Assembly: GCF_018977255.1 (NCBI RefSeq)
Contig: NW_024704772.1
Location: 62,001 to 126,000, forward strand
DNA length: 64,000 nucleotides
From: Callorhinchus milii
Taxonomy: Eukaryota
Direction: 5' to 3'
Under the pieces are notes generated by a model. That model was not told the DNA's origin and ran no database searches. It saw only the letters and a list, made by a program, of their open reading frames with translations. This document shows positions 1-64,000 of the stretch, piece after piece; within the stretch, counting starts at the first letter, position 1; each line of letters begins with the position of its first letter. The translations under genes were made by a program, and so were the position numbers.

Positions 1-121
1 CACGAATGCCATGACCTGGTGTTGTCAACAGCAAAACTACAAAAACAGCTGCTCAATGTTCAGCAAAACCATCTGATGAGCTGCACCTTCTCCAAAGGCA
101 GCAACACCACATGTGTCTCTG

Positions 122-3087
122 CTAGTGACATTTCTCCCCTCCTGGCCGGCCAGTCCTTCTCCTTCTCTGGGACTTGCTTGTCTTGCCCTTCACCACCTTC
201 TTGTTCTCATCGGTCACATTTTTCACCTTCTTTCCCTTAGTTTTTTTCACACTGGTCGAATGTAGAGCAGACGTCAGCGAGGAGATTCTGGAGGGAAAGA
301 AAAACAGAGACTGAACATCGGTTACTGAAATGGGCATCAAATCATTTCATCCAAATAACAGCCTAAAGCAACTAATTTCAGTTTCCCAGTTACCACAAAC
401 ATCAGTGACTCTCGGTTACTCCTCTAAACCTCTCAATGCAGTTATTGCCCCTCATTTATTATTATTATTAGTATTATTAGATTTACTTTTTGGATATGAT
501 GGGCTCAGACAGTTTTCTGGGCAGAGGATTCTCCTTTTCTGTGGATGGTTCCTCTCCCTCTTCCACGTTACTCTGTGGCGGCGGCTGTTTCCGAGCCGCT
601 TCTGGCTGTAAAAATAAGCAGAACATCACATTTGATGCCAGATAATCCTGGTTTGTGATAAATTGTTGGGAGAATGAGGTGATTTGTTCCAGCTTCAGCA
701 GGGGGTGCTCATTCCAAGAGACGCTCATCTCCTCAGTGCTGACAAGTGTCCGTGAGGCAAGTGCCAAAGGTTTATGCCCATCAGGTTTAACCCCCTCCTG
801 CAACTATGTGACAGGAATTGTTTAGTTGCAGTTTGGCTCCTTGTGGGAGGAGGTCAGCAGGTTCTCCTTGCGGCTGAACTGGCTCCAAGGTGACATGTTT
901 GACAACAGAATGTCAGAATCGAGCCAGTCCGCTGACGGTCTCCAGTCCAGTTCCTGAGCCAGATGGGTCCGCAGTATTCCAGGGCACTCACTGCTGATGA
1001 CAGCACAGTGAGGCCTGGATCATCAGCAGGACCTGGAAGGGCCGAACAGCCACTTGGGCAGGGAGTATTAAGGCACAGGTTGGAGAGAGCCAAGGCTTGG
1101 GAATCCCAGAGTGTGCGTTGGGATAAACCTACATAGCCTGTTGCGAGCTTTCCTCCTGCTTGTCCAGCTAGGACCACCCTACCATATCCGGTTCCATCAG
1201 TAATCACCTACAGTAGGTCATCAGTAAATTCTGACACAATTGTTCCTCTATCCTCTCAATGTCCCCTTTTTCAGATATGAGCCTGTCAGAACCTGCAGCC
1301 CCAGTGTTTGCTGATGATGATGGAAACTCGATCCTCACCTGCTCGGAGCCCAGGCCGAGCCGGCCTCCCGTCAAGTCAATGTCACTGATGGTCGTCACAG
1401 TGACGGTGTGGTTGGGATGGTCGTACTGAACGGATTCCAGTTGGGACGTCACCAGTTGGTCCAACTCCTCAGCTTCCTCTGTAAGAACAGCAACAACTTG
1501 TATTTATATAGCGGCCTTCGCGTGGGGTAGCATCCCGGGCCGAAAGGAAAATCTCCCTGAACTCTCACTAATCACAACAACAAATGACATTTGTAAAGCG
1601 CCTTTCACTTCAGATGGAATCACACACACAAGATGGTTCTGTGCCCTTGTGCTAAATGAAGCAAAAGCTTTGATGTTGTCTTACAATAAAGAATTGCATT
1701 TCAGATAATAACAGGGCGGGGCTTGGGAACGTTTCATTGCAGAAAGGGAGGAGAGGGGAAGGGAGTACAACATATCTCAGCCTTAAAACTGCTGAACAGC
1801 ATATGTGATGTTCATTTAAACAGAGAACGTGATTCCAATTGAGCTGCTGGTCACAGATTACCTAAAGCCTCCTTCCTTTCTTGGAACATCTTCACATACT
1901 CTTTGTGTCTCTGAAATTCAAAGACAAAACAGTTAGTTGGCAAGTATCAAAAGCGCTTGTGAATATATTTGAAAACATACAATCGTGTTGATTCCAAGTA
2001 GTTTTGACATCAACCAATGTCTCTCAATTCATGAGGTGAATCAAATGTGTAATTACTGTGTTAGTATTGAAAGATAAAAAAATAATCTTTATCCTCTTCT
2101 GAAGGTGATGAGCCACTTGTGAATGAGATTAGACAAGAGAGAAGCATCGCAGACGGGCCTGACTTTCCACCCCAGCTTCTGCCCGGAGCTAACATTATTG
2201 TTTCCTTGTCTAAGATCAGCACAAAACAGTTGTATAAATGCAGTTTGTTGTTGTTTAGTTGTGATAAAATCTATCCCTCCGTCTCACCCCATCTCTCGCC
2301 TCCTTCAAGTCCCGTCAAAAGACCTTCCTCTTCGACCTGCCTTTGGCCACCCGCCCACCCTCCACCTCTCCTGACCTAAACTCCCAGCTCGTGTTCAAAA
2401 CCCCCGACTGTCGCCCGTGAATGGCACTCTACGAGTGTAATATGTTGTTGTTGTTGATAATCTTCTCTGCCCCAAAGGCAGTGTTTAGCTGAGTTTCTCA
2501 CCTCTACTTTCACTCGTCTCTGCTCCTCCTTCAGTTTCTGTTTGATTTCATCTGTGGCTTTTTTTCTCCTCTCGACTTTACGTTTATGAAAACCCGTCAG
2601 AAACTCCCTGTAGAAGAGAACATCACGGAGGTCAAGGTCAGGGTCAGAGTTAGGGTCAGAGTTAGGGTCAGGGTCAGAGTTAGGGTCAGAGTTAGGGTCA
2701 GAGTTAGGGTCAGAGTTAGGGTCAGGGTCAGAGTTAGGGTCAGAGTTAGGGTCAGAGTTAGGGTCAGGGTCAGAGTTAGGGTCAGAGTTAGGGTCAGGGT
2801 TCGGGTCAGACAGTGACTCGCGCTTTCGTTTTAGTGTCAGAAAATTGTGGGTTCAAACCCCAAGTCGGGGACTTTGAGCTCATCGGGGCTGAGGGTCGGG
2901 GCCGGCGGGGGTACAGCTGTGGGGAGTGGGGGCCCGGCGGGCGGTGTGGGGGCCCGGCGGGCGGTGTGGGGGCCCGGCGTGGGGTGTGGGGGCCCGGCGG
3001 GCGGAGTGGGGGCCCTGACCTCCTGCTCTCTTCACTGAAGCTGACGCTCCCGGGTCTCGGGGCGGCTTTGTGCTGCCGTTTTCCCAT
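122..3087 (-). CDS. NOL12: Nucleolar protein 12, 6 coding exons, about 215 aa
   Basis: Exons 3087-3020, 2607-2502, 1910-1862, 1478-1339, 605-487, 287-122; all GT-AG, frame continuous. Spliced product MGKRQHK...[25 protein letters not shown]...[22 protein letters not shown]...ISSLTSALH...[11 protein letters not shown] matches recalled NOL12 motifs ([30 protein letters not shown]). Confidence 0.95.
854..1195. mobile_element. Old interspersed repeat (unidentified family), internally inverted copy
   Basis: 955-1062 aligns with 59520-59630 in the same orientation, while 1063-1185 aligns with 21360-21520 (+) and with the reverse complement of 59670-59790. Confidence 0.7.
2270..2455 (+). mobile_element. 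L2-like LINE 3' end fragment
   Basis: ctccttcaagtcccgtcaaaagaccttcctcttcgac...gcctttgg (degenerate SFKS.LKTFLFD.AF reverse transcriptase C-terminus), ending in a (TTG)n tail; the same module recurs many times in the window. Confidence 0.7.
2632..2808 (+). repeat. Telomere-like hexamer array (TTAGGG / TCAGAG / TCAGGG) in NOL12 intron 1
   Basis: About 29 hexamers, including 11 exact TTAGGG; ends about 23 nt before the exon 2 acceptor (2608-2609). Confidence 0.95.
2918..3016 (+). repeat. GC-rich 20-bp tandem repeat at the start of NOL12 intron 1
   Basis: gtgggggcccggcgggcggt x about 4-5, directly after the exon 1 donor (3018-3019). Confidence 0.9.
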
Positions 3088-3270
3088 CTTCAGCCGCCTG
3101 TCCCCACTTCCGGTCCGGGTCGGTCCCACCGCTCAAATCATCCGGGACTCCCCCAACCCCGGACTTGGGTTCCGCGTATAATACGTTCCCCCCCAGGACA
3201 CGTGACCGCCATTGATACGAACCCCGGTGTTTGGCCCCAGTGACTGGTCACATCGTCACATCGTCTCAAA
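3088..3270 (-). promoter_or_regulatory. NOL12 CpG-island promoter / 5' UTR
   Basis: CpG-rich; ETS/GABP site CCGGAAGTG (minus strand, about 3105-3113); E-box CACGTGAC at about 3199-3206. Confidence 0.7.
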
Positions 3271-3609
3271 CACTTCACAGGTTACACTGTCAACTCAACT
3301 GACCGTATATTTGTGGCCAAAACGCTCTAAGACGCCGTCCGGCATATGGAGGGCACTATATAAATCCAAGTTGTTGTTGTTGAAACGCGGCAGCGAATTG
3401 CGCCGCAGTGAGTGTCCCCACAAACAGTGGGGATTGAAAATGACCGATTTATTGTCGTATTTTTTATAATCTGTCACAATCTCGTATGAGATTCTGCATT
3501 GTGGGAATGTTCTACTTAAACAAGAAGCAGAACAGACATCAGAGGGTTAACAACTGACGTCAGGGTTTGTACTGTGGAGTGGTTAAAGCTAAACACATCT
3601 TTTTTCTCA

Positions 3610-3990
3610 ACAACAACAACATCGACGACGACTTGGATTTATAAGCCCCCTCCACGCCGGACGGCGTCTCACAGCGCTTTACAGGAACAGATCCGGCGCC
3701 GAGCCCAGGGGGGGAGGGGGGGGACCAAAGGCGCGGTCGAAAAGAAAGGTCTTCAGCAGAGACCTGAAAACAGGAAGAGAGAGGGCGGGGGATAGGGAGG
3801 AGAGTGGTGCAGAAAGGAATTTGGGTTGTACAGGAAAGATGGTTGTGGAGAGTGGTGTGAGTGGAGAGTTGGGGAGGGTATGTATGAGGGAAGGGTTTGC
3901 CTTAAGGAGGCGGTTTGAGCGGAGGGAATGAGTGATGGGACACGTGGGTTTGCTGCTCTGGGACAGCCAGTGCCGGGAGCCACGATGGGC
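3610..3990 (-). mobile_element. L2-like LINE 3' fragment
   Basis: Minus-strand translation contains LPVFRSLLKTFLFDRAFG, followed by the shared tail ...taaatccaagtcgtcgtcgatgttgttg. Confidence 0.75.
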
Positions 3991-4813
3991 CCAGAACATT
4001 GCAAACCATCTGCAAAAACAAAGACCTGAATCGACAGGATTTTATACCCAAATAAACCAGTAGCAAACCAACTGCATTTAATGTGAAAATGAAATCAGCC
4101 AGAATATGTTATACAACTTGTATTTTATATAACTTATATTTTTTGAGCATCTTTCACACAGAGTGTCTTGGAGCGAGATAAAAGGCAGATTTGGTCTTGG
4201 TGTTTGATTGAAGTAATGTAACACTGAGTGACAGGTTTCTGTCTGCGATGTCCCCGAGTCCTGACTTACAGGACAAATCTTACCTGTCATGTTTCAGAGG
4301 TGGATGTTGGACCAGTAGATGTGAGAGATTGGGTGACGAGGGAATAATGCAACTCTCCCTCATGTCAAATAAATGTGTAGAGTTTACCATAGACTGTACA
4401 GGGTCTGCGCATGGAGTAGATTTTAATAAGCCATATGGCCTCTTATTATATTTTCTAAATGACACTCCAACCACCTGATCATGGACCACAACACAAGGTG
4501 AAGTGGGAGGGCGGCATGTGGTGTAATGGAGGGAAGGGGGAAAGTGGGACAAGTGATTAAACTTTTTAAAAATCACAGATTTGTGCAATCCAAATCCACA
4601 ATGTTCTTAATGGTCTCTTACATTCATTCACCTGTGCTAATCTGTCAAATCTTTAAGAAGGAAAATACACTATTGTTAATGTTTTAAAAATGGAAAAACT
4701 TTACAATAGTTTAATAATAATAATAATCCTTGCATTTGATATAGCGCATTTCACATCTTCTAGATGGCTAGAATTTAGATCCCATGGAGACAGCAGGTTG
4801 CTTTCAAGTAGAC

Positions 4814-4819
4814 TTTATT
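4814..4819 (-). terminator. Polyadenylation signal of the profilin gene
   Basis: AATAAA on the minus strand, about 60 nt after the stop codon. Confidence 0.7.
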
Positions 4820-4880
4820 ATAATCAACTATTTTAGAAAATCTTTATGTTCAAACATTCCTGTCTTGGCTCTCTTCTCTT

Positions 4881-5294
4881 CTACAAGCCTTTCTGCTTCA
4901 GGAAGTTATCCATCTCATGCACCTTCTTGTTGAGAATTCCTCCATGGATCCCCTTCTTGCCCATCACAAATACCATAGTCTTGATGGTTTTGCCGATGCA
5001 GATGCTCTTTCCTTGACCTCCCTTCATCCTCACGTCCATCACTCCATCGTTGTTGATCATCAGATTGTCCCTGATGACGGAGCACTTCTTACCTCCGATG
5101 GTAATGCCAGTTTGTAAGAAAGCCTTGCGATCCTGTCCTGTTAACATGCTGACCTCCTGAGGGGAGATGGCAGCCAGCACTCCCCCTGGCTTGGAAGCCC
5201 AGACGGACTTGTTATCAGCATGTCCCACAATGGCAGCATCCTCCACGTTCTTGTCCTTCAGTATAGTGTTGATGTAATTCTTCCAGTCGGCCAT
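4881..5294 (-). CDS. PFN3: Intronless profilin, PFN3-type, 137 aa
   Basis: Uninterrupted ORF with Kozak aagATGG. Same length as recalled mammalian PFN3 and aligns without gaps. Shares PFN3-specific DWK.YI, AIVGHADN, VWAS.PGG.LAAISPQEV and HGGILNK.VHE rather than the PFN1/2 AIVGY and ITP.E motifs. Confidence 0.85.
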   Translation of the reverse strand: MADWKNYINTILKDKNVEDAAIVGHADNKSVWASKPGGVLAAISPQEVSMLTGQDRKAFLQTGITIGGKKCSVIRDNLMINNDGVMDVRMKGGQGKSICIGKTIKTMVFVMGKKGIHGGILNKKVHEMDNFLKQKGL

Positions 5295-5490
5295 CTTTCG
5301 CCTCGTCTAATCCTGATCTCAGATACGTTACTGAATGTCGTCTCAGCGACTGGACCTCCTCGATGTGAGGACCGTTTGCCAGTCGCTGCCTAGAGAAACT
5401 GCCCTTCATTGTGACGTCAGCTAATGAGCAATCTGACCCCTCAATGAGGTCATAAAACAGTGACAACATTGCTTTATGACGTCCGACTGC
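5295..5490 (-). promoter_or_regulatory. Profilin promoter / 5' UTR with CRE
   Basis: Perfect TGACGTCA at 5412-5419; near-CREs TGAGGTCA at 5445-5452 and TGACGTCC at 5477-5484; local CpG cluster between the CRE and the ATG. Confidence 0.65.
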
Positions 5491-5854
5491 ACTGGGCAGC
5501 CATTGCCCCCAACATTAGGCCCATAGTCTCCAAATGACTAAATCACCTCCTTTTGATTAGCCAGACTTGACAACAACTTGCATTTATAAAACACCCTTCA
5601 CATGGGGAATGTCTCAGAGTGCTTCACCTTCACAAATCTTTCCCCATTTCCCTTCATGTTTATCAAATTCCCTGTTTCAGTGAGTTCATTGATTCACTCT
5701 CAATAGCCATTGGTGATAATGAATCCAAACCCAAACTCAATGGGTGAAGATGCCTGTAAGAAGGGGATAGAAAGGGGATTAAGAGGGCAGTGGAGCCTCA
5801 TGCGAGGTGTATGGAATAGTGGGTCACAATGACCAGTTTCTATGCTGTAACAAC

Positions 5855-6165
5855 ACTAACTTGCACTTATATAGCACCCTCCACACAGGGCAGCATCTCA
5901 GAGCGCTTAACAGTGGCGGAGCCTGACTCTGAACCGGGGAGAGGGGGGAGGTGGCCGTAAGCACAGTCAAAGAAGTTTTCAGGCAGGACTTGAAAGAGGG
6001 AGCAAGGCGGAGGGATTGAGGGAGAATGCTCCAGCGTTTGGGGGCATAGTGGCTGAAAGCGCAACCTCCAATGGTGGGGCGGAGGGTGCGAGGGACAAGC
6101 AGGAGCCGGTACCAGTCGAGCGGAGGGGTTGGATTTGGGGAGCGAGGAGGTCAAAGGTACCAGGG
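5855..6165 (-). mobile_element. L2-like LINE 3' fragment
   Basis: Degenerate RT C-terminus (GGCAFSHYAP...W..LP, LFKS.LK.FFD.AY) plus the tail gagggtgctatataagtgcaag. Confidence 0.75.
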
Positions 6166-8075
6166 AGTGAATGGATTTGAACACGTTTGTATAACATAAA
6201 TTGTAACATTTATGTAATTCTATGAGTGAAGAAATTTCAAACTTCCTGGAAAACAAATCTCCAGCTAAAATTAGTTATTTACTTCATGGATATTTGGGAT
6301 ATTGCTATGTGCAAATTGGCTGTTGGTTTTGTCTACAACAACAACAAGATTACATTTGTATAGCACCTTTCACGTCGGGAGGACGTCCCAAGGCATCTAA
6401 ATACACACTTTACCCAAAACACTTTGGGAAATTTTGACAATATCAAAAGCAAGAATTATTATGATGTATTGGCTTTCAGGACCAAACAGTTTCTCACGTC
6501 ATTTAAGAAATACAAAGGAATTGCCATATTCAATGAAACCCCGGATGAGTTGCTATGGTTACAATAATTACTGCAATACGACACTTTAGTGAGGCAACAG
6601 AACAGGTTGTGAGATCAGGATTTAGCTGTTAAATGGCTCCTTTCATTACATTGAGAAAGTCGGAATATTCTCGGAGAGTCCAAGCTAAGATGGAAGGGTA
6701 ACATGAAAACAAACCTTGAAAGGTAAGACGGATTTATTGCTTCATCACATAAGTACTTCTTCTATTCCATATTCCAAGCCTAGTTTTGGGTTCAAAAACA
6801 TCTCAAATCGTTCTATACATTCTTATATTCGAATAAATAAAAACACCAATCAGGATTGGAAAAATCTTTTTTTTACACGCCCAAATTAAAATAGCAGATA
6901 CTCAAAACCCCAAATATTTACATTTAATAAAACAGACAGTGAAAGAAAGCATTGTTTAGGTCAAACATTTGACAGAACAGAGACAGCCCAGCACCCCATT
7001 CACTTTCTAAACCATCGTCACTAATCTCTCAAGGGAGAAGCACAAATTATACCTGGTAACAGACCAGGAAAAGAGGCATCTGTACAATCTGTCCAGCTCC
7101 AACAACTGTTCATTTCTGGTCCTAATTACTTCTGAAAGTAATATTGCTTTGCTTCCAACATCATCATCAATGGGACACTAAATACATCTCCCAAAGCGCC
7201 TTTCTTTAAAATTGAACTTATTTTGTGGTCCAAAGCACAAAAGTTCAATTGCAGATAGACAAGTGAGAGGACTATTACAATATTTCTCCCCAAATATATA
7301 CAAGTCATGTATACATAATCTAAACACTGCCTGTTCTAGTCTTTTGCTTGGTAACTTCCCAAAACTTAAACATTATTTCCAAGCTGAATTAAGTCAACAA
7401 AACACAACAATAATTTGCTTAACTTTTCAAATCAGTGGAAAATATGATGCAGGTTGATTTGACTCATTGCAGATAAGTATAAGCATCAAGACAATACGTC
7501 TTCGAAGAACCAACTAAGGCAACATCATGATGACCCCTTTCAATGTATAGCACATTTCAGGGGACACTAGTCTAGATGGACTTGTGCTCCATTACTATCA
7601 CGAGAAATGCGGCAAAACAGTAGTTTACCCGGTGAGGGAGTCTTACTCCAGTACAATACCAGGAACGGCCTCCTACAAAGTTCCAAATGACTTGGCCATT
7701 CAGCTCAGGAAACCTCGCCTATAATAGGGGGAAATTTCATTCTGTAACAATGTTTGAACAGAAAGTAATCGTTTCCACTCTCCAGGCTTTATTTATAAAC
7801 TGAAGGACTAGACATCACCCTGGACCAACTCAGTGTCCTCCTTAATTAATAACAGTAACAGTGCCGCAAGCATCAACAAAACAGCAATAACAAAAATATC
7901 ACATCAGCAGAGAGTGATCGGACATTACCAGCTGTGAGCCAGTCAGTCTCTCCTGGTATTTTCAGTGTGAAATGAGAGAAGCTGAGCAGAAGGCAATGAC
8001 ATGGGCCACAGGCACCAGGTCAAAGGCAATAGACACAGCTGTAGCCCACCCTCCTCCTCCCGGGGTCTGCGTTGC

Positions 8076-11000
8076 TCAGCTCGCTGCGATGGTGGTCCCG
8101 GTTCCCAGTTTCATGATCACTTGGTGACAATCGTTGACTGAGCGTTTGTCTCCCAGCTTCTCTAGTGTGCGAGCTGCCTCTGCCAGCATCACTGCTCTCT
8201 GACCAGGGGAGGACAGGAAGGAGAGGGGAAGGTGGCGACAAGCCAACAGAATGGCTGTTGCTCTCTCCCGCTGGCCTGGGAGAGCATCACATTCACCTGT
8301 GAAAATAAACAACATTTTGTGGCTTTACTGCTTCACGGGACAGAGAGAGCTTCAATCTACCCTTGTTACAAATGTAAATAATAAATATTCTTGCTCCATC
8401 ACAAATTCGAGCTGTCTTGAAGCGCTTGGCATACAGGGATGGTAATTGTTTTAACACCTATCACTAACTGTGCTCAAGAGTCTTCAAACCAGTCAGAGGT
8501 CCACGTATGCCACACATACATGAAAATATCCATAATGGACCATGCTCTCTCTCCCCTGGAGGGACATATCCTGCTTATCCAATTCCGGAGGGTACGAGGC
8601 ATAGGTTGGCTGGAACCAAGGCTATTCGATCCCAGAGGGTGTGCTTCGGCCTTGCCTTCCATTCCTCTCTGACCGTGCCTTTGGCCACCCTCCCTCCTAC
8701 CCCCACTACTCTCCGCCACTCTTGATTTGAACCCCCAGCTTGGGTGCAAACCCTTGATGTCCAGCTCTTGGGATATTCTCCCATCGTGAAAGGTGCTGTT
8801 TAAATGCAATTTGTTGTTGTTGTTACGGCTGCCGTTTAACCAGCTCTTCCCGTAAACGCTACTCGGCCAGGTTGTCTGGATAGGACTGTTAGGGTTTGGC
8901 TTGAGGGGGACTGGGACAAACTAAGATGCTCACCTTGCTGGCTGGGATGAGCCGTGCGTCTCCTCAGACTGTGCTCCAGCAGCTGGTGGGTTCGAGTTGG
9001 ACTCGCTCCGGCCATTAAGCGCACAGTCGCTTCATGTAAAAACATCTGCAAGAGAGTGAGGAAAAATGATCGTCCATTTCCTGTAGTGAAAAAGGCGTCT
9101 AGCTCAAACCCACTCTCCTGCTCTTTGCCCAATATTTACTTTTAACATAAGGTGCTATCTAAACGCAGATTCTTACTATTAACCTTTCAGTCTCTACAAT
9201 GATCCACGGCAGGAAGCAGAAAGTCACAGAGCATCGTTCAGTATGTTTGTTGTTTCATTAAAATGTTATTATTGACACCAGTATTCAAGAGGGCAATAAT
9301 GTAAACAAAAGCACTTTGATACCGTAACAGCTATAATAGATATTAACGGTGGGTAATTGCCAAAGACTAACACAATGTTTGATTTCGTTACGATGTTTGA
9401 TTACCTTACGATTTGCTGGTTTGAAGGTCTGGCCCAGTTTGCGGAGGCTGCTAAGGTCTTGCTGAAATCCCTTTAGTTCCAGACTGGATGCCTGATTGGC
9501 CTCGCCCAGGGCCTGGCTGGCCTCCCCCAGGGCCTGGCTGCCGTTGGCTGGTTTCTGCCACAAAGTGGTACGAATCGAGAGCAAAATGTCACAGAGCAGC
9601 AACTGCACAGCCTGTCAAAGAGAGAAGTGTGAAGAGGTTTGCATAATGTCTAGTACCAGAGTCAGGCTCGGTTTCTTGCAACACAAAGAACACGGTTTAT
9701 TTTCTCACAGATAATGTTTTGCATAATGTACACCAACAGTCAAAATAAAGATAAATGGACACAAATGTGGCAAAAATACTGTTGTCACAAAATAAATGAT
9801 CCAAAGATTTGCACATTGGTTCAGGAGCAAATCTGATTTTCAATTCTCTTTGAGGAAGAAGTGATGAGGATTGGGATTGAAACAATAGTTTGTCAGGACA
9901 TCCACTTCACTTACCTATCTGCCTTTCCACAGTTATTGTCTTCAGGATCACATGAGGGTGACACTGCAGTGGGACCACATTGAGGTGACAAGTGTCCTGG
10001 GGACTACATTGAGGGTGACACTGTCCTGGGGACTACATAGGGGATGACACAGACACTGCCCTGGGGACCACATTGGGGGTGACGCTGCAGAGACACTACT
10101 ATAAGTTTTGAGATGTCGATCTCTGTATTGCTGACCTCTGTATTGCACTGCAGACACATTGCACAACATGGCGGCACATGCAATGCAACTACAATGCACC
10201 ACAGCGACCACCATCAACATTCATTGAGAAAAACACGAATACACGTGGCCATCAGATTGAGGCACAAACTCTCGGGGAGAAGCCGAATTTCCTTATCTTT
10301 ACCCTTCGCAGAGTGTGAGGCTGTTTGTACATCTGATGCTTTCCAGACCCCATAACCAGCATAACTAGTAATGTCTGACCATAACCAGCAAAGGGCTGGG
10401 ATAATGACACCCGTCTTACCTTGTGAAGGTTTACATCAAGTTGTGGGCTGGAGACAGTCAAGCTGTTCCACAGGTAACCACTGGCTTTCTCACAATGTAA
10501 GAATGTGGCTTGATGGGCGTCTGATTTCCCCAACATGGTGGCCTGCATCGCCTTATAGACATGAAGCACAGCCTTTGGTAATGGGCTCCTGTACAGCAAG
10601 GAATAGAGGACAATTACAACACAAAAGGCTTCTCGATCTCACCAAGAGGTTGACATCACGTATAATATTGATAATTAATAATAATCTCAGTTGCATTTCT
10701 CACCGGGTGAATAAATGAAAAGATGCGACTGAACAAATAGCAACAAAATAAAATGAGTGGAGAACAGATTGAGATGTTCCTATCCATGTACCTCGTTTAC
10801 AGCCAGTGATTGAGGTGTAGGGATGGCAATGGGAGCCAGGTGTAGGGATGGCAATGGGAGCCAGGTGTAGGGATGGCAATGGGAGCCAGGTGGGAGGTGA
10901 TGTGTCTCACTTACTCTGACATCTGTAGGGATTTGGGGATCCGCTCAACTTCAGCAAACAATCCTTTTGCTGTGGAATCTTCTCCCTGCAACCAGTGTAC

Positions 11001-14000
11001 AGCGAAGCTGACAAGCGATGACCACCACTTGCTCACGGGGTCAGGAACTGACAATAAAAACATTCCATTTACGAGCATCAAGAGAATTGTTTTTAATTAT
11101 TATAAATTAATTGTGTAACGTTTTCATCAAGGCCCAATTAGGCAACCATTTGTAATGAGAAAACCAGACCCACGCACAGGCAGCCACATCTCGATATACT
11201 TTGGGAGGAAGCTTTCTCACCGTGAGGACGTTAAAAGGAGTTTCCACGTGGATTCCATATCGGGGATTCCCATTAGAAATTAACATGTTAGAAATCATTA
11301 GATAGTTGTTGCAAAGCGGGTTCTAATGGGAGCAAAAGAGCTCACACAGATCTCAACGTTACCAGACCCGCAGCAAACGGTCATTAGTCAATTTGTTATA
11401 ACTGCACACTAGAGAGAACCATGATGGGAGGAGCTGATTTACATTGACATCAAAATAGTATGTTGCTTTTAAATCAACTAACATAAAACCAGGAACGTCA
11501 CAAAATGACAAGTATGAAACTTGAAACAAATATTAAAAACACGACATTCACAAGAACCTGTTGTTAAGTGACTAAAGCAACAAAGTCAATATTTGTTTCT
11601 GAACGTTTAACTACAAAACCTACAAACTTACTTCTTACTATTATAATCGTTAAACATATATTTCTATCTCTAAGGTTATTCTGTGTCTTTAGGCTACGCT
11701 CTCACCTGTGGTTATTCTCAGGCTGGATTCAATGGCAAACGCTTGGGTTGAGCTCCTGGCTGTGTCAGCACAACTATTGAGCAATTGCAAGTATTCAAAG
11801 GCACTGGAGAAGTCTCTGTAGCAGCAGAGAAACAAGCTGGTTACTGTAAAGCTAATTGACCCGAGCCAGTCTGACATGTTTATGATACGAAGAATAAGAG
11901 GAACGCAGCAGTGAGTTACATCAGACCAATAATACATACCCAGCTCCCTCAGTCTCTGGCCGGACCAGAGAGTAAACAGCTTTTTCCAGCAGATTTTCAC
12001 AGAATGCCTGGTTCACCTGAGCAACTGGATCAACTGTAGCAGGAAAAGAAAATTGTCATCACAATTTTACAATTAATCATTTCAAGTGAAAGGAGATAAC
12101 AGTGCCTGGAGCGAACACAAGACTATGTGACACAGAATCCTAGATTAACCTCGGGTAATAAAGCTTCTTATTACGTCCATACCTGGGTTCCTCGGGGAGC
12201 TATACAGACTCTCGCTCCGAGTGGATTTAACAGACCAATCATAGTTCACAAAGAACTGGCGGCCCAGACGATGGAACAGCCAGTGAAACGTGTCCTGTTC
12301 ATAAGCACCAGGTGACAGACTCACGCGCTGGGCTCCACACAGGAAATAATGCTAAAAATGGGAAAATAATTCATTCAATTTGTCGGTAAAATGCAAGTGC
12401 CTTGATTCATGTTTTGATAAAACCTACAAAATCTGCATTTGGGGATTTTCCAGGAATGTAATAATTCAGATTTTATAGATGAGGCGGGTGAAAGCATTGC
12501 ACTCTTTAAAGACAGAAGTAATGGTTGAGAAGTAAAATGGGAAGGATATAAAAAGCACCAATTTAGCAGTTGAACTTTTCTTTGATTCATTGTCTTTCAT
12601 TAAAAAAATGTGATTTTCCATTAAATGCAGGTATTGTATTTTGCCCCAGGCCTCTGTGAGCCTTACCCTAAAGACAACCCAATGTACAGCAGCATGTTAT
12701 CACCGCTTAGTGAGACAATCTACTTACTGCCAAGAAGCACAGTTTGTTACTGAAGCTGGTTTTCAGGCAAATGGCAGCCGTCACGTAGATTTCAGCCATA
12801 AGACTTGGCGGGATTTTGTCTGCCGCCCCCTCTGCCAGATTGACAGCACATAGAGCCAGGTTGATGGCCTGCACAGGACTGCCCACCAGTTTACCTGTGT
12901 TTAAGGGAAGCAGGAAAGACAAAGCTTTCTTGTTAACTTTTACCACCTGATACTTCTGTTTGACATTGCAACTGTTAGACATGAGAAGAGATGAACAATG
13001 TCAATGTCAGGGAAACCCATGGGGCAGGTTAGGGACCAGCTGTTTGCTGGTGTCAGCTGCAGCCACATGGCCTGTGGCCTTCTCAGGGTTAGTTGGACTT
13101 CCAGGTTCTGGTCCCTCTTTTACCTGTTTACGTGTGGCCGACAAACACACCCCAACACCAGACAGGGAGACAAGCACACCCCAACACCAGGCTGGCCACC
13201 AGAGACTTATACCAATGGGAGTCGAGTACAATCCAACCCAATCGCAAATAAGATACAACAACCTCCAATGGGTACAAGCCAACACCACAAGGCAACCTTC
13301 ACAGATTGTTACACAGAAATGTGTGGTTGTTTTCCCTCCCCTGCCCTCCCCCCACACACACTTGTGCGCACACACACACCTGATCACTTCCCATTCTCCT
13401 GTCTTTCATCCTGGATGCTGACGATGGGAACCTACCTGTGAGCTGCAGTTGGTGCAGTTTGTGATAAACCAGGGCAGCATCTCGGGCACTCAGTTTAGCT
13501 TCTTCCTGGATGTGAAGCCCTCGCCTGAGGCCGCGTGTCACCCTCAGCAGCCACCGCGTCACCACCAGCTTGTGGAGGCTGTGTCGGAGGATGTTCCAGC
13601 ATAAGCTGCAGCCGAGGTCCAGCCGCGAAGCCGGTAATGCCCGGCCCAACGCCGACAGGCAGGTCTGCAAGTTCCCAGCCGCAGCAGCAAAGTCACCCTG
13701 AGATAAAACACATTGTTGGCTCAAGACGTTTATTTTGCATGAAAACATTTTACAGTTACTATGTAAATACTGCCTATTACAATATAATTTACTGCCACAT
13801 ACCAATCACCAATCAGACACCAACATAACACAATCCAAGCAAACGGAGTTCAGTTCCTACCCTGCCAAGGTCCAGGTCCGCTTGCTTGCGATGTCTCCAG
13901 AACGTGATGGACGATTGGGAATGGAGACGTGTAACAGGCTCCCCGTAAACAAAGAGTTTAACAAACACACTCAGAACAATGACGCCATTCACAAGCCAGA

Positions 14001-17000
14001 GGATTAACGTGGGCAGCATCCAATCTAACCAACTTCTGGAGACCTCTAAACAGGGAAGGTAAACAAAAGGAAACTTTAGTAAATAACAATAACAAATTAC
14101 AATTGTATGGCACCTTTCACGTCAGGAAGACATCCTAAAGCTCTGAAAACAATCTGAAAAAAAGGTCTATTTTTATATTAATAAGTAGAGATTTGAAGGA
14201 GTACACGTGTATAAACCTAACGGCACATTCCACACACACAGATGATTAAACACTGACCAGACTGAAGTCCCAGCATGTTTCTCCCGTGATGTCCAGCACC
14301 TTCAGCCAGGTCCGAGTGGCCTCCCCGCTGAAGCAGTGATGTGAGTGGGTTGAAGGAAAGGCAAAGGAAGGTCAGGGTGCAGAGCAGAATACGAGAGCGA
14401 TCGAGCATCGCCAGGGCAGGGGGGGACAGGGGCTCCTCCTTTACCTGAGGAGAACAGAGAAGCTGTAATGAAATACAACAACTTGCATTTATATAGTGCC
14501 CTCCACGTGGAGTAGCGTCCTGGAGCGCTTACTAAATGTGAAATACACACACTGTACGACAGTCAGGTGAACACAGAGAAACAGGATCAGGGTCAGCCAC
14601 TAACATAACTTGCTGACACGCACTGTCCAGTGGGTGAGGCGGAGGGACTGTGGGATGGAGTTCAAGAGAGTGGGGGGAGAGTGGCTTAAGGCCTGCCCGG
14701 CAATGGTGGGGCGAGCAAGGTGGGGACGTGATTACCGTGGTGTCCTCGAGGAGGGGGCTGCCCGGCTCGGAGTCAATGGAACAAGGTGAGAAGGTGCCCA
14801 GAGACCCAGAGTCGGAGGGTGGTGGTGTGCAGAAAAAATCTTCCTTCACATCAACGTCAAAGTCCATCAGACAGGAAATCTCCATCTCCTTGGGAACCTC
14901 TGTAAATGCAGAGACAGGAAAAGATAAATCAACAACAACTGAAATCAAGGCCTAAACTTAAACATCTATAAAGTGGAAAACATAATATCGGAGCATAATC
15001 AATTCTCAACAAGATTCAACAGGACTGAGAATTGTCAGTAGTTAATAGTTCCTGAAGGGAAATGCCACCAGACACCATCACTAACAGAGAAATTGTGGGG
15101 AATGAACATACTACACAAATGAATATGTTTGACTCACTGCTTCTCTGTGTGGCCACCTTCAGTGCCATGTTCTCCTGACGCAGCTTGTGATTGGCCTGTT
15201 GAAGATATTTAATATAATCGATGGCCTTCCTCAGGACTCCAGATTTGTTCATCTGTAAATACAGCCAAGCCCAAGTAGTGAGTGCCTTTCTGGATTTAAA
15301 TCATAGATTTCAACCAAATACATTTAGTGAAGCCGAAACAAACAGCACAGGAGTTCTGCAACAATAGGCATTCAAACTTCTCCTAAAGATTTCCCTTCAG
15401 CCCTGGGAAGTTTATGTTTCACAGAAATAGCAGAGCACTGCATGGGAACAGTTTGTGTATAAGCACCAGCTCAGTTGGTAATGTCAGATTGTTGTGGGTT
15501 CGAGCCCCACACCTGGCCTGATACCCCACGGCAGTATTGGGGAACGCTGCAATGTCAGAGGTGCCAACCTTTGGCTGAGAATACAAGCCCCGCCCCTCCT
15601 GCTGTTATCAATTGGACATTAAAAGATTTTGTGACACGATCTACATAGGATAAAAGAGCTTCTCCCATCTCCTGGTCAACAATTAACTGCTCACTCAAAT
15701 CACAGCTATTGGTTGAACGCTGCTGTACACAAAAAAGTAATTGCATTAAAAAAAGCGTTAACAGGCGCCAAGCAATTACTGTAACAATGTACCTTGTTTC
15801 TACATAAACTCCTTCAGTAAGTGACTTACCTTAGATTCAGACCCCATCACCAGATCCTTCAGCTCAATGATTTTATCATTGATGGATGATCTGTAACGTT
15901 TCTCAATGATGTTGTGTGTAGTTCGTTTCTCACCCTCCTTCAGGCCTTCCACTGGGAACTTCCCATTCCCAACGAGCTGCTTGATTGGAAGTTTGTCTGG
16001 GCCAACCATCATGGGCAGAGTCGTCAGAATGGTTCCATTACTGCTAACCAGCGTCTGTGGTTAATAAAGTCAAAATCAGATATCTACCAAACACTGAGTA
16101 CATTGTCTCAGTTCTCCTCTGTAAACCACACCAACGAATTACATTTGTACAACGCCTTTCACGTCAGGAGGACGTCCTAAGGCACTGGACAGTCAGGGAT
16201 TCGCACCTACACAAGCACCAGTTATTGCAGCCTTGGCCCATGAACTTCTCCAGCTACTCCTCAGAAGTGCTCTCAAGAAAGCAATCTCTGCTTGACTGTG
16301 ATTAACTGAACTCACCGGCATTTGCAAAGCTGCTGTCTGCACTGGAGTTGTCAATGTGGTGATGGTCGGATTCTGCATCGTGGCAATAACTGGATTGCGG
16401 TCAGATTTCAAAGTTGTGAGGACAAGGGAGTCGGACTTTATCAGCTGAGGCTGCACCAGCACCTGGACAGAGAAAATCCAATTATTTACGGAATAACAAC
16501 AAATTACATTTGTATAGCTTAGCTAACAGGAGAACTCACTTATGATGGGATGGAAAAAGAGAAATATTATTATTATTTTAACACATTGTATGACAGTAGC
16601 AACTTTAAAAATGTACAAATGTTTAGTATTAACTTTTCCAATTATAGTAATAATCCTTGCATTTGATATAGTGCTTCATCATGTCTTCGAAATGTCTCAA
16701 AGCCCTTCACAGAATATGAAGTGAATTGACTATATATTTTGTGAGCGAAACAGAGAAGCCCATTGCGCACATTAGTGTCCTACAAAGAGTTGCAGATTGA
16801 GTGACCAAAATTCTTTTTTTTTTTTAATTCATTCAAAATGCATGTGACTTTTTTGTTATTATTGCATTGCTGCTTGTCAGATATAGTGAGTTCCTTGTTT
16901 GCCGAAAATAATAATAATCCTGGCATTTGATACAGTGCCTTAACATGTCTTTGAGACGTCTCAAAACACTTCACAGAATATACTGTAAAATGAATTGACT

Positions 17001-20000
17001 GGATATTTGGGGTGCGAAACGTGAATTCCATCATTTGCAATTAATCTTATTTGCCAAAGCTGGTCAGTAGTTTATTTTACATGAAAAGAATGATATAAAT
17101 ACAGGCTTCTGTTTGTGATTACCTGTTGTACCTGTGGTGAGATTGTGGCGGAGGCTGGGGTGAGGGTCTGGATGGTGGCTGTTGTTGCTGAGGTGAACAT
17201 CCTGTGAGTGGACAGAGCCCCAAGACCCTGCTGCTGGATAGTGACCGGTTGGATCTGCTGAGAGGTCACCAGGCCCTGCATCTGAGGTTGAAGAACTGCA
17301 AGAAAAACAGCCAATGTTTAACATAACTTAATAATAATACTTTAATAATACTTGCATTTGACATAGCGCTTCATCACGTCGTCAAGACACCTCAAAGTGC
17401 TTTGCCGGATCCACTGTAAAATGAAGTGACTGTATATTCTGTGAGCGAACACGGCAACCAATTTGCACCCAGCAATGTCCCACAGACAAACATGAAGCAA
17501 CCGCAAGACATTCTAAACTACATCCTATAAATGTAATCTCAACATGTGGTGAAAATAATAACATATGGTAATAATAATGTGTTAGTAATAATAATAACTT
17601 TTGGTAATAACAGTAATATGTGATAATAATATGTGGTAATAACAATATGTGATAGTAATAACAATGTGTGGTAGTAATAATAATAATAACATGTACCTGA
17701 GAAGCTAGGGTTCTGGTAGGCTAGTACAGGCTGTTGGATGAAGCGAGTTTGCGTGGGAGTGAAATTTGAAGTGATCATGAAGGTTTGCTGCTGTGGTTGT
17801 GACTGCACTAAAGGCCGAGGCTGAAGTACAGGCGTCGTCCTGTGTGAGACGGGTACTGGGACCTGTGTCAGAGCTGGCGGGGAACACAACTGTAACTGCT
17901 GTTGTAAAACTTGCTGCTGCTGTAGTTGTTGTGGCTGTAATTGTTGTTGTTGCTGCAGTTGTTGTGGTTGTAATTGCAGTTGTATTTGTTGTTGTTGCTG
18001 TTGTGGTGGTTGCTGTTGTGGTTGTGGTTGTTGTTGCTGCTGCACTTGTTGTTGGGGTTGTGGCTGTTGGGTAGGAACTGGCGGCTGCTCCAACTTTTCA
18101 TTGTTGAAATGTTCTTCAAACAGGTCTGGGAAATCCCCCACCTGACCACTGACAAACTCCAACATTTCTGATGAGGCAAAGAATAAAACATCTGATGTCA
18201 ATCAAGTGCACGGATTGGTGCAGTGAGGAAACAAAGATGTCTACAGTGTTGCACAGTATTTATTATTTATTATTCTGCATCCAAATTATTTAAGCAATTA
18301 AGGATTTTGAAAGGGTGACACAGAATATTAGGGATAGAACCGAACTAATAAAATAGCAGATCAGGTCAGATGTACCAAAGGTTCTTATGTTCTTAAAACC
18401 CATCTGTGAAATGTCCAGACATGTTAAATGTATAAGGAATCAGTAATTAACGATGAGAAGTGACTTCCAGCATCGCAGAATTGTTCAGATGAGATCCACA
18501 ATCCACAGTAACTGGAGAGCGTTACAACATGAGGATGATGTGACGTGAATGTGTCATCATTGCCAACCCCCCGTTTTAAGACTATCTGAAACTGACACTC
18601 GATGTTCCTGTTGAACAAGAAGCCAATCCCCAACAACAATTTATAAGTATTCTTCACACAGAATAACTTCTTTGCAATCGTAACTTGGCAAACAAACTCC
18701 ATCACAGATATTGTTAACATTTATAAATAATCCTAAAAGCATCCAGTGGGAATGGTATCAGTGTGTAAACACGCAGCACAAGCAGAGATCACAGTGTTGC
18801 TTCCTGTCTGTCACAACGTCAGAAACACAGAGAGTTTGTTCTGCAAACTGTCCAGCTGACATGACACGGAGCAGAAGGTGTGACACAGTCGGGGCCTGAG
18901 CCCCTCAGACACACAACAAACTGCCCCGAGCAGCCGTGTCAGTGACAGGTCAATCCTCACACCATCAGCCAGTGAGTGACACGGGGACAAAAGCTGCTCA
19001 AAACACACAGACAGACTTTCTCGCTGTCGCTCAACAGATTGTTCCTGTGACGTGTCTCAATGACCTGATAATAACAACAACAATACAGCGGCTCATCACA
19101 ATATACTGCAAAGTGAATAGACTGTATTTTGTGAGCGAAACCAGCAGCCAGTGACCCCCCCACAGGGATGGACTGAGTGACCAAATTATTATTTATCTAT
19201 TATTTTCTTAAAGGGATTATTACAGCTGTGTGTGTGTGTGGGGGGGGGGGGCTGTGTGTGGGGGAGCTTTGTGTGTGTGTGTAGGGGGGGTCTGTGTAGG
19301 GGGGGGCTTTGTGTGTGTGTGGGGGCTGTGTATGGGGGGGGGCTGTGTGTGGGGGCCTGTGTGTGTGGGGGGGGCTGTGTGTGTGGGGGGGGCTGTGGGG
19401 GAGGGCTGTGTGTGTGTGGGGGCTGTGTGTGTGTGGGGGCAGTGTGTGGGGAGGGGGCTGTGTGTGGGGAGAGGGCTGTGTGTGGGGAGAGGGCTGTGTG
19501 TGGTGGGGGCTGTGTGTGGGGGGGCAGTGTGTGTGGGGGGCAGTGTGTGTGGGGGGGCAGTGTGTGTGGGGGGGCAGTGTGTGTGGGGGGGCAGTGTGTG
19601 TGGGGGGGCAGTGTGTGGGGGGGGGGCAGTGTGTGGGGGGGGGCAGTGTGTGGGGGGGGGGGGGGCAGTGTGTGGGGGGGGGCAGTGTGTGGGGGGGGGG
19701 CGTGTGTGTGTGGGGGCTGTGTGTGTGGGGGCTGTGGGGGGGGGCTGTGTGTGTGTGTGGGGGCTGTGTGTGTGTGGGGGCTGTGGGGGGGGCTGTGTGG
19801 GGGGGGCAGTGTGTGGGGGGGCAGTGTGGGGGCAGTGTGTGTGGGGGCAGTGTGTGTGGGGTGTGGGGGCAGTGTGTGTGGGGGGCAGTGTGTGGGGGGG
19901 CAGTGTGTGGGGGGGCAGTGTGTGTGGGGGGCAGTGTGTGGGGGGGGCAGTGTGTGGGGGGGGCAGTGTGTGTGGGGGGGGCTGTGTGTGTGGGGGGGCA

Positions 20001-20683
20001 GTGTGTGGGGGGGGCAGTGTGTGGGGGGGGCAGTGTGTGTGGGGGGCAGTGTGTGTGGGGGCAGTGTGTGTGGGGGGCAGTGTGTGTGGGGGGCAGTGTG
20101 TGTGGGGGGCAGTGTGTGTGTTGGGGGCAGTGTGTGTGGTGGGGCAGTGTGTGTGGGGGGGCAGTGTGGTGGGGGGGGCTGTGGGGGGGGGGGCTGTGGG
20201 TGGGGGGGGGGGGGGGGGGGGAGGGGGGGGGGGGGGGCTGTGGGGGGGGGCTGTGGGGGGGGGGGCTGTGGGGGGGGGGCTGTGGGGGGGGGGCTGTGGG
20301 GGGGGGGTCAGTGTGTGTGGGGGCACTGTGTGGGGGGGCAGTGTGTGTGGGGGGGCTGTGGGGGGGGCAGTGTGGGGGGGGCAGTGGGGAGGGGCTGTGG
20401 GGGGGGGCAGTGTGTGGGGGCTGTGGGGGGGGGCAGTGTTGGGGGGCAGTGTGTGTGGGGGGGCAGTGTGTGTGGGGGGGGCAGTGTGTGGGGGGGCAGT
20501 GTGGGGGGGGCAGTGTGTGTGGGGGGCTGTGGGGGGGGCTGTGGGGGGCTGGGGGGGGGGGGCTGTGGGGGGTAAACCCAGTGACAAACACCGGGAGCCG
20601 CTCTCACCGTCGATGTCCCCGAAGTTGAGCTCGTCACTGAGGGCCGCGAGCGCCGGGTCCAGTGTCAGGTCCGCGGGGTCCAT
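8076..20683 (-). CDS. SREBF2: Sterol regulatory element-binding protein 2, 19 exons, about 1128 aa
   Basis: Exons 20683-20608, 18167-17697, 17295-17123, 16462-16316, 16054-15830, 15252-15138, 14899-14736, 14444-14258, 14045-13861, 13697-13436, 12894-12728, 12351-12183, 12033-11940, 11815-11706, 11047-10915, 10588-10420, 9611-9405, 9045-8934, 8296-8076; frame continuous. b[22 protein letters not shown] with the SREBP-specific Tyr, DRSR plus TM1 with NP (S2P), RNML (S1P RxxL), TM2, and C-terminus LEHSLRRR...[11 protein letters not shown] are SREBF2-type. Confidence 0.97.
8490..8650 (+). mobile_element. Fragment of the same old repeat family as 21230-21650
   Basis: ctctctctcccctggagggacatatcctgc...aattccggag...aggttgg...ccaaggct...cccagagggtgtgc aligns with 21310-21418. 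Confidence 0.65.
9950..10092 (+). repeat. Degenerate 27-33-bp tandem repeat beside miR-33
   Basis: gagggtgacactgtcctggggactacatt-like unit x about 5. Confidence 0.8.
10138..10204 (-). ncRNA. MIR33: pre-miR-33 (miR-33a type) in SREBF2 intron 16
   Basis: Minus strand CTGTGGTGCATTGTAGTTGCATTGCA-loop-TGCAATGTGTCTGCAGTGCAATACAG forms a hairpin. Mature GUGCAUUGUAGUUGCAUUGCA at 10199-10179. Lies between exons 16 and 17, as established for miR-33a. Confidence 0.97.
10813..10892 (+). repeat. 25-bp tandem repeat x3 in SREBF2 intron 15
   Basis: aggtgtagggatggcaatgggagcc at 10813, 10838 and 10863. Confidence 0.9.
15460..15750 (+). mobile_element. Degenerate Deu-domain SINE (SacSINE1/AmnSINE-like)
   Basis: tRNA-like head (cagctcagttggta...gggttcgagcccc), then gcagtattggggaacgctgcaatgtcagaggtgcc...taaaagat, resembling the recalled DeuSINE body. 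Related fragments at about 50920-50990, 54480-54570, 56745-56970 and 58360-58490. Confidence 0.6.
19225..20572 (+). repeat. 1.35-kb G-rich minisatellite [G5-8 CAGT(GT)n / G5-8 CT(GT)n] in SREBF2 intron 1
   Basis: Directly visible; starts about 35 nt after the exon 1 donor; G-runs lie on the template strand. Confidence 0.97.
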
Positions 20684-20930
20684 GTCGGCGCCGCCGCTTC
20701 TCTCCTCCTCGCGCGGCTCCTCACTTCCCGCCGCCGCCCCCGCGCGCGCTCCCCGCCGCCATCTTGCGCTGACGTCACCCGCCCACTGGCACCAGCCGAA
20801 CACGAGACGCGCCGCCGGCCAATGGGAGGCCGCCCCGGCTGTGGCGCGAGGCAGCGTCCGCGATCAGAACATCCGTCACCATGGCGACAGCCCCGCCCAC
20901 AACCTCTCACAGCCATCAGGCGGGGCTCCC
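20684..20930 (-). promoter_or_regulatory. SREBF2 CpG-island promoter / 5' UTR
   Basis: YY1 site AAGATGGCGG (minus strand, about 20756-20765), CRE TGACGTCA at 20770-20777, GC boxes at about 20778-20786 and 20891-20899, CCAAT at 20819-20823, X-box-like GTCACCATGGCGAC at 20875-20888. Confidence 0.75.
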
Positions 20931-20957
20931 CGACACACGTCAGAGGAGCGAGCCTCC

Positions 20958-21180
20958 CTGTACTGCAGTGACTGGCCACAGGGGTGGGGGGGGCGCTGTG
21001 CACCAGTGCTCCCTGTACTCGTGACCGACCAGGGGCTCTCTTGGGTGGTGCTCTCTGTACTGCTGTGACTGACCAGAGGAGGTGCTGTGCACTACTGCTC
21101 CCTGTACTGCTGTGACTGACCAGAGGAGGTGCTGTGCACTACTGCTCCCTGTACTGCTGTGACTGACCAGAGGAGGGCGC
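20958..21180 (+). repeat. 47-bp tandem repeat upstream of the SREBF2 promoter
   Basis: tgtactgctgtgactgaccagaggaggtgctgtgcactactgctccc at 21056, 21103 and 21150 (partial), plus two degenerate units from 20958. Confidence 0.9.
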
Positions 21181-21229
21181 TCGTGTTCGCCCACAAATAC
21201 ACTGCGGAAACCCATCACTGTGCTCGAGA

Positions 21230-21650
21230 GTCTCCAAACCAACTTGAGATTTCCATTCATCGCACCTACACATGGAAATCCCAGGAATAATTGTTGGAAT
21301 GGAATGCGCTCTCTCCCGCTCTCTCTGGAGGGACACATCTTGCTAACCTAATTCCAGAAAGTATTAGGGCTCAGGTTGGGAAGAGCCAAGGCTCGGGGGG
21401 AACCCAGAGTGTGCGTTGGGGTAACTGCTGGAGTCTGACCAGTCGAAACTGCACAACTTGCTGTCCACATCACTGTCTGGCCAGCTTTCCGGCTGCTTGT
21501 CCAGCTGGGACCACCCTATTCGTTAGGGCTTTGGTTTGCAGGATTAATGGGAACTGAATGGGATGATTCCCTGCCCCAGGGACTGGTCTGCCCTCCCAAG
21601 TTTTGCCAATGAACCGGGCTGATCCCACCACGGTGGATTCCAATCTCTGT
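21230..21650 (+). mobile_element. Old interspersed repeat (unidentified family)
   Basis: Colinear with the reverse complement of 59570-59900; also matches 8490-8650 and 1063-1185. Confidence 0.75.
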
Positions 21651-22026
21651 GTAGCCAAACTCGTGTTTCAAGAGGAAATTCAATGTTTTGTTTTAAAATG
21701 GCAAATGTACGTTTGAGGTAATCCAATGAGGTCACTGACGATTGTGTTTCATTGCCCCCCCCCACGCATGCACTCACCCTCCCTCGCCAAGACACACACA
21801 CAAAGAATGCTCTCAATTCTGTTGAATGGGTTATAGTTTTAAAAAGCGGAATGATAAACTTCCTCGTTGGAGATAAATTAGCAGTTCGAGTGCAAACCTA
21901 TATTATAGGTCACTGCCTGGCCACAATGGCTTTGTTGACACAAATACAGAGATTTAAGATAGTGGAACATTTAACCAACTCCAGGCAACGGCAGCAGCAT
22001 CTGGGACATCGCTGGACATTCAGAGG

Positions 22027-24332
22027 TCATAACTCATTCCGTGTTTTTGTGATCCTTGGTCCTTTACGGAGTTCTTTCCTTTTATCTTCTTTTTTNCTTC
22101 TCTTTTCCTCGTCTTTCAAAGCCTTTTGGAACACGTCTGTGCTGTGGATAAACTGGGACAATGGAAGGCAAGGGATCAACAAAAGCATTTTTATATATGT
22201 CGACATTTTGAAACATCTCAAAGGGGAAACATTGCCAAGTGCACAGACATGCTTTTTTGGGACAAAAATCACAGATGGGAACTTCTCAGCATATATTGTG
22301 ATATCTCTATAATATCTTTCTGATTAATCTGCTCAAGTTTTCCAGCCAATGACAACCTAAGTTGTAATATCAACAGGACACCTTGCGAATAAGACCAAAT
22401 AAGACCTGTGGGTGGGGGGGCGGGGAACAACATGCACATCAGTAACGGGACAACGAGGAACATGCACAGGGTCTGAGGGTTAAAGTTAAATTGGACTTTG
22501 ATAATCTGTCCCAATGGCCTGTTTCTGTGCTTTGACTATTATTCCATAAGATAAACATTTCTCTGAGAACATCCTTGATTTAAAAGTGCATCCTACCTCT
22601 TTCTCGTCTTTAAATGGATTCTTGTAGTCGGCTGATTTCTCACTGATCCCCAGCTCCTGAGCCATCTGTGGAGGAAAAGGAAAAACAGAATAAATACTGA
22701 GGTGTTGAAACTCACAGTACTTTATTTTGCTGCAATTTCATGTTCATCTCCCGTACACAGAGAAGCAACCATAGAAAAGACTCTGCTCTCACCAGGCTGA
22801 GCAGCTGTGTATGGGGACCCAGGTCGAAAACCCCTGTCTGATTACAGAAACTGATTCCCCAGCGGATGAGGCTGTTCCAGTTGGAGTTGTGGTCAAAGTA
22901 ATGGTGGACGATCTTAGGAAAACGCAATGTCACATCCCCGAAGAACGCTGTGTTTTCAACAATGTGTGAATAAGCTGGAGAACAAGGCAGAATGTTAAAT
23001 AAAATTAATGACTACGAGGGAAGGGAGGGCAGAGAAATCTATTCAGCACATTGGCAAAAGCCTTGGTTGCTTCAGAGACAATTAGAAAGTACTTGGGTCA
23101 AGCGCTTTGAGATTCCTTAATGACGTGATAATGCGCTATATCAAATGCAAGATGATGATTATTATTATTACATGCCCTGCCCGTAATGGGCAGATCTCTG
23201 AGACAATAATAATAATCTGGCAGAAACCAGAACCACACCAACGTCCGAGCAATGTGTAGCACATCGCAAGATTGCAAACTATCCACCGTCTCTGAGCAAT
23301 GATGTAAAAAACTGTGTTACAAAAATCATTTAAGGAAAACAATATTCAGCAATATACTGGACAAACCATCTTTCAGCTTTTCATCCCTCGGGAAGGGACC
23401 ATTAGGTTGGATGTCACCAGCTGTCAAGACACTTCTAGAATCTTCCAGAACCTGAGATAAATAAAAATCAGATTGTGTTTTCACCATTTTTTTGAAAAGT
23501 CAACATTTTGCAACTTTTACAAAATTATTTTTTTGTCTTCAGCTTGTTCATAATTTCTGTGTCATTTTATTATTACAATCAATAAGCAGCACAGACACAC
23601 TGAGGAACAGTCAGTGTTCTTGGTCTCAGAGTCGGTGTCGATCACTGACAACTCACACAGTCCCCTCGGGAGCGGGGGATGTAGGGGGAAGTGATCTCTC
23701 TTGACTCACCTTGAATAGTCCTTTCAACATGATGTCAATGATCTTGTACTGCTGGTTAATGTCATTCAATTCAATCATGTTCTTCAGCGCATGCATCTGG
23801 TCTTTGCGTTTTGTTTCAAAAAGTTTTTTATCTAAGATGAGGCACCAATCAGGAAAACGCACACGGATAGAGACAATACAATTCAATTCCTACACTTTCC
23901 TGAAATCCTAGTGCAACACGATTGCTACTGCGCTAAATCCTCACTGTATAGAAAACACCGGCTCTGCCAAGGTCACTTGTGTGACCATCATGATGGAACT
24001 GGTTATGATGTACAACATTCTTCACCCTAAAGGTACACTGCAGACAATTTCATTTGCTGGAATTCAATCTCCCTTCAATGGCTACTAACACATTTCATAC
24101 ATTCACACGTTCCCCTTCCTACTTCAGGACTGCACTAGGCATTGATATTTCTGGTGAATTAAGAGTCAGAAAAAAAAAATATATAATATATAATCTAATA
24201 CAGCGAGAACTCATCATTGGCATCGCCAGAAAGGATACAAATTTCCAAACTTGAATCCAGGCTTTCTTTTTGACAGTTGACTGGAATTGTCCACAAGCTC
24301 AGCACAATCACACAGACCTGCAGCACATCCAT
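22027..24332 (-). CDS. CCDC134: Coiled-coil domain-containing protein 134 (ER-resident), 6 coding exons, about 225 aa
   Basis: Exons 24332-24239, 23831-23710, 23451-23367, 22974-22793, 22665-22597, 22152-22027. Signal peptide [20 protein letters not shown], then [20 protein letters not shown] and [25 protein letters not shown]; C-terminal RNEL (KDEL-like). One N at 22096. Confidence 0.95.
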
Positions 24333-24919
24333 GCCGAGGAGATGCTTTAGAGAAAAATAACACCTTAGTTAATCAATAATCAAGCAGGGTGGGACCTATT
24401 ATAATCTTACTGCATAACACATAGTATCTATTCTGTCTGAACTCAAACTACCCTCTCTTTAACTCCAATCAGTGAATTACACACACTGATTCAGTAGAAA
24501 ATAGAAATGTCACATTGCTTTTCCGTAGAGCTGCTGACTCATCAAGGAAAGCGCACAGGAGACCAGCCCTGAGCCCCGAACAACTGTGCAGTATTTCCAC
24601 TTTCCCTTGTGCCACCAAATTCACCTTCCTTTCTGGCAGAAAGTTCTCTGGACAGCAATCAGGATTGGAAGTCTGGCAGATATTCCCCTCTGCAGAAACC
24701 CAGCCCCACAAGGAGATGTGATGGTAAAACTTTCCAGTCAACGTTCACTAATCAAGCGCTCTGGGATGCTACCCTGCGTGAGGGGCACTATATAAATGCA
24801 AGTTGTTGTTGTAATCAGACTCCTATACTTCTCAACCTTCATCCTGTAGGATATGTTACAATCCAATATTCATACACATCATTCCAATGAAGACATCTGC
24901 CATTCCTGCGTCCATAATA

Positions 24920-25272
24920 ATATATTAATAATAATCCTTGCACTTGATGTAGCGCCTCATCACATCGTGGAAATATCCCAAAGCGCTTCACAGGATACAC
25001 TGTAAAGCCAACTGACTGTATTTTGTGGGAGAAACGCAGCAGCCAATTGCGTACAGCAGCGTCTCCACAGACAGTCGTGGATTGAGTGGCCACGTTATTA
25101 TTTTTTTGAAGGGATTATAACCCCTGGAAAGGGATCTGCCAATCGACTAACACGCGGGTTCCTCCTGACTGCTGTAAACAGCTGCGTGTGTGCGAGTGAG
25201 GAAACTTGTGCAGTGTTGCACCCTCTCCGGGAGTCGAACCCGGGTCCTCTCGCTTGTGAGGCAAATGTGTTA
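24920..25272 (-). mobile_element. tRNA-headed SINE, full length
   Basis: Head gtagctcagtgtttaacac...gggttcgactcccgg (A/B boxes), body shared with the other copies, tail atcaagtgcaaggattattatt. Confidence 0.85.
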
Positions 25273-25327
25273 AACACTGAGCTACTGTAATTGATCAGAT
25301 TCCCCGTGAACACCATTATCAGCTACA

Positions 25328-26003
25328 AACAGTCACTGCACCACGGTGAACAGTCACTACACCACGGTAAACGGTCACTACACCACGGTAAACGGTCACT
25401 ACACCACAGTGAGCAGTCACTACACCACAGTGAGCAGTCACTACACCACAGTGAGCAGTCACTACACCACAGTGAGCAGTCACTACACCACGGTGAGCAG
25501 TCACTACACCACGGTGAGCAGTCACTACACCACGGTAAACGGTCACTACACCACAGTGAGCAGTCACTACACCACAGTGAGCAGTCACTACACCAGTGAG
25601 CAGTCACTACACCACAGTGAGCAGTCACTACACCACAGTGAGCAGTCACTACACCAGTGAGCAGTCACTACACCACAGTGAGCAGTCACTACACCACAGT
25701 GAGCAGTCACTACACCACAGTGAGCAGTCACTACACCAGTGAGCAGTCACTACACAGTGAACAGTCACTACACCACAGTGAACAATTACTACACCACAGT
25801 GAGCAGTCACTACACCAGTGAGCAGTCACTACACCACAGTGAACAATTACTACACCACAGTGAGCAGTCACTACACCACAGTGAGCAGTCACTACACCAC
25901 AGTGAGCAGTCACTACACCACAGTGAGCAGTCACTACACCACAGTGAGCAGTCACTACACCACAGTGAGCAGTCACTACACAGTGAACAGTTACTACACA
26001 GTG
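25328..26003 (+). repeat. 21-bp minisatellite in CCDC134 intron 1
   Basis: cagtcactacaccacagtgag x about 32, with occasional 18/19-bp variants. Confidence 0.97.
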
Positions 26004-26039
26004 AAACCCCGGGACGAGGATTATTATTATTATAATAAG

Positions 26040-26340
26040 TCACGGGAGGCCGTCACAGGCTCAGAGCTCCGCACTGTGAGGGTGAGCCCCGGGGCCTCCC
26101 CGCCGCCCGCACACACTGACTGACCGCCGGGCCCGGACCCGCGCCGCAGACACCGCTGTCCTGACTCATGTCCCGGCTGCACACTTCCCGCCCGGCGCCG
26201 GGAATCACTGCGCACGCGCGGTCGCGCACTGTATCATGGGAATTGTAGTCTTTCCCCGGGCGGGAATGCAGCGCATGATTGGTCAGTGGCTTGTGACGCA
26301 CCCGGAAACCCGCCCGGGCTCTGGCCACGTGTCACTTGTA
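26040..26340 (-). promoter_or_regulatory. CCDC134 CpG-island promoter and non-coding exon 1
   Basis: Candidate donor GCG|gtcagt at 26125/26124; ZNF143 motif ACTACAATTCCCA (minus strand, about 26237-26249); CCAAT (minus strand, 26278-26282); GCCACGTGTCA at 26324-26334. Confidence 0.7.
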
Positions 26341-27049
26341 AATGACAAGTTGACACCATTCAGACATTAATCCAATACAATCCAATAAAAAGGCAATATG
26401 ACTGTCAGGCTGTACTTGTACAAAATAAATGCTCAGTTGAGACTTTCCTGAAAAGTGCCTCATCAGGTCTTTGAGACGTCTGAAAGAATACACCGTTAAG
26501 TGAAATCACTGGACATTTTGTGGGCAAAACGCATCAGCCAATTGCACACGGCAGTGACCAACACTGAGTGACAAAATTATTACTTTTTTTTAAGGTATTA
26601 CCTCCGGAAAATCAATCTGCCAATCGACTAACAACCAGGTTCCTACTTGTTACTTGTAAAACAGAGGCATGTGTGTGGTGTAATGAAGCTTGCCAAAAGT
26701 TCGACCTGACGAGAATCAAACCTAGGTCTTCTCGCTTGTGAGATGAAAATTATGGGTGTGACCAGTTATTTGAAGGAATGTTAGGTGTAAACAAAAGTAA
26801 TATGGAATGATTTTGGAAAAAATGTCCTTTTTAACAAATTAATTGGGAATAAGATTCATATTCAACTCCGTAGCTTTTTAACAGTATGGGACATACACCA
26901 ATCAATGTATTTGGATGAATATTCGAGTCACTAGACTGAAATTGTTTACATGGTGTAAGGAAAACTCTCAGTCCATTAATAGTAATTAACAAATGACAAT
27001 CTTCACGCTAAAATAAATGAGACATTTACATCTTGTTTTAGTCCATTAA

Positions 27050-30000
27050 TTTATTTGTCCCCAACACCATCTAACAATCCAACTGCATAGATGACTTGTT
27101 TCAGGTCAGAGACATTCGTGAGCCAATTACAATAAAGTGCACAGATGTTTTTATAGCCAATGTTGAAATATGTTTGCTTTGCTGTGAATAAAATCAAAAA
27201 TCTTCCTTTCTTCCAAAATTCAAGTTCTTATCTACAGCACAAACTAGTTACAATCTGGATTAACGGCCACAAATTGTGGGTTTCGTGTGAAGATATGAGT
27301 TACTCCCGTCTCCAGCAGCAAAAAATATCCAGCAGCAAAGAGTTATGGATCTTTATTGGCGACACCACACTAGCTTTGTACATTGCATTGACAATCATTG
27401 TATGAGAATCTGACAGCACAGACTGAACCCAAACTGACTATATTGCCTTGATCGACTGAGGCACATTCGAGGTAGTAATCCAACAGTCAAGTTACATCAC
27501 ATCAACTCAAGCCTAATACTTGTATTCTAATGAATGGCACATTATGTTGACCAAAATGGAATCATTATAAGCTTAGCTGTACACTGGGAACTCTAGTTGC
27601 CTCAAAAGCTTGCACATGTGGAGCTACACAAGCAACACAAGACACAACACCAACATATTTGGAATAAAAGTTGATTTTTCTTTCAGGGGCTGTTCTTTGG
27701 GGCCATTATTCAAAGCAAGTCTTGAGATAGAGTGCGAGTCGGCTATTCAAACGCAATCAGCTGAGTTCAATGATATCTATATCAGATGTCAATTTGAATG
27801 CACCTTCAAACAGGCCTTTGGATAGTTGTTAGGAACCAGAACTTTGATTTTCCTTCCCAACCCATGGGAACTGTAGCCAATTATAGCCCAAACTTTTGTG
27901 CTAACTTGGTGAATATTTAGATTTGAACTGGTTTGTAGCCCAGGGTTGAACCAGAGGTGTCTTTACCCCATTAGAGCCACGGGGGTGCGAGGTAGAACAT
28001 AAATTTATTCTGTTGTTACAGAAATTTCTTTGACTCTCAGAATAAGTAACAGGGTCAGTGCCACCCACATCAGAATCAACATTAAATCCATGATATTTCA
28101 TAAGATGCCCCAAGGTTAGCCAATGAGTGAGCTGGTCATCGCAGAGAAACAAAACAGAAATTAGTAACAGATTGAAAATTGTAAAATATTAGCACAAATG
28201 TTGGCAATAGCCTCCCTGTACCTGATCTTGCTGATTGTAATGAGAGGCAGGACGATGGATTTGCTCACCTGATGAATCTGGGAAACTTGGGCTTTAGCAT
28301 TAAGTTTGACCTGGACATTTGCTTTTTCTGAAATAAACACGAATTTCCAGTTGGGACTCTGACAGTTTCAGCCCATGTACTTCACCTATTTGAGATGACA
28401 GGAATGAAATCCCAGGGGTTTTAAGTCTAAATGTCAACTGGAGTTTCTGGGCTGAGAGTCAGATGCCTATTGACACCCAGATGGAAAAGCGAACAGAGCA
28501 ACAATAGCAGTTTTACACTGAGGAAGCTTTTCACAACCATCATTAATAAAACTTTTCTACGACTACATTTCTTCATCTGGCCAAAGAAGCCTCTTTATAC
28601 ATATGTTAAACAAATCCTTCAATCTGAACGAGACAGTGTTGTAGCTTTGGCAGCTCTATGTGGTCAGACTTGTCCTCGCCCTCACTCCCTCCCTCAGTAA
28701 TTTCTGCTGAAAGCTGGACAAGCTCTCTGGTGTGTTATTTCCTTTTGCAGTAATGAAAGCCTCTCATTGGGTTAGAAATCACATTCATCACAAGCGACTG
28801 CATTCAGGAAGCGTAACGACATCACTCATGTCTGTGATTACTTATGTAAATGCTTTAAAGACAACCACTAGGAGTACTTTAATTATACAACTCACTGAAC
28901 AGCAATGCTGACAAATAGCTTGTCATTTTCCACAGGGTCTGAATCCTTAAGACGTGGAGTAAGCCGAGTTGAAAGTATTTAACCTCCACAGTACTGTTCC
29001 CCTTTAAGGTGTAATTATCTGGACATAAATATAACATGAAGAGAAGCAGCTCATGTGATTGTTCAGGAGCCTCCAGCCATAGGTGTCAATTCTCCCCCAG
29101 CCATTACTGCTGCAGATACGGGGTTACAAACATTAGCATAAAGACACTACAACACAAACCAGACCAAAAGTAAAGCTAAGAGATATAAAGCATGGGCAAT
29201 GAAGGCATAAAACCATTAATGTTTCTCTACATTGGTAATTACTACAATACAGACAGACAGGTTGACTTGAGAACATTTGTAGCCTTCATATGAAGAAAAA
29301 TGTAAACACTTATGAAGTCTTTTTGTGTGTTTCATAATCGGTCACAAAGTTATCATTTTCTTACTACAGAGCAGTGGCTATTAGTCTGCAGGTGCAGAGG
29401 ATGTTACACACAAATCCCATTTATGAAAGTTGCAGCATTTATCTGAATTCAGCTAAAAGCATGTCTGATCCAAGCAGAAGTTTGAGATGTACCAAAGCGT
29501 ACACCATATTCATTCCATGGTATATCACCATGACAAAACAATATTTAAATTGCTAAATCATGCCCCAATATTCTCAAATAATAACAATAATCTGTATTCA
29601 AAACTATACATGATCACATCTTGTCTAGCTTCACCTAGAGACAGCAGCACATTTAACAACTTCAATTACTTTTAAGAAGAATAAAGTGTTTTCCATTTTT
29701 GTTCAGATTGAATTGCTAAACAAAAGGTCTTGGAGAGAAACAGCCAATTTGTGAGTTTATACCTTGTTTACACCAGTTAGTTCTGTGTAAGCTACGACCC
29801 ACATACAAACACAGTCGAGTCAGTACCTCAGTAATTCAGCTGGAACGATACCTGAGAATAGTGACCGTTCCATACAGGCTGGTCTTCCTGGGGTAAGATT
29901 TTGTAGAATGTTTGAAAAACTAATGGCTAGTGGCCAAATGGGTTAGGTCATTCCCATTTTCATTGTTTAGGTTTTTTCGTCTCTTCCTGATCCTGAGACT

Positions 30001-31398
30001 GAAGGACATTGTTGGAGAGAGAAATCCGTATCATTACAGTTAGCAACAAGACACTGCCCTTGTGCACACTCTAACAGCTCACTGTAGGGCTCTTGCCTTG
30101 CATAGCTCCATCGACTTAAGCTTAATTTACCAGGATTTCCTCATGGGAACTTTGGAATGTAGTTCACATTTTTCTGATCCTTGAGATTAATAATTAAAAA
30201 GTTCAATCAATCAAATCTCAATCAAATTGCAAGTTTTCCTTGTAAGGTAAAGAAGCTATGTTGCTAGCACAAAATCAATCCAAATTGAACAGAATACAAT
30301 GGAAATAGGTGACGGCGAATTGTTTAACTTAACGTTTATAAGACAGTCGATTTATTCAACTAAAGCATAAAGATATGACAGACCACATCGCTGAATGAAT
30401 GACAACAAAGTAAAGTGGAATCCTGAATGGTTAATTTAGAATCAAACCAATCGTCTGAAGTCTTACAGAATCTTACCCAGGAGCTGTGCCTTTCATAATT
30501 CTGTGCAGATTAACTTGTAACTTGCGGGTTAGTGCATACCATTCCCTGACACCTCAGCTGCCATATTGACGAATGCAAATGGGTTTTAGTAAATGGACTA
30601 AAACAAGAGAAAATTGCTAAACAAAACAAAACCACGACAAATTTATTGAAGTTCATGCTATGCTATCGTCAATTATACACCATTTCTCTCCCCTCCCCAA
30701 TCGAGCAATGAGACCAGGAGATAAAGTAAAGAAGTGAAATTGAGCTACTTACGAGCAGCAATTTGTTTTTCACCAAATGGGAGACCTGGACATTGCAAAA
30801 ATCTTGTGAGGGAAAAGGTTTGAACAAACAGCATCCTGGACACCTCAGACATGCTGCCGTGTTCACGAGAGACAGTCACCCACTCCAATATGGCAGAACC
30901 AGGGAGAGATCATCACGCTCAGAGATCTCGTAAAGCAAACCAGGAGACAGCGATCATGATTGGTCAAGTCACTGAACCACTATCACGATCCTTGGGTTAA
31001 GAAACTTCAAAAAAATTCAAAAAATAATTTAAATGACACCAGAGAACATTCCTGGTTTGGGACGAGAAAAGAAAATAATTTGCTTTAGAGACACATTAGG
31101 AGCTGATAGGCTCTTGTATCCCAAATTAAATTGTAATGAGTCACGTTATAAAGCTACCTGGTCTGTTGTAAGTTGGCAGGAGCCTCAACAACAAGGGTTA
31201 TTTATTCAGCTTTTATTCTCCGAACAACTCTCGTGTCCTCTCCACCAAATATCCTAAACATGGTGTATTTCACTTACAAACGGCTACTCTGGGGTTTGCT
31301 GAGCCACTCGCAGAAGCGAGAGGCTGGATATGCTATGAAGGGCGATTGCGGAATTTGTCTTCAGACTTTGCAGTCGAGGCTGAGAGAGATGGAACATC
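27050..31398 (-). other. Probable long TOM1 3' UTR (up to about 4.3 kb)
   Basis: AT-rich, repeat-poor and ORF-free stretch after the TOM1 stop; AATAAA (minus strand) at 31212, 30642, 30351 and 27050-27055. Confidence 0.6.
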
Positions 31399-33777
31399 TC
31401 AGAGTGAGAAGAGGGCGTCCTCTGTCTTTTCCTGCTTTGTCTTTTTGGATGTGGCCAGTGACCTGGGCGGCTCTGAGGGAGGAGACGGGAGCGTGGGGAG
31501 CATCTCCGCGGCCTTCGCTCGCTCTTCAAGGAACTTATCGAATTCTATCAAGAAACAAAGTCATTGGACAAAAGGCAAACTTTCTGTATTCATTTCTTGT
31601 CTGAACCATTTACTGTTTGAGAAACATCCAAACACATTCCATTGCAACTCTTTAGTGTAGACTGGTTCAGGACGACACATGTGAGACTATCGCACTTGCA
31701 CCAACAATTCCATGTCAGAAATCAGGATTTTTTAAATATAGTTTGTTATTCTGACTTCACCCCCACCCAGTGAAACATCTTAGTAAACAGCAAATGACAG
31801 GATAAGATTAAGCTGCAGAAATAGCCTTTCCGACCTCGGTTTTATCAGCACATGAATTATTGATGCCCCATTAACCAGAGGTTTGCAGAGTTGCCAAACG
31901 TTGACTAAAGGCAAATCACAACTTAATAAGTTAACTGGAATCGGTTGTGAGTTATTAATTGGTCGATGACAGCAACAGGATTAGTTTCGTATAAATGAAA
32001 CGTGATTTGTGGACAATGTAAACATCCCTGGGATAAGGAAATGTGTGTTACCTAGCAACAGAATTACCTGGATGGATGCACAGAACATTATTGAAGTAAA
32101 AATCATTACCTTCACTTGTTACACCTTCAGCATCATCTCCCAATTCATCTTTCTAAATTTAAAGAGCCAGAAAGATAATTAATTATTCCTCAAACTTGTC
32201 AAAATAACGGGACTATTTTGTTTTGCTTTTGTCTCTTCTGCAAACAGAGCTGGCATTATAATTCTTTGGATGCAATAAAGTCAGACATTAGTGAAGGTGA
32301 ATGTGACAAATCTTCCACTGCAGAAACAAACAACACTGCAAGACGCAATCAAAATCAGAAGTCCCAATTCAGCTGGTGTGATGGTAGAGAAAGTTAATGG
32401 ATGTCCACAGTCAGTATCATGTGCAGGTCCCGATGAAAGGAGACAAGATAAATTAAAGTCAGTTTAACTCAAAAACAATCTTCCCCCTTCAAATATATGC
32501 AAGATATACAAACCCCAGGCAATACAATGTTTCTAGATGTGCTTCTAAATCAGGACAAGTGCCAGCACTAGTTATTCTAGTTCTGCCTCAGGAATGTGTA
32601 CAGTGGAGATTTGCTGCTGTCTAGTTAAACCCTAATGGAATCTGCCATTAAAATAAAAAAAATCAATGAAAACAAAATACAATTCTCACCACATCTGTGG
32701 ACAGCCACTGTTCAATGTCTTCCATTAGACAGGCCTGAGTCACAGGAATCTGTTGTACATAGAAGGGTAAGGGCAGCAGCATATTAAACACAATAAAAAT
32801 AAATTAAAATAAGATAAACACACAATAAAGATAAGGTATGAAATTCATTTTCTTAATTAATTTTACATAAATAGGGCTAGCAATGAATTTCTGATGAGAA
32901 CCTGAATTATCATCAATTTTTCCTAACTTTGTCTCATCACAGTGATAATAGTTTAAAACAATTGTGATTTAGGCAAGTTTTCAATGTGTTTAATAGTTTT
33001 GTTATGTGTGATGGAGTCCAGGATGGTGGCTGAGAGCTGCCTTCACTACAATAGCGTTGATCTGCTTTCTCTTTTGCAACATGAAGTGCTCTATCATTTA
33101 GTTTTTAGTCATTGTTTTAAACAATGCGGTCATTATTCATGCTGAATTCTGCACTTTTGTAATAATGAATTTCATACGTTATTTCAAAACATAATTTTAA
33201 AAAAATCAACTTCAACCAAACACAAAGCTGATCAGAGAATTGAAAAATAATCAGTCAAATAAAATCAGAACAAGCAGAAATGAAGAGCATAAATGAAGAG
33301 CTGGACTGCAAGGTGAGAGATACGAAGCAAGGGTTTAGACAGCCATGTGAATATACACTGGTCCATCAGTCAGACACCTGCCTGCCCCTAGTGAACACAA
33401 GCCCTGTATGTATCTCACACACCAGGTGCTCGCTAACTCCACACCACACAGGTCTGCTGGTCTGGCTAACACTCTCTCTGTTCCCCATCAGTCACGCAAC
33501 CACTTACCATCAGCTTTCATTCTACAACTGAAAAAAAACTTACCTGAAACACAGAGGGACAAGCAATCCCATTTAGCCCAAGTGATTAACTGTGTAAAAC
33601 ATGCCCAGAGCATCAATCACCAGAGCAATCCACACACACACACAGATCTACACATCTACACACACAAATCTACATACACACATCTACACATTCACCCCGA
33701 TTTACACAAACACCCATCTACACATACATACACACACCCCTACACACATACACATCCCCATACACCCCCCCTCCCGC

Positions 33778-33808
<31 letters not shown>

Positions 33809-36800
33809 TGTTTCAGGCACCACAATATTTATTATGGGCAGAAGATTATTTTTGCACAATGTGGCCATGAAACAACTGAATCGGGCTCGTCACTCACTCG
33901 CGCTGAACTCTCATCAAACTCTTTAAAACATATTATATATATATATACACACACACACATATATATCAAGTCCACTTTGAATGAACAAGAACGCAGTGCT
34001 CGTCATCTCATATCATGCAATGAGATACTCGGCTGATTGTAGAGCAACACCAAGTTTAGCATCGGATTTACAAGTTGAACAGAGAAACTTCCACAGCCTC
34101 GTTGGACTGAAATGAAAGGGCAGATCCCGGCTGTCAGCAGCTAAAGCAAACTCATAACCTGCTCCAGACAGGGAAACCCAGAAAGATGTAAACACCGTGC
34201 AACCCCCACACAGACACCACTGCGGGATATTTACCAGCCTCGTCTGAATGCAGGTTCCCCATTAAACACACAGAAATCTGCAGCACAGAAGGCCATTCAG
34301 CCTATCGAGTCCACACCGCCTCACAGAGCATAGCCGAGGAAAACATTTCTCCCTCCCCCAAACTAAAGATAAAACTGCTTTTAGACTTTACAAAAGAAAA
34401 ACGTGGCTAAATTATTTCAGTGCAAGGCTCTGCAGTGGCCAGTTAGTTTCCCTGAACCATATATCAACTTAAAACTCTTCACACTGGTCTACAAATCCCT
34501 TCACGCCCTGGCACCTGTCTACTTCTGACCTGCTTACTCCCACTCCAACTGTGCCTCTGTTAAGCACTCAGACACACTACTCTCCCTGCCTGATGAGCTC
34601 TGCATTATTGCTGTGGTTATTGGAAAAGCCAACCCTGGAGTCTTGATGCTGATATCAGTTTCCTATCCCCAGCTTTACTCCATTCTGCATCAAACCTGCT
34701 CAGAGCCACTGGCACCAGTAAGAATGAGGCAAGACTGGATTTCATCTCCCAATATGGTCTGTGTTGATTATTGAGCAGCCTCAAGATTGAGAGGCACAGG
34801 CAGCAGCCACTACCAGGGAGAGGTGGTAAACCCTCACCATTCCTTGGTTTGTCATCCAGCTGTCTAGTGATCGATTGGTGCTCTCGCTCACTGTGCTCTC
34901 CGTCTGTACCAGAGAAAGTATTTCTTAGTACATTAATCAAGCCCAGACCCCAACTCACCGAGGATGCTCATAGGCCACGTATCACCAGAACAGTACGGCT
35001 AAAATTACTAATGTGGCATTATTAAAAAGGAACCCTGGCAAAGAATCACGTTGAACTACTTTTACCAACTTCATAAAAACTGTTGTCACTGAATTACAAT
35101 ATTACATTTGCACAGTGCTTCTCACGTTGGGAGGACGTCCCAAAGCGCTAGTGAATTAATAAATTAGTGAAGGCGATTTTATTTAGCAAACGAGACGGAC
35201 TGTCTGAGATAGAGAAGCTGACAGTCAAATGTGTACAAAATCACTGAAATGCTTAAAGTATCTGCCACACAAGTATCTGCTGATGGTAATTAATAAAAAG
35301 CAATGTTGTTTTGTTGTGTGTTGTTTTGTTCAGCAATATGAGTGTATTCCCACTTTCTATGTTGCAATTCACAAAGTAAATTGGCCCGAGAACCTGAGAT
35401 CAGCCATAATATCCAAGTACTCACCGCCCCAGTATTGTGCTGCCGTGTGTCCAGTGCTCCAGCCAGCCCCTCAATCGCCTGCGGGTCCTCATACTTTACA
35501 CTGAAAGAAAATCAACAAGTTATTACTATTCAGTGTGTCCATGTTACTTCCTCACAGCGGGAGACAGAATGCAGCACATTTACATATTAGCTGCAGAAAT
35601 CATACTCGCAGTTTCTCACAGCCAAGGCTCCTGTCTGCCTGATGTTGACAGCAACAAATTACATTTCCATGTCCTTTTACATCAGGACAAGCCAACCCTG
35701 TTCCAGGTGCACACAAACATCAGCTGAGATAGCAACACAGGGCGGCCAAGGCTATTTCTGGGTAAACAACCTGCTGAGCCTCACTATCTCTTCAAGAAGT
35801 TAAAAGGGAACTTTGATTGACTGGCCAAGTATCTGTCACACGCTCAAGACTATCCGATCCAGACTGAATGCCACACACACAGACACACACACACTCACAC
35901 AGACACACACACATACACAGACACACACATACACATACACACACAACAGTAATGATCCTTACACTTGATAAAGCGTTTTTGATTTTGGGAGGACATCTCA
36001 AAACGCTTCATAAGATACACTGTAAAGTGGGGTGACTGTGTCACCTAGACATGGAATGAAGTGTGTGCATTCTCTCTCTGCTTAACCAATACCCAATTCT
36101 AGAAATTATTACATAGAGGCAAAGGCTCATGAACCCCCGAATGTGGATTGGAAACTCCTGTAGGTTAATGCACCAGCTAAACCACAAAGCTTTGCCTTTG
36201 TCAACACGGTTTCACATCCAGCTAGAATCACTGGTAAGGCTTTGGCTTGTAGCCTTCCCAGTACTGCTAACAAATCATCGCTTCAGACACAGGATACGGG
36301 ATTAAAACAGTTTCTCAAACAGTCGGCGCTGCAGAGATTAATAGCAAAGCAGCTTCAGACGTCAACAAATAAACAATTCATTATGTGGAGTGTTTACTTC
36401 ACATGTGGAAACACAATAATTCAAATACAACGACAACTTACATTTGTACAGTGTCTTTTACATCAGGAGGACCCCCAAAGTCTAAATACACACACTTTAG
36501 TGAGGAAAAAAACACTCCTGTTTTCTTGGAAATTTCTGTAGTTTTTCCTAATCTAGTGAAGTCTAGTTAATAGGAGTGACTGAGGAGAACAGGACAGAAT
36601 CCCCTCCCTCGCACCCAGATTTGCTTTTTTAAACAACTGCATTTAGCAATCATCATCATCTTCATCAAACAGCAAAGTCTCTGCACTCACCTGACACGGC
36701 AGAGCTGCACAACAGGACACAACCCAGCTTGAATGTCCTGCCAATCCCTTAGCATCAAACAAGCATTTAAAATGAAGAGGATAAAAAGACGGTGAAGCGA

Positions 36801-39800
36801 GCAAGCCTCAGCTGTCGCTGGTGGAGTTGACGGAGAACAGCTTGGGGTTTTTGCGATCAAACTTTTCAAAAAAGTGCGGGTCAGTGAAGGGCCCGCTGAG
36901 AATGATGGCTTCCAGGAAAAAATACAGAACGACGATCAGCAAACAGATGAGGAAAAACGGAATGAACTGTTTCAAGTCATTCAGATCCATCTCTTTGGGG
37001 GCTTGTCAGCAAACTAACGAAGGGCTTTTGCAGGGCACACACTTGTGAAGTAAAAATAGAACGTGTCTGAAAATGATCCCGACACACACACACACACACT
37101 CGTGGATTAGATTTAGAAATGTATTTACATCTCATTTAAAAAGGACACGGCGACTCTCTGCTGTCCTTTGACGTTTCTCCTGGCCAGAGCAAGATCAAAT
37201 TTTAAAAAAAAGTACTCAAACCTTATTCTAGATTTTCTTCCAAAAGAAGGTATTTTTGCCAAATTTATTTTCGGTTTTAGAACACGATCCATTTCCCTCT
37301 TTGCCAGCCCCACGTACACACCATTCACCGGGGAAGGGATCAGAAGTTTCAGGACGCTATTCAGCCCATGAAACCTTCTCTTTTTTAAAATAACAGTTTT
37401 AAAATAACATATTCCTTGGTTTACCTACATGCAGCAAATAGGAACCCAGATGTTAGTCAATTGGCGGATCGCTTTCTGGGGTCAGAACAACAACTACAAC
37501 AACCATCACCAGTAAAATTTATTATATTCCTTTCACTGAATATTCCCAGGGGACCAAAGCAATGCCCAATAGCCAGGGAGACAGCACATTCTGTGGTGAT
37601 GGTCAGCGGGAGTTGGGATACCGTCACCAGTATTAAATGACAGCACTTGTCTTCACTAAAGGAATAAGTGAATCACGGTGGGGTTTCACACTGAACCATT
37701 GCCCAGATATTCAAGATAAATGACGTTCCCTCCAGGCCCAGTGGGAAGATCCAGTGAAAACAAAGGTAAACTTGCCGAGATCAGCAGGGCCTGACTTCAT
37801 GTGTTGATTTAGCCCTCCAGATAGTGGATCAAGATGCAAATAGAACTAATGACACCAAGAGAAAGGCAATGAGGAAACAGACAGACAGAGACAGTCACAG
37901 ACACTCACTTCTTGCGCTGGTCGGCCAGGGAGCTACTTCTGGTTTGTGCAAACATGTCAAACTCTTCCTCCTCAGTTTTTGCAGTGACGTTGGGCTCCAA
38001 CGACTTGAGGGTTCCACTCACATCGTCTCCGGCCACATCTAAAGGTAGACAATCCCCCGTTCATCTCAAATCTCCTCAAGACAATCTAGATGAATATCTG
38101 AGCACACGGGAGCTCGGGTTTGGTTTGAGACAGTTAGGAGGGAGAGTGGAGAGAGGGCGGGACAAGGGGAGAGGTAAAATCCAGGATTTGCAACAGGATT
38201 CAGAAATAATGAACCATGCAAATACATTGATGCAGTCAAGTTAACCCACGGGAACACACTCTGACCCAATTTCTTTCTAGGTGTCCTGGTAACCTGCAGG
38301 ATTATATCCTGTGCCACACTACATTTTCAACTACATATACACACACAGAATGGTTCTTTAAAGTGGAGTCCTGCAACTCAGTAGTTAGAGCAATCGCCTC
38401 GCAAGCAAGAGATCTGGGTTTGATTCCCGGGCAGGGCGAAACCTTGGGCAAGTTTCCTTACTTCACACACACGCCTCTATTTATTTAGCAGTAAGTAGGA
38501 ACCCGGTTGTTAGGTGATTGGCAGGATCATTTTTCTGTGCGTAATATTCCCTTCAATAAAAATTTAAATTTGGTCACTCAATTGTGGGGACGCTGTTGTG
38601 CACAATTGGCTGCCACATTTCACCCACAAAATATACAGTCAATTCACTTTACAGTATGTCCTGTGAAGTGCTTTGAGACGTCTCGAAGACGTGATAAGGT
38701 GCTATATCAAATGCAAGGGTTATTATTATATAGGAATCACATTCTTTCCTCTTGTGATTCCAGCACTAATAGCCACATCCCCCCCTCGCTTAGCTCCCTA
38801 GCCCAGAGGCGGGTAGTGGGAGCTGGTTTATACATCTCACAGACTCTCATTCTTTACTTTCTAGTTAGCATTTCCCTCTTCTCTTTCAGATCTGAGTCAA
38901 ACTAGAATATGGTTACCCCTGGTGTCGACCGCACTCTGCTACCTTACTCACAAGTTGCAATTCGTCAGGTTCAACTATCACACCCACCATGAGTCTCAGC
39001 CTTCGACAGAGGGAATAATTAGATGGGAAAGTCATCCCTTTACCGTGAATCACTGAGTAACAACACTTACTGAGGCCAGCCAGTTGTGTGGACAAAGCCG
39101 AGGCCGGCACGGGGCTGACGATGGCCGGGGAGTTTGGTGTCAGGTCGATCAGACTGTCTGGGTTCTCGGTTCCAATCAATACCTTCAGAATAAACAGACA
39201 GAGGAATATGAGCAACAGAACTTGAGGAAGCAGCTGACCACGTGAACAGCATCTGAGCACAAGCTCAGGGCATACAAACTTGTGTCATTTCTGCAATTCT
39301 AACTGGATGGTTTGTGAGTCACCGAGTCACTGCCAAACCCATGTAAAGGGACTGGATAAACACAAGTCATTATTGCTGAATCTCACTATGAACTTGGCAA
39401 TTTACATCATCATCTTTGACTAAAAGTACCGATGGCTGTTGTATCACATTAGAACCTGATGTGTGTACGAGATCATTAGTCCTGGATTACTGTAATCCTA
39501 TATCTCCTGTCTCCACTGAAGTCATTGAGGGTGTGAAAGAGAAGTGTGACAGAGGGTAACAAGTACAGGACACAGCAGGCTTGCTTTGTGAGCTGCACTA
39601 ACAATATTCGTCACGCATTTTGCATTTCCAAACGCCTTCCCCCAGCATAAAGTGCAGAGAAAATGCCAACCATCTCGATAACAAACTCCACAGCAAACAT
39701 ACACCTGAGAACAACAATGAGAAAATCTGGATTTGCAGTGCTCTCTGAATTAGATACAAGGTCAGTGTTTATTGTCACTCACTCCCTCAATCTCACGACC

Positions 39801-42800
39801 CCATTATCATCACTGTGGAGTCCTGTAGCTCAGTGGTTAGAGCACTCGCTTTGCAAGTGAGAGACCTGAGTTCAATTCCAGGCGAAACCTTGGGCAAGTT
39901 TCCTTACTCCACACAGAGCCTAATAATAATCCCTCCAAAACTAAAAACAATAATAAATTTTCAATCCACGACTGTTTGTGGGACATTGCTGTGCGTAATT
40001 GGCTGCCGCATTCGCCCACAAATATACAGTCAATTCACTCTACAGTGTGTTCTGTGAAGCGCTTTGGGACGTCCTCCCGACGTGAAAAGCGCTGTATCAA
40101 ATGCCAGGATTATTATTATTATTGTTATCACTGCAGGAAATGTAAAGGAAAGTAATTGCACTCACTGAGTTCACAGCATTCTGTCCCGTTCTAAACCGTT
40201 CGAACCTGAAAATAGATTGAAGGTGAAGCAAAGAACTCTGTTGTCCGTTGGCAAAACAAATTATACAAGAAAAGTCTAAGTGCTTCTATTCCCTGCTGCT
40301 GAGGATCAGCTACAATCACATGATCATCAGAGTGAGGATTCTTCACTTTTGACCAATAACTACATTTCCCAAACAGAAACCTGGCTTATTAACACGACAA
40401 TGTGTAAATCAATCCACAACTTGGCTATCCTGCCTGCATTACAGTTAACCTGATAAATAACCTGTGCATTAAGCAATGAGTTGAAACAATAACCCAACAC
40501 AGCTAATTCCAGTGGTACGAAATTACAAAAAAAAAGTAGTCATTCAATCCACGATTGTTTGTTTATGTGCAATATCAAATACAAGGATTCTTCTTCTTCA
40601 TATTATTATTATCGAAAAAGCAATGTGAAAGAGCTACAAATAACTGACAAATACCTTGCGGACACAGGGCAGACTCAGGCTCACCTGTCATATCGCAGGA
40701 AGACATTATTGAGGTTGTCGTTGACATGCAGAAGCTCCTCAGTGACCTGCTCATTTGTCACACGAGAGATTAGCTCCAGCAACCGCTGCTGCATCGCCCG
40801 ACATGTCCTGTTCAGCTCCTGGGGGCGGCAAGGGGACATTTAAACAATAACTAGCAAAAGACAAATCATCTATAGACAGGGCAAGGCTAAAGCAGTAAGA
40901 AAGCGATTAATTAGGTTTCTAGTGTGATCAGGAAGTTCTTTTTCATTTTAGCAGCAGAAATTCACCACAGGATTTGCACACCCACCACCAAACACCCACC
41001 ACCCACTACTCCCCACCCAACCAGCCACCCACCCACACAGAAATCATATGTTATTCAGCTGCTGATGGATTGCTAACAGAGTGATATTAAACCATGGTTT
41101 GTTTCACCTGAAGCAGCTCAAGATCTGAAGAGTCCTCTTGTCCGGGGACCATCTCAGTTAACATCTCAGACATGACCTTTACGTTGCCGTTCACAACATC
41201 CAGCTCACCGCGCAGTTTAGCGATCTGTAAAGTACACACAGAGTGAAGTCAATCTGTGCAGCAAAGACACGAAAAGGGGATTTCTCCGTCAAAAACTGGG
41301 TCATTCTCAGTCCCACCAGCAGATGGCAAACGAGTAATAATAATAATAGATCATTAATAATAATAATCCCTGCATTTGATATAGCACTTTCCACGTCTTC
41401 TCGACGTCTCAAACACTTCACAGGATATCCTGTAAAGTGAAGTGACGTATATTTGTGGGCGAAACAGGGCAGCCAATTGTGCCCAGCAGCGTCCCACAAA
41501 CAGCCATGGATTGAAGCGACCAAATTATTATTAAATTATTTTATCTTGAGGGATTATTATCAGACGTGTGTGTGGAGTAAGGAAACTTGCCCAAGGTTTC
41601 GCCCTGACCTGCCGGAATCAAACCCAGGTCTCTCGCTTGTGAGGCAAGTGCTCTAACCATTGAGCTACAGGACCCCATTTGGTATGAAAACAGAAAGTGC
41701 AGTTGAGTTTACACATTAATAATAATCCTTGACACAGCGGCTCATCACATCTTCGAGACCTCTCAAAGCGCTTCACAGGATACACTATAAAGACTGTATA
41801 TTTTGTTTGAGAAACCGACAACCAATTGTGCACAGCAGCGTCCCAGAAACAGTCGTGGATTGAGTGACCACTTCTTTTTATTTATTATATTTTTTGAGGG
41901 AATTATTACCCCCAGAAAGCAATCTGTTAATCGACAATTGGGTTCGTACTTATTGCTAGGTAAACAGAGGTGTGTGGAGTAAGGAAACTTGCCGGGAATC
42001 GAACCCAGGACCTCTCAATTGTGAATGCTCCAACCACTGAGCTACAGACCATTCTGGCTCCATGCACACCCACAGGAGACAAGGGGCTGGCTGGGGAGGT
42101 GGGGGGCTGGCTGGGGATGGGGGGGGCTGGCTGGGGAGGTGGGAGGGTAGAGGAGGGGCTGAAAGTTACCTGTTCGAGGGAGGGAGTGATGGCACCGTCT
42201 GCTGAAGCCCCTGGAATGGGCAGCTCCGAGGCGGGGTAGACAGCAGGGGCTGGGGGCTGTAGGGGGACGGCATTGTGCGTCTCCGCTGGGTCCACCTCAG
42301 GGATACTCTGGAAAATAATAATTCCACATTCATACAACAACGACAACAACAACAGGCGACAAAGAAACAGCAACAAAGCAAATCCCACACAATCCAAAAT
42401 GGGAGCGAGTTCTCACACATCCCGGGACTGTGGGGAAGCTGATCCACACCACAGGGAGATTGTGAAACATTGATGCCGTTGTGTTCAGTTGCTCACTTGC
42501 TCAGTGAGGATGGCAGGAGGCGCTGTCAATCCCACCAGTTTACAGGGAAGGTGGGAGCCAGAGAGTTTCCCTCCCAATCCCATGGGAAGCACAGGGTGAA
42601 TTTTTCCGCACTCACTGGCTTAGGAAGCGAACAATCGAGAGCGCCACAGAGGGCTGACTCGATCCCACATTCGTTGCCAAACACATCCACCTTGGAGCCA
42701 AGGAGACCACCCTTTCCCCCCCTCCTCCCACCCCCCACCGAGGAAAGGCGTAAACACAGCAAAGCCAACCTGTTTGAGCCGCAAGTTCATACAGACCCGT

Positions 42801-45800
42801 TGTGGCGTGTGGATGGGCGACAGAGCGTCCAGGTCAGTCATCGGGAACTCGAGCCCTTTCCTCCGCAGTTCCTCGTACATGGCCACGACCCCAGTGAGGT
42901 CTGGAGTGCTGCGGAATGCATCAGCCCATGCCTGCACAGCATTAAACAAGGTTACTGTATGTGATGCTTCGCCATTTTCTGCTGTGTAAAGCTCGGTGCA
43001 GTTAGTTATGTTCCTTACAGACACTGAATACCGTGTATCAAGTGATTACTGACCTGAATTAAACTCAACACTTTGTCCTGCACAACATTGGGGGGGTTGT
43101 TTTTGGGCAGAATGGTTTTGACCAACACGCCTTCCACAAAGTCCCGACTGGCAACAAGGACATGGAACCGATGGCCACAATTCTTCACGCACGTCTCCAG
43201 AACCTTCAACAAGAGCAGCAGCTTTAACGCACACTTCAAACCTTTCACTTCTCCTCTCACCAACATTGCTCACATCAGCCTGGACACAGAGGTCACAGCA
43301 AGCGTTCTTACCAAAGCATCTCAACCACAGCTTGTTCGACAAAGCGGGGAATGGAAATCCAGGCTAATTTCCAGGCTAATCAAGTGCAAGAAATAACTTC
43401 TTGTTTTTAGCACATTGTGTTGAAATATTTCAAAAACACTTCGTTGAAGTGTTGCAACTGCTCTTGAAGGCAGACACGGCCATCGTCTTTTGCATAGCAA
43501 TGCTCACGAGGTGGAAAACCAATAAGTCTGAAGGATTGTCAGCCACGGCACAGAGAGACAGACTGTCTTCTCTTCTCAAATAGTGTCACCTTCCTCAATG
43601 GCTACCTGAGCAGGCGCAGGGACTCAGCGTAGTAATATATCCCAATACAGATTTACATTAATATAGACAGAGCTTTCACACCAGGAGAACATCCCAAGTA
43701 CTGCAGTTAACTCAACAACCAACTGACTCAACATAATACCTAATACCTGAGAAGTTAATAACATGAGCAAATAAGCCAACGAACAGCAAAGATGATCTTT
43801 CTTCTGCACAAATTATTATTATTACAAAGACTTACTTTAAGATAAATACTAACCGTCAGACACAGCATCACCTCCCGGAAGTTTTTATTTCCCGCGAGCC
43901 TTTTCCTCAAGGCCCTGATGGCATCTTTTGGTCTGAAACAGAAGCAGAGAATGACTGAATGAACAAAAACAATCCTCAGTACTGTGAGATGCAATGGGAA
44001 CTGATTTCTAGTGAAACATCCTATTCCTAGCTCCACTGATGGTGCAGTTGGTAAAGCCACAGCCCAAAGTAAACCTCGTCATCAGGTCCATTGTCTCACT
44101 CAGGCCATAAACACCCACCCCACCCGCCCCGTGATGGTAGCCACAGGCCATTAGTGTAACATCAACGGAATTCAGTAAAATTGCTTCACATTATAATACA
44201 AAGTTCCTGTGCCAAGGCCTCAGATTTACCTCCATTTCCGTGTTGACTTGTCTCCACTTGCTGCACTGCCCCCCAAAGCAGCTATACTTTGCTGATAATT
44301 ACAGATTTGGGTGCAAAACAAGCAAAATATAGATAAGAGACTAATGACTCAATCTCACTGAACTTGTACCAAACTGAGCCACGTTGACCTGGAAAGTCCC
44401 AGCGTCAATCTCTGCCAAATCGATGTCAACTTCCTCAGCAGGTTTCTTTACAAGAGTTTCCTGATGCCAATCACTAACAGTGACTGCAGCTGGTTAGTGC
44501 ACGATTAATGTTCAGTCCATACAGGGCCAGGCTTGACTGCTCTCTCTAACTCCCCCCTCCCTCACCCCCAGCCACGCGACTCAGACCAGATAAATAATAA
44601 TAATCCTTGCTGTATGGGTGAATTGCACCTCAGCACGACTCACAGCAAATGTGAGTGTGTAAACAGACAAGCATATCTGCTAAATGTGTAAAGTTGTGAA
44701 AACATCACCATTGGTGCATTAGCTGAATCATTCGCTGAGCTGTCAGAACCCTGCACTGTCCATTGCTCTCATACTGCGTTTCATGACAGTTTTCCTGTTA
44801 ACGGACCTGAGGAAAAGTCTAGGTTGACTTGGGAGACAGTCAGTGGGACATGAGCTCTTTGCCCCAGTGGCAGCGATTCACAAACCACAGGGTGGGGCCA
44901 GACTGACATTCAGATGTTAGGAGGAACCGTAAACCACATATCCCTCCCTGCAGCAGGACTTCACTATCCTGTTTGTTTGCTGTTTAAATAGCAATAAAAT
45001 CCTCCTATGACCCAGCGGGCTTTATAAATCTGCAGTACGTTTTCAGGAGTCAGCACTCTGGCCTCTGTGTCAGGGCTTTAAGGTCACTTTAGGCTGACAT
45101 ACCAGGGAGGTGCTGTAGGAGCACTGCCGTAAAGGAGGTGCCGTCTTTGAACATCTGCCGTCTGCCCGTTTAGATAGTTGTTAAAAACTCCCACAAGACG
45201 AGCCCTGGGAACCATCTCACACCTCTCCTCTACACTTCCCCACCCCAACCAGAACAATGCAGTTAAAATCACCTTTAAAATAGCCAAACAAAATATCTCA
45301 AAGTTTCCTGTGCACTGTTCATGCCAAAAATTGCAAAATAAGACAAAAAAAATCTATTGCAGTTTTCACTAATTGAAATCTCTGCCCAGACGATGTACAC
45401 AGAGGATAAGGGCTCTGGGACTCCACCCTACGTGAGAAACGCTGTATAAATGCAAGATGTGGAGTCCTGTAGCTCAGTGGTTAGAGCACTCGCTTTGCAA
45501 GTGAGAGACCTGAGTTCAATTCCAGGCAGAGGGCGAAACCTTGGGCAAGTTTCCTTACTCCACACAGAGCCTAATAATAATCCCTCCAAACCAAAAACAA
45601 TAATAAATTGGTCATTTTCAATCCATATGACTGTTTGTGGGACATTGCTGTGCGCAATTGGCTGCCGCGTTCGCCCACAAATATACAGTCAATTCGCTTT
45701 ACAGTATATTCTGTGAAGCGCTTTGGGACGTCCTCCCGACGTGAAAAGCGCTATATCAAATGCAAGGATTATTATTATTATTATTATTATGTTGTTCCTT

Positions 45801-48800
45801 CGACAGAATCTTCCAGGGTGAGGAGAAGCTTATTGAAGAGCAGGAATGGAAACCCGGTGTGGACAGACAAGGGGAGCAGAGCTGCCAGAGAATGTAAGGA
45901 ACCGAGATACAAGGAATGTGGCCAACCTTGTTCCACACACGCCAGATACTGATTCTTGGGCTGCTTCACAGTGCACAGAAACTCCCAGTAATCTGCTAAA
46001 AATAACTCTCACAAACCACTGTAGTTAGTTATACACATTGGCCACTACTCCTGACAAGCAACTTATACTTACAGATAATACAAGAGCTGACGTCTTTACT
46101 GAGAGTTTCAAAGACATGAATGCTGCCAGTCCGTACATACTGGGGAAATATTTAAAGCTTTAAACGTGAAGCAGTAAACAACAACAATCGGGTGGGGGGG
46201 GATGGAGATTGGAAGAACAATTGTGGAAATGGAAAGGAATGGTTTAAAGTGTTGCTGTGGCTGGATGGAGGTGGATCCAGCTCTGTACGTGGCACATGGT
46301 TGCTCTTATACAACAATTCCGGCTGGTGTTTACACTCCACACACCTGCAACCTTCCTATCCTCCCCTGTTTCCCTTCTCCATCGAGCATAGTCACAATTC
46401 AAGGCCTCTGCACACAGAGGGAGAGTTACTCACCCTTCCTCAGTCTCATTGATGATATCACAGATCTCGATGTTCAGGCCCCAATCCTCAGCCTGCAACG
46501 ATCCATCAGTTGCTTGTTCTGTGTTTGTAAAACAAGGAGAGTGAAAGCTTTCAATTTGAATATCAACTTACTGCTATTCACTGTGAGCACAGTCCTGTAT
46601 TAAAGAAACATGTCACTGAAATCGACGGTGAAAAATAAAAAGGCTGGAAATTCACAAGTCGTTCAGCAACTGAGAAAAAAGTTAGTTTAGCAGCTCAACA
46701 GCCAGAAACTGCCAGATCATTTACAGTCGCCCTCCACACAGGGTAGCGTCTCAGAGCGCTTGTCACTGCCACTTACGTCACCGTGCTGTTAATATCCCTG
46801 CTGCAGTTATTCATGTATTTATTGTTTGATAATTAGGTGTTTAATTGCGGCTCCGGCTCTGATTTAGACGTTGTACAGTCACAGCTCCACAATGTATATG
46901 CTCGGCCAAGGAGAAGATGCACGAGTCATGGTTCCATTTGGTAAAGTACTGGTTTGTTTACCCTGAATTTAATGCTGTTATTTCTCACCCAATCTCTGGT
47001 GAGTGCTCTTTAGTGTGTGCTCTTCGCTGAACAAATCTCAGTGGGGAGAGAGTTAAAAAGAAAACAGCAGCTCCTCCAACAGCACAAACAAGATCACCAC
47101 AAACTCAGCCATGAGCAGATCTACTCCTGAGCCAGCCAAGCACATCAACATAACGCCCAGCTCAGCCCTGAGCCTTGCCCCCGACAAACACAGCCATACA
47201 CCTCAGCCGACCAGCCAAGCAGACACAACACCCTCCACCCTGTGGCGAGGCAGAAGAAACAGATTATGTGGAAAAATCTGGAAAGTTGGAACGTTGGAAA
47301 TTCGCCATAAGCAGTTTGAACATGGCCTGGAGAAGAGGAAACGTTACTAAAGGGATTAAGGGATATGGGGATAGGGCGGGTAAATGGAATTAGGTTAGAA
47401 GATCAGCCATGATCTTATTAAATGGTGGAGCACAGGCTCGAGGGGCCGAATGGCTTACTCCTGCTCCGATTTCTTATGTTCTTATGAAACGTGAAGAGTT
47501 TTCCTGAGGAGGTGGTGGAGGCAGATTGTGTCAGCAAATGTAACAGGGAAGTAGATAGGTAGCCAGCCAAGAATTTAATTCAGGGACATGAGGGGTGAAA
47601 AATCACTTGATGGCCAGTCATACTATTACTCTGTTCCTGTTTCCAATATTGCTCGAGTAATAATTAACTGGACTTTGTGCCTTTTGTTGTGAAACCATAC
47701 ATGGAGCAGAGCAGATTCAACCTCAAGAGGGAAAACTTCTGAAGTGCAATAAACAACCTCTTAACTATTACTGGCAATCACTGCTTCACATCAGCACCAG
47801 ATCTAGATGACAACAGGACTGTGATACCTGTTCCAATGTCCTGACTCATCCACCCTTTCTGGTAACCTATCACAGCCACTAACTGCTAATTAAAGAAATA
47901 TTTTTGGGTGTATCCCTGAAACACATCCTCGACCTCTTGTTCTTCCTAATAATCAAATCAAAGTACACTACACACTGGCTGCTCACACAGTAATCAAGTT
48001 CTTATATAATTTGTAAAAGTTAAACAACAAAGAAGTCCCAAGATCAATAGCGACTGGGATTGAGATTGATAGAGCACCATCTTGGCACAGTTACAAACCT
48101 CTCAATGTCAGGAAGCTAAGCTAATACATGCCTGCACCTGTATTATTAATTCAATTCGCGTAGGTTTAACCTGAGCAACTGTTTGAAACCAGCACTCAAA
48201 CAATATCATCAGCACTCAATTATTTAAAGATGGAGGAAGCCAACCCAGGCAGCAGGACCAAGCGCATACGAGGGAAGTTTCTCTTAACAGAGGAGAAACC
48301 AGGTCACAAGGAGGAGTGTGAAAAGGCAGGACCCTTGACTGATGCTGAGGCTGTGATGTGAAGTCTGCTGGTGGGTTTTCTGGCAGGAGATCAAATGGGC
48401 AAAGGTCCTTTTTCATCCCAACTTCTTTTGATCTTTATATAACTTTTATAAAATAAAAGCCACAGAAGCAAATTATTTTGCTGTGACTTGATACAAATAT
48501 ATTGATATAGCGAAGAGTCTTTTATCGGGAGGACATCCCAAGGTGTTGATATCTGATGCATCAATGACAATAATAAGGCGCTACATCAAATGCAAGGATG
48601 ATAACAATAATCTCACATTTTACAATTATAGGCAGAAGCAGAGCTCAATTAACCATTACTGATCATTTCATTCTAAAACTAGAATCATTTATAATGGAGT
48701 CTGCTGACACTCATCGTCTGATACTGATCACACGTGGGGAAGCCACCACAGGCTGACAGGGACCCGTGAAACCACATGACAGCATGAATCAGTGATTTCA

Positions 48801-50480
48801 GAGTAGGGAGGGGATCTATAAATACAAATATGTGCAATTACAATTATTAGGGTTGCTGTGGGAGGCATTCCAACATCTGTTAGCATAGGTGGGGCATCAG
48901 CATTGAATTCCTAACCTCAACTACACCGATTGGTAAAACGGGTTGTTCTTTTGCAGATAATAGAGTCACCAAAAACTGCTCAAATTATCAGGAACAAATT
49001 TCTCTCAGTCACAAAATGGTGCAGAGTTTAAACGGAAACATAAGGGACATAATAACAGAAGTGTAAACCAAGGACCATCTTTGCTGCGTTTCTCTCTAAA
49101 CCAGACTCACTCACTCAAATAGCTGTCTCAAAGACTCACTCATTAACTATCATTTAAAGAAATGAAAGTCAGTCTTTTCTAACAATAGACACAGTGTGCA
49201 CGGAACCATGGAACTCACCCCATGTCTCAGGAATGGCTGAAAGTCACTCACTAAATAAAATTACTTACTCATTTTGTTTGTTGCTGTGTGGGGTAAGCAC
49301 TCCGGGACTCTATCCCGTGTGAGGGGCGCTATATTTGTGCACAACTCACATTCACTGCACTACACAGTGAATCATGTGAGTGGCCTTGAGACATCCTCCT
49401 GATGTGAAAGGCATATAAATGTAAGGATTATTAATATTGTTGTTACTAAATAATAATCATAAGGTCACTCAATCCACGACTGTTTGTGGGGACGCTGCTG
49501 TGCGTAATTGGCTGCCGTGTTTCGCCCACAAAATATACAGTCACTTCACTTTACAGTCTATCCTGTGTAGCACTTTGAGACATCTTGACGACGTGATCAG
49601 GCGCCATATCAAATGTGAGGATTATTATATCAATGTTATTAAGATTATTATTAACGTTATGATCATTGCCGTTGAAGCTGATTTGTTGTCCCAGGGCCAG
49701 ACGTGCCCTCGGAGGCTCCCGATTGACTGTCAGAGCCGCCAATCACCAAATAAAAACAACAAACAACTAAAATAGGAATAAAATCANNNNNNNNNNNNNN
49801 NNNNNNNNNNNNNNNNNNNNNNNNNNNNNNNNNNNNNNNNNNNNNNNNNNNNNNNNNNNNNNNNNNNNNNNNNNNNNNNNNNNNNNNNNNNNNNNNNNNN
49901 NNNNNNNNNNNNNNNNNNNNNNNNNNNNNNNNNNNNNNNNNNNNNNNNNNNNNNNNNNNNNNNNNNNNNNNNNNNNNNNNNNNNNNNNNNNNNNNNNNNN
50001 NNNNNNNNNNNNNNNNNNNNNNNNNNNNNNNNNNNNNNNNNNNNNNNNNNNNNNNNNNNNNNNNNNNNNNNNNNNNNNNNNNNNNNNNNNNNNNNNNNNN
50101 NNNNNNNNNNNNNNNNNNNNNNNNNNNNNNNNNNNNNNNNNNNNNNNNNNNNNNNNNNNNNNNNNNNNNNNNNNNNNNNNNNNNNNNNNNNNNNNNNNNN
50201 NNNNNNNNNNNNNNNNNNNNNNNNNNNNNNNNNNNNNNNNNNNNNNNNNNNNNNNNNNNNNNNNNNNNNNNNNNNNNNNNNNNNNNNNNNNNNNNNNNNN
50301 NNNNNNNNNNNNNNNNNNNNNNNNNNNNNNNNNNNNNNNNNNNNNNNNNNNNNNNNNNNNNNNNNNNNNNNNNNNNNNNNNNNNNNNNNNNNNNNNNNNN
50401 NNNNNNNNNNNNGGTGGGGGGTCGGTACCGATGCGCTGCCCCACGGGGCTGCTGTAGGGGCTGCCGTACAGGAACTCCAT
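31399..50480 (-). CDS. TOM1: Target of Myb1 membrane trafficking protein (VHS + GAT), 16 exons, about 520 aa (498 without the 66-nt exon)
   Basis: Exons 50480-50429, 46518-46434, 43932-43854, 43203-43054, 42931-42797, 42307-42170, 41224-41108, 40818-40685, 40205-40166, 39182-39071, 38038-37909, 35500-35425, 34903-34838, 32749-32690, 32152-32110, 31544-31399; frame continuous. [31 protein letters not shown] clathrin box, [20 protein letters not shown] (as recalled for human TOM1), [14 protein letters not shown]; adjacent to HMGXB4 as in human. Confidence 0.93.
36808..36990 (-). CDS. Putative 60-aa single-pass membrane microprotein nested in TOM1 intron 11 (not recognised)
   Basis: [60 protein letters not shown]. 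Kozak gagATGG; in-frame TGA 15 nt upstream; 42 of 60 codons end in G/C in an AT-rich intron; flanked by an acceptor (37068-37067) and a CAG|GTGAGT donor (36691/36690). Confidence 0.55.
   Translation of the reverse strand: MDLNDLKQFIPFFLICLLIVVLYFFLEAIILSGPFTDPHFFEKFDRKNPKLFSVNSTSDS
38364..38730 (+). mobile_element. tRNA-headed SINE, full length
   Basis: ggagtcctgcaactcagtagttagagc...gggtttgattcccgg head; tail gctatatcaaatgcaagggttattattat. Confidence 0.88.
39817..40125 (+). mobile_element. tRNA-headed SINE, young short subfamily
   Basis: Near-identical to 45461-45790 and 51505-51822; (TTA)n tail. Confidence 0.9.
41340..42048 (-). mobile_element. Two tandem tRNA-headed SINE copies (about 41340-41675 and 41715-42048)
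   Basis: Heads gtcctgtagctcaatggttagagcac (41675) and tctgtagctcagtggttggagc (42048), each followed by the family body and (TTA)n tail. Confidence 0.85.
45461..45790 (+). mobile_element. tRNA-headed SINE, young short subfamily, inserted into an L2 tail
   Basis: ggagtcctgtagctcagtggttagagcac...gagttcaattcc...gcgctatatcaaatgcaaggattattattatt; flanked by gctgtataaatgcaagatgt on the left and tgttgtt on the right. Confidence 0.92.
47300..47490 (+). mobile_element. CR1-like LINE 3' end
   Basis: aagggatatggggatagggcgggtaaatgg...gatcagccatgatc...ggctcgaggggccgaatggcttactcctgctcc, with terminal (TTCTTATG)2. Confidence 0.8.
49787..50412. other. Assembly gap (626 N) at the start of TOM1 intron 1
   Basis: Run of n beginning 16 nt after the exon 1 donor. 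Confidence 0.99.
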
Positions 50481-50707
50481 CGCCGCCGCCGCCGCCAGAC
50501 CCCGGACCGCGCTGTCTGTCCGTCCGTCTGTGCCTCTGTCCCTCTCTGTGCCTCTGTCCCTCTCTGTGTCTCTGTCTCTCTCTGTGTCGCTGTCCCTCCG
50601 CCGCCCTTCTCTCTCTCACTGGTCGCGGCAAGAGGCGCCGCCCACCTAACACTGCCCCTCCCCCTCCTGCCCCGCCGCCAACAGCGCCACCCAGCGGCCG
50701 GGAGCAG

Positions 50708-50885
50708 CACATACACACACTGTATACACAGTATATACACTACACACATATACACACTACACATATACAGTATATACACATACACACACTATATATACAC
50801 ACATATAAACATACAAACACTCACCACAACATCCTTCACACATACACACATATATATACACACAATACACACATCAGAACACACT
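50708..50885 (+). repeat. (CA/TA)n low-complexity tract upstream of the TOM1 promoter
   Basis: Directly visible; similar tracts at 33630-33805 and 35872-35945. Confidence 0.9.
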
Positions 50886-51504
50886 TCACTCCCTGCCCCA
50901 AGGCTGTGAGTGTGTCTGTGCCCCTCAGACTGGCTCAGGGTGGGCGCCTCTCTCTCCTTCACCTGTGAGTCAGAAGGTTCACACCGGCTCAGCGTCAAAC
51001 TACACCGCAGACCAGTACATTGAGACACCTCGGGACATCCTCCCGACGTGAAAGGTGATATACACATGTACTTTGTTGTTGTTGAAACGTTTCCCCCATG
51101 TGACAGGCGCAATATACATGCAAGTTGTTGTTGGTTGTCTGATCTAGGTTGACATCCCAGGGTGGGCTGGGGGGTGAGGATGGGGCGTTGCATTGCCACT
51201 AATCGGGCAGATTTTAACAATAAAAAGAGTAGGCGAGGGTCTCCTGGGTGGGAGCGGGCAAACCCCCAGATTAATCAGTCAGGACAAATAGCTGTCCAAG
51301 CTTTAAAGACATTGCAGGGGGCAGCAGCCAAGCGAATCCTCCGTGTTACAAGGATTAGGTTTGAGAGATGACAAATATGCAGCGTCTCTTCAGCTACAAA
51401 AGGGGTATCCCCGAAGAAACGTCATAGATCTGTGCAAAATGTTTACAAAGTGTGAAGTAAATCCAGAACAATGATTTAGAGGTTCCCCAAACAAGCAAGA
51501 CAAG

Positions 51505-51822
51505 AGTCCTGTAGCTCAGTGGTTAGAGCACTCGCTTTGCAAGTGAGAGACCTGAGTTCAATTCCAGGCAGAGGGCGAAACCTTGGGCAAGTTTCCTTAC
51601 TCCACACAGCGCCTAATAATAGTCCCTCCAAAACCAAAACAATAATAAATTGGTCATTTTCAATCTACGACTGTTTGTGGGACATTGCTGTGCGCAATTG
51701 GCTGCCGCGTTCGCCCACAAATATACAGTCAATTCACTTTACAGTGTGTTCTGTGAAGCGCTTTGGGACGTCCTCCCGACGTGAAAAGCGCTATATCAAA
51801 TGCAAGGATTATTATTTATTAT
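51505..51822 (+). mobile_element. tRNA-headed SINE, young short subfamily
   Basis: Near-identical to 45461-45790. Confidence 0.92.
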
Positions 51823-52395
51823 ATAAGAGGCCACAGGTTCAGTGAGGGATCATTAAGGGCAGATGTGAGGAAGTATATCTGTAGCAGGGGAGGGAGGAGA
51901 TTTCTAGCAGGAGGTTTATGAAGGCAACAGCACATATATTAATAGAATAATAAGGCAGAGACAGATACAGGTACAAAAAAGGGTTTCATTTTATAATAAT
52001 TCTACAGTAAAAACTACAGTAAACACTGTGCAACTCAACAAGACTAGGAAGCACTTTTTATAAAAGATCAAAAAAATCAGACAGGATTATATTTTAGCCG
52101 CTCTTACTCCTCCTTCCGTCCAGTGAAATCACACCCCAGATTCCCCAAAATTCAGGAAAGGAGAGAACGGAGAGAAGGGAAAGGGAACAAATAGGTAAAA
52201 GCTGCTTGCTCCCACATTGCAGCAAACCCACAATTTGAATGCTCACCCTGTGTCCATTGTTACACACTGGACCTGTTGGACTATCAACGATGATCAGGAG
52301 ACACTGAAGGAAAAGTAAAACGACACAAATGTTCCTCTTCTACAGTGAACAGTCTTTATATACAATATGTTCAGGTTCTCGGCGTCAGCCCTCGG

Positions 52396-55300
52396 TCAAA
52401 GCCCCGGCATGATGTAAGCAATGTTATCCAAAGTGTTTGCCTGGTCAATGAAGAAGACACCGTAAGAAAAAACACAGCAACAACTTCAAACAGTCTACGT
52501 ACCTGTGGAGTGACGTACATCAGTCAGCCAGCCAACCAACCAGCCAGTCAAGCCGGATAATACCGTCTGCAATCTCTGTCCACATGATTGCATCTTCTAG
52601 CGGGGGTGGGGAGAGGGGGACACTGTCCAGTGATCAGGAGCAGGATCACCACCCAATCTTTCCCTCTCTGCAGCCCAGGAACATTGAGGTCAGTTATTGT
52701 GATCAGCCAATGACACCAGTGTGTTTGAAGAGGTTTCCAATCTCATGGTTTGGTTCAGATTCACTCAAAACTGTGAGGTTATTTCACTTAAATAACTGGT
52801 CTCCATCGCTAATAAAAGCTACACTAAACACGCTTCGCATCCTCTTTCCAGCCGCACGTGTCTGTTACTTACAGAATCACAGCACAGATGGCTTAAGAGT
52901 TTCTGCAATAACTCTCTTTCACATCCACTTTCCTGTCCTTTCCATGTATTGTACCCCTTAATAAGTGTTTTTCCAAATGTTTGTCTAATTTCCCCTTTAA
53001 AAACTGTTACTATTCTGTTGTAAAAGATATTTTTCAATCAGATATTCCACATCAAACACTTCTCCTTCCCTTGGTGTGACAACCTGATGGTAATTCTTTT
53101 AATAATCTTAACTTATTGTCCTAAAGACTGTCAACCTCAAACCTGAGCCCAGACTGTTACCCTCTGAACCGGGCTGAGCAGTCGGTGCTCAGTGTTATTC
53201 GTATGTGTGAGAAATGTACCAGAACATCTTTTGAGCAGCCGTTGAGGTGATGGACCTGGGCAGTGAGACAGGCCAGAGGACCCAGGGCACAGATTATCGA
53301 ATCCAGCAGCACCGACAGACTGCCGGAAACCGCCACCATCCCCTAGCAGGAAAAGGAAAACAAGATTTAATCATAGCCGTTTGGGGTTTATAACAAAATG
53401 TAAAATGCACGTCAGTTTTCACGACATGTTGGTCAATGGGTCGAGAACGATTGCGACTCAATGTTGGTACCTGAACTCTGTCTCACATCAATGATCCTCC
53501 AACAGTTACCTGACCAGGGAGTCATGGCACCGCATTAAAACAGCAGCACAACAAAATACATTTGCTTAGCGCCCCTCATGTCCGGAGGACATCCCGGGGC
53601 GCTGGACAATCAGTATTTCAGACTTGAGCTAAGGGCTGGGATCGTGGAGTGAGAAAGAGGGTGATCAAAAGCGAAGAGGAGAGTCTTGAGATGGGTCTTG
53701 AAGGAAGCAAGAGAGGGGGCGAGGCCCAGAGTCTGCGGGATGGAGTTCCATCTCCTCCGCTTTCAGCCACAACGCCCCGAAGTTCTGGAACTCTCTCCCT
53801 CAAGCCCTCCGCCTTGCCCCTTACCTCTGCCTTTCAAACCTCACCTAAAGACCTTCCTTTTTGATGGTGCTTATGGTCATCTCCCCCCTCCCTCTCCCCT
53901 GGCTCGGGGTCAGACTCCGCCACTGTCAAGCGATCGGGAGATGTGGCACGCAGAGCGCTGTGTAAATGCAAATTGTTGTTGTTGTTGTTCCTGCTTCAAC
54001 TCAATCTTTATCAAGTCATTAATACTGTGGAATCTGTCCCTAACAGTGCAGCACAGCGCAGTGCAATCACCCACTCGGCCACTGGGGGAAGCTCTCTCTC
54101 TCTCTCTCTCCCCTAACGCTCACCTCAGTCTCCTGCAGTCGGTGCCCGATGAGACTCAGCGATTCTCCCAGGAGCTGAAGGTGAGCAGCTGCATCGATGG
54201 GCTCGGCCTCGGGCATTTTAATGGGGGAGACAGAGTGAGCGGCCGCCCCTGACCCGCTCGAATGGGAGGATTTCCTGTGAGGAGACGTGATTCCCGACGG
54301 GGACGAGTGGTGGCTGCCTGCAACAGCGAAGGTACAAATCAACAAGGGATTCACTGAGACATCGATGGTCAGAACTTCGGGTCAAACTACTTTCCCTTCT
54401 CGGATAGTGTCCCCGCGTCTCTGGCTCCGAGACGCTGCTCCGCATGAAGGCCGCTGGATAAATGTAAGTTGTCGTCGTCGCATCCACCTGAAGGCAGGAC
54501 CAAAGAACAATATCTCCGACCTGCAGTGACAGCCCGGGGCCTGAACCTACAAGTTTCTGACCACTCACTGCCTTCTAGCAAAATCACTTTCAATTGCGAC
54601 CATTTTGTGTAATAATAATAAATAATAATCCTTACATTTGATACAGCGCCTTATCACGTCTTCTAGACCCTTCAAAGCGCTTCACAGAATATACTGTAAA
54701 GTGTAGTGACTGTATATTTTGTGGGTGAAATTGCGCACACGGTCAATGAGGATGGCTCACAGTCTGAACACAGCACAAACAGTAATCATCAAAACATAGA
54801 CGGTAGCAAACAGAGGCGTCCAAGAAATGATCTTTTAGATGAAATAATGATGCGTAACCTTCAGTGTCAACCAGGAAGCCGCCCGAGATTGTCCTCCTCC
54901 TGAACTGAGAGGAGATGTGTCGTCGCTGGAGACCTGAGGGAGAGAACAAGGGAACAAGCTCCATCACAGCACAAGACATCCTGCTGATCCCTGGGTACCA
55001 AACACCATGGATGGGTCAGCGACAGGAAGGTCCCAGGGCCCAATGCCAGCTGTGCGTTTGCATGGGCTGAAACTGGCCTATGTTTCCAGGGGCTATAATA
55101 GGAAACATCAGTGTTCACGTGGGACAAAACATCTCGATGCGTTTCAGAGATGATGGGAGGAACAGGAAGAAAGAGGGTGGAGATTTAAAGGTGGCCATTT
55201 AATGCTGTTAGAATAACAATAACGTTCTTTGGTGTTAGCCAAGAATAAGCACAAAAAGGTTTGAAGAGGTTTTTGCAGAAGATTCAAAGTGAAGGGATTT

Positions 55301-58300
55301 GGGGAATGAATTCCAGGGGGAAAACTGGCCATGGCAGTGGGACACATGGAGTGAGGAATGTGGGAAGGACTGGAGACAGACAGGGCTGGAGATGGTTAGG
55401 AATAAATATATTTTAGGGGAAAAACACCAGGTAAAAACCAAAGTGGAGAGACAGGGAGGAGCTGCTTGGCCGGGGATGATGAAGTACCTTTGGGTTTGGT
55501 GGATTTGGTTGATTTTGTAATTGCCGTGTCCGAGGGGTCTGTTAGTTTCCGTTTGATGGTTGTGGCCTCGGCTTTGTTCTGTTTGTGCTGCAGGTAAAGA
55601 CACTTCTGCTTCCAGGCCTGGGGTCAACACAAACACAGCTTATTCTCCAATAGACACTTTAGGGTTTGCCCCGAGCTGGGGGTTGGAAGGTTGGGTGGGG
55701 TTAGGGAGGAGGGTTGAGTGTGGTTGGGGGTGGGGTAGGGGTGTGAATGGGGTTTGGGGTGAGACATGGTCAACGAGGATGGCTGAAAATAGCACAAAGG
55801 CAGAACAATTTGCTTCTGATTGGATGAGACGGCACTTACCAGCTTTTCCTTCTCAGGAAGCTGTTTCCACACCTCGGCCAGTTTTTTGCTCAATTCCCCG
55901 AAATCTGTCCAAACAATTCACCAACATTTTAGTGGCACTTTTCAGGGGCTGGAAATGCCTCATTGTATTAACCTAAAGACCAACACATTAGGTCTGAAAC
56001 TTCCCTCGCCTCCTTCAAGGCACGCCTTACGACCCTCTTCTTCGACCGTGCCTTTGGCCACCTTCCTACCCCCACCCTCCCAGATCCCCACGCTCCTCTC
56101 CCCCCCCCCCCCCCCGTGCTCAGGTCCTAATCCCTGACTGTTCAGCGCCTTGGGTCATCCTCCTGACGTGAAAGGCGCTTTGCAAATGTAATTTTGTATT
56201 GTATTAAAATTCACACTCATGCACAATTTGGGAAAATTGTTTGATTTAGCTTTAATTAGCCACTGGACCACAGGGTCTCTGCTGTTCAGTTCTGTCTGTT
56301 TCAATAAAACCCCCTTCATCAACATATTTGGATGTAAAACAAGGCAACTACCTTTCTTGCCTATTGCCGGGTGTTCAGCAATGATGTTAACTCTGTATTC
56401 TTTGCAGAAGACCTGATAGGCCGTCATTATTTTCTTTTTCTGTAAAAGAAATGCAATAATAACCGTTACAGAATAACTTCAACCAGGACACTTTCTCCAG
56501 CCCGGAACCAGCCGTGACAGGACCTACACATAACTACACAAACGTTCTCTCCAGGTGAGTTTCGCTTACTAATATTTACATTTTGGACACATCTCTTTCC
56601 AATATTCAACTTCTTGAAAAACTCCCATTAATAAACCTCTTTAGCAATAATCGATGACCCATTGTAACTAGTCAGTCAATTCACTTTACAGTGTATCCTG
56701 AGAAGCGTTTGAGACGTCTCGAAGACGTGATAAGGCGCTGTATTATTGTTTCTCATCCACCTGAAAACGGCACCTGTGACAGTGCAGCGCCCCCTGCTGG
56801 TTGGTACCAGTGACTGCGTGGCGCCCCCTGCTGGTTGGTACCAGTGACTGCGTGGCGCCCCCTGCTGGTTGGTACCAGTGACTGCGTGGCGCCCCCTGCT
56901 GGCTGATATCTGTGCTGCGGGGTGATGTCTGAGCTCACTTTGGTCAGGGCTCAAGTGGGAAATGTGTAACATGAGATAGTGTCAATGGCAAATCTGGGCT
57001 ACAACTTCCTCTGACCCAATTATTCCCAAATTACCTTTTCGGGTTTCGGGTCAAACTTCTCTTTTTCCTTTTCTTCCTTTTTCTTCTTTTTTTCACTGTG
57101 GCTGTCGGTATGGAATATGGGCGGGGGAGGTGTGGGAATAGTGTAGGGAGTGACCACTGTGGGCTGGAGAGGAGGGAAGGTCACGACGCTGGGCTTCACC
57201 TCTCCCGGGGACAAGCCGGAGCCTCTCTTGGACTTGGAATGTTTCTTGTCTTTGTGTTTCTCTCTGTCTTTGTCTTTCTTCTTCTTGCTCTTTTTTGCTT
57301 TCTTCTTTTTCTTGATCTCGCGATACGAGTCGTCGATGACCAGCTCCCCGGCCTCCAGCTCGGCCCCCGAGGACGAGGCGCTGTCCAGCGTCTCCAGCCC
57401 CGAGAACTGATACTCGGCCAGGCCACTACCGTGCACCTCAGAGTAGAAGGAAGCCTCGGACTCGAAGCTCTCGCTGACCCGGGCCTCGGCTCTGTGCTTC
57501 TTCTTGACGCTCTGGGCCTTGGGGAATGTTCCCTGCTCCTCCCGTGAAGCTTTCTTGGACGGTTTCTTCAGACTGGAGGTGGCAGCGAAGCTGAAGGCCT
57601 CGTCGTCGGTGCTGGACTTGTCCTTGGGTGACAGAAGCAGCTTCACTCTCAGGCCCTCACCGTCCCTCGCACTCCCTCCCTCTGTGTTCAGAAACAGCGG
57701 CTTCAGCTTTTTGGCTTTGTGACCCTCTCCCTCTTGCCCGGCATCCTCACTGTCTGCTCCCCCGGACCTCTTCCTGTGCTCCTTCCTGCTATCTGTGGGG
57801 AAAGCCGTGTGCGAGGACGAGCTAAAGGGAGAGAACGAAGATTTCTCAGTCTTTTTGGAGGACTTGCTCAGTGCTGGGGAGGTGATAGCCTTCAGGAGCC
57901 CCATGGCTGTGTCCGAGTGGTGACTCTCACTTCTCTTCTTCTTCCTCACAGGCTCCATTGGTGACAGCTCTGCACAATTAGTGAAAGGAAAAATCATCTT
58001 TTTACAATAATAATAATCCTCGAATTTGATACAATGCCTTATCAATTCTTCGAGATGTCTCAAAGCAATTCACAGGTAAGTGAATTGACTGTATAATTTG
58101 TGGGTGAAACGCAGCAGCCAATTCCACACACCAGTGTCCCACGAACAGTCGTCGATTGAATGAACAACATTTTTTTTAAAGGACCATTACCCCTGGAAAA
58201 GCAATCTGCCAATCGCCTAACAACCGGGTTCCTACTTCCTGTTGGGTAAAGAGGTGCGTGGTGTAAGCAAACTTGCCCAACATTTCCCCCTGACCGGGAA

Positions 58301-64000: not shown

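Follow-up and report, generated by a model that had tools for sequence, protein, structure and literature searches.

A conserved membrane micropeptide ORF in a probable alternative exon of Callorhinchus milii TOM1

A 60-codon open reading frame (ORF) within the TOM1 locus of Callorhinchus milii is almost certainly a real, conserved coding gene of jawed vertebrates. The best overall explanation of the data, and in our judgment a likely one, is that this conserved ORF lies in an alternative TOM1 exon and specifies a stand-alone, single-pass membrane micropeptide expressed from an internal promoter. The micropeptide family is conserved and is without annotation. The window analyzed was a 64,000-nucleotide stretch of C. 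milii DNA (contig NW_024704772.1, positions 62,001 to 126,000 of the forward strand), and all coordinates given below are positions in that window.

The ORF and its protein family

The micropeptide ORF was located at 36808..36990 on the minus strand, with its ATG at 36990 and a TGA stop at 36808-36810. Translation of this interval yielded 60 amino acids followed by the stop, as the initial annotation had proposed for the TOM1 strand, and the start context (AAAGAG-ATG-G, with G at -3 and +4) bore out its description as a strong Kozak sequence. The open frame around the ORF comprises 65 codons, which places an in-frame TGA (37006..37008, minus strand) at the claimed distance of 15 nt upstream of the ATG. 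Third positions were 70% G/C, as had been stated (GC3 of 42/60, or 0.70, versus 42.9% GC for the intron; binomial P value of 2e-5), and the CpG dinucleotides described as retained number 8, giving a density of 4.4 per 100 nt in the ORF versus 1.9 per 100 nt in the intron. Two of the earlier descriptions needed adjustment: the surroundings are AT-rich, but only moderately so (57%), and the 23-residue hydrophobic run is present but contains a glutamate (E27). A transmembrane helix was predicted at residues 9 to 31 (36898..36966, minus strand), with a hydropathy of 3.01 and the motif F-x-P-F-F-L-I at its opening.

Mapping of the TOM1 protein onto the window gave 16 coding exons and placed the ORF in intron 11 (37908-35501; 2408 nt), where the initial annotation had put it, except that the interval is not purely intronic: an RNA contig, described below, splices the exon that carries the ORF onto exon 12. 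The upstream flank is TOM1 exon 11 (37909..38038, minus strand; defined by exon mapping and splice joints), which has a phase-2 donor and in this window is 98% identical to Callorhinchus milii TOM1. Two protein searches found the ORF to be single copy in the genome. Weak genome matches (L002, L003, and L006; E values of 0.6 to 4) were considered as paralogues and rejected, with family HMM scores of at most 6.7 bits. In the TOM1L2 paralog (contig C16), the corresponding intron is ~210 bp long and holds no such ORF. The C. milii ORF was free of indels in all four sequencing runs examined; at codon 48, where the relatives mostly have Trp, one contig from run X1 carried a second-position, nonsynonymous change.

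The initial annotation had named conservation, dN/dS, and RNA-Seq as ways to check the ORF. A phmmer search of 1.84 billion representative proteins returned 14 relatives (E values of 7e-15 to 4.5e-5; 46 to 57% identity), with intact frames in sturgeon, teleosts, and frogs. A word-index search near the query length had come back blank, which we attribute to its sensitivity limit because the full HMMER search yielded these 14 relatives. At 90% clustering the relatives form 14 clusters holding 55 sequences, 42 of which are listed; no mammal occurs among the minority of members with a named species, and the species named among the listed relatives are Staurois parvus, Arapaima gigas, Acipenser sinensis, and Synaphobranchus kaupii. 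The listed relatives are called "hypothetical," "unnamed," or "uncharacterized" or are named after a fused BTB domain, and none bears a functional name. The earlier statement that the product matches no known small membrane protein family also stood, since Pfam returned no family for any of 16 members and no PDB sequence matched the family profile. Foldseek returned no match for the AlphaFold model (pTM of 0.41), and a search of the ESM Atlas gave a best value of 0.79 for the ORF product, with no usable match for P0035, a frog-like relative described below.

The family core consists of [LF][RK]PF[ILV]PFFLI, a 23-residue helix, and then [SG]GPFxDxxFFxKFxxRWP. In an 18-row alignment, F9, P11, F12, I29, G33, P34, D37, F40, and P49 were invariant in the rows that cover them; the two ends of the helix were better conserved than its middle (entropies of 0.60 and 0.87 versus 1.34), and conservation along a helix face was marginal (P value of 0.04). 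In the tree built from the 18 rows, 2 of 15 branches were starred and the C. milii sequence had a long branch; the tree does not place clusters P0121 and P0122 in any taxon. A family HMM built without the C. milii sequence scored the ORF at 86 bits and the next frame in the window at 7.7 bits.

Metagenome scans recovered two further loci. None of 263 candidates was retained with a two-row alignment, and a second scan retained 2 of 462, the fish-like contigs L007 and L008. Each carries one uninterrupted, one-exon ORF of 135 codons with an in-frame TAA two codons ahead of its own ATG and with its own AATAAA, and the two share a TATA-like upstream element (score of 89 versus a shuffle maximum of 27). 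Neither L007 (3248 bp) nor L008 (1033 bp) contains a TOM1 exon, and gene models from arapaima and eel fuse the family motif to a BTB protein; nesting within TOM1 may therefore not hold in all teleosts. A BTB search of the C. milii genome gave only 28-34% matches, so the teleost neighbor is not placeable there. A faint likeness was seen between the C. milii DNA past the ORF stop and the teleost tail.

The pattern of substitution at these loci is synonymous biased. Between L007 and L008, dN/dS was 0.059 over a 45-codon core (Fisher P value of 2e-6) and 0.23 over all 135 codons, with 3, 2, and 11 core mismatches at the first, second, and third codon positions, respectively. For the C. milii ORF compared with L007 and L008, pS was 0.72-0.77 and pN was 0.30 (P values of 1e-5 to 4e-5), corresponding to a dN/dS of ~0.16 against L007; against L008, synonymous sites were saturated. 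As judged from these comparisons, the ORF is shown to be under purifying selection.

The same data bear on the suggestion that the ORF belongs to a repeat or arose by chance as a hydrophobic frame of the T-rich intron. T-rich DNA does yield hydrophobic frames: by 19-residue hydropathy (3.01) the ORF ranked 2nd among the 240 ATG frames of at least 40 amino acids in the window, several other frames exceeded 2.4, and the Atlas matches all fell below 0.8. The existence of a family, the HMM score, the codon pattern, and the splice joint all oppose such an origin, and the nonhydrophobic tail alone, compared with P0035, beat 20000 of 20000 shuffles. We give this explanation a negligible probability, the family and the codon pattern having already refuted it.

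The alternative exon and its transcript

Four of the 14 sequencing runs listed (X1, X2, X3, and X9) were examined, and none of them is recorded as RNA. Canonical TOM1 joints are found in X1 to X3 and are missing from X9, and we therefore treated the first three as RNA and X9 as DNA. In a 448-nt contig from X3, 418 nt cover 37108-36691 without a mismatch or gap and then pass through a GT..AG joint to 35500. This position is the acceptor of TOM1 exon 12 (35425..35500, minus strand), common to the canonical transcript (joint 35500-37909) and the micropeptide transcript (joint 35500-36691). The claim of shared transcription with TOM1 was thus upheld, and the RNA-like data place the ORF in a spliced transcript, on the evidence of one contig whose shorter side at the joint is 30 letters, against a tool bar of 31; the shorter side of the canonical joint is likewise 30 letters. 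Among the joints listed, 36691-35500 was present in one of the three RNA-like runs. The DNA run X9 had neither this joint nor the canonical exon 11-12 joint. Contig depth was 45 at the ORF-exon joint and 25 at the canonical exon 11-12 joint, figures that cannot rank the transcripts. Runs X1 and X2 cover the ORF by unspliced, low-depth contigs only, as they do the remainder of the intron, and are uninformative either way.

The donor used in X3 (GTGAGT; 36685..36690, minus strand) lies 117 nt past the ORF stop. It received the top score in 35400-38060 (8.0, versus 4.0 and 4.5 for the exon 11 and exon 12 donors) with a rough frequency matrix. The alternative exon accordingly spans 36691..37108 (minus strand), its 3′ end set by the splice joint and its 5′ end marking a probable start region. 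Upstream of it, the X3 depth of 1.47 in the bin 37158-37331 equals the contribution of the piece 37295-37458 alone, and by arithmetic on the depth table X3 leaves 37158-37294 uncovered. Since one piece explains the depth in that bin, the best upstream acceptor (37179) seems to be unused, and the ORF exon is therefore likely to be a first exon, although contigs are of a kind that cannot prove a transcription start. We conclude that the ORF lies in an alternative TOM1 exon, probably the first exon of its transcript. The upstream intron (37908-36990) contained no Myb consensus site and one C/EBP-like site, at 37262.

No AATAAA or ATTAAA was present between the ORF and TOM1 exon 12, and the nearest AATAAA lies past the last TOM1 exon. 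TOM1's last exons are likely to serve as the 3′ untranslated region (UTR) of the micropeptide transcript, and the last coding exon together with the nearest AATAAA signals (31217 and 31206; 31206..31545, minus strand, by exon mapping) would then mark the likely 3′ end of the micropeptide mRNA.

Termination more than 50-55 nt before an exon junction invites nonsense-mediated decay, and short, start-proximal ORFs can escape it. With its stop 117 nt ahead of the junction, the ORF would invite decay under the 50-55-nt rule, and this placement, together with an in-frame TOM1 ATG downstream, would be in keeping with a conserved regulatory upstream ORF that damps translation of a short TOM1 transcript or triggers its decay, with little importance for the peptide as such. 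A regulatory role of this type does not sit well with the strong amino acid constraint or the conserved helix and motif, nor with the one-exon fish genes, each of which has an AATAAA of its own and lacks a neighboring TOM1 exon, and we consider it highly unlikely.

Predicted topology and the relation to TOM1 isoforms

The predicted product contains one hydrophobic helix of 19-23 residues, with no cleavable signal region ahead of it. AlphaFold modeled a helix at residues 10-32 with pLDDT values of 91-96 and a second helix, at residues 40-46, with low confidence. The juxtamembrane motif [SG]GPFxDxxFFxKF..P (residues 32-50; 36841..36897, minus strand) is predicted to form a short luminal or extracellular helix, and its residues G33, P34, D37, F40, and P49 were invariant in 18 of 18 rows; its mean entropy was 0.87, compared with 1.34 for the middle of the transmembrane helix. 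The N-glycosylation sequon (NST) of the initial annotation was located at N55-S-T (36820..36828, minus strand), 23 residues past the GP motif, and is a candidate glycosylation site; the offset from the GP motif is +23 in P0121 and +23 or +25 in the P0122 cluster. A sequon within 60 amino acids past the motif was found in 10 of 15 sequences versus 3.7 expected (reached in 1 of 5000 shuffles), an excess inflated by kinship. The C-side sequon is missing in 5 of the 15, the frog row included, several teleost rows share one site, and an N-side sequon occurs in 4 of the 15.

At least one K or R precedes the helix in 14 of 15 sequences, the remaining one being truncated. The N-flank of the C. milii ORF is net acidic (1 basic and 2 acidic residues), and the C-flank of the frog row is the most acidic of the set (1 basic and 5 acidic residues). 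With basic residues ahead of the helix, acidic ones behind it, and sequons on the C side in the relatives, an N-in/C-out orientation is likely, on indirect grounds. We predict from these features, with fair confidence, a type II topology in which the C terminus would reside in the lumen and carry a glycan.

A connection between the relatives and TOM1 is seen in three records, namely, a transcript of frog-like origin, a contig from a frog, and a gene model from sturgeon. The frog-like protein P0035 (155 amino acids, from one Logan contig) begins with the micropeptide motif and continues in frame into TOM1 exon-12 sequence. It is 47% identical to the ORF product over 36 residues (BLASTP E value of 1e-12), a score that none of 20000 shuffles reached, and its TOM1 portion shares 88% identity with the TOM1 of Staurois. 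In Staurois, the family member CAI9576214.1 and the TOM1 fragment CAI9576213.1 have consecutive accessions and come from contigs that are both 347,382 long. The Acipenser model P0129 encodes VHS and exon-11 sequence with the motif directly after it and then a stop.

The sturgeon model raises the possibility that the ORF exon is an alternative last TOM1 exon, yielding a tail-anchored VHS-GAT-helix isoform that would act as a membrane-fixed adaptor for ubiquitin cargo, and the N-in/C-out topology would suit such a protein. In C. milii, however, TOM1 exon 11 cannot join the helix in frame, because there is no phase-2 AG between the upstream stop (the TGA at 15 nt from the ATG) and the helix; stop and splice phases together bar the join, and a skip from exon 10 has just two phase-1 AGs available, both of them weak. 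Furthermore, no join of exon 10 or 11 to the ORF exon was present among the joints listed, and the motif occurred in 0 of 23 full-length TOM1 and TOM1L2 proteins. The join in the sturgeon model is itself likely to be automatic, since the sturgeon residues that precede the helix correspond to an extension that in teleosts comes after an ATG of its own. We therefore regard a tail-anchored isoform as very unlikely.

P0035 speaks for a different arrangement, in which the ancestral role of the exon was to encode a membrane-anchored short TOM1 that tethers myosin VI, the C. milii stop being derived or the transcript bicistronic. P0035 is exactly such a fusion of the helix to the TOM1 C terminus, and the shared exons hold the myosin VI-binding motif, which a passage of PMC6673701 assigns to residues 437-463 of human TOM1. 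In addition, a second ATG in the ORF exon (ATG at 36755) opens a frame (36691..36755, minus strand; 21 codons plus 2 nt to the donor) that is in phase with TOM1 exon 12 and could encode a short TOM1 C-terminal peptide. Against this, the context of that ATG is weak (TGTTTG-ATG-C), and only P0035 carries the micropeptide motif among the 92 short proteins found with a TOM1 C terminus. At the same point, the continuation in the frog members P0125 and P0145 differs from that in P0035. Under the predicted N-in/C-out topology, moreover, the TOM1 part of such a fusion from a frog-like source would be luminal and thus separated from myosin VI, and it is the frog C-flank that is the most acidic.

The position of the stop is also informative. 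The ORF (P0002), P0121, and the P0122 cluster, which has ten members, all have 29 residues between [SG]GP and the stop, a shared spacing that speaks against a local accident as the origin of the stop. The ORF ends ahead of the donor in a frame different from that of TOM1 exon 12, and no in-frame continuity of the ORF with TOM1 exons was found in the C. milii genome. Taken together, we consider an ancestral short TOM1 unlikely and predict that the product is likely to be a stand-alone 60-residue micropeptide.

Proposed mode of action and known systems

For the stand-alone micropeptide we propose the following mechanism. A promoter inside TOM1 intron 11, probably tissue restricted, would start a transcript slightly above 37108. 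The ORF exon would be spliced to TOM1 exon 12, as in the one joint observed, and TOM1 exons 12-16 would act as the 3′ UTR and provide the poly(A) site. The helix would function as a signal or tail anchor and insert N-in/C-out, with N55 becoming glycosylated. The micropeptide may then bind a larger membrane protein, whether a transporter, a channel, a receptor, or a complex involved in trafficking, and set that partner's activity or trafficking. Binding of a partner is suggested because the product has no catalytic or known fold, while the helix ends and the short aromatic luminal helix are conserved. By analogy, the micropeptide could serve this larger partner as an accessory subunit, a proposal to which we assign at most an even chance.

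The lineages from chimaeras to frogs and teleosts span ~400 million years, and across them a membrane protein family appears to have been kept without a name or a Pfam profile. Public gene models miss the micropeptide or merge it with a neighbor, which is TOM1 in sturgeon and, in the arapaima and the eel, a BTB gene. TOM1 expression data that are 3′ biased, and some tom1 knockouts, may measure or remove a second gene.

No account of the ORF was found among the papers listed from the open literature, and a search combining TOM1, microprotein, and intron returned nothing. For the terms searched, the TOM1 review PMC7952518 mentioned neither a transmembrane isoform of TOM1 nor one made from an alternative promoter.

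The internal promoter suggested by the X3 contig, feeding shared 3′ exons, resembles the second promoter of chicken tom-1. Burk et al. 1997 (EMBO J 16:1371) reportedly described two promoters for chicken tom-1, only one of which is Myb inducible and C/EBP dependent. The short Myb-inducible chicken transcript may be orthologous to the micropeptide transcript. As a difference, no Myb consensus was found in the C. milii upstream intron. If the promoters are the same, the micropeptide, rather than the ESCRT adaptor, would be the "target of Myb," and a question of 1997 in myeloid biology would be open again; if the short chicken transcript is orthologous, the transcript would already be known and the peptide would be of more interest. 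Tentatively, and with less than even confidence, we suggest that TOM1 houses a second, unannotated jawed-vertebrate gene family, a glycosylated membrane micropeptide expressed from the internal promoter. The Myb-inducible transcript that gave TOM1 its name could in truth encode this micropeptide, and lineages may swap between a free peptide and a membrane-anchored TOM1 fusion by shifting one donor or stop. Passages in PMC2018721 and PMC2175353 describe Myb-C/EBP synergy at tom-1.

Compared with the TOM1 and TOM1L2 adaptors, which have VHS and GAT domains and a myosin VI-binding C terminus, the micropeptide transcript shares with TOM1 the locus and everything from exon 12 onward, whereas its product has neither VHS nor GAT. 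Hemotin/Stannin, according to the abstract of PMC4807881, is a small transmembrane peptide from a conserved ORF that acts in an endosomal setting, and it illustrates one way in which a peptide linked to TOM1 might function; no sequence similarity between the two was detected, the Pfam scan being blank. The predicted product resembles the class of single-pass regulatory micropeptides and accessory subunits represented by sarcolipin/phospholamban/DWORF, FXYD, KCNE, and SMIM proteins. The micropeptide family has no sequence match to this class in Pfam, PDB, or Foldseek, but its members likewise have fewer than 100-140 amino acids, one helix, a short juxtamembrane motif, and no catalytic domain. 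KCNE and FXYD proteins are N-out, in contrast to the C. milii micropeptide, which is predicted to be N-in/C-out with a luminal glycan.

Upstream and N-terminal elements of the fish relatives

The fish-like metagenome loci L007 and L008, each carrying a one-exon ORF related to the micropeptide, share a conserved noncoding element with a TATA-like core (about 1427 to 1518 in L007; 1 to 102 in L008), located ~310 to 330 nt 5′ of the ORFs. This element is a probable promoter; comparison with the intron sequence upstream of the micropeptide ORF in the window revealed no likeness. Teleost and sturgeon members also carry an N-terminal extension of roughly 50 residues, rich in Ser and acidic residues (1757 to 1915 in L007; 312 to 470 in L008), which contains a conserved SR..T.H..GG.GY motif. 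Comparison of the relatives showed that the extension is not present in the window micropeptide or in frog members. In three Arapaima and eel gene models (P0127, P0147, and P0132), the micropeptide is joined to a BTB domain protein downstream, a fusion that is either a prediction artefact or an indication that teleost copies have left TOM1.

Possible variants and probable repeats in the TOM1 introns

When run contigs were aligned to the window, one contig of X1, an RNA-like run, showed a nonsynonymous difference at micropeptide codon 48 (window 36848; Asn to Ile), possibly an allele. Trp occupies this position in 14 of the 18 rows of the family alignment. At window 37706, one contig each from X1 and a second RNA-like run, X2, departs from the reference with identical loose sequence, which may mark an allele carrying an insertion or else a splice left unmapped.

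Five tRNA-like matches lie in TOM1 introns (38368 to 38438, 39819 to 39890, 41604 to 41674, 41984 to 42051, and 45467 to 45529). Because the depth of aligned run contigs was very high at 38376 to 38723, these matches are most likely the heads of a tRNA-derived SINE. Elsewhere, strongly skewed G/T-rich low-complexity tracts (19200 to 21000 and 60300 to 61000) give rise to spurious long ORFs.

TOM1 identity and gene neighborhood

The product of window 31402 to 50480 is named "TOM1-like protein 2" by NCBI but TOM1 by UniRef. The NCBI name is likely a misnaming; a nearer TOM1L2 match was found on contig C16 of the same genome. Exons 13 (34811 to 34903) and 14 (32690 to 32749) are used alternatively in public isoforms P0003 to P0005, and among the joints listed, that between exons 12 and 13 was found in X1 only.

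The three features that follow all lie on the minus strand. An intronless profilin ORF of 137 codons (4881 to 5294; Pfam PF00235, E value of 3e-29) has a good start context. The DUF4171 protein next to TOM1 (57020 to 57997) is presumably HMGXB4-like, and the neighbor at about 13000 to 20683, which has a long poly-Gln exon (17539 to 18165), is taken here to be an SREBF2-like gene. TOM1L2 and SREBF1 are a known gene pair; TOM1 adjoining SREBF2 would parallel that arrangement.
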